Assembly: GCA_036172245.1 (NCBI GenBank)
Contig: JAYWIR010000046.1
Coordinates: 248,001 to 312,000 of the forward strand
Length of the DNA stretch: 64,000 nucleotides
Reading direction: 5' to 3'
Source of the DNA: Raillietiella orientalis
Lineage: Eukaryota
Numbering within the stretch: position 1 is the stretch's first letter; the number at the start of each line of letters is the position of its first letter. The notes beneath the pieces were generated by a model. The model was given only the letters and a program-made list of their open reading frames with translations, made no database searches and was not told the origin of the DNA. The position numbers were made by a program, and so were the translations under genes. Positions 1-64,000 of this stretch are shown here, piece after piece.

Positions 1-122
1 CCAATTCCACATGAGTGACTTTTCTGAATTGGGAGAGATACTCCCAGATTACTGCCCTCGAAGTATGGATGCTTATTCCTTGCAGGAATACGGTGGCGGT
101 CGAGCTTTCGCCAAACGCTTCC

Positions 123-1460
123 TCATCCTCCTTCCATGAATGTGAAGACCCTGTCAATGAGCGGATCAGCAAGAGACTCACATGATGTATGTAATGTGAA
201 GCCCGATGCGCATGGTATTATCACTTGAATCACATCAGAATCGACGTTCTTCTTATGCAACGCTATATGTATATCTTTCACTTTGACAATTTTTAGGCTT
301 CTGGTCTTACAGGTCAGGGCCTTGACTTCGGTCCCGAATGCCACCAGCGGAACGTCTCCTTGTTGGACAACGAGGACTTCCGGTTGTAGAGTCCTCTTAC
401 GCTCCTGAGGCACACCCGGGAAACCACCAGTGGTTAACATCTGGTTGGATTTGGGAGCAGTCGCCGCCATGACCGCGTGGGACAACGGCTGTTTATCACC
501 CGGTGCGCCGGGGCGTTTATTAAAAAACTATCCGGGAACAGAGTTCCTGGACAAAGGGAAGAACAAGAGACGAAGGGGGTGGGATCCCTGACACGCAGGT
601 CGGTATGCCGAAAGTACGGAACGGAAGGGAGGGGACCACAAATACACTACTATAAAAAAATAAAAATAAAAATATGGAGGGCAGGGGACAGGGGTCTTTG
701 GTAACGCCGTTCCTTCCTTTCAAAACCGGCGATGGATGCCGGCGATCTCTCTCCTCACGTCCTCTGGCAGATGGGCCCACTCGGCAGCCGACGACATGCT
801 TGCGCTGGCTAAACCGGTGGGCTGACGAAGGATGGCCAGCTTCTCCAACTCTCGGTGGGCCTTGTCGATGGCGCGGGTGCAACACACGGTTGCAACGACA
901 GCACCTAAAGACCTGACGTGAAGAAGCGGCGCATCAAGTCTCTCGCGGTGTCCCCCTGGTGCAGGAGAGCTGAGGCCAGCCTCCGCCACAGTCCTAGGAG
1001 GGCACCGCAGTCCAGGAGCAGGTGCGGGAGCGTTTCCACTTCCCCGCACCGCTTACAGTTTGGGGAGACAACTCCCCCGGAAACACGGTTCGTCCGCTGG
1101 TTGGAGTGAAAACCCCAATGCACCAGCATGATGACGTCCTGCTTCCACGAAAGGGGGAACACAGAAGTGTTGAGACAGGAGGGAGGGACCACAAGTTCTT
1201 CGAGGGGCACACTCAGGTGTTCACTCCATCGAAGGAGTCCCTTCGGGATGTAGCGAGGCGTGGCGGCGTCTGCCAGCTTGCAAGTCCTCGAGCCGCCAAC
1301 AGGTCGTGTTGTTCCTGCGATGGTGCAGGCGACCTCCCATCTCGCCGGTTCGCAGCTGTTCGCAGCTGGGACAACGGCTGTTGTGGCGTGCCTCCTGCCA
1401 ATGCCTGTTTTGCCTGCTGCCATCAGCCCTTCATGGGAGGAGCCGGGTTGGCACACCTCC
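123..1460 (-). mobile_element. Decayed family-B L1/Tx1-like ORF1 relic, interrupted by a family-A insertion
   Basis: ORF 123..485 (DVPLVAFGTEVKALTCKT...IHIALHKKNVDSDVIQVIIPCASGFTLHTSCE) aligns with ORF1 of the element at 34876 (DEPIVKLGPNVKTVTFRT...VYLALYKQQVDFDRLQAIVPGPSGFTVYTDCE). Confidence 0.7.
494..1366 (-). mobile_element. 5'-truncated family-A L1/Tx1-like LINE (ORF2 C-terminus + 3' UTR)
   Basis: 16-bp TSD TGGGACAACGGCTGTT at 478-493 and 1367-1382; CCHC motif CKRCGEVETLPHLLLDC; 3' end AATAAACGCCCCGGCGCACCGGGTG. Confidence 0.9.
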
Positions 1461-1537
1461 TTGAGCGTAGTATTGTATTCGGATTGCCTGACGCTTTACT
1501 TGTTTCAACGGATAATTTGTTCTGCATACTTTCAGCG

Positions 1538-3130
1538 GTGATGGTAGTTGCAGGCCAACACGACGCTCCCTCAAACTACTCGTCTGGTATCGTGGTCAAC
1601 ATCGCTTGTCTTGAGCACAATTAAGCTCACGGCCAGGTAAGTATGAGTTAATATGTGTCGACAGTAACCTCTTCGCTTCGAACAGCAATTTGCGGCAACA
1701 GGCATCGTGGAGATGAAAGCAATCTGCATATACATGTGTCAAGTTCTGCAGACGATCTCCTCGACACACCAATAAGAAAACGGCCCTCATTTTGTTTTTC
1801 GCATAGTAAGGTGTAAACAGTTGTGCTCACTTGTTTCAAAACATTCCCAAGCGCATTTCTTTCCAGCATCAGAAGACTCATCGAGAAGGGGTTGTCTTTC
1901 TCGAATGACTTCTCTCGTTTTCCAGAATCGGAGAAGACAGTTCAGAGAAATGTAACGAATGGGAAGCTTCCCGAAACGTAGGGAATTGATTCGATTTCAT
2001 GAAGTTCTCAAGATACGCACAATTTTCCAAGATCGCCTCCAGAAACATCAGAAAACGGTTCGTTGAGTAGAAATTTTTAAGGTCACTATAGCTTTGTAAG
2101 CTCGTATCCACGTGTACATCTTCAATGTTGCACACTGGTAGTACTCCTCTGCATGGCAAAAGAATGAACCAGATCGTAACAAAATGACTCCGAAGTTTCT
2201 TTTTTGCTTCCCTTGATAAGTTTCTTCATAAAATAAGGCAGGGATTTCCTGATACAAAGAGGATTTTATTATTTATCTTCATTCAGCAGTCCAGAGTGTT
2301 CAATGCAAGGAAATTCTCAGTAGCACCCAGGACCCTCAATGCTAGGAAATAGAAAATTCATAGAAATGCACAACCAACCAACGCAAGAGATTTTTTATTC
2401 ACAATTCAGAATCCAGACTTGGTTTGTGGATAACCAGGAGTTCCTATTTCGTTATCCGAGGTGAAAGGATTTGAAGGTCCGGTGACTCCAGCAACCAAAC
2501 ATCCAATGGATGTAGCTTAGATTGATATTCAATAAGAAATAAAAGGTCAGCAAACAGTCATCAAGGAGGAGATCGAACACGTGAAGACCACTTTGAGGTT
2601 CCTGCGAATTCAAACCAATGCACTTTCATTCATCTCAAGGAAACTGCGCAACCTCTACAAGGAACATTTCATGCCAGTTTCACAAGAAGAGCAGTGTTGT
2701 TGCAACACGACGAATAGATTTGCTGTTTCTTTGCAAACTCTTATGGTGTTTTCTCAACTAAGGTTTTCTTTTGCTGGAATGCTCCCTTCGAATTTAGAAG
2801 ACCAAACTTGACAAATTCACACTATCGCTGCATTCATTTTGGGCTTTCGGAAGCTTGAAAATGAAGCCATGCCGGTACTTTTATTTGACAAAAAAGTATC
2901 CACGCACATAGCAGAGATAAGAAGGCAGCAGAGTACACACACTCTGCCTTTTCTCTGATGCCAAATTAGGTAAAGGTCATGACTTTCAAATCAGTGAGAC
3001 AATATCCAATGCTACTGCACTAACGAGCAGCAGTGCATTCCAATATTGCAAGCGTGCTGCAGCAAGGAGAAAGTTGCACAACTCTACGTAAAGTAATTTT
3101 CACCACTTTGGTGTTTACTTGTCAATTCCC
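1538..3130. repeat. ~1.6 kb block, near-identical inverted copy of 29823-31415
   Basis: The ORF track gives the same translations on opposite strands (e.g. 1878..2159- and 30794..31075+; 2581..2811+ and 30142..30372-). Confidence 0.95.
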
Positions 3131-4429
3131 AATCCCGTTGTTCCAGAGAACCATAGGATGGTGAATTGTAAGTACATCCCATCCCCTGTTCCTCATTCAA
3201 AGCTCCATCTCCTTCCGCTGAACGAAACGCCAACGCTTTAGGTACTAAATTTGGTACTAGGTCCATTCAGATTAGAGCAATGCAGATACTGAGAGTCAAG
3301 ATATTCTAAGTAGATCGTTGTACTTTAGGAATGGAACCATTCTCAGTTTATAGTTGTGTTAGTGCAAGTGTACAAGCTTGGTTAGTGGAGTAAGAGCATG
3401 ATTTGCTGACTGACGAGGGCAGTGAGACCAATGTCAGAAGTGGACGTTCAGCTAAAGAAGAAAAATGAACCTGAGTGAATCCCGATCCTCAATTTTAGGG
3501 GGGTTGTTATGGAGTGCTGCATTTTGACAGATCCAATAGAGCGTAACAACACTAGGGACATCGATGCTATTCCTTCTGCATGTCTCTTTCCATTGATTTT
3601 GGAAGACCGCTCACCACTAAGAAAAGAAAAGGTGCTTAAAATTAAATAAGAGAAAGTAGCATCAAGTGCGAAGACACAATTGGGAAGCAGCTGTCAGTAA
3701 GAATACACAACAATTTCTCTGCTGTTATGATGAGTTTCTGAGAGTATGTTGGTGGCCATGATTTTCGTCGCTCTAGCATGAAGTTACGTACGATTCGAAA
3801 GATGGTGGACGTGCCAGAAGGTGTATCCAGGCAATGGGGTGGATCTTTTTGACGCAAAAGATTATCTCGTTATTGACAATTATGGTTTTTTTTTGTTTTC
3901 CAGTATGAGAATTTGAGTGAAATATTCATTGGACGGGGAAAGGAAGTAATATTGGGACGAAAAAGGTAATATTAAAATCAGCTATTTTTTCTAATAGTGG
4001 ATATTAGAGGGAATTTGAGATTCATCACTCGGATATTAATCAGTTCAATGAGGTTGATCTTTTATGTACTCGAATATGCCTCTGTCTCATTTGGCAATAA
4101 TACGTTTACAAGTTAATATTTCTACCTATTGGTCATTAGTTAGTTAGGAAACGGGGATGAGTTTTTTTTTTCATAAAAATAAACAGATATAAGGTAGTTA
4201 AAAGAGATATAGGGTGAAATCTATTAGTCTGTATTGCTGGGTTTTATCACCAGAGTGGAGTTGATTTGGAGGAAATGACACATGGGCAATCTATCTAATT
4301 GGATAATGCTAGTTTCATCTAGTGAGAAATTATGATGTACGATAGGATGAGCAATTCAGCAGAAATGTACTTGCAATGTTTTTCAGATATTTCTCATGAA
4401 TCAGGTAGTGCTTTTTAGGTGTATCTCGT

Positions 4430-5960
4430 GCCACACAGAATCCTACGTGATAAAACATGTGCAAGCAATCCTCGAAGTTCTAAGGATCTCCATGGACAGA
4501 TCTCCAGAACGGTGCCGACGGCTCGTAACTTCATAGCGAGTTGTCCAAACCTTGCTCTTGAGTTCATGGCCTCTTTGCGGTGTTTGCAGCTGCAAGTGGC
4601 CCTCCAGAGCTCGGAGTGTCAACCTTTGTCAAGTTGAAAACCTGATTTTTCCAGAGTTTCCTGGAGCACTTGGAACCTCAATGCACGTACCGGGGAGCAG
4701 AAGGATGAGAAGCTTCCCGACTCTTCCACACGTCCATCACATTTCCTTGCACCCGAACAACGCGATGCGAGTCGAGGAAGACCCGAGCTCATCCGCTGAA
4801 GATTCCGTCCCCTCCATGAAGACTTAAGGAACCTGATCTTCCTAACGAAGGCTGGTTAGGGCACCAGGATTCGAAGGTGCCGATCAGACCTCGACCGGGA
4901 GGACGAGGAGCCGAAAGCCGGGAGTCAGGAGTCCGTCTCCCATCTCGCGCTTCTGTAGTGCTCGGACCCACCTGTCGTTGATGGCGGGAAGTGCAGCAGC
5001 CCAAGTGACCCTTTGCTCTCGGAGCTGGAGGACAGGGAAGGAAGCAGACACCAGGAGTCAGAAGAGCATCGGCCCTTCTTGAGTGTCTACTGCGAAATCC
5101 ATTCCGGAGAAGACATAGTCGGTCTGGAGGACGGGCGACCTTGCCGACTGCTTTCGATGGATGGAGGTGGCTTGCAAGGAGGAATGGTCTCACCGCGGAG
5201 GCTCAGCTCTTCGCCAGGAGGAAAGCGCGACACCGGTCTTCTTACGGCTTCTCTGTCACCGCTGGAGGCTTCCTGCACTCCTCCACCCATCCTACTTTTA
5301 CGATCCCGGATGACTGTATCTGGTCTCTTGTTGTGGTCGCAGGCATGAGCGTGGTCCGCAGGAGCACGGTACGCTCCAGCGGGGAGAAGGTTTGACGGTT
5401 TGACCTGGACCAAAAGCGACTCTGCCAAAGCCTCCCTTCTTCTCAGAGCAGACAGCCAGCGTCCCTCGTGGGGGGTTCATTCTCCAAGCCTAAAAAGGGC
5501 CCTACGGGCGCTCCGCATTGTTTTCCTTTTCTCTTGAAGGAGACTTGAAGGGTATACGACAGCAAGAACTGCGCAACGTTCGCTAGGAACATAGCGGCAT
5601 CGCTCTGGTGTGACCAGATGCAAACACATCTACAGCTCGACGAGCTGCTTGTCTCCATCGCCCAGCTGTGAGCCCCTATCTATATGCCCCGCATAGAGAG
5701 AGTTGCCGTTCATCTCCCTACTTCTACATTTCTGCGTTTGAACGGAAGAAAAGGAATCCGGCCAAAAGAATAAGAAATTCTTCTTTCTCACAACAAAGCA
5801 GACTCAAGCGGGCAAGTACGTGGGGACAGCTGACTTTTTGCTTTTTTGGATGCACAGCTAGAAAGTGTATCTCGATTATTACAAACGAAAAACTCAGTCC
5901 GTCATGAATGACTAGAATGAACCATTGTTTCTAGGTAGCAAATCTAGAAGAGAAAAAGGG
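4430..5960 (-). mobile_element. Decayed LINE relic (putative 5' region plus family-B-like C-terminal remnant)
   Basis: Minus-strand WRSVHGDP*NFEDCLHMFYH resembles WRSDLPPDSQDNLLMFYH of family B; 5560-5960 is homologous, inverted, to 26390-26685 plus 28628-28720. Confidence 0.5.
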
Positions 5961-5999
5961 AAATGACGTTTATCAGAAAGTGGCGTTTCCTTCCTTAGA

Positions 6000-6600
6000 A
6001 GTCGTGATTATAAGCTGTACAATCGGGCAACTACCGAATTCCCAATTGTAAGCGCTGGACAAATTGTCAACGACTGCTGCTGACAAGATTAAGATTGGAA
6101 GGTTTTCAAAATCACCAAGTTCTGCATTCACTATACCTTGAAAAGTAAAGACCTCACATTGTGAATCAAGAACATCTCGTATAGCAGAGACAAGCTCTTC
6201 ATATCCCTGTGACCTATCCGAAGCAACTCGCCGTTTCCGCAATCTCCCCAGTCAATTGGTAGCGTGGATAAAAGATTGTATTGGGTGAAGCTGTCCTCTT
6301 TTCTGATTTTGAATTTAGTGTTACGGTGAAAATCTATAATAAAGTTACGAGACGAGAAGACACTTTGAAACCAGTATCTTTAGAGACTGGAAAGGATGGA
6401 GATAACAGGAAATTAAAAAAAAGACCTTATCTAAGGCGGATGGCGCAGAATGAATTGTTAGAGGCTTATATACAAAGTAATATTGATCTTGAAATGAAGG
6501 AAAAGTTTCCTAAGCGATAAACAGTATACTTTCGAATGAGAATTTTGATTCATGTGGAACTTTGTGACCTCGATTTTCAGGTCGGTAACCATAACGTGAA
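6000..6600 (-). pseudogene. Leucine-rich-repeat gene relic
   Basis: LRR-like motifs YNLLSTLP, MKSLSLLYEMFLIHN (LxxLxxLxLxxN) and GDFENLPIL in shifted frames; inverted paralog at 23950-24465. Confidence 0.45.
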
Positions 6601-7250
6601 GGAAAATTTATGGTAATAGACAGTTCCACTGACAATCCTGCATGATTTGAGTATAGATTGGTGTAAATCAGATTGCTTTCTCCCTATAGAACCTCGTATT
6701 CGTTGTCTATCTACATCGGGAGCAATTTTTCAGATTCTTCTTCAAAACAAGATGCGAAACTTTGCACCGCAAATAGACCTCGTAAGCAAAACGTGGTTCC
6801 ATAGATGCATAGGATTCTACGACGAACATTCATTCATTCATTTTTCATGCATTTCATTCAGTCCGAAGTCATCATAACTGGAGCCAACTATATTTGGGAA
6901 CTGGAGTGTTAACTGGCAGAACAGGGGAGACCTTACAAGCCAGGGCGCATAGTTCTATGCAAATAAGATGCTCGGCGCAATCGTCCGATCCCTCGATCCA
7001 ACTAAAGCCTTCTTTCCCCTTCGTCCGTGGAAAAAAAGCAACGGTTTGCTGACATGCACATGCAAAGCTTTATTTGCCCGGAGGCGGTGCTACACCAGAT
7101 GCAGATCCCGTGTAAAAGAGATTTTTTGCTTGTATTCGCCGGCAGACATGCTTCATGAACTCCGGAATAATTCTTATGGTACAGTGAAAAATGCCTGCGC
7201 TTCAGAGTTCGGATCAAGTCTACACCTCCTCAGAGAATTCCTGCACTCTT

Positions 7251-8675
7251 TTAATTGTCGACTCTGAAATGGGAAGAGCCATTAAATTCTTCAAACCACA
7301 GGGTCATCTCCAGTCCTTCTTCTGCAGAGTCAGCAAACTGTACATTTTCCAACATATCATGTTTCTGCAGAAAATCTATCTTCATAAGAGTGCATCTGAC
7401 GAGTGAAAATCCCTGGCGTAGAGATATCGAATGATCGGCACAAGGAAGCCTCCTCATCTGAACCAAAATTCTCATGCTGTGGTGGATGTCTAAAGACATC
7501 ACAGCCATAGATCCAAAGACTCTTACGAAAGAAGCATTCAAGATTCCCGAATGTTTGGCGAATGGTTCGTACTCAGAATTCGGTTCGTTCTCTTTCATGA
7601 GAATCTCCACGCTAAATCTAATCTTTGGGAAGAGGTTTGGAAAAAGTGAGACCGTGGAAGAAGCAGTTCTTTTTCAATTGCAGACTTCTCGCAATGGATA
7701 CACTGAGAGCACCTATTTGGTATTTGAACTCACCTGAAGCTGTTGTTTTCTTCCGATCCCTAAAGCTCAACCGGAAAAAAACCAGAAATTCCAAAAAACT
7801 TTCATGGCGACCTGGCAGTAGCAGGAAAACCAAGGCACGATCCCTCCCTTTTCTGGGCAATCTGAAGAAGAAGTTGAAGTGCTGCTTCATATTCCAAAAT
7901 CTCCAAGTCTTCGTATATTCTGCCAAGTTCTTTGACAAGGGAAAGCAAAGGGAAGCGGATGGGTTGGATGACATCACGGCGATCATCCGGATGCTTCTTC
8001 AGTCACCTCGACACTGCTTGGGCGATGTCTACATGCAATGCAAGAGCATTTCTTCTCAGCAGTCGAAACAGCATGTCCTTCCAGAGTCTCACGAAATGAT
8101 CGGACTGGAGACCAAAGGTGCAAATCCGTGCACAATCAATGCAATCCATGCATTCCTCCAGAGAATTCAATTCCTCCAGGAGTTAGGGAACATCCACAGG
8201 CTCGCAGCAATTGTCTGGATTCCTCTCTTCTCTCAAGATATCCAAGCATCACGTTTTCGAGTTGGTGACCATATACTTGTTGACCGCGTACAGCGTAGTG
8301 CAGACAATGTTGAAACAACTCTTGCTAAGTCCATCATCCCTGTATAAGAAAATAATCAAATTCCTCATCGCCTTCAAAATGACTTTTGATACTTCCACGA
8401 AGAATCCAGTGCTGGATGACGACTATTCTCTGTAGAACATCTTATGGAAAACGGGACTACCAGATGCTAGCAACAATCGGTGTGCATGCATCTTGTTTTT
8501 GTAGGCCACAGAGAAAGCATGCATCGCACGAGAGTTGCTCCTCCAACATCTCCTTGAATCTTTTGCATGTGCTGTGTAGTTTAAAATCCTTGTGAACTTC
8601 ACGCTATTACCACATAGCTCACAGCAATCTCCCTCTGTGCTCGTTGACTCGTCCGTCTTCGTTTTGCTCGTTATG
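7251..8675 (-). pseudogene. BTB/POZ-BACK protein pseudogene (copy 1)
   Basis: Homologous to the genes at 21862 and 47714 (same C-terminal GLEMTLWF segment) but with frameshifts and a stop; same 31-nt GT-AG segment at 7703-7733. Confidence 0.85.
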
Positions 8676-9920
8676 GACCCTCACTAAATGAGGAAAAGTC
8701 CTTCAGTTTCTCAATTGAAACAAATTGAAGATCGTGAATGTATCCGTATTTCAAAAATTTTATTCTTGAGCGGTTGGTGAATGAAAATCTACCTAAATGA
8801 GCTTCGACAATCTTCATAGTGGTCTCGACGCCAAAAAGTTGCACAAAAGACAGCAAAGGCAAGCGCCATAATGTGTATCTTTTGTATGTCTGTTCTTGGA
8901 CGATATGTGACATGAGTTGAGGTGGAGGCGATCAAGAAAATACCTGGAAGCCTCGTCTGATTTTCAGCGTGCGCCGCACCAAACGGCTTGGTTGGTAAAG
9001 AAAATAAGAAATAAAAGGCGCACGTGTGGCAACAGACGCGAACGCATTCCTGCCGGGTTCCTTCGAGATTATATCAATGCTTCTCCTACAATAAATCGAC
9101 TTCGATGAATACTTGCATGATGCTCGACATCACAAAAAAAACATCGAAGAATGACTTATCAATGTGAAATTTTTGTTGTATAATGCATTTTAATGATCCT
9201 TAAAGAAATCAATGGAATCTCTGTACCATCTACAACCCACTATTTAAAACAATAAACAATCCAACTCACCATAATCATGAAGACGTGACCTAAACATTGA
9301 AAATCATAAATCAGTTTCGCAGTTTCATTTGAAAACTTTAATTTCCATTTTCTAGAGATACTTCCCTTACTACAGTCGGCAAGAGCGAACCTTCGGATCA
9401 AAAACACTTCTAATCCCTCTGGAGTGGAAGGTGAACTTCGTCTTCGGCATTGAGAGGCAATCGTTGAAACCGATTCTGGTCATCAACCAGTCAACAAATC
9501 AGCGACTCTTTCATCAGCAACAGAACGCCTTGGATGCCATCCCTCATTGCTGCCGTGAGTTTCCACAAAACCATCGGTCAGGAACAGAATAACGCCAGAG
9601 GCTTCTCAAACGGTGGAAGGAAAAGACAAGATGCAGACTCCTGACCCACTTCAACATCTCAGCTTACAAGACCTGCCATCGAGGTGCAGGGGAGATTCCG
9701 GAATGCAAATATCTTCCACAGATTTGGAAGCCAGTTTCCTGCGGGAAACCAAAGTAATGCTCCAGGAGAGGCATACTCTACCCCGCTCAGCGTCTCTGTG
9801 AGGAACTCCACCCCCTACACGTAGGCGCAAGCGGGCGCCCAGGAAACCTGGAAAGCACCTCTTCTTCTACGTGGAAAGAACCTCCTCTCGTACTGTTCTT
9901 ATGCGAACACTTCCTAGGCT

Positions 9921-10040
9921 CGACGAAGACCGCAGCTAACTTCGCGACGCAATGTGAATTGCAGGGCACATTGAGCATCGACACGTCGAACCAAATGGCT
10001 GCCTCGAATTCCTGCGAGGCCACGTCTGTCTGAGGGTCGA
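9921..10040 (+). pseudogene. 5'-truncated 5.8S rRNA copy
   Basis: Matches conserved 5.8S motifs CGAnGAAGAnCGCAGC, ATGTGAATTGCAG, ACATTGAnCATCGACA and 3' GTCTGAGGGTCG; no 18S or 28S adjacent. Confidence 0.9.
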
Positions 10041-10350
10041 AAGAACCTTTCCGCGAAGCGTCCGGAGAAGCGGAGGCTCGCGCCGAGCGCGACCCGCTCC
10101 GCAGCCGTCCGCGCACCCGTCGACTCGGCCGCACCTTCGGGAGCTCGCCAAGGAACCGCATCGCCCGCCTCAGCGCGGAGCGCCTCCTTTCCGGCGTTTC
10201 CGCGCGCGGCAGCGCGGGTGCGATTGCGCCCCTCGCGGAAGGCTTCCCGAACGGTTGGTCCGTCCGGCGACACGGTGCGGCGGAACTTCCCTCGAGCGTC
10301 GAGCACGCTGTACTCTCCTGGACGCGCCCGTTCGCAGCACGCATTCTCGA

Positions 10351-11694
10351 TTTTCACCCGGATTTCGCCGGGGCGTTTATTGGAAAATAAACTTTTACAA
10401 AGACGTGCGGTGGCTGGACCATTGCTCCAGCCACGCACGAAGAAACACAGAGCCTGCCGGGTCACCGGTTCGCAGACCGGTACGGTCCACCACGGCAGCA
10501 GGGGGAAGGGGGGAAAACAAAAAACAAAACAAAAAAGAAAAGAAAAGTTGGGAGGGTAAGGGAAGGGATCACAGTTGCTGGTGGGGCCGTTGCATCCTTT
10601 GCAGGATGCCGGCAAGCTCCTTCTGTATTCCTGGATCCAGGTGGGGCCATCGGGACGCCCTCCTCAGGAACTGGGAGGCTTGCTGGATGGCACTCTGATC
10701 GCGTTGTCCTCCCGTAGCCTTGCTCCAAGCGGTGACGATCCCGCGTAGGCAGCACAAAGCTGCTAACGAGGCCGCTGGCCGAAGGGCGTCGGCAACGAAG
10801 AGGGCTTTCAGTGCGTCCCTGGGGTTGCCGCAGGGGATTCCGATGGCCGCGGCAAAGCGAAACCAAAGGGGCCGAAGGGCAACACAATCCACTAGCAGGT
10901 GGGGGAGGGACTCCCGTTCCCCACACCTGACGCAATTGGGGTCCACCGCTCCCCAGGTCCAGTGGTGTCGGCGGGCGTTGCAGGGGAGTCCCCAGTGCTG
11001 CAACAGGAGAGCCGACTCCTGCCATTTTAAGGGGAGGGCGGAAGTGTTCATGAGCACCGGGGGCCACTTCAGATGTTCAATGGGAACATCGAGCAGCGCG
11101 CCCCAGCGCAGAAGTCCATTGGGAGGCGTACTCGGGGTCGCAGCGTCTGTTAACTGGCCCGTCTTCCACTCTCCTATCTTCTCCTTTCCGGAGATTGTTA
11201 CTGTAACCACCCACTTCGCCGCAACATCGCTGTCCAGATCTTCCATCAGGGAGGGCAGCGCAGCAGCGAGGGGGGTTCTTCCTGCCCACGCTCTCTTCTT
11301 TGGATCCTCCAGGATCTCGCGGAGCGTGCAACTTCTGTAACCCCCAAACAGGAACCTTCGTTCCTGTTGGGAGCGTTGCATGCCGAACTGTCCCCACGTT
11401 CGAACGGTTTCCTGCAACCAGGCACTACCGTTAAACGGGCGACAGGTGAGCAATCCTGGGTTTTTCCGATACAGCGCAGCCACCCTCCGTAGCTGGAGTC
11501 CGCATCGGTTGACGCGGCGACGGAGTGCAAGAAACGACGTCAGTCCCGTCTTGCCGGTGGCTTGCTGGAGAAGGAGACGTGCAGGGACGCACCAACAGGT
11601 GCACCACAACTCTGGAACGAGTGCCGAGAAGCGGAACTGGAGCTGAAGCTCCAGCCGCTCCAGCGTCAGGAGGCCCAGACCACCATCCCGACAA
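10351..11694 (-). mobile_element. 5'-truncated family-A LINE inserted in the ITS2-like spacer
   Basis: 15-bp TSD AGCACGCATTCTCGA at 10336-10350 and 11695-11709; uninterrupted ORF2 C-terminus (GGLGLLTLERLELQLQFR...CVRCGERESLPHLLVDC); family-A 3' end. Confidence 0.92.
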
Positions 11695-12485
11695 AGCACG
11701 CATTCTCGAGAGGGGGCGGCGGCGTCGCCTCCCGTGAACGGAAAAGTGATCCCGATCCGCGAAGCCGCGCAAAAAAAAAAAAAAAACACTTCCTAGGCTG
11801 AGGCTGAGGAACGCCCTTGGTCCAGCACATCGTCGACGGAGTGGGGCATTCCTAGTGACTGTAGATGAGGAGAAGGGGGAGCGAACGGATCGCAACAAAA
11901 ATGAGGAAAGGAGGGCGAAGACAAGGAGAGGCAAAAGGAGGCGGTAGGGAGCTCGAGGGAACCGGGAGGATGGGGCGCGGCATAAAGGGAGAAAAGGAGA
12001 TGAGGACGACAAACAGGTGGCAGGATCTGAAGACAACTGAGGAGTGGTAGCAAGCAAGAAAGAAACACACTGATCAAAAAAAAAAAAAAGGGTGGATGGA
12101 CGGAATTGACATTCAAGTGAGGAGTGCCAAGGGTAGGAGAGAGATTTGTAAACCGGTCACGCCGGCACGTCTGTTAAACACCAGTTAGGACCACCGTTCC
12201 TAACCGAGATGCAACGAAAAAGAAACGAATCCGCTAGCACGCGGGCCGGGCTAAAGGAAGTTCGGAACGGGGCGGGGGATTTTTTTTTTTTGAAGCAACA
12301 AAGTTGTATTTTTGGTCAGGCAGCTCGTCGACTCGTGACCGTGTCGTTGGCTCATCATCGTATGGGGACATCTCCGTGTCTTCGCCACACCGCCGTGTCC
12401 TTCCTTGCCTGACCGGCATGCAGTCGGCTGATCATCACGTCGGTGCTTCATCATAGGACATTCTGCTTAGAGCCCGGTCGTTGAC

Positions 12486-14800
12486 CAATCGTCGTGTCGC
12501 CGGCTCATCACCGTGCCGATGGACGGTCGTCGTGTCGCTGATGCGTGTTCAGTCAGGTCTCCGCCTCATCTTGTTGTCTTTGGCTGATCATCCTATTCGG
12601 ATGACTCGATGGGGATAGGGACACAAAAAGACAGTTAGTTGGGGCAGGGAACTTTGGGATAGTTCCGGGAGGCACTGGTTTAACACACTCACACCGGAGA
12701 AATTCGCAGCGAACGGGGATGGAGGATAAAACAAAAACATACAAACCAACAAAAATAAATGAAATCAATCAATCAATCGAGGGTGGGAGGTGGCTAAGTT
12801 CACCGGGGTCTGCCGTTCTTTACACTCCATCTGCCGCTGGATGCTGACGATCTCCTCTCTTGCTCGCTCTTCCAGGTGCTGCCACCTTGGAGCTGTCCTC
12901 ATGTAAGAAGCTGCGTCACAACGGACCACTTTTCGCTTCCCTCTCGTCGCGAAAACGTAGCGGGCTTTGACGATGGCGCGAGTGCAACAGATCGTTGCGA
13001 CTATCACGCCAACCGAAAGTCCGTTTCCCATGAAGTAACGGCGAAGCACGTCGTTGGCAGCGCCTCCCTGTAACGAAACAGCTGGAACCAGCCTGAGTCA
13101 CACAGTTAGTTGAGCTCACCGAATTCGAGCAAGAGGTGCGGGAACGACTCGATCGTCCCGTGCCTAGAGCAGTTCGGAGAGACAACTCCCTCGGAAACGA
13201 TGTTACGCCGCTGATTACAGTAGAAACCCCAGTGTAACAACAACAGCACATCTTGTTTCCATCTCAAGGAGAATACAGAGCTAGCCAGGCAGTGGGTGGG
13301 ACCACTATCTCTTCGAGGGGCACACTTAATACGTCGCTCCATCGAAGGAGTCCCTTCGCCCGATCGGAAGGAGTGGCGGCATGCATCAGCTCCTTCGTCC
13401 GCAGCCGCCAAGGAGCTTGGTCTCCCCTACGATGGTGCAGGAGATCTTCCACCCAGCTGGTAGTCTACTGTCATTGTTTGCTCTGAGGTCACATAGAGCT
13501 GCGGCGAGGGGTATGGTGGCAAGACGATCCCATTTCTTCTTGTCCTGCATGATGTCTTCCAGAGGATGACTCAGGAAGAATCGCAGGCCTCGAAGATCTG
13601 CCAGGCGCATCCTTTCGGAAGCTGTCCATAACACAACCGACTCCTGCCGCCCTGCATTACTGTTTATAGGGCGACAAATGATCCAACATTGAGCTTCCAG
13701 TAGTGAGGACAGTCGCGGGAAGCCAAATCCTTTCCTGGTGTGCCGAAACTCAGGCAGCAACGAAAGGAGTCCTTCGCTGCCAGTGCAGCGCGGAAGAATA
13801 AGGTGCGCAGGAAGGCACCATGGAGTACATCAGAGTTTGGCACATAGTGCCAGATTTCGAAACTGCAACTGCAATTCGATATTGTTCATCGTCAGGATGC
13901 CTAAAATCGCATCCTGACGTTTCAATGGGGTTCTCGGTTTTTCGCTCACCATCGGATCCTCTGACGTGCCCTCCGCAGACTTGAATGCTGTTGGGAAACG
14001 GTGTGGAACTGCGCGGAATGCACGAGCTGCTCTTGAAACTTCTCTGCCGAAGGGCGTCACCATTCCATTCTGGGAACGTGCGGCTCGACACTCTTCCTCT
14101 CATCCACTTCCTAACCCTCTAGTTTGAACGAAGCATCCTCCCACATCTGCGTTGTCTTCGTCTGCGAAAGCCGGCGAAAGCTGCAGGCAAGGGGTGACAA
14201 AGCGCGAGTCCGCATCCAAGGAATGCGTCGGTGACCTACTGAAGCGGCAGACGTGCGATTTTCACTTGCCATCTTCGAGCGGATGATGCTTTGGTTGCTC
14301 TGAGGTTTCTTCCCAGCATACAGACCATAGGAGCAGTCTCTCACTTCCAAAAACCCTGAAGATCAAGTATATCTTCGGCTCGGTTCCTTCTGAGTTCACC
14401 CTCTGTGGAGGAGAGACTGTACCTAAGGAGATCGACGCTATCGTTTCTCTCCCAACAAGAACAGACTTGTCATGCTACTCCTTAAGACAGGCCGTCTTAA
14501 GGAGTTCGTAGTACGGTGAGGCCCACCGTACTACGAACCCACACTGAAGGGTGGTGAGCGTTTTTCTCTGCCTACGAGGAAACATTGGATGCATTCTAAA
14601 AAAAACGTTCGAGAGGAAGATTATCAGGTAAGGGAGCTTTCTCCAGTATTGCATCCTCCTTCGAGTTGCGTATGGAATGAGGAACAGGAGTACAATCCCT
14701 GATGCGGCCTCTCCTCGTAAGAATTCCCATCTCATAAAAGCAACTCTCGTGGACTGACCTTTGTTTAGGTGCACATGGGAATGCAGACCGGACCTTCATA
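12486..14800 (-). mobile_element. Decayed family-A-related LINE; 12486-~14500 is duplicated at 42298-~44320
   Basis: LRWKQDVLLLLHWGFYCNQRR...PNCSRHGTIESFPHLLLE and IELQLQFRNLA motifs; near-identical ORF translations in both copies. Confidence 0.8.
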
Positions 14801-14869
14801 ACAAACTGTGATCGAAGAATCCTGCATCCTCATCTTCCAGGCAGAGTGAACGCATGCATAGGTATTCAT

Positions 14870-17420
14870 GTGGATCTTTCGAAGGGATGTTTCTGTCACA
14901 CCAACTCACAAGTGGTGACCGACAACTTCGTCCTAGACTAACGCTTCCTTAAGCTTCTATCATCTCTGGACCAAGCCCTTGTGGAACGTTCCAAAAGTTT
15001 GGCAGAACCACTCTCTACTCAGGGGTTGCGAAAAGCGTTTGATTGATACCATCAGACGCAGACCTTGGTGCGTTTCTTCCCAGAGTTGGGTACGGATAAA
15101 TAAGCGATTCGATGTGCGTGATCAAGCATCTGGGCTCATCCAGACGATGCTCGACCTCGGATGAGGAAGGCAAGCGAAAAATCGCAATCGGGTGGTACAC
15201 CACACATTTAACTCTGTAGTACGCACGCTCTGGAGCAGGAAGGGATCGCATGCATTCATCGAGAAGGTCCCGATCAGGGAAGGCCACAAGAGATCGATAA
15301 CATCACGCGACGTCCGGCCACTTCCCGGTATGACTTGCAGTTCTCGGATTGCTGCTTCATATCCGGTCGTCCAACGTGAACTCCCTCGAGGAGAGCCCCT
15401 ACAAGAAGCAATGCGGAGGTAACGTGGAGGGATGCTCAGTATGCGAAGAACCCTTGATGCACACTCTGCACATTTCAAGTTCACCCTGAACAAATATGAT
15501 CATTTGAACGACCTGGATAAGGGAATGACTCAGGGAAAATGGCAGCTCGCCATCCCCAAACAACCAACATAGGAAGACTTCTGAGGACTCTCGTCGGGCC
15601 TGGCACTGCAGAAAGAAAAGCGAGTGGGCATAAAGAACGGTTCCTTTCCTGGTAGGAAGACAACGAAGGAGTTGGAAGGGAGACGAAAACAGGAGAATGC
15701 GCACCGGAAAGGATCTTTTCTTCTCAGAGCAAGATGAGCACCGATTACAGCGAGAGCACTGGTAGCAAGATATCTGGAAGTCTGGCACTCATGGAACGGA
15801 GAGGCGCCCAGATACTCGAGATTGCCTGCAGGAACACAGAAGGCATGGCAAAGAACATGGAACGAGAGCCCAGGCATGTGTTGGACAAGCATTCTGGGCC
15901 ATCAACCATGATCAAAATTGGCAGGATTTTCTGGAAGGCCACCAGAGCTGGAAATTTTGGAGAATTCCTCAGAACATACATGTGCATCACGTTCGAGTTA
16001 ATCCCGATCTCATGCAGGCTACACCTCTGGCACGACTTCGTGCGCGCCCATGCCAAGCACAGCGCTACTTCTGAACGCTCTCCTCATGCAGAGATGCTGT
16101 CAAGTTTGTCCGAGTACGGAGACCGGGGAAGATTGCAGCAGCCACGGTGCGTCTGTTATCCACTGCACCTCACGAAAGCTGGATAGCCCGACTCTCACCA
16201 CAAAGAAGCGCCTTTCAGTGAGACCTTCCTCTGGGTATAGCAGTGATCCTGGAAAGTCGATCTCTGGAGCAAGCCACAAGCCAGGAATCACAGTCGCTAT
16301 CGCCCTTTCGTAAGAAAAAAACGAATGAGCGCTTGCGGGAGAGGGACTCCCATTCTCAAGATTCTTTGCTGGCTCCTCTGCGAAAGCAGGTTGCCGATGC
16401 AACTCTTTTACGGAGCAGCACCATGATCACCTGTTTCACGCAACTTCTGAATGCATGTCCCTCGTGAGGTGGCATCACTTGACATCGATGCTTCTCCACG
16501 CTACTGCTTTTGTCTTTGGTAGGAGATCATAAGGAAAACGCACTCAGAGTAACAGAGCATTCGAAAATATCTTGGTGGACGAAGGGCACAATTCTTTTAT
16601 ATGTCCTTCTCGGGCTCATGAAAAGGTTCAGCTGCGGTCTAGGAAATTTTGCGGTTCACAGGAGAAGAGCTTTCCAGTTAACAGTGCTATCTTTATGTCA
16701 AAAAATCTCCTCTCTATGGAAATGTGTATGCATCTAACTCAGACGGAAAGGGCAGAGGACAGCTGAAGAATGCGGATAGGAAGCATTCGCTTCTTCATGG
16801 CATAACCTCCTTGCATCACCAAGCTTGATTCCCATTGCAAATGTCCGAAAGGGAAGGTCATTTTCGAGCATTTGCTAACATCCAGAGAAAAAAAAAGAAG
16901 GAAAGCACTCTCCTCCCCGTGGAAGCGTAGGCAACAAACAGAGGCCATCGCCTTCGGAGGGTACTTGGATTCTTTTGAAGTGCAGGTGCAATACAAAGCC
17001 ATCAGCTTCAGTGTCAGAAAGCATTTGGATTCTCAGAAAGATGCCTGTAGAAAAAAGACATTTGCAAGGCCAACAATTCCTTTATCTTTCACCTTCCTGT
17101 TATCTTCACAGAGTGCTCAAGTAATCATGCGCTACGTTTTTGTCTTTGACCGTCCCTTTGCGCGCCCAGCAACATGGCAATTTTCAACTTGCTGATCCCC
17201 GTTGAGGTTTGCAGAAACGACTCCGAAGATCATCGATTCAGCGTTCCTGGGTGTGCTGCTGTAGTATGCGGCGGAAACTGCCGCATACTACAGGAGCTGG
17301 AAGCACGAGCAGGAGCTGAGCAGCCTGCAGTTGCGGATCGACCTCAAAAGCAGTGTTCGGAGAGAGCAGGCATTCGGGAGTCTGGAACTCAGAGAGCGAC
17401 TTACTTATGATGTCCTCTGA
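14870..17420 (+). mobile_element. Heavily decayed L1-like RT/C-terminal relics
   Basis: KAFD-like remnants near 15030 and 17015; IGRIFWK resembles family-B IGTTLWR; no long ORF. Confidence 0.35.
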
Positions 17421-19029
17421 TGTATGCGAATGCCTTCTCTTCAGGAGAGGGGGAGGAGGGGACATCTGGTCGTTCCCTTTTCCTCTTAGAGATATTTAAC
17501 GATTCCTGTCGAGATCGATCTCGGAAAGGAAAGGGAGAAGACTGTCCCGCCGCCCCTGCGAGACACTCGTGTGGGTCCCCAGAGGTTTTCAGCTCTTTTG
17601 TTTTGTTTTTTATCGTTTTCTTCAGTGGCTTCCTTTTCTGTTGATCCTAAGGATGCTGACCCGGTGGCCGAGAGGGAGAGAAACAAACCTAAATTCTCTG
17701 CACAGCAGATTGATCTCATGTCTGCTTGGCATCCAGTGGCGGAAGACTTCTTCCCTGGTTGATAATGGGCCTTGGCACCGGGGTGGCAGTTCAGGAAAAT
17801 GACCTCAGTTCGCTATTCCTGCTGTTTCTTAAGGATTCCTGCTCTCCGATGCTGACCACCGACAAGCTGCTATTTTCCCGACGAACCCACTTGGCCCTCA
17901 CGCCGCGGAGAACGGATGTGAAAAGAGATTTCGCTACGTCCAGAAAGTTTCCTGACCTTGCCCTACGCCATATGCGGCCCTGTCGGAAGCAGCGGAATTG
18001 AAAATTGAATTACACCTCTTTCTGGCGCTTAGACATGCACCCTCCTGACTGGGACTGATCTTGGTTACGTCCTCCTCCACAAGAGTGTTTGTACTTTCTC
18101 TCCTCCTCCCCCTCCTCTTCTGGTCTCAGGGAGATCTTGAGAGCTGTTGCTCGCTTGAGCCAGCAGGCTTCCTTCCGGGAACCTCTACGGGACTCCACGC
18201 GCCGGGGCATTGAGTTCTGTTCCCCTGTCCATTCCTCATCAACATGCTCCAGGGATCCCGAAAACCTCCTGCGCCGACGCGTCTCCACACCAAAAGCGGA
18301 ATTCCATCCATACGCACTCGTTCTCCACCACTCTATCCCCCTCCTGAGGCGTGCCGAGGCTCCTGGAGGATGCGGGAATCGAGAATTTTCTCTTCCTCCT
18401 TTTCAATCCTTGCCATCCCCATCCCGCCCGGCTTGTGCGGGTACGAGGTGCACAGCCTCTCTTACTGCGGCGCGCTCATGAGTGTCCTAGCGGTCCCTCG
18501 TGGTGGCTCCCCTATGTGGTATCCGTGGTGACCCGGCACCTGAGGGCTTGAAAAAAGGTAGCTCCAAGGCATCTTCCGGAAAAAAAGATGCCGATCTTGT
18601 GAATCAAATCCTTTCACGGACGAAGAATCAGAAGGGAGATGTAGAGGATTGGAAGAAGCAGGATGGATTCCGCTCCTCCCTTCCCTGCCAGGAGTAGAAC
18701 CTCGAAACCAGCGTTTCGCTTCCCCTCCATAGGATTGAGTACAAACTAAGAGTGTCCTTCTTTTCCCTTACCAGATCACCCATCAGGTAATGTCCCCGTT
18801 CTTCAATAGGAAAACGTCTAGACGACCGCGGAGTAGGAATCCCAGCGCGCATTTGCAGAGTTTGTCGTTTGTTTCCATCTCTCCTCCAGCCCTCGCCACC
18901 GCACCACGAAAGAAAAACTTCCGTCATACAGTCCCGATGCAGCTAGCTTTAATGTTATAGGAATATCTTGGAAACTGCTACAGATTCAATTTTCATACAG
19001 GCAGAAGAGACGCAGAATTCACCATGCCT

Positions 19030-20250
19030 GCACGGTTCGAAACACTTTCCAGCCACCAGCAACTCGTCGAAACGATCTGACAACACACCTCCATCCCCTG
19101 CATCGACGATTGAAGAAAGATGAAGCAGAATATCCACTTGTTCTGCAACCTGAAGTTTGGATGCAAGAAAATGAGGGAGGAAACACCGCACCGAGAGCTC
19201 AACATGGAAGATCACTTCCTCTCAACATACTGAAAACAGTTAGACAGGCGATACGCAATTGGCAACGTGAAAGGGAAGATCCGTATGCAGGAGAAAAAAA
19301 AATTTCGCCACCGATATCTTTGCAATAGAATTTGCACAGGCAGGTTCGGCACACGCTGAAAGGGATTACGGAAGAGTTTAAAAGACCGCTACGTCTCCTA
19401 CTTCCGACATCAAGATCTTTGCCCGCTGGACTGGCAAAATTTACTGCGACATCTGCGGCGGAAACGTGCTCACACACAGAAAGAACTGAATGCGGACATC
19501 TCCCTGCAGGAAGTCGACAAAGCGTTCGCGGAACTCCTCAAAGATGTGGCGGCAGGCGGCGACAGTCTTACCATCTCGCATGACCAGAGTTACCTGTGCG
19601 CCTACCTGCGTCCGTTCGACGAACTCATGATTGAAATTCGAGAAAAAGGGAACATACTGAAGTCATTTCACGGAAGCAGGATGCGGCTATTGCCAAAAAG
19701 TGGCGATCTTAAGAAACTCACACAGTGACGGATCTTCTCCATCTTGAACACGGATGCCGAATGTCACGATGCCAAATAAGGCTCCTAACTAAAGCATTTC
19801 CAAGATAAACTCTGCAAAGCCTGTGGCGGCAGTGGAACACAGCTCTACGTCTACAAATGACCAACACCCACGCTACGACAGAACAATACTGAAAGTAAGG
19901 ATTGGCCTGCAGTAGAAAATGGAAACGGGGATCTTGATGGGAACGTTCGAAGTCAACGGCAATGTCCAGCTATACAACCCGATGGTCCGCAACATATTCG
20001 CCCTCTACATCACGAGCATCGCGATAACAAGGGCAAAGTTGCGGCATATCAATGTCCGAGTGCCTTCCGCGAACATCTTCAAAGGAGTGCTGCATACAGA
20101 AACTGGGATCAGCAAGTGAGGAAAAATATCCTTCTAGACCCACCTCTCCATCCTGGAAAAGACAGAAGACACTGCCCAAAGAGAAGGGTTGATTGTTACA
20201 CCCGAATAGGAGAAAACCGTGACAGGAAGAAGAAAGCGTTTGTATTTACG
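19030..20250 (+). mobile_element. Internally deleted family-B LINE relic
   Basis: KQNIHLFCNL, FHGSRMRLLPKSGDLKKLTQ and GNVQLYNPMVRNIFALYIT match ORF2 of the element at 34876. Confidence 0.75.
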
Positions 20251-20329
20251 AAAACTGCGATCTTGCAAATGCATACGGAAACGTGCGACAGCAATTCATT
20301 AAAGTAGCCGATAAATTCACACGCCACTT

Positions 20330-21270
20330 CTCGGACCTAAGGAAATAGAAAATGGATCACGAAGTCTACAGATTCGGCAGCATTTCTGAAGTCCATCCCA
20401 AGGTGGAGAGAAATCCGGAACGATGCAAAAGTAATGGAAGAGTTGCTAATACAAGACTTTCAACGCTTCAAACTCTACCTTGGGCGCCCCCCCCCCCACT
20501 TACAATTCACTTTGGCACTTTGATGGCAACTCTGAAGCGCAATGCATCATTTCTTAGCTCATCATTAACCACTTGCAACCATCTCACGTCCCGAGAATTT
20601 CGCCTGGCTTGATAGACACTCCTGTGCGTGTCCCATCTCCTTCAAAGGCTTAAAAAGGGGTGTTGACTCGAGTGATACCAATCGCGGGCGTCGTGGTCGC
20701 TACTGTGCGAAGCTCTCTGTGGCGGCTGACACAAGATCACGGATGGGAAGTGCATCTCAAAGAAAGCTTCTGGAGTGAGACTTCAAACACATCTTAATGA
20801 TGCTTTTGTTCTAGGATACACAAAAGCGAACGGAGCTTGTGCCCCGGTTGTGCACCTACAACTCAAAACCTTCCCTCAAGGGACTCTATGAACGTCTGCG
20901 AAGGAAACGGGCAAACCGCTGTCAACCCACAGACACCGTAAGACTGTTGATGATACCGAGAAATACTGAAATTCTTCGTCCAATTCGAGAAATGGACGAT
21001 GTAGCAACAGACTTGCATGTCTAGTAGTGCTACGATGTGTGGGTAAGTCTATTCCTGAAGCCACGGAAACGCTACTTCCGCTCTATCGGAATCACCTACA
21101 ATGCTTTTTCTGAATACAAAGCGAGACACTCTTTCCGCCAACATGAGGTAGTTGTCAGTTTGTAGGGTTTCTCTTGCTGGAATAACGACCTGGTTTTTGT
21201 ATTCTGCACCCGTTCCGAGTATCTGGCACCATCTCTTCTGAGCTCCATCTCTGCCGTGAGTAGCACTTTA
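20330..21270 (-). pseudogene. Unassigned gene-like segment divergently oriented to the BTB gene; paralog of 45812-47133
   Basis: Sequence homology to 45800-47150, including an identical 121-bp tract; no recognisable domain. Confidence 0.3.
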
Positions 21271-21861
21271 GTGTTTTCACCTTTCTTTCCGTTCGTTTTA
21301 TGAAACCATTCATTTTATTGAAACCTCCATTGAAACCCCGTCACATGTTGTCAGCACACGTGACGAATGAAAACACCCCGAAGAGAATTTGCAATGTTTT
21401 TTTTGGTGATATCGTGCAGCATGCAGGAATTCATCAAAGTCGATTTATTAGCAAAGGATCTGTGAGATGATCTCAAAGGAACCTTGCAAGAATGCGTTGG
21501 CATCTGCTGCCACACGTGCGCTTTTTGTCGTTTATTTTCTTTGCCGAGTTAGCTGTTTGGCATGGAGCATTCCGAAAATCAAAGGCATACACATGTTTTC
21601 TTCATCGACGCCACTTTCACCAATGTCACACAACGCGCAAGAACAGAAATAAAAGTGATGCTTTATGACGCTTTCATTCTCTGTCTTTGGTGCAACTTTT
21701 TGGCGGCGAGACTACTCTGTAAATTGCTGAATCTAGTTTTACCCTAAAAGCGAATCGTCATTAGCTAACCCCTTGAAGACAGCTGTAATACAGAGACGTT
21801 CACGATCTGCTAGTTTTTTCTTTCCTCATTTCATGGACTGTTCCTCATCTAGTAGGCGTCC

Positions 21862-23266
21862 ATGATGAGCGACACGAAGACGGACCAGTCAACGACCACA
21901 GAGGGAGAGTGCTGTGAGCTCAATGGAAGTCACGTGAACTTTGCCAAGATTTTAAACTATACAGCATATGTGAAAGAAAGATTCAAGAGGATGCTGGAGG
22001 AGCAACGCTTGTGCGATGTATGCTTTGTTTGTGGCGAACAGAAAGAGAAGATCCATGCTCACCGGCTGTTGCTAGCAGCTGGCAGTCCCGTTTTCCATAA
22101 GATGTTCTACGGAGAACTCTCATCCAACACTGGATTCTTCGTCGAAGTTCCAGACATCAGCTTGGAGGCGATGAAGAATTTGATTCTTTTCCTGTATACG
22201 GATGAAGGGCCTATGCAGAGTTCTTTGAGCATTGTTTGCAATACTCTGTACGCTGCCAACAAGTACATGATCCCCATTTTGAAAACGTGCTGCTTGGATG
22301 TCTTGCGAAAACTGAGAAACCCAGACAATTGCTGCGAGCTTTTGGACGTTTCCTACCTTTATGGAGAATACGATTTTCTCGAAGAATGCATGGTTTATAT
22401 CGAGGATATAGCACCTTTGGTATTCGAGTCTGACGATTTCGTCGTACTATCGAAGGATGTGCTGCTTCAGCTGCTGATTAGGGACACGCTTGCAATGCAA
22501 GAAATAGACATCGCCTACGCAGTCTCCAGGTGGCTTAAAGAACATCCATATGATTGTCGTGATGTCATTCAAGTCATCCGTTTCCCTTTGCTGTCCGCCA
22601 AAGAACTTGCCAAAATATACGAAGACTCAGACCTTCTGGGAGATGAGAGAGCATTCCAACTTCTTCTCCACATTGCCCTGCAAAAGGAGGGATCGTGTCT
22701 TGGATTTCCTGCTACTGCCAGATCGCCATGCACGATTTTTGGAATTTCTGGTTTTTTCCCCGTTGAACTTTGGGGATCAGAAGAAAGCCACAGCTTCAGG
22801 TGAGTTAAAAGACTGAATAGCTGCTTTCAGTGTATCCATTGAGAGTAGTCTGCAATTGAAAGAGGACTGCTTCTTCCATGGTCTCACTTTCTCCAAACCT
22901 CTCCCCAAAGATGCCCCATTTAGTGTGGAGATTCTCTTAAGAGCAGACAAATTGAAAAGTGATTACGATTCGTTCGCCGAACATTCGAGAATTTCAAATG
23001 CTACCCCCATAAGAGTCTTAGGATATATGCATGCGATGTCCTCATACTACTCCTACAGCATGAGAATTTTTGTTCAGGTAAGGAGGAGGCTGCCGGATGC
23101 CGATCATTCGATATCTCCACGCCAGGGATTTTCACACGTCAGAGGCTCTTTTATAAAGACAGATTCTCTGCGGAAACATGATATGGTGAAAAATATACAT
23201 TTTTATAAGTCTTCAGGCGAAGGACTGGAGATGACGCTGTGGTTCCAAAAAACAAGTGGGTCTTAG
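21862..23266 (+). CDS. BTB/POZ-BACK domain protein (BTBD1/2/3/6-like), two exons, predicted intron 22800-22830, ~457 aa
   Basis: CDVCFVCGEQKEKIHAHRLLLAAGSPVFHKMFYG BTB motif; LYAANKY; BACK-like IRFPLLS. Removing the 31-nt GT-AG segment joins ORFs 21862..22803 and 22856..23266 in frame. Confidence 0.85.
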
Positions 23267-23949
23267 AGTTGAGGACTCCATACTTCAAGAGGAAAAGAAT
23301 TGCCAAGAAAGCTTTTGATGTCGTCTCGACATCGAAACAACGGCTTTTTTCATCCTACAGTAAGAACCAACCCCCAGTTGGAGACGCATGTCAACCGGCG
23401 AATGAGAGCAACATATCTCTTGAAGATGGAATGTGCATCTGCAAGAGCACCTCCACTCAAATAAAGCGTTCTTTGTGTGTCAGAAAACTGTTGCTTTTTA
23501 TGTGCAGACAACAGGGTACGAATGCGGTAGTTGGATCGATGGATAGGACGATTGAGACGGGGATCTTCCTGGTCAGCGAACTCTGAAACTGGATGCTCTT
23601 GCCTTAGAAGTCTCATTTGCTCTACTGGTTAACTCTCTAGTTTCCAAAGATAGCTGGCCTCAGTGCTGCTGACACCGTTGTCACCACAGATGAATCTTCG
23701 TCGTGGAAACGTTTGGACGTATGAAACCATCTTTTGCTTGCGAGGTGTATTTGCATGCAAACAATCGTATCCCGTCTTGGAGAAGCAGCTGAAGACTTGC
23801 TTTCGATATTTTATATGAGTACATACATAATGAATAGGAAATTATCAAGAGGGAAAACCATCTGACTCACGCCGATCTGAATTCAAATCATGTAGCATTC
23901 TAAGTCCAACAGACTGTTAGCATAAGTCTTCTTCATCTTATGGGTATCG

Positions 23950-24465
23950 AATTCAAAATCGAGGTTGCAAAGTTCTACACGAATTAAAACCTCCCATGGT
24001 AATCACACTGTTTTCTGCAACTTTTTCATTTCAATAGCACTAACCCTTTGTACACAATCCTCTAACAGTCCATTTTTCACCATCCCCCCAGATGACGTCT
24101 TTTTTTAAATTCCCGCTTACTGCCCTCTTCTCAATTCTCTTAAGACACTAGTTCTAAACGGTCTTCTCATCTCCTAATTTCATTATAGAATTTCCATTAT
24201 AACACTAAATTCCAAATCACAAAAGAGGACTGGTTCACCCAATACAATCTTTTATCCACGCTACCAATTGACTGGGGAGATGGCGGAAACGGCGAGTTGC
24301 TTCGGATAGGTCACAGGGATATGAAGAGCTTGTCTCTGCTATACGATATGTTCTTGATTCACAATGTGAGGTTTTTACTTTTCAAGGTATAGTGAATGCA
24401 GAACTCGGTGATTTTGAAAACCTTCCAATCTTAACCCTACTTTCTTTGTATGAAGACCAGAGGGA
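23950..24465 (+). pseudogene. Leucine-rich-repeat gene relic
   Basis: LNSLKTLVLNG, YNLLSTLP, MKSLSLLYDMFLIHN and GDFENLPILTLLSLYED in broken frames. Confidence 0.5.
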
Positions 24466-24485
24466 GTTCGCTGATGTCAAAACTG

Positions 24486-24659
24486 TTTCTCACCCGGGTG
24501 AGAAGAGGCGTTTATTGCTAAACTATCCGGGAACTCTGTTCCCGGACAAAGGACACAGAAAAAACGAAGGGGGGGATCCCCGACACGCAGGTCGGTAAAC
24601 CGAAAGTCCGGAACGGGAGGGAGGGGACCACAAATATACATATAAAAAATAGGAATAAA
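24486..24659 (-). mobile_element. Very short family-A insertion (3' UTR only)
   Basis: Closely similar to 494-665; imperfect TSD GATGTCAAA at 24473-24481 and 24660-24668. Confidence 0.8.
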
Positions 24660-25399
24660 GATGTCAAAGAAGTGTGACGGATAGTTAGAAGCCAAAATTC
24701 TCAGACATGACAAGATTTCGCCAAAGCCTATTTATGCAATCAGGTGGATATTGTGCCTTTCCCGCTGAAAATATCAAACAGTTTCTATCATATAAATCAA
24801 AGATGTTTCCATGAAAGTTGGTAAGATTTCTAGCTGGTGTGTGGTAGGAGTCAGCAGCAACAGTGGGGCTTCAAAGGGCTGTCTGTTTCCAAATGACCAA
24901 GATCATTTGTCTCTGAATGAAGCGATCCCGGGAGACAATTGAAAGAATTCTTTTTCTGAGGATAAGTAGCTGAAACTACATCCTTCGAGGGAGGTGGATT
25001 TAACAGCATATGTGTTATTTCTGCCTCTTGAGACTGGTCTGTCGAGAGATACTGCTGACCTCCACGTTCTTCAACAGCAATGGTTGGCAATTTGTTACGC
25101 ACTTGCACTTGGGAATCTCGCTAGTTGACCGACTGTACACTTCCATCGTCCTCAGGTCCGACAAGCGGTGGGGCGAATTTATTAAAGCAAACTTTTAAAT
25201 TCGAACAAGCAATAATCAGTCTTTTCTGTCTTTTTGATTTTTTCACCGTTTGCAAATGTACTGGTTTTTCAACTGTTCCTTTTACTTCACTTTGTAGTTT
25301 CGGGTTAGGGGAGGCGGGGGATTGTTCCTTTTCGCTGGACGTTTTCGTCCATCGTCAGAAGGATGTAGCGATACTTTCTGGCTGGGAGCCTTCCGCAGT

Positions 25400-26300
25400 T
25401 CCTGATCCCGATCCCTTTCATTAATAGTCCTCTCAGGATCTCTCATGCTGGTACTGTTCGCCCGGATGTGTGCATCTTTGCCTTTCTGATCATAATTGCT
25501 GTGATTAAGAGGGCAAGCGTGCATAGTATCATCGGGTAAAGGGGAACGATTCTGCTCCCTTGAAACAAGCTTGCCAGAATATCTATCTTCTTTCTTCACT
25601 GCAGGCTGGTCATCGGGTTTACCGCCTTCCAATCCGGTTGCAGCGTCGGGCAGGTGAACACGTGGAGCTGTTTTTCATCCGCTCCATACCCCTTGCAGAG
25701 TCCGTCCTGGATGTTTCCCGTCCAGTACCTCAATGAGGACCACTCAGAGTCCCTCCATTGTAGAGCAACAGGAAGTCGTCCTGAGTGTCCGAGGGAAGGT
25801 CACTCCTCAAGAGTGCAGCCCATATCAACTGCACATTTGCAAGTCCGTAGCAGCTCAAGGCTGCATCGAGGGCATCGTCATCTTGATGTTTCTTCAACGT
25901 TTCTCTCTCGATGTTGGCTTTGGTCATCAGCAGCCACGCCAGGCGTGGATGCTGTTTGCAAAGCTCCTGGGTTCTGTGGCTTAATCACCCTTTCATGTCC
26001 CTGGTGAAGCGATACAGTTGCGCATGGTGGCGATTTCCAATGATGGCGAACTGTTTGCAATCCTCCATCCTTAATCTTGGCCTTTGATGTATCTAGTTCA
26101 TAGTCTCTCTGGGAACGTGACGAAGTGAGGTAGCTCCAAAACCAGCTCTTCTTCCAATATTTCTTTGTCTCTAGGCTAGATCTTGAATTAGGGAAGCCCC
26201 ATCAGTACCTGTTTGCGTTTCCAAATGGGATCGATGCTCTCTTGGCGAGTGGCGCCATGAACACAGACATCAGGACTCCAGAGTTGTACTGACAGCACAA
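25400..26300 (-). mobile_element. Family-B ORF2 C-terminal relic
   Basis: RSDLPSDTQDDFLLLYNGGTLSG matches RSDLPPDSQDNLLMFYHGGILSG. Confidence 0.75.
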
Positions 26301-26685
26301 TTACAGTCACGTCTTATAAAGAAGCAAATGGCAATTTGCTAAGAAATAGCTGAAATACGGTCTGAATCCTTTTCTCATCCATACTTGCTACCTAGAAACG
26401 GTGATTCATTCTAGTCATTAATGATATAGTCAGCTTTTGGTTTATGATAATCGAGATGCACCTTCTCGACGTGCATCGAAAAAAGCTGAAAGTCGACTGA
26501 AGTCCTCGTACTTGCTCTCCAGAGTTTGCTTAGTTGTGGGAAACAAGATTTTCTATTGCTCTGTACTGATTCCTTTTCTTTCGTTGAAACGCAGAAAGAA
26601 GGAAACTCGCATATGTGGGGAGTTGAACGAATACTGCCTATGGACACAGACAGGGGCTTGGCGAAGGAGACTAGCACCGAGCTGT

Positions 26686-28627
26686 CTCCTTGCTTTTCAG
26701 CACCTACTTCGAGCTGGTGCTGAGGGCATACAGGGAGACTCTTGGTCGCCTGCCGCGCGTGTGCCCAGGTACACCAGCCGTGGCGTCTTATGCGGACGAT
26801 CTTTTGCTGCTGCTCCCCATGTCCACCCCGGCGTCGGCGGTCGAAAACTTTTTCGAGCTGCTGCGTCGCGGGACAGGGCTGGAGGTGAACAGAGCGAAGT
26901 CGTCCGTGGTTGCAGCTGGTTCATCGCAGGCAGGGCAGCCGGATTGGTCTAGCTTGGGGATCCCCACGGTACGGTACCTTAAGTACCTCGGTGTGCCCTT
27001 GGGGGACTACTCCCCAGCGGAACAATGGTCTTGCTGCCTCCAAAAGGCCGAGAGAGCGATCGGCCCGTTCCTGGATGGCAAGTTCTTCTTGCCGGAACGG
27101 GCCGTGGTGTGGAACACGTTTGTGGCCCCCCTTTTTCGCCCCTTGCTTTTTGTTTGCCCTCCACCCTGCGGTGTCAGAAAACGGACGAAGGACCTCCTCA
27201 GAATCGCCCTTTGGGGCAGAGGTAGGCCCCGAGTCCGTTTGAAGGACTTATGTGCCCCTGGTCGCGATGGAGGCCTCGGCCTCCTCACGCTGGAGCGGCT
27301 GGAACTGCAGCTGCAGTTCAGGACTCTAGCCCTAGTAGCGAAGCTATGGAGCACCAGCTGGTGCGAGCCTGCACGACGCCTGGTTCAGCGAGCTAGCGGC
27401 TGCGCGGGACTGTCTACTTCCTAGAGTACCGCAAACGCCGGTACCTGTTCCACTGCGGACTGGCACTTCGGCGAGTGGCGAAGCTGACCAGAACGAACAC
27501 CTGGATCTCCTGTCGGCACGCGAACGGTACTTCCTGGTTGCAGGAAAGCCTTCGCACGTAGGCCCAGATCGAGGAAGCGAGCCCGGAGTTGCGGCAGCGA
27601 ATGCTGCTCTCCTATCACAAGAGCCGCTCGCTGCAGGACATCATTGTGCAGCCCACCTCGAGCGCATGGGCTGAGAGGACCTCCCTTGTCGCGGCTCTGT
27701 CCCACCTCAGGGAGCACCTGGGCAGTAGCCATCCGGCGAAATGGGAAGTCCGGTGTAGTATCTCTGGAAGAGAGAGAGAGCAAGGTGGTTGGACCACGGG
27801 CCAGTTGACAGACGCTGCGACCCCAAGTGCCCCACCAAAGGGACTATTGCTCTGGGGCAAGCTGCTGAGCATCCTCATGGATGTACTCGAGTGGCCCCCG
27901 GTGCTGAAGACTACCCGGGCCCTCCCTCTGAAGTGGCAGGAGTCGGCGTTCCTGGTGTTGCACTGGGGACTCCCCAGCAACGCCCGCCGTTCGCACTGGA
28001 CGAGGGGGGCTGTGGACCCAAATTGTGTCAGGTGCGGGGAACGGGAAACCCTCCCGCACCTGCTTCTTGACTGTGTTGCCCTCCGGCCTCTGTGGTTGCG
28101 TTTCGCAACGGCCCTAGGAGCACCCACGATCAACCGTAGAGACGTTCTGACGCGCCTCTTTGTGCGTGACTCCCTTCGGCCTGCCGCAGCCCTTGCAGCC
28201 CTCTGTTGCCTACGAGGGATTGTGGCGGCCTGGAGCACCGCCACTGGTGGACTGAACGACAGGGACATCATCTGCTCCGCCCTGCGTTTCCTAAGGACGG
28301 CAGCCAGATGGTCCCATTTGGGGCATATGCGGACCGAACTTGCCGGCATCCTGGAAAGGATGTAGAGGACGACTCCAGCGGAATGTGATCCCTTCCCCAA
28401 CTCTCCCCTGCTTTTGTAAATAGCGTTTTCTTTTTGTTTTTATTTGTCCTTTTCCCCCCTGCTGCCAAGTCGAACTCGCCAGCCTGCGTGCTTGCTACTC
28501 GGCAATTTCAAACTCTTTACTAGAACTTTTTTTAGGACGCTGCAGGGGCAATAGCCCTACACTTGCTTGTTTGCTTTTACAAAAAAATAAACGCCCCGGC
28601 GCACCCGGGTGTAAAAAAAAAAAAAAA
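26686..28627 (+). mobile_element. 5'-truncated family-A LINE (RT core to 3' end)
   Basis: 11-bp TSD CACCGAGCTGT at 26675-26685 and 28628-28638; SYADDLL, KYLGV and CVRCGERETLPHLLLDC motifs; poly(A) tail; frameshift near 27420. Confidence 0.92.
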
Positions 28628-28789
28628 CACCGAGCTGTAGTTGCGTTTGCACCAGGTCCCACTGGAGGTGTGTCGCTGTGTATATCGCGAACGTTCCGCA
28701 GTTCCTGCTTCCATAATCTTCTCAGGCCAACCTAGCGGCAAGGAAGTTGGTGCTTGTTTTTAGTAGCGTCAATGCGATTAGGAGTGGTC

Positions 28790-29820
28790 TGTCCTGATGG
28801 TGGAAAACTGAACTCCACGAAGTCCCATGTGTCCGTTGTTGAAATCCAGGACGCCAATATTCTGCACTCTTACAAGTTCAGACTAGTTGATGGAACCAAG
28901 TACCTCAGCGTACACGTTGGAGGTACCTTACTTCAATGGAAGGGCGTACTAGATCGAATTCGAAAAGAAGCCAACGACTATCAAGGGACCAACTCCTCCC
29001 CGAAAAGAAAGTCCAACTTTAAAACTTGCGAGGACATCTTTTCAACCAAGTTCCTGTTCTCTGCGGCCTTCTTCACATACCGAAGGAGGTGGTGAAACAC
29101 CTTCACATCAACGCCAGGAGAAGTCTCGTGTGGAATGTCATTGAACTGAAAGTAAAAATGAAGTACATGCGTTGTCCAAGATCGGAAGCATGCGAGACAG
29201 CATGTTTATTGGCAAACTGCAAATAACTCACCTAAGTGATCTGAACAGGCGAGCGCTTGGTTGATGATTGCCGTACGTGTTTCACCGAAGCGAGGGGGCT
29301 CAACGGAATTCGCGGTTGGATGTTCGCTTTTTGCCCCATGTTTTTTTTGGTGTCCGGACACCAAGGCAGCGAGAGAGGATCGATCCTACAGAACCAAGGC
29401 AACAGCAGCTGAGCCAGAACATCCTACTGTGGATCGTCCCGAAGAGCAGGGAACTCTGCAGCTAGACTGGCCAGGGTGCTGGATACCCTCAAATTGCTCA
29501 AATCTTCCGTTGGCTCGGCTAACGCCTGACCTCCTCCTGACGCTCATCTCACCCCGGAAAAGGGAGGAAGTGAGAGCCGGGCGCGTCTCAGTTACGAGAA
29601 TGCTGAGGCCGGCTTCGTAGCGAAGACTCCCTACGGAGAAGATGCCGTGGGTGGTGGAGTTGGTGGGAAGAGGCCGACGGCTGATGAGGGTGTACCTTCC
29701 CTCCTCATCTCCGTCGGTATCGATCCTGACCTGGAAGCTGGAAAGGCCGAACGGATTTCAATACGGAACAGGAAATGTACTTATAATTCACCCATCGTAT
29801 TGTTACCTAAAACAAGGGAA
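28790..29820 (+). mobile_element. Decayed family-B ORF2 relic (RT thumb to C-terminus)
   Basis: KLNSTKS...VDGTKYLSVHVG...KFLFSAAF and IVPKSREL match family B. Confidence 0.7.
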
Positions 29821-29822
29821 TC

Positions 29823-31415
29823 GGGAATTGACAATTAAACACCAAAGTGGTGAAAATTACTTTACGTAGAGTTGTGCAACTTTCTCCTTGCTGCAGCACG
29901 CTTGCAATATTGGAATGCACTGCTGCTCGTTAGTGCAGTAGCATTGGATATTGTCTCACTGATTTGAAAGTCATGACCTTTACCTAATTTGGCATCAGAG
30001 AAAAGGCAGAGTGTGTGTACTCTGCTGCCTTCTTATCTCTGCTATGTGCGTGGATACTTTTTTGTCAAATAAAAGTACCGGCATGGCTTCATTTTCAAGC
30101 TTCCGAAAGCCCAAAATGAATGCAGCGATAGTGTGAATTTGTCAAGTTTGGTCTTCTAAATTCGAAGGGAGCATTCCAGCAAAAGAAAACCTTAGTTGAG
30201 AAAACACCATAAGAGTTTGCAAAGAAACAGCAAATCTATTCGTCGTGTTGCAACAACACTGCTCTTCTTGTGAAACTGGCATGAAATGTTCCTTGTAGAG
30301 GTTGCGCAGTTTCCTTGAGATGAATGAAAGTGCATTGGTTTGAATTCGCAGGAACCTCAAAGTGGTCTTCACGTGTTCGATCTCCTCCTTGATGACTGTT
30401 TGCTGACCTTTTATTTCTTATTGAATATCAATCTAAGCTACATCCATTGGATGTTTGGTTGCTGGAGTCACCGGACCTTCAAATCCTTTCACCTCGGATA
30501 ACGAAATAGGAACTCCTGGTTATCCACAAACCAAGTCTGGATTCTGAATTGTGAATAAAAAATCTCTTGCGTTGGTTGGTTGTGCATTTCTATGAATTTT
30601 CTATTTCCTAGCATTGAGGGTCCTGGGTGCTACTGAGAATTTCCTTGCATTGAACACTCTGGACTGCTGAATGAAGATAAATAATAAAATCCTCTTTGTA
30701 TCAGGAAATCCCTGCCTTATTTTATGAAGAAACTTATCAAGGGAAGCAAAAAAGAAACTTCGGAGTCATTTTGTTACGATCTGGTTCATTCTTTTGCCAT
30801 GCAGAGGAGTACTACCAGTGTGCAACATTGAAGATGTACACGTGGATACGAGCTTACAAAGCTATAGTGACCTTAAAAATTTCTACTCAACGAACCGTTT
30901 TCTGATGTTTCTGGAGGCGATCTTGGAAAATTGTGCGTATCTTGAGAACTTCATGAAATCGAATCAATTCCCTACGTTTCGGGAAGCTTCCCATTCGTTA
31001 CATTTCTCTGAACTGTCTTCTCCGATTCTGGAAAACGAGAGAAGTCATTCGAGAAAGACAACCCCTTCTCGATGAGTCTTCTGATGCTGGAAAGAAATGC
31101 GCTTGGGAATGTTTTGAAACAAGTGAGCACAACTGTTTACACCTTACTATGCGAAAAACAAAATGAGGGCCGTTTTCTTATTGGTGTGTCGAGGAGATCG
31201 TCTGCAGAACTTGACACATGTATATGCAGATTGCTTTCATCTCCACGATGCCTGTTGCCGCAAATTGCTGTTCGAAGCGAAGAGGTTACTGTCGATACAT
31301 ATTAACTCATACTTACCTGGCCGTGAGCTTAATTGTGCTCAAGACAAGCGATGTTGACCACGATACCAGACGAGTAGTTTGAGGGAGCGTCGTGTTGGCC
31401 TGCAACTACCATCAC
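29823..31415. repeat. Near-identical inverted copy of 1538-3130
   Basis: Reverse-complement match with only isolated differences. Confidence 0.95.
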
Positions 31416-31459
31416 TAAACACTCTGGACTGCTAAATGAAGATAAATAACAAAAACCTT

Positions 31460-32800
31460 TGGAAGAGTATCTTTGGAAGTAGACGCCATTCCAAAGGTTC
31501 GCCCTCTACTTCATATTGAAGTCCACCGAGTGTACTCTGCTGATTCCCCTCTGGTCTTCCCAGGATTTCCGTCCACAACGGCTGTGACGCCGACGCTTCG
31601 GAGATGTGGACTCTCAGGTACTTAACCGTGTCCATCGTTCGAAATACCTTCTCCGTGAATGCGAAGAGGTCCTGATTCCGATGGGCAAACGTTGGCTTTT
31701 TTAAGAGTTGCTTTTCTAGCCCAGACCGTGTTCCATGAACTGCATCTCATCCAGGAATGCTTGTTCATATTCTTTCCATTCAGGAAGAGAATATCGTCCG
31801 CATATGCCAGATGGGTGAGTCTCTGGCCATCGATGTCGACTCCTTGGAGATGACCGCTTCTCTCGATGGAAGATGAGAGCCATGTATATCACAAACAATA
31901 TCGGGATGAGAGCGTCACCCTGTCTGCCTCATCGTCCCATCCGCATGGTTTCTGTCTCGCTGTTAATCTTGATCTTAAAGTGCTGCTGCCATAGTAGTAT
32001 TCTTACGAAGTTGCTGAAGGGTCCCGGGAATCCCAGTTTTCTTAATATCTTCAGTGGCCTCTGATGACCGACGGTATCAAATGCCTCCTCCATTTTGGTG
32101 AAGCCCAGCACCAGGTTCTCACCGTGGAACGGCCGTACCCGATGATGGGCACACTTGACATTGTAGGAAATTGGCGTCCAGGTACCGCGCAAGTCTGGAC
32201 CGGATAAATGAGCGCTGGCATCGTTGCACTCAGACTCATGCCAATTGGCCTGCCCGAATCTGGAACAGCCAATTGCTATCTAAGTTGAGGATGCAGATTG
32301 CCCTCCATTGGGCAACTTTATTCACGTCAGCTCCTTTTGGCAACAAGCTCATCCTGCTCCCGTAGAAGGATTGGGGTAGGCGCTCCATGTAATGCCTTTA
32401 GAGGACCTCCACGATGCCCTCCGACGAGTGCGGCTTTGGCCGTCGTACTAAATTCAGATGTCCGTCTTCAGATTCTTCTTTTCCAGCACATCTTTTACAT
32501 CCGTGGAGAAGTACCGACTCTCATACTGTTCCCAGTATGTTGAGAGGGAGCGGTCTTCGATGTTCTGCTCCCTGTACGCTTCCTGCCTCATTCTCTTGAC
32601 TCCGTACTGCATGTTGCAGAATAGATGGACTGGATGCTTTAGACTGCCCCAGCCGGCGACGCTTCAAATGATGTTGGATTACAGAGTCGCCTTTATGACT
32701 TCCTGATGACAGGAGAGAGTCTCAAACCAGGGGGGCATACAGACGAGCGCCGCCCGAGTGCCTTTCTTCCGTTGAGAATTTTCTACGCTTCTGGAGCTCA
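31460..32800 (-). mobile_element. Family-B RT relic
   Basis: AALVCMPPWFETLSCHQEVI, MEEAFDTV, MFVIYMAL and MDTVKYL match ORF2 at 37553; multiple frameshifts. Confidence 0.85.
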
Positions 32801-33815
32801 AAAGTCGCTCAGCAGCACGCCAATGTAGTTGAAGTACCTGTCCGTGGGGATACGCAGGCGGATCCAGTTGGACTGCCCCTCCCAAGTAGAGCCAACCATG
32901 ACCTGAAGTGGCCCCCAGATTTTATTGGATCGAGGATCCTCCCCCTGAAGTGGCAGGAGTCGGCGCTTCTGCTGTTGCATTGGGGTCTACCCTGCAACGC
33001 ACGCCGCTACCACTGGACTAGGGGTCGAGTGAATCCCTCCTGCATCAGGTGTGGGGAGCGGGAATCGCTCCCCCACCTCCTTGTTGATTGTGCTGCCCTC
33101 CGACCCCTGTGGGAACGTCTTGGTACCTCCCTACGGCTGCAGGAGGGCAGTCAGCCCAGAGACGTATTTCGGCTTCTTTTCGTGCGGGATGCCCTGCGAC
33201 CAGCCGCAGCCCTGGCGGCACTCTGCTGCATCCGAGGGATCGTGACGAGCTGGAGCGATTTCAGAAGACCGAGCCACGAGAGGGGTGCCGTCGAACTCGC
33301 AGTCCGCTACCTGCGGCTTGCAACCAGATGGCCCCCCCTGGGAATCATTCGGACGGACCTCGAGGGCATCCTGGAAAGGATGGACCCTCCTCCCAGTGGA
33401 CCGTGATCCCTTTCCCGCCCTCCAACTTCTTTTTGTTTTTCTGTTCTTATTTTTTTTTTTTTTTTTTTCCCCCACCCCCTTCCGCTGCCTAGGAGAGTCG
33501 CGCCGGTCTGCGTACCGGCGACCCGGCAGGTCCTGTTGTGTTGGCCGCAGTGGGGCCTAGTACCACGAACTGTAAAGAGAGTTTACAATAAACGCCCTGG
33601 CGTGACCGGGTGGCAACGTAGAGCCAACCGGTACAACGGTGGATTTCGCCCTGTTGACGCTCACACCTACTCCCTGACGAATGAGCTCGAAGAAATCATC
33701 GAGACTGGACGCCGGAGTGGACATGGGCAACAGGAGAAGTAGGTCGTCAGCATAGGCGGACATGGCCGGCGTTCCCGGGCAGGAGCTCGGCAGGTTGGCC
33801 AGCGTCAGCCTGTCG
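32800..33815 (-). mobile_element. Family-A RT fragment, split by a younger family-A insertion
   Basis: AYADDLLLLLPMSTPA...NRAKSTVVPVGST continues across the insertion as WEGQSNWIRLRIPTDRYFNYIGV. Confidence 0.85.
32898..33617 (+). mobile_element. 5'-truncated family-A LINE
   Basis: 12-bp TSD GTAGAGCCAACC at 32886-32897 and 33618-33629; HWGLPCNARR...CIRCGERESLPHLLVDC; family-A 3' UTR. Confidence 0.9.
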
Positions 33816-34871
33816 GCCAGACGTGTTTGATCGTAGCTCCAGCGTGTAGAAGTTCAAGTAGTGTTGGAAAATTTTCTTGCAACGACTTGTGATAATTTAC
33901 CGTTTTCTAATACCTATACACGTACTCTAGCTGTGTGCGGAAAATTAGTGTGGTAAGTTAGTTGGTGTTGCCCATATACGGATTATCCTCTGTCTCCCGC
34001 AGCTGCTATAGTTTAACTAGAGAGCTGTTGGTTGGCCAAAGTAAGAGTTTTTGCCCTGTCCCCATCAAGACATTGCCTAGGTTCAATTAACTTCAGTTTT
34101 TCACACATTTTTATAACAGTTGATGGTTTAAAAAAAATAAAATACAATTGTGAGTGATACGTGGGATTTCCTTTCACAATAGTTGCCATGGCATTGCAAT
34201 TGTTGATATTTTCTAAGATGATGGCGCGTCCACGTGGCATGCTTGTACCAGACCGATACCGCGCGCTAGGCACGTGATACCGTGCACGTATTCCGCTTAT
34301 ACACTGCTACTGTATACAAGAGTATTCACGCCCTGTGTCGCGTATTCGGAAAACTTTTTTTTTACCATGTCAATGGTGCACGCGATCTTATCTGTACTTC
34401 TAGAGGTTTCGCAGTAATTATTAACGATGTCCACTGACTTTTTATCCGATATACGTTTGTTTGCTTCATGACAGGTTCAGATATAGAAAATTTAAAACCG
34501 TCTCCCAAGCTCACTTTCTTAGACTCCGACAGATGTGTTTCCCTCCCACGGCCATGCCCATGTCCAGTTGAGGGATGCAAGCTTGATTCCTCAGCTGAAG
34601 AAATGTATAATCGCTCCAGAGCACCATATCTCACGCATCCATGGTGTAACACCCCAAATTACTTTATACTTTTGTAACGAATGCAACTTTACTGCCGACC
34701 TTCTGAAATATTCTCCTGCCTCTCAGAAGTGCACTCAATCCACTCGAACACTGACACGTCCGCTTCGCTTGAAAAAGTTTCCCTGTGCGTTCTATCCCTC
34801 TAGCTTCGACCACAAGGGTTTCCGCGTACAATCACATGCGATGCATATACGCCTGAAAAATCAAAGCAACA

Positions 34872-35011
34872 AACCTTGCTCACGGGCAGTATCATAGGCG
34901 AGGAAGGCGACTGAGCCGTGATTATTGCTAATTGAAAACTTTACCCAATACCCCGCCAAGGCAGTGAGTAACATCACTGCCGCGGCAATTTTTGCGTGCC
35001 CCGAGAGGGCA
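34872..35011 (+). ncRNA. U4: Full-length U4 snRNA sequence (retroposed, fused to LINE)
   Basis: GATTATTGCTAATTGAAAACTTTACCCAATACCCCGCC is nearly identical to the metazoan U4 central region as I recall it; 5' stem-loop with k-turn (GGC-GAG-GA-AG-GCGA-CT-GA-GCC); 3' stem GGCAGTGA/TCACTGCC; Sm site AATTTTTG 34987-34994; terminal hairpin TGCCC-CGAGA-GGGCA. Confidence 0.92.
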
Positions 35012-35137
35012 AGTGTTGTGAAAAGAACAGTGAGTGCGCAACCGAGGACTTTCCCCAGCAGCAGCAGCGGCCAGAGGGAGTCCACGGTGGAGGAGTCGCG
35101 ACCCTCCCCGGCGGCGGTGCAGCAGCACCCCGCCAAA

Positions 35138-36842
35138 ATGCAGGAGATGCGGTGGATGACCAGCACGGAGCCCATGGAGGTAGGGCAATCCTGTGTTTCT
35201 GGCGCCACATCGGCGGACGTAAAGAAGGCCACAGTGGTGGCAGCGAAGGCGGCGGCGGCGGCAGCGTCCCCGGCGACGGCGATCGCCGGAGCAACGACAG
35301 GGCCCGTAGGTCCTACCGTTGCTAGTGACACGACGCCATCTTGCGCGGCAGCTGCGACCGTGGGGCGGCCGCCGGCGGCGACTTTCTCTTATGCGGCGGT
35401 GGCGGCTGGGACGGCAACAACCCAGCCGCAGAGAAAATTTGGGAAGCCCGAGTCCGGGCCGATTAGGGACGTTGACGAGCCCATCGTCAAGTTGGGCCCA
35501 AACGTAAAGACGGTCACGTTCAGGACTGGCTTAATAAGGATGCACAACATCAGGGAAGTCTACCTGGCGCTTTACAAGCAACAGGTGGACTTCGACAGAT
35601 TGCAAGCGATTGTGCCTGGTCCATCAGGCTTCACAGTCTATACAGATTGTGAAGAAATCCGACAATCGTTGATTGAAACTGAGATCGACATCCAAGGAAA
35701 AATGGTGTGTGGAGTCGGCGAAATGCCGTACACCACTCTATTTCTAAGCGGGCTCGGGCCGTTTATTACACAGAAGGCGGTGTAGAAACGCCTGTCGCAG
35801 TACGGCGAGGTACTGGACAGCAACTTCCATAACATCTCGGGGAAGATCTTTTCAAGGGGAAGCGACGGTGAAAATAAAGCTGCTGGAGGATGCCCAGATT
35901 CCTGGGACCATCCACTTCGAAAGTGTCGATCAGGGAGTCTCCGTCCGGTATAGGGCGCAGCCCGTTTTCTGCAACGGCTGCAAATCCTTCGGACACAGGC
36001 AGCGAGTCTGTCCGAAGTCGATGTGCTTCCGCTGTGGGAAGCAAGGCCACCAAGTGCGGGATTGCAGCATGCCGGAGGTATGCTCATTTTGCAAGGCCCC
36101 AGGGCACGCAAAATGGTGCTGCCCCGAGTTTGCCAATTACCGGACGATGAGGGGCCAGTCACCAGTTAGGGCGCGAGTGCTCGACGAGGTAATCAAGCCT
36201 CAAAGAGCACTGAAGCAGAGGAAGGCTAAGGAGGCCGCTCCGGTTTCCGAGGACGGCTTTACAACGGTGGGGAAGGGCGGCAAGAGGAGAATGCTCGTAA
36301 GGGAGCAAGAATCCTCCTCCTCTGCACAGCCCGAGCAGCAGGTTGGCGAACAGGCGGTGGTTGAGAAGCAGGTTGGCGAAGCGGAAGAAGAGCAGGTTGG
36401 CGTGAAGAAGGGTGTGCCGGAAGCTGAGGTGATGGAAATCGCCGAAGCCCTTCCGGCATCGCAGGAGGCGGTGCAGCTCACCGAGGAGGTGGTGAAGCTA
36501 GCAGAAGTTGTCCAGGGGGAAAAAATCGAGATGCAGCAGGAGCAACTCCTGACTCGCATCAACGACACCCAACAGGGGATTAACACCTTTGTAATTCCCG
36601 AAGAGCGCGAAAAGATCGAGAACCAGCTTTTCGAAGTGAAGGCGGCATACTGCGCGAAGGTCTCACTTGAAACACTTCCTCGCAAGGCGATCGCCAGGGC
36701 CGAAAGAGCAATAGAGGCGGATCCAGAGTCCACGGACCACACCGGCACGGAGAGCGATGCCGGGAGTGAGAAGCCAGCTTCCTCAACGGTGAGACGCGAA
36801 AGGTCTCCCCGCCAGAAGAAGCTGAGGAAAGGGAAGCATTAG
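35138..36842 (+). pseudogene. LINE ORF1 (gag-like, three CCHC zinc knuckles), disrupted
   Basis: CNGCKSFGHRQRVC, CFRCGKQGHQVRDC and CSFCKAPGHAKWCC; premature TAG 35783-35785 and a frameshift near 35850; start codon uncertain. Confidence 0.85.
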
Positions 36843-36857
36843 ACTTCGAACCCTTTC

Positions 36858-39800
36858 ATGTCCTCGTCGCTAGCGAACGCCAGGAGGCTAAACATCGCCT
36901 CCTGGAACATCAACGGATTGACAGACCAAGGCAAAAGGAAGACAATCTTCCGGACCATCGCAAGACAAGACGTAGTGTGCCTACAGGAAACCCACCGTCT
37001 CAGGCAGCAAAACACCCAGGAGATGGAACGCCGGTTCAACGGACAACTGTTTGTCAGCGAGGGACAAAGGAAGACCATGGGTGTGGCGATCCTCATCAAG
37101 AACGAGCTCGTCCACACCCTTCTGGAAACCTTCTGTCCACTCGCTGGAAGGATAATCGGCGTGCGACTGTCCTGGTCCGACAACGTTCACCTGTTTCTGG
37201 TGAACGTGTACGGACCGCATAAAAACAAGCATTGGTGCGCGGAGGCTCTCCACGAGGCACTCCGCCAACGTGTAGCACCGAAGGACATAGTCATCGTCGC
37301 GGGTGACCTGAACATTCAAGAACACATCAAGTACCGTCAAGATATCAGAGGAAGAGAGGCGTATCGACGGTTGTCCGACGACTTCGGAGTGGTGTGGCGA
37401 ACAGCCAGCCACAAACCGATCGATCACGTCCTCCATAGCGTGGAGATCGACAACCGAATCCTGGGTTTTCGCGACATTCCTCATCTGTTGTCCGATCACC
37501 CTTTGGTTCGTTCTCCCTCCGCACCGAAAATCCTCGACGGCGAAAGGCCACTATGGCGGCGCTCATCTGCATGCCCGCCTGGTTTGAGACGCTTCCCTGT
37601 CACCAGGAGGTGATCGAGGCGATTCTGCGGGACACCACCATCCGCAGAGTCGCCGACTGGGACAGCTTGAAGCATCGGATCCACTTGTTCTGCAACATGC
37701 AGTACTTTTGCAAGCGACTGAGGCAAGAAGCGTACCAAGAGCTCAACATCCAAGACCGCTCCCTCTCCAAGTACTACGATCAGTACGAGAGTCGGTACGT
37801 CTTCAATAATGTGAAAGGGGAGGTCGGCGTGCTGGAAAAGAAGAATCTGGCGACAGACATCTTCTGCATCCAGTACGGCGGCCAGAAGCGGCACACGTCG
37901 GAAGACATCGTGGGAGCATTCCATCAGCACTACGAAGAACGCTTCCGGCGGCAACACACGTGCAAGTCTAGGCAGAGAACTTTCCTGAGCTACCTCGAGA
38001 AGAGGACAAGCGATCTCCATAGAGACAAACTGGAGGAGAATTTCTCCGAAGATGAGGTGAAAACGGCTTTTGGGCAACTGCGGAAGGACGTGGCAGCGGG
38101 CCCTGATAGTGTACCCATCACGCACTATCAGCGGTACCTGCACGCCTACCTGCGCTTGTTCCATCAGCTCACCCTCTGCATCCGTGAAGAAGGAAGACTA
38201 CCTGAGTCCTTCTACGAGAGTAGGATGAGATTGTTGCCGAAAGGAGGGGACCTCACGCAGGTCGCTCAATGGAGGCCAATCTCCGTCCTGAACTCCGATG
38301 CCAAGTGGTTGGCGAAGATCTGGTCCAACCGCTTAGGCAAGGTCATGCCGAAGCTCATCTCTCCGGTCCAAACATGTGCGGTGCCCGGACGCCACATGTT
38401 GGACAATGTCAAGTGTGCCCAGGCCACCGTGGGACTCAGCCGGTACGTCGGCGAGGACCTGGTGCTGGTGTTTACTGACATGGAGAAGGCTTTCGACTCC
38501 ATCGACCATGGGATGCTGCTGAAGATTCTGGACAAGCTGGGCCTTCCAGAATACTTCAGCACCTTCGTGAGATTGGTACTCGAGAACCAGTACTGCCGAA
38601 TCAAGATCAACGGCGAAGATACGACAGCAATCAGGATGGAAAGAGGAGTCCGCCAGGGCGACTCGTTAAGTCCTATGCTGTTCGTTATTTACATGGAGGC
38701 GCTGTCCTCGTACATCGAGAAGAGTGGACACCTCCAAGGCATCCAGATCGACGACCAGCGGCTCACCCACCTGGCGTACGCTGATGACCTTCTCTTCTTC
38801 ATCAAAGGAGAACGAAATCAGCGTGTGTTCCTGGAAGTGGTGACGCTAATGGAAGAAGGATTAGGATTGAAGATCAACGCAAGGAAAAGTCAACTTTTGC
38901 CCGTCGGTATCCTGGACCTCTCCGTCCTCACGGGGAGAGGATTCCGAACGGTGGACACAGCCAAATACCTAGGAGTCTACATTGGCGACGGCCCTGCGTC
39001 GAAGCTTTTGTGGGATGAAACCCTGGGGAAAACGGCGAAAGAGGCAGCGAAGTACACCCGACAGGACCTTGGAATAAAACGCAAGGCCGACCTCTGGAAT
39101 GGAGTCCTTCCTAAGGTGCTCTTCGGGGCGGCCTTTGCGAGAGTGAAAAAGGACACCTCGAGGGAGCTGGAAAAACTGCAAAGGAAGACATTATGGGGCA
39201 AATATCGCCCAAGAGTTCTCTTGAAACCCCTATGTCGCCCCAAAGAAGAAGGTGGAACCGGGATGAAGTCGCATGCACACTCCATGGCAATCATGGACAC
39301 GCGACACATCCTGGATATCGCCGAACAATGGGACGACTGACCGTACGCGGCGCATAGGGCCTATTCGATGTTGCTTAACAACTCGAAAGGTCTGATGACT
39401 GCGCTGCTAGGCCGAGTAGGGAAGTGGATGACCATCGACCCGACCTGGAGAAGGAAACAACTGCTGGTACGAAAGTACAAGATCAAGATCGTGCCAAGAA
39501 GCAGGGAACTTTGGCAACAGGAGTCCATCGTCGTGATCCCTTGGATGCTTCCGGTCCCGGACGATACCCGAGGATGGATCTACCGGCGGCACAGAGTTAC
39601 TCTGCAACAAATCCAGGAATGGAGAAAAGGAGGCCACCTACATCAGGCTCGTATACTTCGGTATATCGAGAAGATGCTAGGTAGGTTCACCCACCGGACC
39701 CGCGAAGTGTGGATAAACCACGATGACTTTGCATGGTCCAGGGTAACCAAGACAAACCTCCGAAGAATGATAAAGGACAAAGATGAAGACACCAGTGCCC

Positions 39801-40372
39801 TCCAGGAAGAGGCCAATTGCTACGGAAGCAACAGGATCAACCTGTTGGCGATCGGCACGACCCTATGGAGGAGTGACCTTCCGCCGGACAGCCAGGACAA
39901 CCTCCTGATGTTCTATCACGGAGGAATCCTGAGCGGGTCCAGACTAAAGTATTTCACAAGGAGAAGAGGAGACGAAGACTGCCCAGCATGTGGAGACACG
40001 GATACCAGACTTCACATCCTGACGTGTCCCACATTGCTCCACGACTGGCTGATCCTTAAACGGATCATTGGACGCACCACCAGTTCCACGACGGAGATCA
40101 TCGCCGGGATGTTTCAGGGGGATGGTAATGTTCCCTGTTACAATCCCATCGTGAGGACGACCATTGCCCTCTTCATCACTGCCATTCTGGTGCGGTGGTG
40201 GAAGATGAGAAAAGCCAGGAGAGCCGCACCTCCGATGGAGATCCTGCAAGGACTCCTGAAGAAGGAAATCGGCATAAGAAATTGTGGAATACGAGCGGCC
40301 TGGACGTACAGATTCATCCTCAAGAGGATTGAAGACGACGCCCGGGACCAAACACCTGTATACCCACCCTAA
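36858..40372 (+). pseudogene. LINE ORF2: APE endonuclease + reverse transcriptase + C-terminal CCHC, disrupted
   Basis: SWNING, CLQETH, NVYGP, GDLN, IDH, SDH (EN); WRPISVLNSDAK, DMEKAFD, GVRQGDSLSP, AYADD, KYLG (RT); CPACGDTDTRLHILTC; frameshift near 37510 and in-frame TGA 39338-39340. Confidence 0.93.
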
Positions 40373-42297
40373 GTGCAGAACTTCAGTGAATCCCAAGGAC
40401 TTCCAGTGAATGCAGAATAAGTGATGTATTGTATGAATGTGACTGTAGTGTGAATGTTTTAAAAAAAAAAGAAAAATAAATTTACCCCACCCCTTGTGGG
40501 ACTTGGGGAAAATCAAAGCAACAAACCCCTCTCCCCATTTCGCACTTTTCGCCCTATCTCTACATGTAACCGTTTTGATGCGATAGCGACATCCGAACCC
40601 CCCGCACCTGTAGCCATAGAAACAGCGCATCCTATCCCTACAATAGCCTGTACGTCAACAGGATCACTACCTCCCATAGTTCCATCAAATTCATCTTCCT
40701 CCGAAGCCTTACAACAGCAAGCACAACCGATACATCCAACTCCCTTATACCCCTTGCACTCAACCAGCGAACCAGCACCCTATGTCTCCGCAGCACAACA
40801 CGTTCTGCCAAACACCCAACATACACTACACACGAGCACACACTCCATCCTTAGTTCTTACACCCCGATCCTCACGACCCTTCTCACACAATCGACGTCT
40901 AATGACACTTGGCAACGTACCCTGGATACCCTCAACGAAATTATGAATACCATAACTTCTACGTTCCACATACGCCCATTTAACCCTTCCACAAGGCCTA
41001 CATCCTATTCCAATGCCTTTCGCCTTACCTCACCGAAACCACTTCAATCTCTGTATCGGCGAAACCGAAAACGAGCCATTCGCACTCTTCTTCATCCGAA
41101 TCCCATTCAATTTAACGGCTGTAAATCCATGGTTCAAACTATTTTTAGTGAAAAGTCCTCAGCAAAGACAGTGAACGCGGACATACTCAAGGAAAGGCCT
41201 TTAATCCTGGCTTCTTCGGAAGTGAATTGTGCAAACATGACCCCTCAAGGCGTTCTGTTCACATTAAGGAACTCCCAACACACTACTCCAGGGAATGACA
41301 GATCCCGTACTCCATACTGCGCAAAGCAGACCGAGACGGATCTTGTCTTGCAGTCCTATACAATTCATGTGCCCGTCACTTGCGTATCCCTAACGATTGG
41401 AAAACATCACGCAGAGTCCTAATCCCTAAATCTGGCGCATCTGATCCGGCAGACGTAACGCAGTTGCGCACCATCGCAATCTCCAATACCATTAGCAAGC
41501 TATTCTGCAACATCCTTGCGAAAAGAATGCGCTCGTGGATCCTCAACAACGGAATCCTTGGACACCATCAAAAGGGATTTCTTATTTATGATGGCGCGTT
41601 GGAGCAAAACTCTGTCCTGACCACTGCACTTGAGCGCTCCCGAGTGCACCACCAACACATCGCCATTGCTTGCATAGACTTAAACCGACGCGTTTACCTG
41701 CATCACTCATCAGCTGATTCTAGACACGCTGACCGTGCTAGGGGCTGGTAGTCAGTTTCACGGAATCATTGCGGAAATGTATTCGGAATCTACGACAATG
41801 ATCGTGGCTTCGGACGAGCCCAATATCGTATCGTTCCGGAGTGCTCCGAGGATGTTCCCTAAGTGGGGTGTTATTTAACATCTCTCTAGAACCTTTTAAC
41901 AGAATTGTGAAACACCAACAGCCCTCTATTATTCCGCTTGCTTATGCAGACGATGTTGCGCTTATTGCTAGCTCGAGAAATGAGCTACAACTGGCCGTTA
42001 CCACACTCGCAGATTCAACCCGAGCTACAAACTCGCAAATAAATCCCAATAAGTGCGGCTCCTATCACTCGCACTTGTGGCGGGGAATCTACGTAAATTC
42101 CCCAATATCTGTGAACGGTGCAATAATTCCCTCCCTTTCCCTACAAGATACTTATAATTATCTAGGGAAACCGATTGGCTTCGATCCACTCATGTACGAC
42201 GGAAACGTAGATACCTTCACTGCCCATTTCAAAATCATTGCTGACTCCTCCTTAGCCCCATGGCAGAAACTGGACGCCATCAAATGCTTTCTCTTGC

Positions 42298-45000
42298 CCA
42301 ATCATCGTGTCGCCGGCTCATCACCGTGCCGATGGACGGTCGTCGTGTCGCTGATGCGTGTTCGGTCAGGTCTCCGCCTCATCTTGTTATCTTTGGCTGA
42401 TCATCCTGTTCGGGGGACTCGATGGGGATAGGGACACAAAAAGACAGTTAGTTGGGGCAGGGAACTTTGGGATAGTTCCGGGAGGCACTGGTTTAACACA
42501 CACCGGAGAAATTCGCAGCGAACGGGGATAAAGGATAAAACAAAAACATACAAACCAACAAAAATAAATGAAATCAATCAATCAATCGAGGGTGGGAGGT
42601 GGCTAAGTTCACCGGGGTCTGCCGTTCTTTACACTCCATCTGCCGCTGGATGCTGACGATCTCCTCTCTTGCTCGCTCTTCCAGGTGCTGCCACCTTGGA
42701 GCTGTCCTCATGTAAGAAGCTGCGTCACAACGGACCACTTTTCGCTTCCCTCTCGTCGCGAAAACGTAGCGGGCTTTGACGATGGCGCGAGTGCAACAGA
42801 TCGTTGCGACTATCACGCCAACCGAAAGTCCGTTTCGCATGAAGTAACGGCGAAGCACGTCGTTGGCAGCGCCTCCCTGTAACGAAACAGCTGGAACCAG
42901 CCTGAGTCACACAGTTAGTTGAGCTCACCGAATTCGAGCAAGAGGTGCGGGAACGACTCGATCGTCCCGTGCCTAGAGCAGTTCGGAGAGACAACTCCCT
43001 CGGAAACGATGTTACGCCGCTGATTACAGTAGAAACCCCAGTGTAACAACAACAGCACATCTTGTTTCCATCTCAAGGAGAATACAGAGCTAGCCAGGCA
43101 GTGGGTGGGACCACTATCTCTTCGAGGGGCACACTTAATACGTCGCTCCATCGAAGGAGTCCCTTCGCCCGATCGGAAGGAGTGGCGGCATGCATCAGCT
43201 CCTTCGTCCGCAGCCGCCAAGGAGCTTGGTCCCCCTACGATGGTGCAGGAGATCTTCCACCCAGCTGGTAGTCTACTGTCATTGTTTGCTCTGAGGTCAC
43301 ATAGAGCTGCGGCGAGGGGTATGGTGGCAAGACGATCCCATTTCTTCTTGTCCTGCATGATGTCTTCCAGAGGATGACTCAGGAAGAATCGCAGGCCTCG
43401 AAGATCTGCCAGGCGCATCCTTTCGGAAGCTGTCCATAACACAACCGACTCCTGCCGCCCTGCATTACTGTTTATAGGGCGACAAATGATCCAACATTGA
43501 GCTTCCAGTAGTGAGGACAGTCGCGGGAAGCCAAATCCTTTCCTGGTGTGCCGAAACTCAGGCAGCAACGAAAGGAGTCCTTCGCTGCCAGTGCAGCGCG
43601 GAAGAATAAGGTGCGCAGGAAGGCACCATGGAGTACATCAGAGTTTGGCACATAGTGCCAGATTTCGAAACTGCAACTGCAATTCGATATTGTTCATCGT
43701 CAGGATGCCTAAAATCGCATCCTGACGTTTCAATGGGGTTCTCGGTTTTTCGCTCACCATCGGATCCTCTGACGTGCCCTCCGCAGACTTGAATGCTGTT
43801 GGGAAACGGTGTGGAACTGCGCGGAATGCACGAGCTGCTCTTGAAACTTCTCTGCCGAAGGGCGTCACCATTCCATTCTGGGAACGTGCGGCTCGACACT
43901 TCCTCTCATCCACTTCCTAACCCTCTAGTTTGAACGAAGCATCCTCCCACATCTGCGTTGTCTTCGTCTGCGAAAGCCGGCGAAAGCTGCAGGCAAAGGG
44001 TGACAAAGCGCGAGTCCGCATCCAAGGAATGCGTCGGTGACCTACTGAAGCGGCAGACGTGCGATTTTCACTTGCCATCTTCGAGCGGATGATGCTTTGG
44101 TTGCTCTGAGGTTTCTTCCCAGCATACAGACCATAGGAGCAGTCTCTCACTTCCAAAAACCCTGAAGATCAAGTATATCTTCGGCTCGGTTCCTTCTGAG
44201 TTCACCCTCTGTGGAGGAGGAGAGACTGTACCATGCGAAGGCGTGGATCGCTGTCCCTACGTAGATCGACTCTATCGCTTCGCTCCCAACAGCAACAGAC
44301 TTGTCATGCTACTCCTTAAGACGGCCTCACCGTTCTACGAGCTCACACTGGGCGTTTTTTCTCTGCCGACGTGGAAGCCGTAGATGCATTCTGAAAACAA
44401 CGCGAGAGTGGAAGATTCTCAGGTAGGGGACCATCCACGAAGACCGGTTCCCTGCAACAGAGGTTCCTACTCTGGTCGTTCGGATATCAGAGCAGCTTCG
44501 CGCAGGCGCTGCGGGGGTTCGCAAACGCTTGGAGGGCAGAAAAATTCCCTTTTAGGATGCTGGTCGTTTTGAAGTCTTTGCGAATCCCTGTGGACGGTGC
44601 AACGCTTATAGACTGTCGGACAGTTAGACGGAGTGCATGTCACGTGCGAGTACTTGAGGGCATTTGCGCATCGCTCCGAAGTGCTTGGCAACCATCTGCA
44701 AGAAAATGGCGGCGACACTCTGACTTGTGGGAAAACGGATCCCATATTTACAACTGCTTGCGGAGACTGATCTTCACATTCCTTCACGGAAGAAATCCAA
44801 TGCGCCAGGGGAACTCCACCGCCGGACCAACCTGTGCGTGAATGCCACGGGGACAACTGCGATCGTAAGTACCTTCATCGTCAAATTGCGAGAATGGCGA
44901 GACGCGCTCGAGCGGTACCATGTCAAGGGCTTGTAGCCGCACTGCTAAAGCGCTGGAGGTTTCCCAACGAGGCTGCATTCCATCTGCGACGGAAAGTTTG
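42298..45000 (-). mobile_element. Decayed family-A-related LINE, direct duplicate of 12486-14500 with further RT remnants
   Basis: Near-identical sequence and ORFs to the 12.5-14.5 kb copy. Confidence 0.8.
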
Positions 45001-45176
45001 CTTCTGAGAACTGAGAAGAAGAACGAAAACAATCGTTTCAGCTTTTTCAAACCTGTCACTTTTTTAAATGAAGCACACAGAGCATGATAATCTTCACACG
45101 TTAGTTCAACCACGCATCTTTCCAGCAAAACTGAGACCCAGTCCGTACCTTTCTAAAGAAATGCACTCTTTCCTGA

Positions 45177-45511
<335 letters not shown>

Positions 45512-45811
45512 ATTAATGATGCTCTTCTGTGGAATCAACACTGGAAACGTATGACCTCGTATGATAATTATGTTTGAAGAAAACGGCATCAGGCAATTTC
45601 ACAAATTGGTTCATACGAAAAAATTACTCCTACTCACAAAATACTATGAATCTACAGATTCATAGATCTATAGGTTTCTAGTCTGTCTCATACCCAAAGG
45701 AAGAGTTTTCCGTTTTGTTCATCTACCTCTGCAGCCTTAAAGAAAGTGGAATGCAGCGGAACAACAAATGCATTCTTCGAAACAGTGGTGCTCTCACATG
45801 TAGCAGCAATG

Positions 45812-47133
45812 CTATGGGCTCTTACCTAGAGCAAACACAGCTTCTTTCTCAAATAACTTCGGCGTAGGAAGGGGCAATTTCAGCAAATATGAAAATTCGG
45901 AAGGATGAATTTCCGTAAGGAAATCTATTGGAAGAAAGACAGAAAGTTGATCACGTAGCCTACGGACTCGGCAGAAGTTCTCAAGTCCGTTCCAAAGCGG
46001 AGAAAAATCGGAAACCATGCCAAAGTAATGAATAAGGTGCCGACGCAAGACCTGGCATGCCTTGGACTCAGTTGTGCGCCCTCCCCACTTAGAGGTCACG
46101 TTGATTCTTTGATCAAAACTGTGAAGCGCAATGCATAATTTCTTGGTCTTCATTAGCCACTTGCAATCAGCTCACGCTCCAAGAATTTCGTCTGGCCTCA
46201 GCAGACACGCAAGAGTGTCTTGCAAATACTTAAAAGGCTCCAAAAGCGGTGATGCCTCCAGCGATGCCCATCAGCGCTTTTGTGCATAGCTTTCTTTCGG
46301 ACATTGATACAAGACAACTGATGAAAAACTGCCTTTTAAAGAAAGTTCTGAGAGCAGGACTTCAGGATTAGGATACATAAAAGCAAACCAAGCTGAAAAT
46401 TGAGAGGTTCTGAACCTACAACTGGGAACTGAGGCGACCGTTATCGCACTCCTATGCACCTATGCTAGGATCCATCGCTTCGCAAATGTTTGACACTCCG
46501 ATCTTTGTAAACGGAACGAAACTCTACATTCCGTGATATGCGATAGGTGACAAGAGTCTCGGTCCATTGCAATTGCATAACTTCCTTTGACGGAGGTACC
46601 CCTTAGCACCAATCCGAAGAATGCTCTTAAGGTCTCCTCGAGTAGATGGACAGCATTCACTATTCTAATTATTACCTCAATATAGGGAAAAAGGTTGGTT
46701 GCATGAGGCGCCGAAGACTTTTCTTTCGCTCTTTCTTCAAAGGTTTGCATTTACATTTGCGAAGGAAAGGGGCAAACTGTTGCCAACCCACGGACACCGT
46801 ACGACTGTGGAATACTTCGAGAAATACTGAAATACTTCGTCCAATTCGAGAGAGAAAATGGACGAAGAAGCAACAGATTTGCATGTCTGCTGCTGCGACG
46901 GTATGTGGCTAGGTCGATTCCTGCAGCCACGGAAATGCTACTTCCGCTTTATCGGAGTCACCTACAATGTTTTTTGCTAAATACAAAGCGAGACACTCTT
47001 TCCGCCAACATGAGGTAGTTGTCAGTTTGTAGGGTTTCTCTTGCTGGAATAACGACCTGGTTTTTGTATTCTGCACCCGTTCCGAGTATCTGGCACCATC
47101 CCTTCTGAGCGCCATATCTGTCGTGAGTAGCAC
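45812..47133 (-). other. Unassigned gene-like segment divergently oriented to BTB copy 3
   Basis: Short ORFs ending in GT donor-like sites; paralogous to 20330-21270. Confidence 0.3.
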
Positions 47134-47713
47134 TTTCGTTTTCTCACCTTTCTTTTCGTCCGTTCTATCGAAATCTCCTTTGTATCAGCACAATCGGGGA
47201 ACGAAAAGATCCCGGAAAGAGACTGCAATGATTTTTTTGTAATGTCGAATATCATTCAACAATTCATCAAAGTCAATTTAGTAAAGAGGGACCTGTGCGA
47301 TGGCCCCCCAAAAACCCTACAAGACTACGTTTGCGTCTGTTGCCTCACGTGCGCTTTTTCCTTCTAAGTTTCTTTGCCAAACAAGCAGTTAGATGAGTTG
47401 CTGTTGAAAATCAAAGACTTTCAGGTATTTTCCTGATCGTTTCCACTTCCACAAATGCCACATAACGTCCACGAGCTGAAGTACAAGGGATGCTTCATGA
47501 CGCTTGCATTTATTGTCTTTTATGCAACTTCCTGAGGGCAATGCCAATCTGAAGAATGTTTAAGCTCGTTTTCTGCTAAAAGTCAATCTTCATTTCCTAG
47601 CCGCGCAAAGATAAAACATTTGTAAGACTTTTTCACGATCTTCGATTTCTTTCATTTCCCAGACCGATGAACTTTTCCTCATGTAGTGTGCGTGCAAGAT
47701 AACCGAAACGAAG

Positions 47714-49103
47714 ATGGACGAGTCACCGAGCACAGAAGGAGAGTGCTCCAAAGAGATACGTGTGACATGCATGAACTTTACCAAGCTTTTGAAGAACTAC
47801 ACAGCTCAGGCGAAAGAGAGGTTTAGGCAGATGCTGGAGGAGCAACTCCTGTGCGATGTTTGCTTTCTCTGTGGCGATGAGAAAGAGAAGATCCATGCTC
47901 ACAGGCTGTTGCTAGCAGCTGGCAGTCCCGTTTTCCATAAGATGTTCTACGGAGAACTCTCATCCAACACCGGTTTCTTCGTGGAGGTTCCAGACATTAG
48001 TTTGGAGGCGATGAAGAATTTGATTCTTTTCCTATATACCGGTGATGGTCCTAGCGAGAAGTGTTTGATCAGTGTCTGCACTACGCTGTACGCTGCCAAC
48101 AAGTATATGATCCCCAATTTGAAAATGTGCTGCTTGGATATCATGAGAAAGCGGAGGAATCCAGACAATTCCTGCGAGCTTTTGAACGTTTCCTACCTTT
48201 ATGGAGAATACGATTTTCTCGAAGAATGCATGGTTTATATCGAGGATATAGCACCTTTGGTATTCGAGTCTGACGATTTCGTCGTACTATCGAAGGATGT
48301 GCTGCTTCAGCTGCTGATTAGGGATACGCTTGCAATGCAAGAAATAGACATCGCCTACGCAGTGTCGAGGTGGCTGAAGGAGCATCCGAATGATCGCCGT
48401 GATGTCCTCCAATTCATCCGTTTCCCTTTGCTGTCTGCCGAAGAACTTGCCAGAATATACGAAAGCTCAGATCTTCTGGAAGATGATGCAGCACTGCAAC
48501 TTCTTATTCACATTACCTTGAGAAGAACAGGATCGTGCCTAGGTTTTCCTGCTGCTGTCAGGTCGCCATGCAAGTGTATTAGAATTTCTGGTTTTTTCCC
48601 TGTTGAACCATGGGAATCAAGATTATTTAGCGGCTTCAGGTGAGTTCAAATATCAAAAAGGTCCTCTCAGAATATCGATGGTGAGAAGTTTCCGACTGAG
48701 AGAGGATTTTTTCTTCCACGGTGTTACTTTCTCCGAGCCTCTTCCCATGGAGAGGCTATTTAGCGTGAAGATTTGCTTGATGGAAGAAGACCATCCGGAG
48801 ACTAAGTTCGTCTCTCATTCGGGAATCTCGAATGCTTCTTCCATAAGAGTGTTAGGACCTAAGTATCCGATAATCAGAAAAATCTTCTACCTCTTGGGAA
48901 TTTTTGTTAAGGTGAGGAGGCTGCCTCGTGCCGACTATTCAATATCTCCACGAAAGGGATTTTCACAATTCAAAGGCTCTTTCATTGGGAACGATGTTCT
49001 GCAGAAACATCATGTGCTGGAGAACATCGAGTTTTATGGCCAGTCAGGAGAAGGATTGGAGATGGCGCTGTGGTTTCAAAAAAAAAGTGGGTTTCCCCGT
49101 TGA
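47714..49103 (+). CDS. BTB/POZ-BACK domain protein (copy 3), two exons, predicted intron 48640-48670, ~452 aa
   Basis: Same BTB and BACK motifs as 21862; removing the 31-nt GT-AG segment joins 47714..48643 to 48603..49103 in frame. Confidence 0.85.
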
Positions 49104-50357
49104 AGGCTCCACACTTAAAAGAGTGCAAGAATTCCCAAGAGAGGTTCCGACGTCGTCTCAACATCGAAACGCAGGCGTTTTTCACTCCACAGTAAGAACC
49201 GATCCGGAGTTGGGGACTCGGCAAATGAACCGGCAAATGCCAGCAACAGGCATACACGGGATGTGCATCAGCAGGAGCATAGCTACCGCGCAAATAAAGC
49301 GTTCTCTGTGCAGACCGTTTCTTTTTTTTGCGCACAACAGGGAAGGAATTCAGTGGCTGGATCGAAGATTCTGACGGTATCTTCCCGGGCACTGAGCCTT
49401 GCGAGTAGACGTCCTGGAGGAAAAGGTGTACTCTGTTTTCCTAAGTAACGCTCTAATTTCCAAAGATGGTTGGCTTCTGTTTTGCTGATTGCTCTTCTCT
49501 CTATCAGATGTCTCTAAAAGCGCCTCTGTTAAAATGCTACTCCCTAGCTAACATCGTCATTAGCATAAAATCAGATCCTCTACGAATTTCAGCCGTATTT
49601 GGTCCTATAGATGGCGTAGCTCTTCATCTTATACTGAAACTCTTGTTGAAAATGCTCCATTTCTCTTTACAGTCTGATTTCAGATCTTGATTTCAGACTT
49701 TGATTTTCCTATCTGCTAGGGGAGGATTTTCAGAACCTGTTCATATCACAGCTCAGGAGGGTTGGGATAAAATACAAGGAATCTCTGCCTGTAGAACCTT
49801 CAACAGAAAGGAAGGAGATTCGTATGACGAAGCATCCCACCTTCTGACTTCAAATTGATTTGAAGAGCTTTAAATTATTCTCAGTTCATCCCCTGTGATC
49901 TATAAAGCTGGCAGTTATCACTTCCAACAAAAAACAAACACTATGAGAGACGATGACAAGGAAGGCATAAAAAATGATGGATTTTTCTACCCCAAGCACT
50001 TCATTGCAATTCCTTCTTGTCCTTTTTATATCCACCATCCACTTGACACTCCTTAATGCACACGGAATTTTCAGGCGTCTTTTTTAGCGCACACGACGAA
50101 AAGATGAGATTTTTTGGAGTTTCCGAATCACGGCTTATAATTGCGAGGCGAGAAAAGTGTACAAATCATTCACTAGGAGATACGGGGAGGTACAGATTGA
50201 TGATTTATTGCACACTGCGTTGGAGGCGCGAAGAATTTTCCTCCCGATTCAGTAACCGGGCGTGCAAAGAGGAGGCTTTCCAAGTATCACTTTAAGGACG
50301 ACAGCTCTTGGTCATGCCTTACGGCAGTTGACCGCTATCGGTGTAGTAACAAATGTT

Positions 50358-51030
50358 CTAAGTATTGCCGTGGTAAAGTAGGATGCGAGTAAGCTGTTCA
50401 AATGGGAGCATGAATGAAAGACTATTGTGTACGGCTGTCTTAGTTTGCTGTATTGAACTGAATGTCAGGGTGAAAAATCTGTCGTGGGCATAGGAAATGG
50501 GAAGATCCTTTAGTGGTGAGTGAACTTCAGACATTGGAAGATTGGATGCAGAGTGGAATTTTTGAAAGTGCTGTCTGGAAAGGAGGATGCACATTAGATA
50601 CTCATGGTTGATGAAATAGATGGGAAAGGATGGTGGCTTCAAAATGGAGAAGTTCTCCCAAGCAATTCTCATAGAGAGTCCGAATCGATACGGAAGACTA
50701 CGATCCCGCTGTTTAATTAGTTTCAATTAAAGTGTAGATATTTACAGCAATGGTCTGTTCGACTGAAACTCTTAGATCATTTGAGTTTCGAATGAGAGTG
50801 AGCGCGAGCCAGGTCGGATGCCCCCTGTGGTATGAGCATTTTGAAAGGAAAAATGAAGGAAAAGAGGTCCTCAGAAGGTCGTAAGCAGGGATGGAAGTTA
50901 AACTTGATTCCTTCTTTGTTGGAGCACTGGGGTCCTGGGTACGGAAAAATGAAAGATGTTCCTCGTGACCTGAGAATCCCGCGGCTGTATTCGCACAATG
51001 TATACCATACAGCGCAGACAGTGAATTCAT
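50358..51030 (-). CDS. Unassigned two-exon coding fragment (candidate 37-nt intron 50709-50745)
   Basis: GTAAAT...CTAAT...AACAG segment joins two adjacent ORFs in phase 0; no recognisable domain. Confidence 0.35.
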
Positions 51031-51119
51031 TACATATATACTCTGAAAAAAATAAAGAACAGGACACCAGTTTGGGTGGAAAGGTGGACTGGAAAATCAG
51101 AGCATCCTGTCATTCAGAT

Positions 51120-53522
51120 AATGGGTGTCAATCTGGCGGCCCGCGATGCTCTGCAGTAAAATGAAAAACGGAAGGATGTGTTACGAAGAAAATAGCAAGT
51201 AGCCGTCGCGTCATTGCCATGTCACATGCGCTATGATGAAGTGGTCAACCCTGGGAGACAAAGTCCAAATGCAGAGTTAAATATAACCCGAATTTTTGTT
51301 GATTTAACGAATTTTAATGAAAGGCATTTGCGCTAATTTCTTTGTCTCTATCGGCGTGCCAATGATTTGTCGGTTCTTTCTTTTGTAAGTTTTTTTTAAA
51401 AAATATAAGCAGTAGCGGTTGTTTGAATTTTCAAACCCCGATTTTTTATACGGAAAATGTTGCTTTCAACGCTAAACAAAAAACCAAAGATTGATGGCGA
51501 GGGAAGAAGATTTCAAGAAAGGTGGGAGCTGAACGTGGAAATGAGCAATAAAAGTACGCGCTTAATTTGCAAAGAATCAATTGGTGTCGCTAAAGAATAC
51601 AACAGGAAGCGTCATTGTAGAAACGAAAGAGTCACTAATCACGAAGAACAATTTTCGTGATTCGAAGGAAATATAAGAGAAGAAAAATGAAAAACAATGA
51701 AGGATTCACTTAATAGCCAGCAACGACTTTTTAGAAAATGTAATGAATCAGTAACAAGAGCTTGTTACGAAATAATCTATATATTAGCAAAACGTTCAAA
51801 ATCATCCACTGATAGTTCTTTAATCAAGGAATGTATGATAAAAGCTGCCGAATTCGTCTGTCCAGAAAAGGTACAGTCATTTCTAGACATATCATTATCA
51901 AGAAACACGGTGGCAGACAGAATTACTGAAATGGCAGTTCATAACAACAGTTCACAACTACAGGAAATATCTACCAAAGTCCAGTTGTTTTCAATTGCGA
52001 TTGATGAATGCGCGGATGTAAGAGATGTCGCACAAGTTGCTGTTTTTTTTTTCCCCGTGATTGCGATGGTATCACGAGGATCACCGAAGAATTGTCGGAA
52101 ATTTGATTCCCCTTCACGGAACCACAACTGGTGAAGATTCTTTTGGTGCCTTATGGAGGGTTTTAGAAGAATCTAAGTTTCCTCTTGACAGGCTTGTTTC
52201 TGTAACAACTGACGAGGCCAAATCGATGACGGGTGAAAATAGAGGATTTGTGTCAAGATTAACAGGAAAATTACAAGATGAATTTCCAGATAAACCGAAA
52301 ATCAGGGTTTTCCATTGCCTTATTCACCAACAAGTTCTCTGTTTAAAAATATGAAAAATGGACGAAGTACTTGAAACAGTAAGAAAGAGAGTCAACTTTA
52401 TTCGATCGAGAGCACTTAACCATCGCCAACTTACTTCGTTCCCTAAAGATTTAGAATCCCAATTCAAAGATCTTCCTTATTACATAGAAGATCGTTGGTT
52501 GTCCTTCTACAAAGTCCTGAAGAGCTCTTATCTGCTTTTGGAGAGAATAATCGCATTTCTTGAAATGAAAGATGAAAAGAACGAAAATATATCGGGTATG
52601 AAAGATCCTTTGTCGGTAGAAGACCTGGCATTTCTAACAGAAATTACAGGTCATCTGAGCAATCTTAATATTGCATTGCAAGGCAAAGATCAATTAATAA
52701 CGAATATGTACGACGCAATAGCAACTTTTGTACAAAAACTGACTTTGTTTAAAAATCATTTACAAAAAAAGTGTGAGCAGTTAAAGGCACAAAATCAAAG
52801 TTGCTCGTTTTCACAATATTGTGATAAAATTGAAGAGATCGAAAACGAATTCGATAAACGTCTTCATGATTTCAGAGAATTGCAAGAAACTTTTTCTCTT
52901 TTTACTGGTCCTTTTTCCTTTGAAGAGGAAAAATTTCCTACTTCGATACAACTCGAATTAATTGATTTCCAGAATGACTCGGTTTCATAAGAAAAAATAT
53001 CGAGAAGTAGGAATTTTCAAAATATATTCTTATTTTGGTGAAAAATACCCGGAAGTGAATAAGTTTACTGCACAAATTTTTCGCTACTTTGGGGAGAACG
53101 CACTTGGGTGAGTGAGTGCATGAAGTTTCGTACATGAAATGAAATAAAACGGCTCACAGATCAAGATTAACTGATAAACATCTATCTGCCATAATGAAGA
53201 TTGTTTGTTCTCAATTTTTGAATCCGATATTGAAAAGCTAGTAGAAGGAAAGAGCTGGCAAATTTCTGGTAAAGAAAATTAAATTTCGTTTTGTAAACAC
53301 ATTAAATTAAATAAATGTTTAAATAAAAGCAACAATATAGCAGTTTTATATTATTACACGAAATTCACTTAATTACACGATGTTTTTTAATTATTCTATT
53401 TATAAACCTGGATCGTCACTTCAAAATATAATTTTAAGAAAATTTGTAAATGTCCTGTGGCCCGTGTGAACCTTACCAGTCGCGAAAATGGCCCGCGGTT
53501 GAAAATGAGTTTGACACGCCTG
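51120..53522 (+). mobile_element. Decayed hAT DNA transposon (Buster/Charlie/SPIN, GTF2IRD2-like transposase)
   Basis: 8-bp TSD ATTCAGAT/ATTTAGAT (51112-51119, 53523-53530); imperfect TIRs (AATGGGTGTCAATCT ... AGTTTGACACGCCTG); LSRNTVADRI, FSIAIDE, HGTTTGED, VTTDEA, HCLIHQQ, VNFIRSRALNHR, RWLS and LNIALQGK motifs with stops and frameshifts. Confidence 0.92.
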
Positions 53523-54479
53523 ATTTAGATAAGCACGAAAACAAAATGAGAGTCAAAACAAAAACTAATCGTCATGTCATGGAAACCTGGAACCACGAAT
53601 ACTCTGCGCAACGTGAAGTAATGTACACAGCATGGTTTTGCGAAACACGGAAATACTGTGTGCAGGGACACTGAAGAAAAAGAAAATCATTTGTTCACGA
53701 AGGCAAAACATAAATCTCAACGACCAAATCCTTGGGAAAAAATTGCAATGCTAAATCAATCAAAGCAAGCATCGGTTGCTGTGGGAAGATATTGAAGTTT
53801 AAATCCCGTAAAACTGTTAAAAAAGAACATGAAACGCGCAATTTCCAAATGGAACACAAGAGAATGCTGAGAGATTAAAGAGAAAACATGCAATCTTCCA
53901 GGAAGATTACGAGATCATTCGAGAAAGATCTGGACAACAATTCATAGAAAGATAAAACAAGACTGGATACACTGGAAAGGGCAGTTATAGGCAGGCGATT
54001 TGTGAAACAGGAATTAGGGAAGCTTTCAATGAGCGAAAGTTCGTTTTCTCTGGATCTCGTCGGATGCACCATTTCGAACAGCTAGAAATATGCATCAAAC
54101 TCATGTAGCCATCGGTGAGTAGGTGAAGAGAATACGGAATGTTTGCAGAATCGTGTCACAAGAGGAGAATGAGATACTTACGTAAGCTAAACTGCTGGCA
54201 TTCGATCACGTAAGTCAACTCGGACATCGGGGACTAGAAGCTGTGGGCCGTACGACTGGGAAAGGTTATAGACTCTGTGGTCAGTCCGGGGCAGACATGC
54301 ATGGTTTCCGGGAGATCCATGGGGACCGTCACCGTCTTCGTTTGGATTTAGCTTCTCTTTCACATGTTTCCCTATCTGAAGTCTCGTCCTTCGGATGAGG
54401 GTACAGAGAATGAACAATGCCAGGACTGTACAGCTCAGCAGGTGTCCAACGTAGGGTTATACAAGGTAACTACTCCTTC

Positions 54480-55400
54480 CTCCAAGAGTCTTCAAAGAAT
54501 GTCTATCTTGCAATAGGAGCTTGAATTCAGGACTCTCTGAGGAGGGTTTGGCAGGTGTAAAGGTCCAAATCGTCTTCGGTGCTCCCGCATGCCGGAAATT
54601 ATTCGTCATCGGAATTGCAGGTCCAGTATCCAGCCTCGTGGCTCACAGAATCCCGCCGTGAGAAAACATGAGGAGGAAGCTCTGGATGTTCGACGGATCT
54701 GCATAGGACGATTCCGACGGTTTGTACCTAAGAGCGGGTTGTCTAAACTTTGCCCTTGCTGCGATCAGGACCTCTGCTGCAGTGACTTGCAACTGCTCCT
54801 CGTGTTCCAGTGCTCAAAGTTTGAGATTTGAAAACTGCGGACCCCGATTCGGCCCAAGTTCTCGGGCCTTGTGAGTCATCCATCCTTGCATCTGGCGTTT
54901 GCACTGTAGCACTCCAACTTTGTAGATGTTACCACCGGTGGACGTTTGATCTCCGTCTCCGATAAAGAGTCGTCTTTTCTTTTGGGAACATTTTTTTGTG
55001 GCCCATGTGACGGTTACGAAGAGCGGAATCACCCTGGCCAGAGCATTGCTCCAGAGTTCTCTGCTCTTTGGGACGAACTTCAGTACAATGTTCTGGATGG
55101 AGAGTTGTTACCTCGGTACTGTCGGAGTGATCTTCTGCCACGTTCTTGGAATCCCAGACAGGGCGGACATCAGACACTCGATTCCATTTAGTCAGCTTGC
55201 GTTGGTGGGACATGTACGGCCAGTCGCTCCCAACGTTCGTGTGACGGGTCAGCTGCTGCAACTCTTGGAGTTTGCCAATGTGCCCGATGTCTCGTATACT
55301 GATCTTTCATCAGATCTCATGCGACACGAGTACTTGATTATGACTCTCAGTCCCTTGACATTTTACACGAGACTTCTCCGGGGGTTGTTAGAAAGGTGTT
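54480..55400 (-). mobile_element. Family-B-like ORF2 C-terminal relic
   Basis: LKFVPKSRELW...VIP resembles IKIVPRSRELWQQESIVVIP. Confidence 0.55.
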
Positions 55401-55469
55401 TCACTACCTGCTTCTGTATGCTGAAGAACGTCGCATCCAACAGGAAATTGGTTGAAGGGATGATTGAGA

Positions 55470-55800
55470 AAGTTTAATAAAAACCTTTTAGTATCTAAAA
55501 TTTTTCCGTTATTCAATGAAAAAACTCATCAAGGGAAGCAAAATAGAAACTCTGGAATCATTTCTTTACAATCTGGTTCATTCTTTTGCTATGCAGAGGA
55601 GTACTACCAGTGTGCAGCATTAAAGATGTACGTGTGGATACGCGCTTACAAAACTAAAGTGACCTTGAGAATTCCATGAAATCGAAACATTTCTGATGTT
55701 TTTGAAATAATCGCACTCGTGATATTCTCTGAACTGTCTTCGCTGATTCTGGAAAACACGAAAAATCATCCGAAGGAAGCGAGTCTTTCTCTATGAATCT
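55470..55800 (+). repeat. Diverged third copy of part of the duplicated block (about 30680-31085)
   Basis: QGKQNRNSGIISLQSGSFFCYAEEYYQCAALKMY versus QGKQKRNFGVILLRSGSFFCHAEEYYQCATLKMY. Confidence 0.8.
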
Positions 55801-56479
55801 TGCATGCTTTTCAAACAAGTTTGGCGTAGTTGCCAGTAATGGTCATCTCGACATAGTAAATGTAGGGTCATCCACATGCTGCATGCAATTTCATCCGCAC
55901 ATAATCACACACGGAGACTCAGGTTTTAAACTCATCCACAATCATTGCAATGCTGCGTCCAACTCACAATGAAGTCTTATAACTACCGCAACAGCGCAAG
56001 CAGCATGGAAGTGCGCAACCACTGCTATTGCTGTGGCACTGCACCCAGTCGGGAGAGGTGCCAAATTTCACTGCGATTCGAGTCATCAGTCTTCGTTTTC
56101 GTTCCAAAGTATTGCAGTATAGATGGGGTTACCACCCGGGTACGCCCGAGGCGGCAGTATAGATGGGGTTAGGCTTGCTGAATGAGCGCACTCTCCCACT
56201 CTCCTTGAGGCCGACCTCAGCAACGGCCTTCTGCCTCTCGTGCACTGCTGGGGTTAGTCCTGTGCTGAAGAGCACTCACCCAGTATTCGCCAGAAAGCTC
56301 ACTCACGATCCGCGCAGGAAATGCAGAATGTTGGAGCGGTTTCCGTTGAAGATACAGGGTCATACGTGCTTGGACTCATCAGTTCCAAAAAGATTGGCTC
56401 CCACAACCAATCACACTCAAATGTACCAAGATCTTGCAAATTGTAAACTATCCTTTTCAATTACGCGAGTTCCTCGGAC

Positions 56480-56960
56480 CATTCTGAGAGAACATACTGA
56501 TAATCTGTTGTAAGGTGCACGATCAGCATGTAGTTCCAGGTATGGGTTCTCCTTCGCTCCAACTTAGATGACAGCAAAGCGAGCGGGGTGGTGTTTGATG
56601 AAAGCTGGGAAGTCAAAGGTTCATTTCCATATGATGCCGAAGGGAACGGAGAGCAGCACAGTCTAGGAGCGAGTGCGGTAGCTTGTCCCCACACGTATCA
56701 CATCCCGCATCCATAGTGCCCCGGATGCAGCGATCAAGGTGTGCTTTGGATGGGATTCTCCAATCCAAGACTAGCAGCCCCTGCCACTCTAGAGGGATGG
56801 TGCCATTGTTCCAGCACGATGGGGGCCACTTTGGGTGCAGGAATTCTGACCAGCTCGCTGAAGTGCATGACTCCTGTGGGTGGAACACTCGGGATCGCAG
56901 CATCCGTGAGCTTACGTGCTGTCCCGGACGCGAAAGTTTCTTTTTGGCTGCAATGTAGCA
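56480..56960 (-). mobile_element. Family-A ORF2 C-terminal relic
   Basis: KLTDAAIPSVPPTG, PLEWQ and CDTCGDKLPHSLLDCAALR motifs. Confidence 0.75.
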
Positions 56961-57449
56961 GATGACTTCTCATTATGCGGATTCAAACTTTCCTCGCTTC
57001 CCTTAGGAATGGCAGAAAGAGAGTAAAAAATGTAGAGGATGCCCACGGAGTCTTTCGTTGGTTTCCCACAATCGGCAGACGCCAGAATCCAAGTCACACC
57101 CTTCTCATTGCCCTGTCATGTGTCCCCTCATCTGCCCCATCCATCTCTTTCCCCTCTTCCATCTAATGGGATTCTATGAACGTTTAAATGCCTTTTTTTT
57201 CCGCAAGAATAAGAATTGCTGCATGCTTACACATACAGATTTCTTAATACACATAAACGTTCCGCCACAATCGGTCATCACACCAAGGAAATCTCGTTGA
57301 ATCCTCCCGTCGTACTATGTAAAAATTTACCTCTCTCAGTAGGGGCTCCAACCGCCCATGCACAAGAAACCCAACGCTCCTTGTGTGCATCACGCCACTA
57401 TGGAAAAAGAGCATGCTACCCGAATTACTACTACTGTTACCTTCGTTTT

Positions 57450-58950
57450 GAGTCACCTCCGCGACCTCATGCGCTCCGTGGAGCAGGCAGGGATCGAAGT
57501 GCTCCAGGATAGCAGCAGTCTTTTGCCTTTCGTCGTCATTCCTTGGCCTGTTGACGTTCCAGAAGAATACTGTGAAACGCCGTCAACAGACTGGTTCGTG
57601 ATTTCTGCTGCTAATCCCACGACCACATCCTTGTCGCTCTTGTCGACGAGGTTGCTGGATGCTGACGCATCGTGGATCAGGCCGCTCGCGAGTCCTTGCG
57701 CGTTCATGTTCTGGACGTTCGCGGATGCATCGACTCTACGAGAAGGTATTGCGAGAGGAGTCTACGTAACGACACGTGAAATCATTCATTTCATAGTTCA
57801 CTGTCCAAGAGGTCTCTTCCACTCCATCATTCCGTTGGTGGGGTTCGCACCAGAAGGCAGTCGGCGGGAAGTTACGCTAAATCTCATCGCTCGATGGTCC
57901 ATCAAGGAGGAGGTGGTCGTGAAGTTCCTTGTAATGCTGAGAAGCTGAATAGAAACGTGCGCACCTTCTAAGCACGTTCACGTGTGAACAGATTCCGCGG
58001 AAGAGGAATCGTCTTTCCAGTGCCTCCAAGATGAAGATGCCGATACTGATGTCTCGTCTGCTTGCGCAAATGTTTCAGATCTCGAATGAAACATTAGCGG
58101 ACTGGCGGTCCCCCACAAGGTCTTTATGGAGAGCTGGTCTCACATCAGGAGAGAAACAAAAAAAAAAAAGAGAGGGAGGGAAGTGGCAAAGATATTTGAA
58201 ATGGAAGCCCGCTCTGAAGGAACGAAAAGACCTACTGGAGATGTGGCCAGCACCAGCTCCTTCTTCACAAGAACGACCGGGCCACGCTCCCGTCTCGTGG
58301 AACACCCAACTACTTTGAGTGTTTTGCAACTGGAATGTCAAGTCGGCATACTAACGATAATCCGGAAGACACGGTCGCAGACTTCAACTTGTTTGCCATC
58401 ACGTCCGCCCCTGTGAGTTGGGTACGGGCAATATCGTGACGGAGGACGGCAACCCGGACGTAATTTTCTTCAGCTGAAAACTTTTCTTGCGCCCGCCCTT
58501 GTGTGGAGAAGGTCGAATAAGACTTCAAATCTGACTTCAGAGGTATACCGGGTTGACAGAATTAGCAGGTCCCAGGAGTGCGCCAGTACAGACGGCATGC
58601 TCGTGCTAAAAAAAGGAGGGACTCCTGGGTAGGCCTGCATACCTTTTCCACTAGCGCAAAGTGTAATCAAAGCGGACTGAGACCATGGCTGGGCCGAATT
58701 CTCTCTACCGGCACGTCGTACATGGCCGTTGAAAGATTGTCGTGATCGCGGAGCGCAAAGATGCGCTCAAATAGCCAGAATAGTGAGCAGAAAACTGAGT
58801 TTCAGGAGGATGAACACATTTTGGTGACAAAGCCAAACGACTTGAGAAACTCGACTGTGACGTCCAGGTCAGCCTGGATCGCAGCCATAACATCGCGAGT
58901 TCCTAGGACGACTACGCTACGCTGCCGTGGATATTCATCTGTTTTTCGCA
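57450..58950 (-). mobile_element. Possible DIRS-like relic (RT and tyrosine recombinase remnants)
   Basis: VTVEFLKSFGFVTK resembles the segment after YLDD in DIRS RTs; LLAIPSRRVD and RLLLSW resemble recombinase motifs; catalytic motifs are not intact. Confidence 0.25.
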
Positions 58951-60421
58951 CCCAACCCTTGCATCCACCAATAACAAGAAAAGAAATTTGTTTGTTTCCA
59001 ATAAATCTGGTCCAATTTAAGAATAGCAACCTATCATTTGTATTACATAGATTGAATCCTATTTAAAATAGCTAAGACATCGAAACTCTTGACTTCTAAC
59101 TGAATTAGTGAATAAAAGTGGAAGTTTCCTGAATGAAATTTAGAAATTTACTTGATCATTCTCGCTATGAATGCTAGAATAATAAGCTGCTAATATTGTC
59201 CACCTTTTTGATCCTTAATCCGTACTTTGTCCTCCCATGCTACAATGTCTGGAATTTGGAGCAAAGGGCTCTGAACTGGCGTCATACATGACCTTTTGCT
59301 TATTTTCAAAATCTGCTTTTCTTATCAATTCACCTTCACCTTCTATTTATTTTCTTAGATGAAGCAATACAAATTTATTGGCGTGTACGATCAATCATTT
59401 CAATAGCACAACCATCTCCAGCAAGTAACACTAGAAGGGAGAAATTTTCGTTTTGCAATCTTGTGGTAAAGCACACAACCTGATTTAAGAGTAACTTGCC
59501 ATACTACAAAACCAGCTGTTTCAGTCTACTTTTTCCACCTTTAGATACGAACTCATTTGCTTGGCTTCGTTGAAAACCTTTCACATCTTTATTTTGACAA
59601 CCAATTTATTATTAACCTTATTTTTAAGCAAGGTGATGTCGCAAATATACGTACCTTTTTAAGTATGTTTTGAAGAATAAAGAGCCCATGATGAAACACT
59701 TGTTGCGACCCTAAATTTACTTCTTTCAAACGTATTTTATTCACTGAAGTGCTGTGTTTTCCATCCGACCTCACACTTGAGAGACCATAGTCATGTGACT
59801 CATTTTGCTGATCAGACTTGAAGCGATATCTTTCGAATTCAAAGCTTCCCACGCAATGAAATCATTTTCCTTTTTAGCACTCCCTAGACTTGTTCCTTAC
59901 GCCATGGCTTTACTGCTTGGAATAATCAAAAGGGAATGCTCCTTGATCAAATGATTCTTCCTTTGGATTCCGAAACCGGTGCTTTCTTTCTTGTTCCTTC
60001 GCATGCTCTCGTGGTACTGATGCAGGTTTCTCAGCATGTTATGCTGTATTCAGGCATGACAAACACAAAGATTTTTTATTATCTGTTGGACCATTCAGTT
60101 TACCCAAATACCCTAAAGCACTTTTCATCACATCGGGGTTTATCCTATTTCTAGTGCAATCATAAATAAATGCACCTGCAACCCATTTTGTTTTTTCTGC
60201 TCTGTTACTTTCGATTAAGATTTCAATCTGAAATAATCTCAGTTGCTTAAAGACCCTTGGAGTTTCTTTGTCAGGTTGATTAATGCAGCCAGTCCAAGTG
60301 ATGTCGTTTTTAGGACTTGGCTGCGTTACTTCCGCTGCGCCGATTGGCGATTTGTGCATCGTGAGCGCCTAAACCAATTGGTGTTGAGTGGTAACTGGAA
60401 AAGACCGAGTGAATTCGAACA

Positions 60422-61362
60422 ATGACGCCGATGTGGACCCTAAGGAAACTCTTGCCCACGTCCTATGTCACTGCCCTACCTACCTCGGCAAGAGCATCAC
60501 CACTTGACACAATTGCGTCGCCGACCCCCTGTTCTCACTTCTTCGCCATCGCTGCTCTATTGCAACGGTCGACAGAAGAGTCTCAGCCGACAACTCCACC
60601 CTCCATCCCGATGTTTTCCTACAGTATCACATGACCGCAGTGATCCTCGATGTAGTGATCCCCTTCGAAAGTCGTCATGCCTCCTTCCTCCGTGCGCGCT
60701 CCACCAAAATTGAAAAATACTCTCATTTGGCAGCCCGACTTCGCGAACAAGGACTCTCCACCATAAACCAAGCCATCGTGGTTGGAGTCCTTGGTTCGTG
60801 AGATCCGGCAAATGACAGAGTACTCAAAATCCTTGGCCTTCCTATCCATGTGATCAAGTCGTTTGCCCACCACATGTGTCGAGAAACCCTGAAATTCTCT
60901 AGGGATATCTACGTCTCCTATATTACAACACCCGCCAGCAGTAACCACCCGGAACCCTCGGCAGAGACTATCCCAGAAGCATTCTACCCCCAGCATGATT
61001 GTGCAGCCCGACACGTACACCAACCAGCCGACGTCATCGCCCCACTTCAGGCACAACCGACCCCGAATCCGTTAGCGAAGCTTTTGCCATTCTTGCATCC
61101 TTATAAGAAGGCCATATAGGTTGCGGCTCCCACACTGTAAACTCCCCGACCCGGTATAACCGTAACCCCAGTCAGTGTGTCCCACCACCCACCAACTTCC
61201 CTTAGACGAAAACCCCAAATGTGAAAAATCCCAACAATGTACCTCCCGAATGACAATAAGCACTCATCTGTAAAAACTTCTATTGAAATTAACAAATTTT
61301 ACAAAATCTCGAAAAATGGGAAAAAATGTCATCTACATGACGTAATAAACATTTCCTAAAAA
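60422..61362 (+). mobile_element. 3' fragment of a NeSL/Utopia-like element (RLE endonuclease + 3' UTR)
   Basis: KETLAHVLCHC, *HN, VILDVVIPFE, KIEKY and IVVGVLGS motifs; AATAAA near 61344 followed by a short A run. Confidence 0.8.
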
Positions 61363-62399
61363 ATACTAACTTTGAACTTACAGTACCATCTAAGAATTTT
61401 CCTTTTCGTCATATGAGGATGGTTCTTGTCTTGCCATGACCGTCCATATATAGAACCGCTTGCTTGTTGACTAGAGAAATTGCCCCATTTTGTATTAAGA
61501 ATTTTGATTCTTGTGTAATTCACCAGACTTCCCAAATCGCTGCAGGAGAATCCCTTCCTCGCCCGATTGCTGCTTCGAAAGGGAAAGCGCGCTGGGTGGG
61601 TGGCGACGTCGGAGCCTGGCGCGCTGTTTCGCATTCGCGAGGCGCCATGCCTGCCGCCTCGGGCAGAGGACGGCGCTCGTCCGCTGCGCCGGACGGTCCG
61701 CTCTTCCACTCCGTCTCCGATGGAAGGTTCTGGTTGCCCAGGGCGACCGGCATCATTGTTTCGTCTTCGAACGTTCCAACAAAGGAAGAAACTTTTTTTC
61801 ATTCGAGAGGAAGCTTCTGTCCACATCGGGCATCTGTGCGCTCTCTCTGTGTTTGGAAGGTTCTGTTTGACCACAGTGACTTGTTCTTGGTGAGCGTGTG
61901 GTAGCCGTTGGTTCGTGCAGGAAGGTGTGCAGTGCGACGCCGGAGGGTGAGAAGGTAGTGTGGGCGCTGGCGCGGTCGGAAAGCGACGCCGGATGCGAGG
62001 CGCAGGGGTCGGCGAGCGAGCGGCTGTGGCTGGCGCCGGCGGTGACGTCACGCCGTCATCCACCGCACACGCTGTCTTGCCTTCTTCGGCCGTCGCCTGC
62101 GAGCACTCGCTTTAGAGAGCGGTCGGTGTTTGGTGGGGGAGCGAGCAGAAGTCAGCTGCGTGCGGCGGCCGGGCGTTGGAGTAGGTGGCCATGCCCGTCC
62201 ACGCCATTGCCCGTTTGGTGCTTGGCTCCGATCGCGTTCGTGCGCGAACCGTCGAGATGAGCGAACGCTTCGGCCAGTTCCCCTGCGCGCCACGCTTGAG
62301 TGCGAGGCAACTGAATCAGTCGCCCAAACGGCCAGGAGCGGAACGCCAATTTTCGCCGGTTTTTCCAGGTCGGAGTGCTTCCAGTGCAGTTAGAGCAGC

Positions 62400-63150
62400 T
62401 GGTACGGGCGCGCCATGGACAGCGTCGTGCTCAATGCCTGGCGCGGTCAATAGCTCCAGTTGCCTGCGTTCCACGGAAGCGGACTGTCCGCTTTCCGGCG
62501 TGCTCTGCTGGATCTCGGCCGCACTTCGGCATGGCGAGATCGGTGCTCGTCCTTGCACCTCGGTCGCTTTCCCAGTGCGCTCCGCGTCGGGACGGCGGTC
62601 TCAGCCTCCTGACGCTGGAGCGCTTGGAAATTCAGCTGCGATGGCGCACCATGGCCATCACAGCGAAGATGTGGAGCACCTCTTGGTGCATTCCGGCCTG
62701 CCTCCTCGCCAGCCGTGTATCCCGGTGCGATGGACTCGCGTCTTTTCTTCTGTGCCCACGCCGGAGGATCAGAAGATGCGGCCTACTGCTCGGGCACATG
62801 GCAACCCTGGCGAAGGAGAACAGCTGGATGGTTTGCAGCCCCGCCAACTCCTCCGCCTGGCTGGAGGAGAAAATCGGCACCTGGGCAGTAGTAAACCAGA
62901 GGAGCCACGAGTCATGGAATCTCGAAGACCACGTCTCTGGCGGGCTCGGTGGACAGCAGACTGGGTGCTGGACCCCACCGTGCCTGAAGAAGCGCCTCCA
63001 TAAACGTCGAAGATTTCTCCGTCTCTGAAAGGAAAGGAAAGAGATTAGCCACGGAAGGAGAATCTTCCGTGACGTCCCCTGGGGAGCACCCTCCACCCTC
63101 TTTGCGGCATGCGGTCGAGTTTGTCCGAGCGTCCTCATGCTCCACCACGT
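62400..63150 (+). mobile_element. Family-A ORF2 fragment
   Basis: CAPRRDGGLSLLTLERLEIQLRWRTMA...WSTSWCIPA. Confidence 0.8.
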
Positions 63151-63166
63151 ACGTGGGAAAGCGACC

Positions 63167-64000
63167 TTATCACCCGGGTTCGCCTGGGGCGTTTATTGGA
63201 AAACTCTACATTCGCGGTACAAGGCCCCACTACGGCCAACTCAACAGAACCTGCCGGGTCGCCGGTACGCAGACCGGCACGGCTCTCCTCGGCAGCGGAA
63301 AGGGATGGGGGAAAATACAAAAAGAAAAAAAAAACAATAAGAGGAGAAAAAGAATTTGGAGGGCCGGAAAGGGATCACTGACCACGCTCCACCGAAGGAG
63401 TCCCTTGGGAATATGACGAGGCGTGGCGGCATCTGCCAGCTCGCTAGTCCTCCAGCCGCCCATGGGTTGGGATGCTCCTGCAATAGTGCAGCCGACTTCC
63501 CACCTTGCCGGCAGGCAACTGTCATCACTTACCCTTAGGGCAGACAGCGCTGCGGCAAGGGGCGTGGCGACCAGGCTGGTCCACTTGCCCTGGTCTTGTA
63601 TCAAATCTTCCAATAGAGGATAAGAGGAAAGGTGCACGCAACGAAGTTCTATTAGCGGCACTTCCCGACACCTTGCCCAAGACGATAACGCTTCCTGCCG
63701 CCAGGCATTAAAGTTCGTTGGGCGGCAGGAGATTCAAGTGTGGCTCCCAGGAGCCGGTAGAGAGGTTTCAAGTAGAAACCGAAGCTTCTCGTGGCGCACT
63801 CCGTATGCAGCAGTAACGAAAGAAGTCCGTCGCTGCCGGTGCAGCGCCGCAGTAGCAGGCGCGCGGGAGCACACCACGGAGTGGATCACAGTTTGGCGGA
63901 AAGGATCAACATTCGAAACTGCACTGCAGTTCGACTTTATCCAACGTCAGGATACCTGAACCGGCATCCCGACACGGAGACGCCAAGTCTTTTAGGCGGA
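63167..64000 (-). mobile_element. Family-A 3' UTR joined to an ORF2 fragment lacking the zinc-knuckle region
   Basis: 3' UTR similar to 33403-33612; coding PARWEVGCTIAG...ELADAATPRHIPKGLLRWS; runs off the window end. Confidence 0.8.

What the first reader, a model, noticed from the sequence alone, without database searches (positions are those of the whole stretch)
9906..11799. Polyadenylated 5.8S+ITS2 pre-rRNA intermediate retroposed into the genome (or a 5.8S-derived SINE)
Seen: 5'-truncated 5.8S, about 370 nt of GC-rich spacer (excluding the nested LINE), an A16 tract and a 15-bp TSD, which are hallmarks of target-primed reverse transcription. Established: 5.8S precursors with ITS2 extensions (7S/12S type) can be oligoadenylated for exosome trimming. 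Inference: this is a fossil of such an intermediate marking an ITS2 cleavage or adenylation site near 11770; if multi-copy with a fixed 3' end it would be a 5.8S-derived SINE-like family.
Basis: partly seen in the sequence, partly recalled or inferred. Interest (0 to 1): 0.75.

Follow-up and report, generated by a model that had tools for sequence, protein, structure and literature searches.

The report
Retrocopy of tailed ribosomal precursor RNA
A single dead genomic copy of an unfinished ribosomal RNA (most of 5.8S plus the first half of the spacer that is normally cut away), given an A-tail and pasted in by a retrotransposon enzyme, so it preserves a short-lived RNA end but is not a mobile-element family.

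Summary
Observation confirmed. 9921-11770, without a nested 5'-truncated LINE (10351-11694, own 15-bp TSD), aligns to the genome's rDNA contig from 5.8S nt 34 to ITS2 nt ~367 of 798. It is followed by A16 (14 outside the TSD) that rDNA does not encode there, inside a perfect 15-bp TSD; an inverted paralogue shows the empty site. It is a LINE-made processed pseudogene of an adenylated 5.8S+5'ITS2 RNA (7S/12S-like). The SINE idea fails: one copy in four searches. That the end marks the ITS2 cut is inferred, not shown, as no raw reads were available. In favour: one older relic stops ~25 nt away; no dispersed copy of ITS1 or 3' ITS2 was found; and 22 of 39 scored 28S relics end within 9 nt inside the hidden-break interval, so relics here do record real RNA ends. 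Those relics are tailless; this was the only tailed one seen. Against: n=1, the end lies mid-hairpin (exosome stall or abortive transcript fit as well), and the tail could come from another RNA. The scan earlier noted an 18S retrocopy in this genome, but no 5.8S-ITS2 one. New variant of a known kind.

The parts
9906..9920 (+). 5' copy of the 15-bp outer target-site duplication
   Evidence: 15/15 identical to 11785-11799; the 15-mer occurs twice in the window
9921..10039 (+). 5.8S rRNA copy, nt 34 to the 3' end (33 nt missing at the 5' end)
   Evidence: Rfam RF00002 73.9 bits; 114/119 identical to C371 65-184 plus one deletion
10040..10350 (+). ITS2 5' part (long GC-rich hairpin); includes the first copy of the inner TSD
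   Evidence: matches C371 ITS2, E 5e-23; first 26 nt 23/24, middle 79-87% with many indels; same hairpin apex as C371 in MFE folds
10336..10350 (+). inner TSD, first copy
   Evidence: 15/15 to 11695-11709
10351..11694 (-). nested 5'-truncated LINE (3' end of ORF2 and 3' UTR); off-target insertion of a family that normally hits DLHKAF codons of other LINE reverse transcriptases
   Evidence: 39 other places at 91-98% identity (40 of 5101 candidates scored); all 29 other loci examined continue further 5'; zf-RVT E 1.2e-4, below cut-off; target reading
11695..11709 (+). inner TSD, second copy
11710..11770 (+). ITS2 conserved block, ending at ITS2 nt ~367 of 798, midway down the 3' arm of a small hairpin
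   Evidence: 93% to C371 479-547; 68/72 over C371 479-551; hairpin C371 536-556 at pair probability above 0.8; block conserved in older relics
11771..11786 (+). A16 tail (14 non-templated A + 2 shared with the TSD)
   Evidence: C371 continues with G/C-rich ITS2 here
11785..11799 (+). 3' copy of the outer TSD
9376..9905 (.). left host flank, part of an old duplicated sequence whose inverted paralogue lacks the insert
   Evidence: 69% to G000:C46:~236.2-236.9 kb region, locus L048
11800..11860 (.). right host flank; the paralogue alignment runs on across the joined empty site
   Evidence: the right flank alone scores 50 against 35.5 +/- 6.3 in shuffles, 7 of 200 reaching it

Best explanation
A single, dead-on-arrival processed pseudogene of an adenylated pre-rRNA. 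(1) A Pol I transcript was cut or stopped in ITS2, leaving 5.8S plus ~367 nt of ITS2, about 520 nt if it began at the 5.8S 5' end: a 7S/12S-type RNA [structure shown; its identity as the normal intermediate inferred]. (2) Its 3' end received a non-templated A tail, most likely from a TRAMP/PAPD5-type enzyme during exosome trimming or surveillance [tail shown; enzyme inferred from yeast and mammals]. (3) A LINE endonuclease/RT nicked the target, primed on the tail with the two T of the target strand, copied ~490 nt and stopped at 5.8S nt 34; second-strand cleavage left the 15-bp TSD [anatomy shown; which LINE family is unknown]. (4) The copy decayed about 4-5% while the working ITS2 kept changing. 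(5) A younger, target-specific LINE landed off-target in the conserved ITS2 block [shown]. It has no function and did not spread. I put 0.45 on the further step that the end lies within ~30 nt of the species' main ITS2 cut.
For: Colinear match to C371 65-551, 5.8S running straight into ITS2. No A tract in ITS2 at that point, and the 5' arm of the hairpin that the end interrupts is kept, so a templated A-run there is unlikely (inference). Perfect 15-bp TSD directly at both ends. Paralogue without the insert aligns across the site. One copy only. A-tailed, TSD-making LINEs exist in the window (26675-28638, A15, 11-bp TSD). Relics in this genome behave as RNA copies that record real ends: 22 of 39 non-self 28S places scored end at C371 3282-3290, 10 exactly at 3288 (40 of 445 candidates scored), between the two hidden-break markers of PMC6925239, with unrelated flanks; 4 of 29 loci start at 981-984, the mature 28S 5' end; two 5.8S relics stop at 186 and ~192, the mature 3' end being 184. 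An older 5.8S+ITS2 relic (L043) keeps the 5.8S-to-motif spacing (306 vs 284 nt) and stops at about 528 with a GC drop from 0.64 to 0.47. No dispersed copy of ITS2 540-990 or ITS1. ITS2 cleavage to 7S/12S and oligoadenylation of pre-rRNA are established (PMC4361047, passages).
Against: One tailed copy cannot separate a cut site from a trimming stall or an abortive transcript. No raw reads of this organism: two runs with word shares of 0.11 and 0.08, contigs only. Yeast TRAMP tails are 4-5 A (PMC4361047), shorter than 14. L043 ends on the templated A5 of ITS2, so it may be internally primed; L046 holds only the 68-nt conserved block and its end is uninformative. Fast spacer evolution hides old ITS1 and 3'-ITS2 copies, and one 18S relic (L109) does include 5' ETS. 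The middle of the spacer is more diverged than the conserved blocks (41/235 vs 10/215 substitutions, Fisher p 2e-5, alignment-dependent), folds weakly (z -0.47 vs -5.44), and compensatory changes are not above a random-substitution null (3 vs 2.3, p 0.41), so the donor may have been an aberrant or divergent rDNA unit rather than a working one.
Confidence: 0.8

Rival explanations
1. Same retroposition, but the A tail came from another RNA: the RT began on the poly(A) of a LINE, SINE or mRNA and switched template to an untailed ITS2-ended RNA, or the cut RNA was ligated (RtcB-type) to a poly(A) fragment before copying.
For: RtcB joins cyclic-phosphate ends to 5'-OH RNAs before L1 retrotransposition (PMC6789731, passages); that the ITS2 cut leaves a cyclic phosphate is recalled, showing only co-occurrence in listings.
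Against: No partner sequence at all between ITS2 and the A-run (one non-matching C at most); a switch or ligation inside a poly(A) with no 3' UTR letters is less likely than direct tailing.
Confidence: 0.1
2. Internal priming: the donor ITS2 had an A-run at this point, and the RT primed on it within a longer precursor, so the end marks nothing in RNA processing.
For: The donor ITS2 differed from today's; internal priming on A-rich stretches is the favoured route for tailless retropseudogenes (PMC5322556, passages); L043 ends on the A5 of ITS2.
Against: Present ITS2 is 74% GC with a single A5 some 25 nt upstream, which the copy reads through; the 70 nt before the end are 94% identical to present ITS2; the end interrupts a hairpin whose partner arm is expected there.
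Confidence: 0.04
3. Founder or member of a 5.8S-derived SINE family with a fixed 3' end.
For: rRNA-derived SINE-like repeats exist (SINE28, PMC4994717, passages).
Against: Spacer search: self and rDNA only (2 of 2 candidates); 7 places for 5.8S+ITS2, no second tailed one; the motif-plus-A8 pattern matches once in 210 Mb; the few relics are independent and of different ages.
Confidence: 0.02
4. DNA-level capture of an rDNA fragment at a break, with tail and repeats arising by chance.
For: Most rRNA relics here lack tail and TSD; DNA-derived rDNA fragments are described in human (PMC5381670, passages).
Against: A 15-bp exact repeat flush with both ends and an A14 exactly between the ITS2 end and the repeat.
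Confidence: 0.02
5. The LINE was already in the ITS2 of a damaged rDNA unit; the whole 1.85-kb aberrant transcript was adenylated by surveillance and retroposed in one step.
For: Would explain surveillance tailing and the odd divergence of the spacer.
Against: The LINE is 98% identical to sister copies while constrained rRNA parts differ 4.7% from rDNA (10/215), so the LINE looks younger than the retrocopy; no LINE-bearing rDNA unit was seen.
Confidence: 0.04

Closest known systems
SINE28 / tailed 28S rRNA retrocopies of mammals (Longo et al. 2015, PMC4994717; passages read)
   Same: rRNA-derived, 5'-truncated, A-rich tail, TSD, LINE-mediated; aberrant polyadenylation proposed as origin
   Different: SINE28 derives from the mature 28S 3' end and has 27 human loci; this is one copy of a precursor that contains transcribed spacer, ending inside ITS2. 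'5.8S' does not occur in that paper's main text.
Tailless retropseudogenes of 5S, U2, 18S, 28S (Noll et al. 2015, PMC5322556; passages read)
   Same: 3'-truncated structural-RNA copies inside TSDs
   Different: Those lack tails and are ascribed to internal priming; the authors report failing to find oligo(A)-tailed truncated 5S or U2 copies and call nucleolar rRNA copies under-represented. This copy has a non-templated tail at an internal end.
7S (yeast) / 12S and 7S (mammal) pre-5.8S rRNA (PMC4361047; passages read)
   Same: 5.8S joined to the 5' part of ITS2; substrate class for exosome trimming and oligoadenylation
   Different: Extension here ~367 nt (yeast ~140 nt); 5' end unknown because of truncation; the cut site is unmapped in this animal.
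RNA/LINE-1 chimeric insertions, including 28S/L1 (bioRxiv 10.1101/2025.02.02.635956; U6/L1, PMC6789731; passages read)
   Same: rRNA fragments copied by LINE machinery
   Different: No LINE partner at the 3' end here; the LINE inside is a later antisense insertion with its own TSD. '5.8S' does not occur in the preprint's main text (its supplements were not seen).
Target-specific Tx1/L1-group LINEs
   Same: Nested element has a zf-RVT-like end, 15-bp TSD and a strong target preference
   Different: Clade not tested by phylogeny; this copy is off-target, in rRNA spacer sequence.

Membership tests
LINE-made processed pseudogene | colinear copy of a cellular transcript | tested here: met
   C371 65-551, 5.8S into ITS2
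LINE-made processed pseudogene | non-templated 3' A tail | tested here: met
   A14 outside the TSD; no A-run at that place in present ITS2; donor ITS2 itself not available
LINE-made processed pseudogene | flanking target-site duplication and empty site | tested here: met
   15/15 TSD; 69% paralogue aligns across the empty site; no allelic empty site available
LINE-made processed pseudogene | 5' truncation | tested here: met
   starts at 5.8S nt 34
LINE-made processed pseudogene | target matches the endonuclease preference of a known mobilising LINE | tested here: inconclusive
   TSD begins with AA only; differs from the nested family's target; mobilising family not identified
SINE | many dispersed copies with a shared 3' end and distinct TSDs | tested here: not met
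   one copy
SINE | copies derive from one another (shared diagnostic changes) | tested here: not met
   older relics L042, L043, L046, L009, L045 differ in extent and age
SINE | internal Pol III promoter and own transcription | not tested
   no reads of this organism
7S/12S-type pre-5.8S rRNA (as donor RNA) | 5.8S 3' end continuous with 5' ITS2, stopping inside ITS2 | tested here: met
   ends at ITS2 nt ~367 of 798
7S/12S-type pre-5.8S rRNA (as donor RNA) | 5' end equals the mature 5.8S 5' end | not testable with these tools
   5' truncation hides it
7S/12S-type pre-5.8S rRNA (as donor RNA) | 3' end at the endonucleolytic ITS2 site | tested here: inconclusive
   end lies just 3' of the block conserved in all relics; L043 ends ~25 nt upstream; helix numbering could not be fixed; no raw reads
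Tx1/L1-group target-specific LINE (nested element) | sequence-specific target | tested here: met
   24 of 30 loci followed by TCGAA; antisense reading gives exact DLHKAF in 13 of the 29 other loci and near variants in most of the rest
Tx1/L1-group target-specific LINE (nested element) | RT and C-terminal zinc finger; clade by RT phylogeny | tested here: inconclusive
   zf-RVT E 1.2e-4 and RVT_1 E 0.035, both below curated cut-offs; no tree built

The most novel reading that the evidence does not exclude
This animal's genome holds a fossil end-map of rRNA processing: tailless relics mark the 28S hidden break to the nucleotide, the mature 28S 5' end and the 5.8S 3' end, and this tailed copy, with L043, marks the otherwise unmapped ITS2 cut at about +345 to +370. 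It would be direct germline evidence that LINE machinery captures oligoadenylated nucleolar surveillance intermediates, and would let ITS2 and hidden-break sites be read from assemblies alone in non-model animals.
Probability: 0.4. Interest if true: 0.6.

Novelty: new variant of a known kind. Interest (0 to 1): 0.42.

Why it matters
rRNA retrocopies are known, but those described come from mature rRNA. A copy that keeps transcribed spacer and a non-templated tail is a DNA record of a short-lived, adenylated nucleolar RNA in the germ line, and it gives a precise, testable prediction for where 5.8S precursors end in an animal whose processing sites are unmapped. It also preserves an older or alternative ITS2. 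As one functionless copy its biological weight is small; the larger value is the genome-wide observation that rRNA relics here pile up at real RNA ends.

Tried and rejected
Sequencing runs: two runs with small word shares, contigs only, neither shown to be this organism; one 60-nt contig of run X1 fits C371 475-526 (5 other letters, 3 gaps, depth 4548), a hint that the conserved ITS2 block exists in another organism, but contigs show no ends or levels, and uncovered parts mean nothing; not used as evidence for the cut site. Metagenome pattern scan: 3 hits, none with 5.8S or 28S nearby, chance matches. Compensatory-change test between the copy and present ITS2: 3 double changes vs 2.3 +/- 1.4 under random substitution, p 0.41; the consensus fold shows 6 double and 9 single changes with none broken, but that is circular. 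Decay simulation: 5% random change gives mean z -2.9 (up to -0.08), 10% gives -2.3, 17% gives +0.3; the copy's -1.4 does not separate 'decayed functional variant' from 'aberrant donor'. L046 as a second end marker: rejected, neither flank matches ITS2 above shuffles. The middle of L043 is also not above shuffles (53 of 300). The equal start of all 40 LINE hits first suggested a fixed-length element; rejected, the other copies run on 5'. Helix III could not be assigned from one sequence. Literature searches for a tailed 5.8S-ITS2 retrocopy or a 5.8S SINE and for retrocopies ending at the hidden break listed none, judged from listings and the passages read; the library holds only open PMC papers and bioRxiv. 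The word search of earlier findings returned 0.
Full report
What is there. The stretch 9906-11799 is bounded by an exact 15-bp repeat that occurs only twice in the window. Inside lie a 5.8S rRNA match (Rfam 73.9 bits), a GC-rich spacer, a 1344-bp insert with its own exact 15-bp repeat, 61 more bases of spacer, and 16 A, the last two shared with the outer repeat.

The donor is the genome's own rDNA. Searches with both spacer parts found only the window and contig C371 (2 of 2 candidates each). C371 carries 5.8S at 32-184 and 28S from 983, so ITS2 is 185-982. Without the insert the element aligns to C371 65-551: 114/119 in 5.8S, 23/24 at the start of ITS2, 79-87% with many indels in the middle, 68/72 in the last block. 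It starts at 5.8S nt 34 and ends at ITS2 nt ~367 of 798. Present ITS2 continues G/C-rich there; its only A-run of four or more is an A5 about 25 nt upstream, which the copy reads through. The end falls midway down the 3' arm of a predicted hairpin (536-556), so a templated A-run in the donor is unlikely (inference). A 69% identical inverted paralogue of the left flank, about 20 kb away and outside the window, aligns across the joined empty site without the insert; the right flank alone is modestly supported (7 of 200 shuffles reach its score).

Copy number. The 5.8S+ITS2 query gave 7 places (7 of 7 candidates): rDNA, the window (twice), and four older relics; the Rfam search added one more weak relic (5 matches, 39 of 6742 candidates scored). 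None of these five relics shows a poly(A) tail with a TSD. The ITS2 motif followed within 30 nt by A8 matches once in 210 Mb. There is no SINE family in this assembly.

Does the end mean anything? Three lines bear on it. First, relic L043 has a full, decayed 5.8S (77%) and the conserved ITS2 block at the right distance (306 vs 284 nt), then stops at about C371 528 in A-rich sequence with GC falling from 0.64 to 0.47; this is ~25 nt from the window's end, but it sits on the templated A5 and may be internally primed. L046 holds only the conserved block and says nothing on ends. Second, no dispersed match was found for ITS2 540-990 or for 1.3 kb of ITS1; spacers change fast, so old copies would be missed, and one 18S relic (L109) does carry 5' ETS. 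Third, mature-rRNA relics in this genome record real RNA ends. Of 39 non-self places scored for 28S 2400-3403 (40 of 445 candidates, ranked by score), 22 end at 3282-3290 and 10 exactly at 3288. [quoted passage not shown] Four of 29 loci from the 5' part of 28S start at 981-984, the mature 5' end, and two 5.8S relics stop at 186 and about 192. None of the 28S loci examined (29, 33, overlapping) nor the 14 18S loci (9 distinct places) has an A tail plus TSD at the match end; one (L091) has a plausible 8-bp TSD without tail. So untailed rRNA enters this genome mostly by a TSD-less route, and the window's copy is the one tailed, TSD-flanked case seen, which fits an RNA that was adenylated before copying.

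Mechanism. Established (PMC4361047, passages): ITS2 removal starts with an endonucleolytic cut giving 7S (yeast, ~140-nt extension) or 12S (mammals); the exosome trims the 3' end with intermediates between 12S and 7S; TRAMP adds 4-5 A to surveilled pre-rRNA in yeast, and PAPD5 polyadenylates abortive Pol I transcripts in mouse cells. [quoted passage not shown] Inferred: a ~520-nt 5.8S+ITS2 RNA was tailed, primed by the two T at a LINE nick, copied ~490 nt and sealed with a 15-bp duplication. A-tailed, TSD-making LINEs are present (26675-28638). The 14 A may include slippage. Whether the end is the primary cut, an exosome stall at a G/C hairpin or an abortive transcript cannot be told from one copy; no raw reads exist for the test.

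Age and donor. Constrained parts differ by 10/215 (4.7%), the middle of the spacer by 41/235 (17%; Fisher p 2e-5, alignment-dependent). Uniform decay of the copy cannot give that; most middle differences arose in an rDNA lineage, either by fast ITS2 turnover since insertion or because the donor was a divergent unit. The copy keeps the same long hairpin apex but folds weakly (z -0.47 vs -5.44), and compensatory changes are not above chance, so this stays open.

The nested element. It has 39 other places at 91-98% identity among 40 scored; all 29 other loci examined extend further 5', so this copy is 5'-truncated. It carries a zf-RVT-like end and a sister copy a weak RVT_1 match upstream, both below cut-off. 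Here it hit a look-alike in the ITS2 block. At 98% to its sisters it looks younger than the retrocopy.

Comparison and novelty. It works like, and passes the tests for, a LINE-made processed pseudogene; it fails the SINE test. Nearest described cases are SINE28 (PMC4994717, passages), tailless rRNA copies (PMC5322556, passages) and 28S/L1 chimeras (10.1101/2025.02.02.635956, passages; supplements not seen and may list 5.8S cases). A review of rDNA and transposons (PMC10946416, passages) names 5S- and 28S-derived elements in the passages seen and has no mention of ITS2; PMC5381670 (passages) treats human rDNA fragments without tails or target sites. Searches listed no tailed 5.8S-ITS2 retrocopy, within an open-access library only. 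Verdict: a real, well-formed, single-copy fossil of an adenylated pre-rRNA; new variant of a known kind; interest 0.42.

Noticed in passing
G000 dispersed 28S copies, e.g. L082-L101; C371 3282-3290: 22 of 39 scored 28S relics end within 9 nt (10 at exactly 3288), tailless and nearly all without TSD, inside the hidden-break interval: a genomic map of the 28S-alpha 3' end. 445 candidates suggest many more copies.
   Followed up: partly
L059/L061/L063/L065/L073; C371 1921-1926: Five separate 28S relics start just after the first A of the conserved loop at C371 1911-1927, where a 1-methyladenosine of the large subunit is recalled (yeast m1A645; from memory), as if the RT stopped at a modified base. 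A second cluster of 5' ends lies at C371 2459-2487.
   Followed up: no
window 10351-11694 and loci L011-L039: The nested LINE family inserts antisense into DLHKAF codons of other LINE RTs; L030 sits in the same kind of target in the opposite orientation, the target having TCGA at both ends; L011 and the window copy are off-target.
   Followed up: partly
   Followed up: no
window 26675-28638: 5'-truncated LINE-like insert with A15 tail and 11-bp TSD whose 3' end shares the AATAAA-plus-hairpin tail of the nested LINE.
   Followed up: partly
L043 (G000:C44 ~1371.6-1372.15 kb, minus strand): Older relic of full 5.8S, perhaps with ~20 nt of ITS1, plus decayed ITS2 to about C371 528; no clear TSD.
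   Followed up: yes
L042 (G000:C48 908443-908600): Decayed full-length 5.8S relic whose 5' end is preceded by a short inverted copy of itself (fold-back), ending a few nt past the mature 3' end.
   Followed up: no
G000:C30 2072001-2073077 (L121, L096): A 46-nt piece ending at the 18S 3' end lies tail-to-tail, ~130 nt from a 28S relic that runs through the hidden-break interval.
   Followed up: no
window 12481-14000 and 42294-43808; 7506-9144 with 21394-23029 and 47228-48861: Flanking repeats: a 99% identical 1.5-kb pair and a 75-76% identical trio.
   Followed up: no
L109 (G000:C8 ~3376.4 kb): 18S relic that includes about 430 nt of 5' ETS, 78% identical; a second spacer-bearing relic, without tail or TSD at the match end.
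   Followed up: no

Follow-up and report, generated by a model that had tools for sequence, protein, structure and literature searches.

A complete U4 snRNA joined to the 5' end of a near-full-length L1-like LINE within a single target-site duplication

Chimeric insertions combining a spliceosomal snRNA with an L1 element are known, and U4 is listed among the snRNAs involved (Law & Burns). In human, U4/L1 chimeras are described as extremely rare, and Table 1 of the same study appears to place none of the 32 analyzed U4 copies in the retrotransposon-associated class (Doucet et al. 2015). Template switching is the usual model for the formation of snRNA/L1 chimeras (Law & Burns; Kojima 2015, PMC4494074; Doucet et al. 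2015). The human chimeras of small RNAs and L1 mostly contain 5'-truncated L1, whereas a near-full-length L1 characterizes the 5' transductions that originate at upstream promoters (Law & Burns). Heads derived from snRNAs have also been described in family-level sequences, U1-derived in Tx1-2_Crp, Tx1-2B_Crp, and Tx1-4_AMi and U2-derived in Tx1-11_Crp; according to the same source, no internal promoter has been reported for snRNA genes, and some elements of the Tx1 clade target U2, U5, and 5S genes (Kojima 2015, PMC4494074). The locus described here, in which U4 adjoins a LINE, is a rare example of this already known kind of chimera. The first-pass annotation of the locus overstated its novelty, since U4/L1 chimeras (Doucet et al. 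2015) and Tx1 families with U1 or U2 heads (Kojima 2015, PMC4494074) had been described.

The DNA analyzed, referred to as the window, is a stretch of 64 kb. Comparison with Rfam by cmscan gave two matches, one of which was RF00015, and none further at E ≤ 0.1. The RF00015 match (34872-35010, plus strand) extended from position 1 to position 138 of the 138-position model, was not truncated, and scored 92.5 bits (E 1.8e-19), U4 membership being defined by a score at or above the gathering score (46 bits) over the full model. The U4 identity initially proposed from the letters alone was thus borne out by the Rfam U4 model. The 5-bp terminal stem closes at A35011, indicating that the span previously assigned to U4, 34872-35011, was right. 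In the Rfam alignment, the 5' stem-loop is k-turn-like, and the Sm site AAUUUUUG and the 3' stem-loop are both visible. U4 is sense with respect to the LINE, which it directly adjoins. The copy does not qualify as a functional gene, which would require a snRNA promoter outside the transcribed region and unimpaired pairing with U6. It is devoid of its own promoter because a host ORF runs continuously through the upstream flank, as the first-pass annotation had recognized. In addition, U replaces the conserved G at model position 9, a substitution that may affect U6 pairing.

Table 1. Features of the U4-LINE insertion and of the host ORF that it interrupts. Positions are those of the window.
Feature	Position	Strand	Remarks
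Host ORF, upstream part	34523..34856	+	Degenerate C2H2-like finger; frame runs through the TSD
Left TSD copy, AAAATCAAAGCAACAAACC	34857..34875	+	Last 4 nt overlap U4 positions 1-4
Full-length U4 snRNA copy	34872..35011	+	Rfam RF00015; 3' stem-loop closes at 35011
Presumed LINE 5' UTR, 126 nt	35012..35137	+	Separates U4 from the first ORF1 ATG
LINE ORF1	35138..36842	+	Ala-rich N-terminus, block common to another ORF1 in the window, three CCHC knuckles
LINE ORF2	36858..40372	+	APE domain ~36897-37499, RT domain ~38240-38980, TAA 40370-40372
LINE 3' UTR, 136 nt	40373..40508	+	A-rich tract, then hairpin-bearing tail ...AATAAATTTACCCCACCCCTTGTGGGACTTGGGG
Right TSD copy	40509..40527	+	Exact repeat of the left copy
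Host ORF, downstream part	40528..42431	+	Same frame as the upstream part; RT pieces 41299-41751, 41802-42431

U4 and the LINE are enclosed by one perfect target-site duplication (TSD) of 19 bp, AAAATCAAAGCAACAAACC, flush with the U4 5' end on one side and with the LINE 3' end on the other (Table 1). Comparison of the flanks identified this word as the longest exact match shared by the left and right sides. The window contains 10 isolated exact repeats of 19 to 24 nt, among which the TSD alone has an offset (5652) that does not derive from a longer, diverged transposon repeat. This offset is equal to 3 × 1884, the left and right parts of the host being in one frame. The left host frame ends with ...RLKNQSNKP and the right host frame reads ENQSNKPLSPF..., so that NQSNKP is read in both TSD copies and the host frame is continuous over the empty site. 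The upstream flank is therefore coding. The last 4 nt of the left TSD copy (AACC) double as positions 1 to 4 of U4, and the true duplication is accordingly 15 to 19 bp. When the sequence was read by eye, no further direct-repeat pair was seen that would bracket only U4 or only the LINE. As in chimeric retrocopies, a small RNA and a LINE thus occupy a single TSD, in the sense orientation and directly adjoining each other. The single TSD and the continuity of the host frame indicate that U4 came in with the LINE: the two were inserted together in one event. The proposals of the first-pass annotation on the coding flank, the single duplication, and the arrival of U4 with the insertion are therefore all supported.

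The two RT pieces of the host element matched only R2-type proteins in the PDB (3.9e-06 and 9.1e-05). No RLE domain was found in the host element, the frame of which breaks after 42431, where it is followed by a minus-strand L1-like C-terminus. The earlier designation of the host as an RLE element is thus supported in part, by the R2-type RT pieces and the degenerate C2H2-like finger. Elements targeting snRNA genes have gene sequence in both flanks; at this locus, the 3' flank is the host ORF and U4 is located inside the TSD. The window contains no tRNA genes.

The first ATG of ORF1, initially placed at 35139, is actually at 35138. Three CCHC knuckles were read in the ORF1 translation at about 35970-36122, and Pfam detected zf-CCHC in 35748-36842, Exo_endo_phos in 36843-37613 (1.1e-18), and RVT_1 in 37439-39340 (1.5e-32). 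No Pfam domain was found in the N-terminal part of ORF1 or in the C-terminal part of ORF2. The element harbors three disabling lesions: the frame is shifted twice, within 35748-35785 and within 37439-37613, and is interrupted by a stop codon at 39338-39340. Among the solved structures of the PDB, the closest to the RT was human L1 ORF2p (6.4e-45), the best R2 match being at 5.5e-25. The N-terminal APE domain, the RT nearest to L1 ORF2p, and the presence of a separate ORF1 assign the element to the L1 group. Of the initial label, L1/Tx1-like, the L1 part is therefore supported, in a comparison that involved structures of the L1 and R2 types; a search of the Atlas returned generic RVT_1 clusters only and no Tx1 label. 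The best RT relatives were 32% identical among near-length proteins and 28% identical among longer proteins, that is, about 30% identity to any protein found, and the named matches were mostly plant L1-like or uncharacterized.

The 3' end of the LINE has no terminal poly(A). Over the last 34 nt, it shares 82% identity with the terminus of a related LINE located on the minus strand (3' end at 25183-25150). The inner hairpin stem differs between the two LINE families (CCC/GGG versus CCG/CGG), with both sides changed. Conservation of the tail in two families, with changes on both sides of the stem, fits an RT that starts on the 3' end of its own RNA. With such a start, U4 would be picked up at the 5' end.

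At the junction, U4 is followed by AGTGTTGTG, 0 to 2 nt past the closing pair of the U4 3' stem-loop (35011). Mature U4 is expected to end at about the closing of this stem-loop. There is no evident U4 gene flank between U4 and the LINE. The presumed 5' UTR is open in the ORF1 frame, which had been considered as compatible with a slight 5' truncation of the LINE. The open frame is a weak sign of truncation, since 95 ORF1 residues separate the first Met from the block shared with the related ORF1 of the window, versus about 21 residues in that relative. A 16-nt word, AATAAACGCCCCGGCG, was considered as a 5' leader motif shared by LINEs and was rejected, as it proved to be the 3' end of a different L1-like family, with poly(A) following one of its copies. 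The neighbor at 123-527 consequently provides no indication of the usual leader length.

We infer that the fusion was generated in the course of this insertion, when the RT reached the 5' end of the LINE RNA and jumped onto mature U4, an explanation that we give about an even chance of being correct. The target would have been the ORF of an older R2-like element, and the cDNA would have consisted of a complete U4 and a complete or nearly complete L1-like LINE. The LINE endonuclease would nick the bottom strand at GATTTT/TCAGG, and reverse transcription would start at the LINE's own structured 3' end and run to the 5' end of the LINE RNA. The RT would then jump end-to-end onto the 3' end of mature U4 and copy it to its first nucleotide. 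Joining of the cDNA end to the target by the 4-nt microhomology (AACC) would generate the duplication of 15 to 19 bp. U4 would be a promoterless passenger, and the chimeric copy would have decayed since.

Several observations argue for a template jump. U4 is present in full length and in the same sense as the LINE, and both lie within one perfect TSD, over which the host frame is continuous at the empty site. A jump onto a processed snRNA predicts a junction at the end of the U4 stem with no evident gene flank, as seen here. The U4 5' end is located at the TSD boundary, with a 4-nt overlap, which would be the outcome of a cDNA extending to the RNA 5' end and joined through microhomology. The nicked strand of the target is rich in T, as are the sites of the L1 endonuclease. 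The L1-type RT also points to a template jump. Other observations count against it: the LINE is near full-length, unlike the L1 of most human chimeras; U4/L1 chimeras are extremely rare in human; a word resembling a 3' box follows U4; and the LINE family may have its 5' end elsewhere. The main rivals to the template jump are inheritance of the U4 head from an earlier chimera and read-through from a U4 gene.

The first of these rivals, which we regard as unlikely, is that the insertion is a copy from a U4-headed LINE lineage, an earlier chimera having become a source whose descendants inherit the head and are transcribed from flanking promoters. A precedent is provided by Tx1 families of crocodilians, the heads of which derive from U1 or U2 (Kojima 2015, PMC4494074). 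The LINE is near full-length with both ORFs, as propagation requires, and the head is complete and located exactly at the 5' end. In contrast, the window contains no second copy of U4, of the U4 head, or of the junction, and no match to the 126-nt leader (35012-35137) elsewhere, and a snRNA head brings no known promoter. Searches in sequence collections were also negative. The exact 27-nt junction word had no match in metagenome contigs, and a 35-nt word from the 3' half of U4 had none in genome contigs and none in viral contigs. The translated junction with the ORF1 N-terminus (287 aa) gave no match at E ≤ 0.001 among 3829 candidates, and the 257-aa stretch starting at 35012 gave none in 1.84 billion representatives. 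Since the best RT relative is only 32% identical, the collections evidently do not contain this organism, and these blanks are weak evidence against a U4-headed lineage. We also analyzed 80 metagenome loci encoding distant relatives of the RT (333,390 nt), retrieved from a two-sequence alignment. U4-like sequence was detected by blastn-short and nhmmer in none of the 80 loci, and Rfam matches were absent from the 20 loci chosen for having the most upstream sequence, to which the Rfam scan was restricted. The lack of a second U4 or leader copy in the window and of U4 in the relatives' loci (0/80) argues for a template jump in this event. The view of a one-off event is drawn from one examined copy, which counts against placing the jump in this event rather than in an ancestor. 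A search of the literature identified no paper describing a U4-headed LINE family.

Somewhat less probable still is a 5' transduction, in which a source LINE located directly downstream from a real U4 gene, whether through target preference or fortuitously, would have been retrotransposed from a read-through RNA initiated at the external U4 promoter. At the TSD boundary, U4 begins with its first position, like a transcript from the U4 start site, the LINE is near full-length, as are most 5'-transduced L1 chimeras, and elements of the Tx1 clade that target U2, U5, and 5S genes exist. Read-through may also account for a weak 3'-box-like word at 35015-35029, which would represent U4 gene flank if it were real. 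This word starts 4 nt past the U4 stem, closer to the U4 end than is usual, and resembles the 3' box of vertebrate snRNA genes. The match is loose, with two mismatches to the vertebrate consensus. There were 130 plus-strand matches of this kind in the 64 kb, giving a chance of about 4% (uncorrected and post hoc) that one starts in a 20-nt span. Against read-through, the LINE side starts 0 to 2 nt from the U4 stem, which would require a source located almost precisely where U4 ends. Targeting of U4 has no support at this locus, as the site of insertion (CCTGA/AAAATC..., in a transposon ORF) is unlike the U4 3' end.

We also considered a reading in which the U4 head would be no dead passenger but the leader of a propagating LINE lineage, with a source copy that adjoins a U4 gene at its 3' end, or lands there repeatedly, and is driven by the strong external U4 promoter. 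This scenario appears unlikely to us. If it were true, the complete U4, with its Sm site and k-turn, could confer snRNP-type stability or nuclear import on the LINE RNA, and the element would represent the first U4-headed autonomous LINE family, a counterpart of the U1- and U2-headed Tx1 families.

Ligation of the 3' end of U4 to the 5' end of the LINE RNA, followed by copying of the joined RNA in one pass, would generate the same geometry as a template jump, with a full-length small RNA in the sense orientation directly adjoining the LINE. The 2',3'-cyclic phosphate end of U6 underlies the ligation model. U4, being a Pol II snRNA, lacks a U-tract end (Doucet et al. 2015), and a full-length capped LINE RNA has no 5'-OH end. 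Although ligation is one of the two mechanisms considered for U6/L1 chimeras by Law & Burns, we find it improbable here. Finally, two separate insertions, or an assembly artifact, mimicking a single event are highly improbable, as no point was found in their favor and the perfect 19-bp TSD flush with both ends, the restoration of the host frame on removal of the insertion, and the absence by eye of a second direct-repeat pair argue against them.

The locus provides a clean and fully delimited association of a Pol II snRNA with an autonomous LINE that is near full-length. The case falls outside the mammalian L1 system, and the organism has no close relatives in the databases searched. The locus suggests that end-to-end capture of snRNAs is limited neither to U6 nor to truncated L1. 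Taken alone, it amounts to an instructive anecdote rather than a discovery, and a single copy does not show the founding of a family. If the junction were multi-copy, U4 would be added to the short list of snRNA heads of autonomous LINEs (U1 and U2 in crocodilian Tx1), and the element would be a test case for the transcription of heads devoid of internal promoters.

The closest described systems are the human snRNA/L1 chimeras of the U6/L1 type, which similarly consist of a full-length sense snRNA adjoining the 5' side of an L1-type element, with one TSD and a T-rich nick. The locus differs from the U6/L1 chimeras described by the presence of a near-full-length LINE with both ORFs, theirs being mostly strongly 5'-truncated, and by the identity of the RNA, U4 being extremely rare in such chimeras (Doucet et al. 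2015). It also differs from human snRNA/L1 chimeras by the structured tail at the end of the LINE, which lacks terminal poly(A), and by an RT about 30% identical to any protein found. L1 5' transductions, as described, likewise have extra sense sequence 5' of a near-full-length LINE within one TSD, but the extra sequence ends here at a mature-type small-RNA 3' end and not at a splice donor or in arbitrary flank. In Keno (U2 genes), a U5-targeting Tx1, and Utopia (U2 genes), a LINE is also joined to spliceosomal snRNA sequence; according to their descriptions, these elements reside within the snRNA genes and are flanked on either side by gene sequence, whereas the whole U4 is here in the TSD and the flanks are a transposon ORF. 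The crocodilian Tx1-Mar families and SINEU (PMC4494074) provide the example of autonomous LINEs of the L1/Tx1 group with a snRNA-derived 5' head and no known internal promoter. As described in that source, the Tx1-Mar families have many copies, U1 or U2 heads, and a preference for a Mariner transposon target, whereas the element reported here was seen in one copy, carries a U4 head, and is assigned as L1-like by its RT and not by Tx1 phylogeny.

The Rfam covariance-model check bore out the identification of the U4 snRNA at the 5' end of the L1-like LINE: the match exceeded the gathering score and covered model positions 1 to 138 of 138, untruncated. Its alignment contains a 5' stem-loop of k-turn type and a 3' stem-loop, together with the Sm site AAUUUUUG and the invariant single-stranded region at the centre; read against the window sequence, it places the closing pair of the terminal stem at T34997-A35011. 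Among highly conserved sites only model position 9 departs, with U in place of G, and this copy may therefore already have drifted. A laxer Rfam scan of the whole window returned nothing besides U4 and one 5.8S rRNA match.

U4 and the LINE are enclosed by AAAATCAAAGCAACAAACC at 34857-34875 and 40509-40527; the flanks share no longer exact match. The window contains ten isolated exact repeats of 19 to 24 nt. Nine of them have the offsets of longer, diverged transposon repeats, whereas the offset of the AAAATCAAAGCAACAAACC pair, 5652, is shared with no such repeat. The frame of the host element, an older R2-like transposon ORF (34523-34856 and 40528-42431, +), runs as ...RLKNQSNKP as far as the left copy and as ENQSNKPLSPF... 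beginning at the right one. Because these frames agree and 5652 = 3 x 1884, excision of the insert with one repeat copy restores a single open frame. Thus, the sequence indicates that U4 was inserted together with the LINE and without its own promoter, and the single TSD and the promoterless arrival claimed in the first-pass annotation both hold. The repeat ends in AACC, and these four bases double as U4 positions 1-4; the duplication thus measures 15-19 bp, and the 5' join has up to 4 nt of microhomology. The strand that was nicked reads GATTTT/TCAGG and is T-rich, as are L1 endonuclease sites.

The LINE adjoins U4 directly, from 35012. As initially annotated, it is L1-like: ORF2 matched the Pfam models Exo_endo_phos (1.1e-18) and RVT_1 (1.5e-32), and the nearest solved structure to its RT was human L1 ORF2p (6.4e-45), with R2 proteins far behind (5.5e-25). 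The Tx1 likeness also proposed in the first-pass annotation is putative. The best relatives of the RT in large protein collections were 32% identical among proteins of similar length and 28% identical among longer ones, and many of them contain Pfam zf-RVT, as in plant-type L1. Three lesions interrupt the ORFs: frameshifts within 35748-35785 in ORF1 and within 37439-37613 in ORF2, and a stop codon in the ORF2 frame at 39338-39340.

Features of the insert and of related sequences in the window
Feature	Position	Strand	Remarks
U4 snRNA	34872-35010	+	Rfam U4 model, 92.5 bits, gathering score 46, E 1.8e-19
Leader, U4 end to first ATG	35012-35137	+	126 nt; ATG at 35138
ORF1	35138-36842	+	Ala-rich N-terminus, three CCHC knuckles
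ORF2	M36858 to TAA 40370-40372	+	APE domain and RT domain
LINE 3' UTR	ends at 40508	+	136 nt, ends ...AATAAATTTACCCCACCCCTTGTGGGACTTGGGG, without terminal poly(A)
Word AATAAACGCCCCGGCG	506-521, 10366-10381	-	4 occurrences in all, 0 expected by chance
Word AATAAACGCCCCGGCG	28586-28601, 33587-33602	+
5.8S rRNA	9895-10039	+	73.9 bits, model 1-154 (Rfam)

The ORF1 frame is open from the ATG back into U4, but an open run of 42 codons says little for coding in sequence so rich in GC. The openness had been observed initially and taken as compatible with slight 5' truncation, a reading that is weak. A related minus-strand ORF1 (123-527) has a block in common with residues 96-180 of the LINE ORF1, counted from M35138 (34% identity, E 2e-18). 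Since 95 residues precede this block in the U4-linked LINE versus about 21 in the relative, there is no sign of a cut N-terminus. No second copy of the leader was present within the 64-kb window.

The last 34 nt of the LINE (40475-40508, +) match the 3' end of another, related LINE (25183-25150, -) at 82% identity; the likeness ends exactly at both borders, and terminal poly(A) is absent from both tails. The inner hairpin is CCC/GGG in one family and CCG/CGG in the other, a change on both sides that keeps pairing. By this comparison the 3' tail is real and under constraint, and a hairpin tail common to two L1-like families suggests a specific 3' end recognised by the RT. A further L1-like family, whose hairpin is CCCGG/CCGGG, has the word AATAAACGCCCCGGCG as its 3' terminus, and poly(A) follows the copy at 28586. 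At about 470-495 (-), this terminus lies within about 20 nt of the start codon of the ORF1 at 123-527, which belongs to a different LINE continuing beyond the window edge; this is an insertion of one LINE at another's tail, or else a LINE-LINE chimera with the geometry of the U4-LINE.

We give about an even chance to formation of the chimera by a template jump. The RT would start on the LINE's own structured 3' tail and would encounter U4 last, at the template's far end. The geometry is as predicted, which favors the jump: U4 is complete and in sense orientation, meets the LINE with its 3' end at the terminal stem, and bounds the insert with its 5' end. Two observations count against a sporadic jump. 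A loose 3'-box-like word, GTTGTGAAAAGAACA (35015-35029, +), starts 4 nt past the terminal stem and has two mismatches to what we take to be the vertebrate snRNA 3'-box consensus; 130 comparable plus-strand matches in 64 kb give a chance of about 4% per 20-nt span, post hoc. The LINE is also near full-length; in human data, according to Law & Burns, this characterises promoter-driven 5' transductions rather than chimeras with small RNAs.

Inheritance of the head within a U4-headed LINE lineage is unlikely but plausible, and is compatible with an origin by template jump; no description of such a family was found in the literature searched. Exact-word scans in three collections (the junction word in metagenome contigs, the U4 3'-half word in genome and viral contigs) gave no match, and the protein collections searched held nothing like the translated junction or the ORF1 N-terminus. 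The 80 metagenome loci (333,390 nt) that encode distant relatives of the RT contained no U4-like sequence, and the 20 of them richest in upstream DNA gave no Rfam match. Since these collections clearly lack the source organism, such blanks say little about further copies. Less likely still is that transcription of a U4 gene read through into the LINE lying at the gene's 3' end, and RNA ligation is doubtful. Two events, or an artefact, are very improbable for parts lying within one duplication.

The host RT pieces matched R2-type proteins only (3.9e-06 and 9.1e-05), and the left flank encodes a decayed C2H2-like finger. Both lend partial support to the first-pass assignment to RLE elements, but no restriction-like endonuclease domain was found in the host element. 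Its frame breaks off past 42431, at the start of an L1-like C-terminus on the minus strand. The latter lies in a direct repeat of about 2.2 kb (42294-44430 and 12481-14635, about 95% identity) that truncates the host element past its RT. At 45177-45410 (+), an open stretch matched PF00211, the adenylate/guanylate cyclase catalytic domain (3.1e-14); it probably represents a cellular exon beside the transposon nest, which would place cellular genes nearby. An inverted pair (30000-31415, +; 1538-2953, -) of 1416 nt and 99.9% identity, far above other repeat pairs of the window, reflects either very recent transposition or duplication in the assembly. The window has neither 18S nor 28S to accompany the 5.8S match. 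The 9-nt word AAAGAACCT at 9875-9883 recurs straight after it (10040-10048), followed by about 310 nt of GC-rich sequence. Two readings fit the segment 9875-10048: a 5.8S retrocopy that lacks a tail and has a 9-bp TSD, or a stray fragment of ITS1-5.8S-ITS2.

Kojima 2015 (PMC4494074) names Tx1 lineages that target U2, U5 and 5S genes, describes Tx1 LINE families bearing U1- or U2-derived heads, and remarks that snRNA genes have no reported internal promoter. In contrast to snRNA-gene-targeting LINEs, U4 lies here inside the duplication with transposon ORF on both flanks, and the locus is therefore not such an element. In human chimeras, passages of Law & Burns report that U6 is mostly full-length and sense and the L1 part truncated, whereas the LINE is near full-length here; they add that such chimeras do not propagate further. 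U4/L1 chimeras are already on record in Law & Burns, but in human they are exceedingly rare according to Doucet et al. 2015. The first-pass interpretation was right on the identity of the parts (Rfam, Pfam, TSD) and put novelty too high, as snRNA/LINE chimeras and heads are known. A multi-copy junction would make the locus more significant than a single copy does; as it stands, it is an unusually complete U4/LINE chimera, of a kind already known, in an unsampled lineage.
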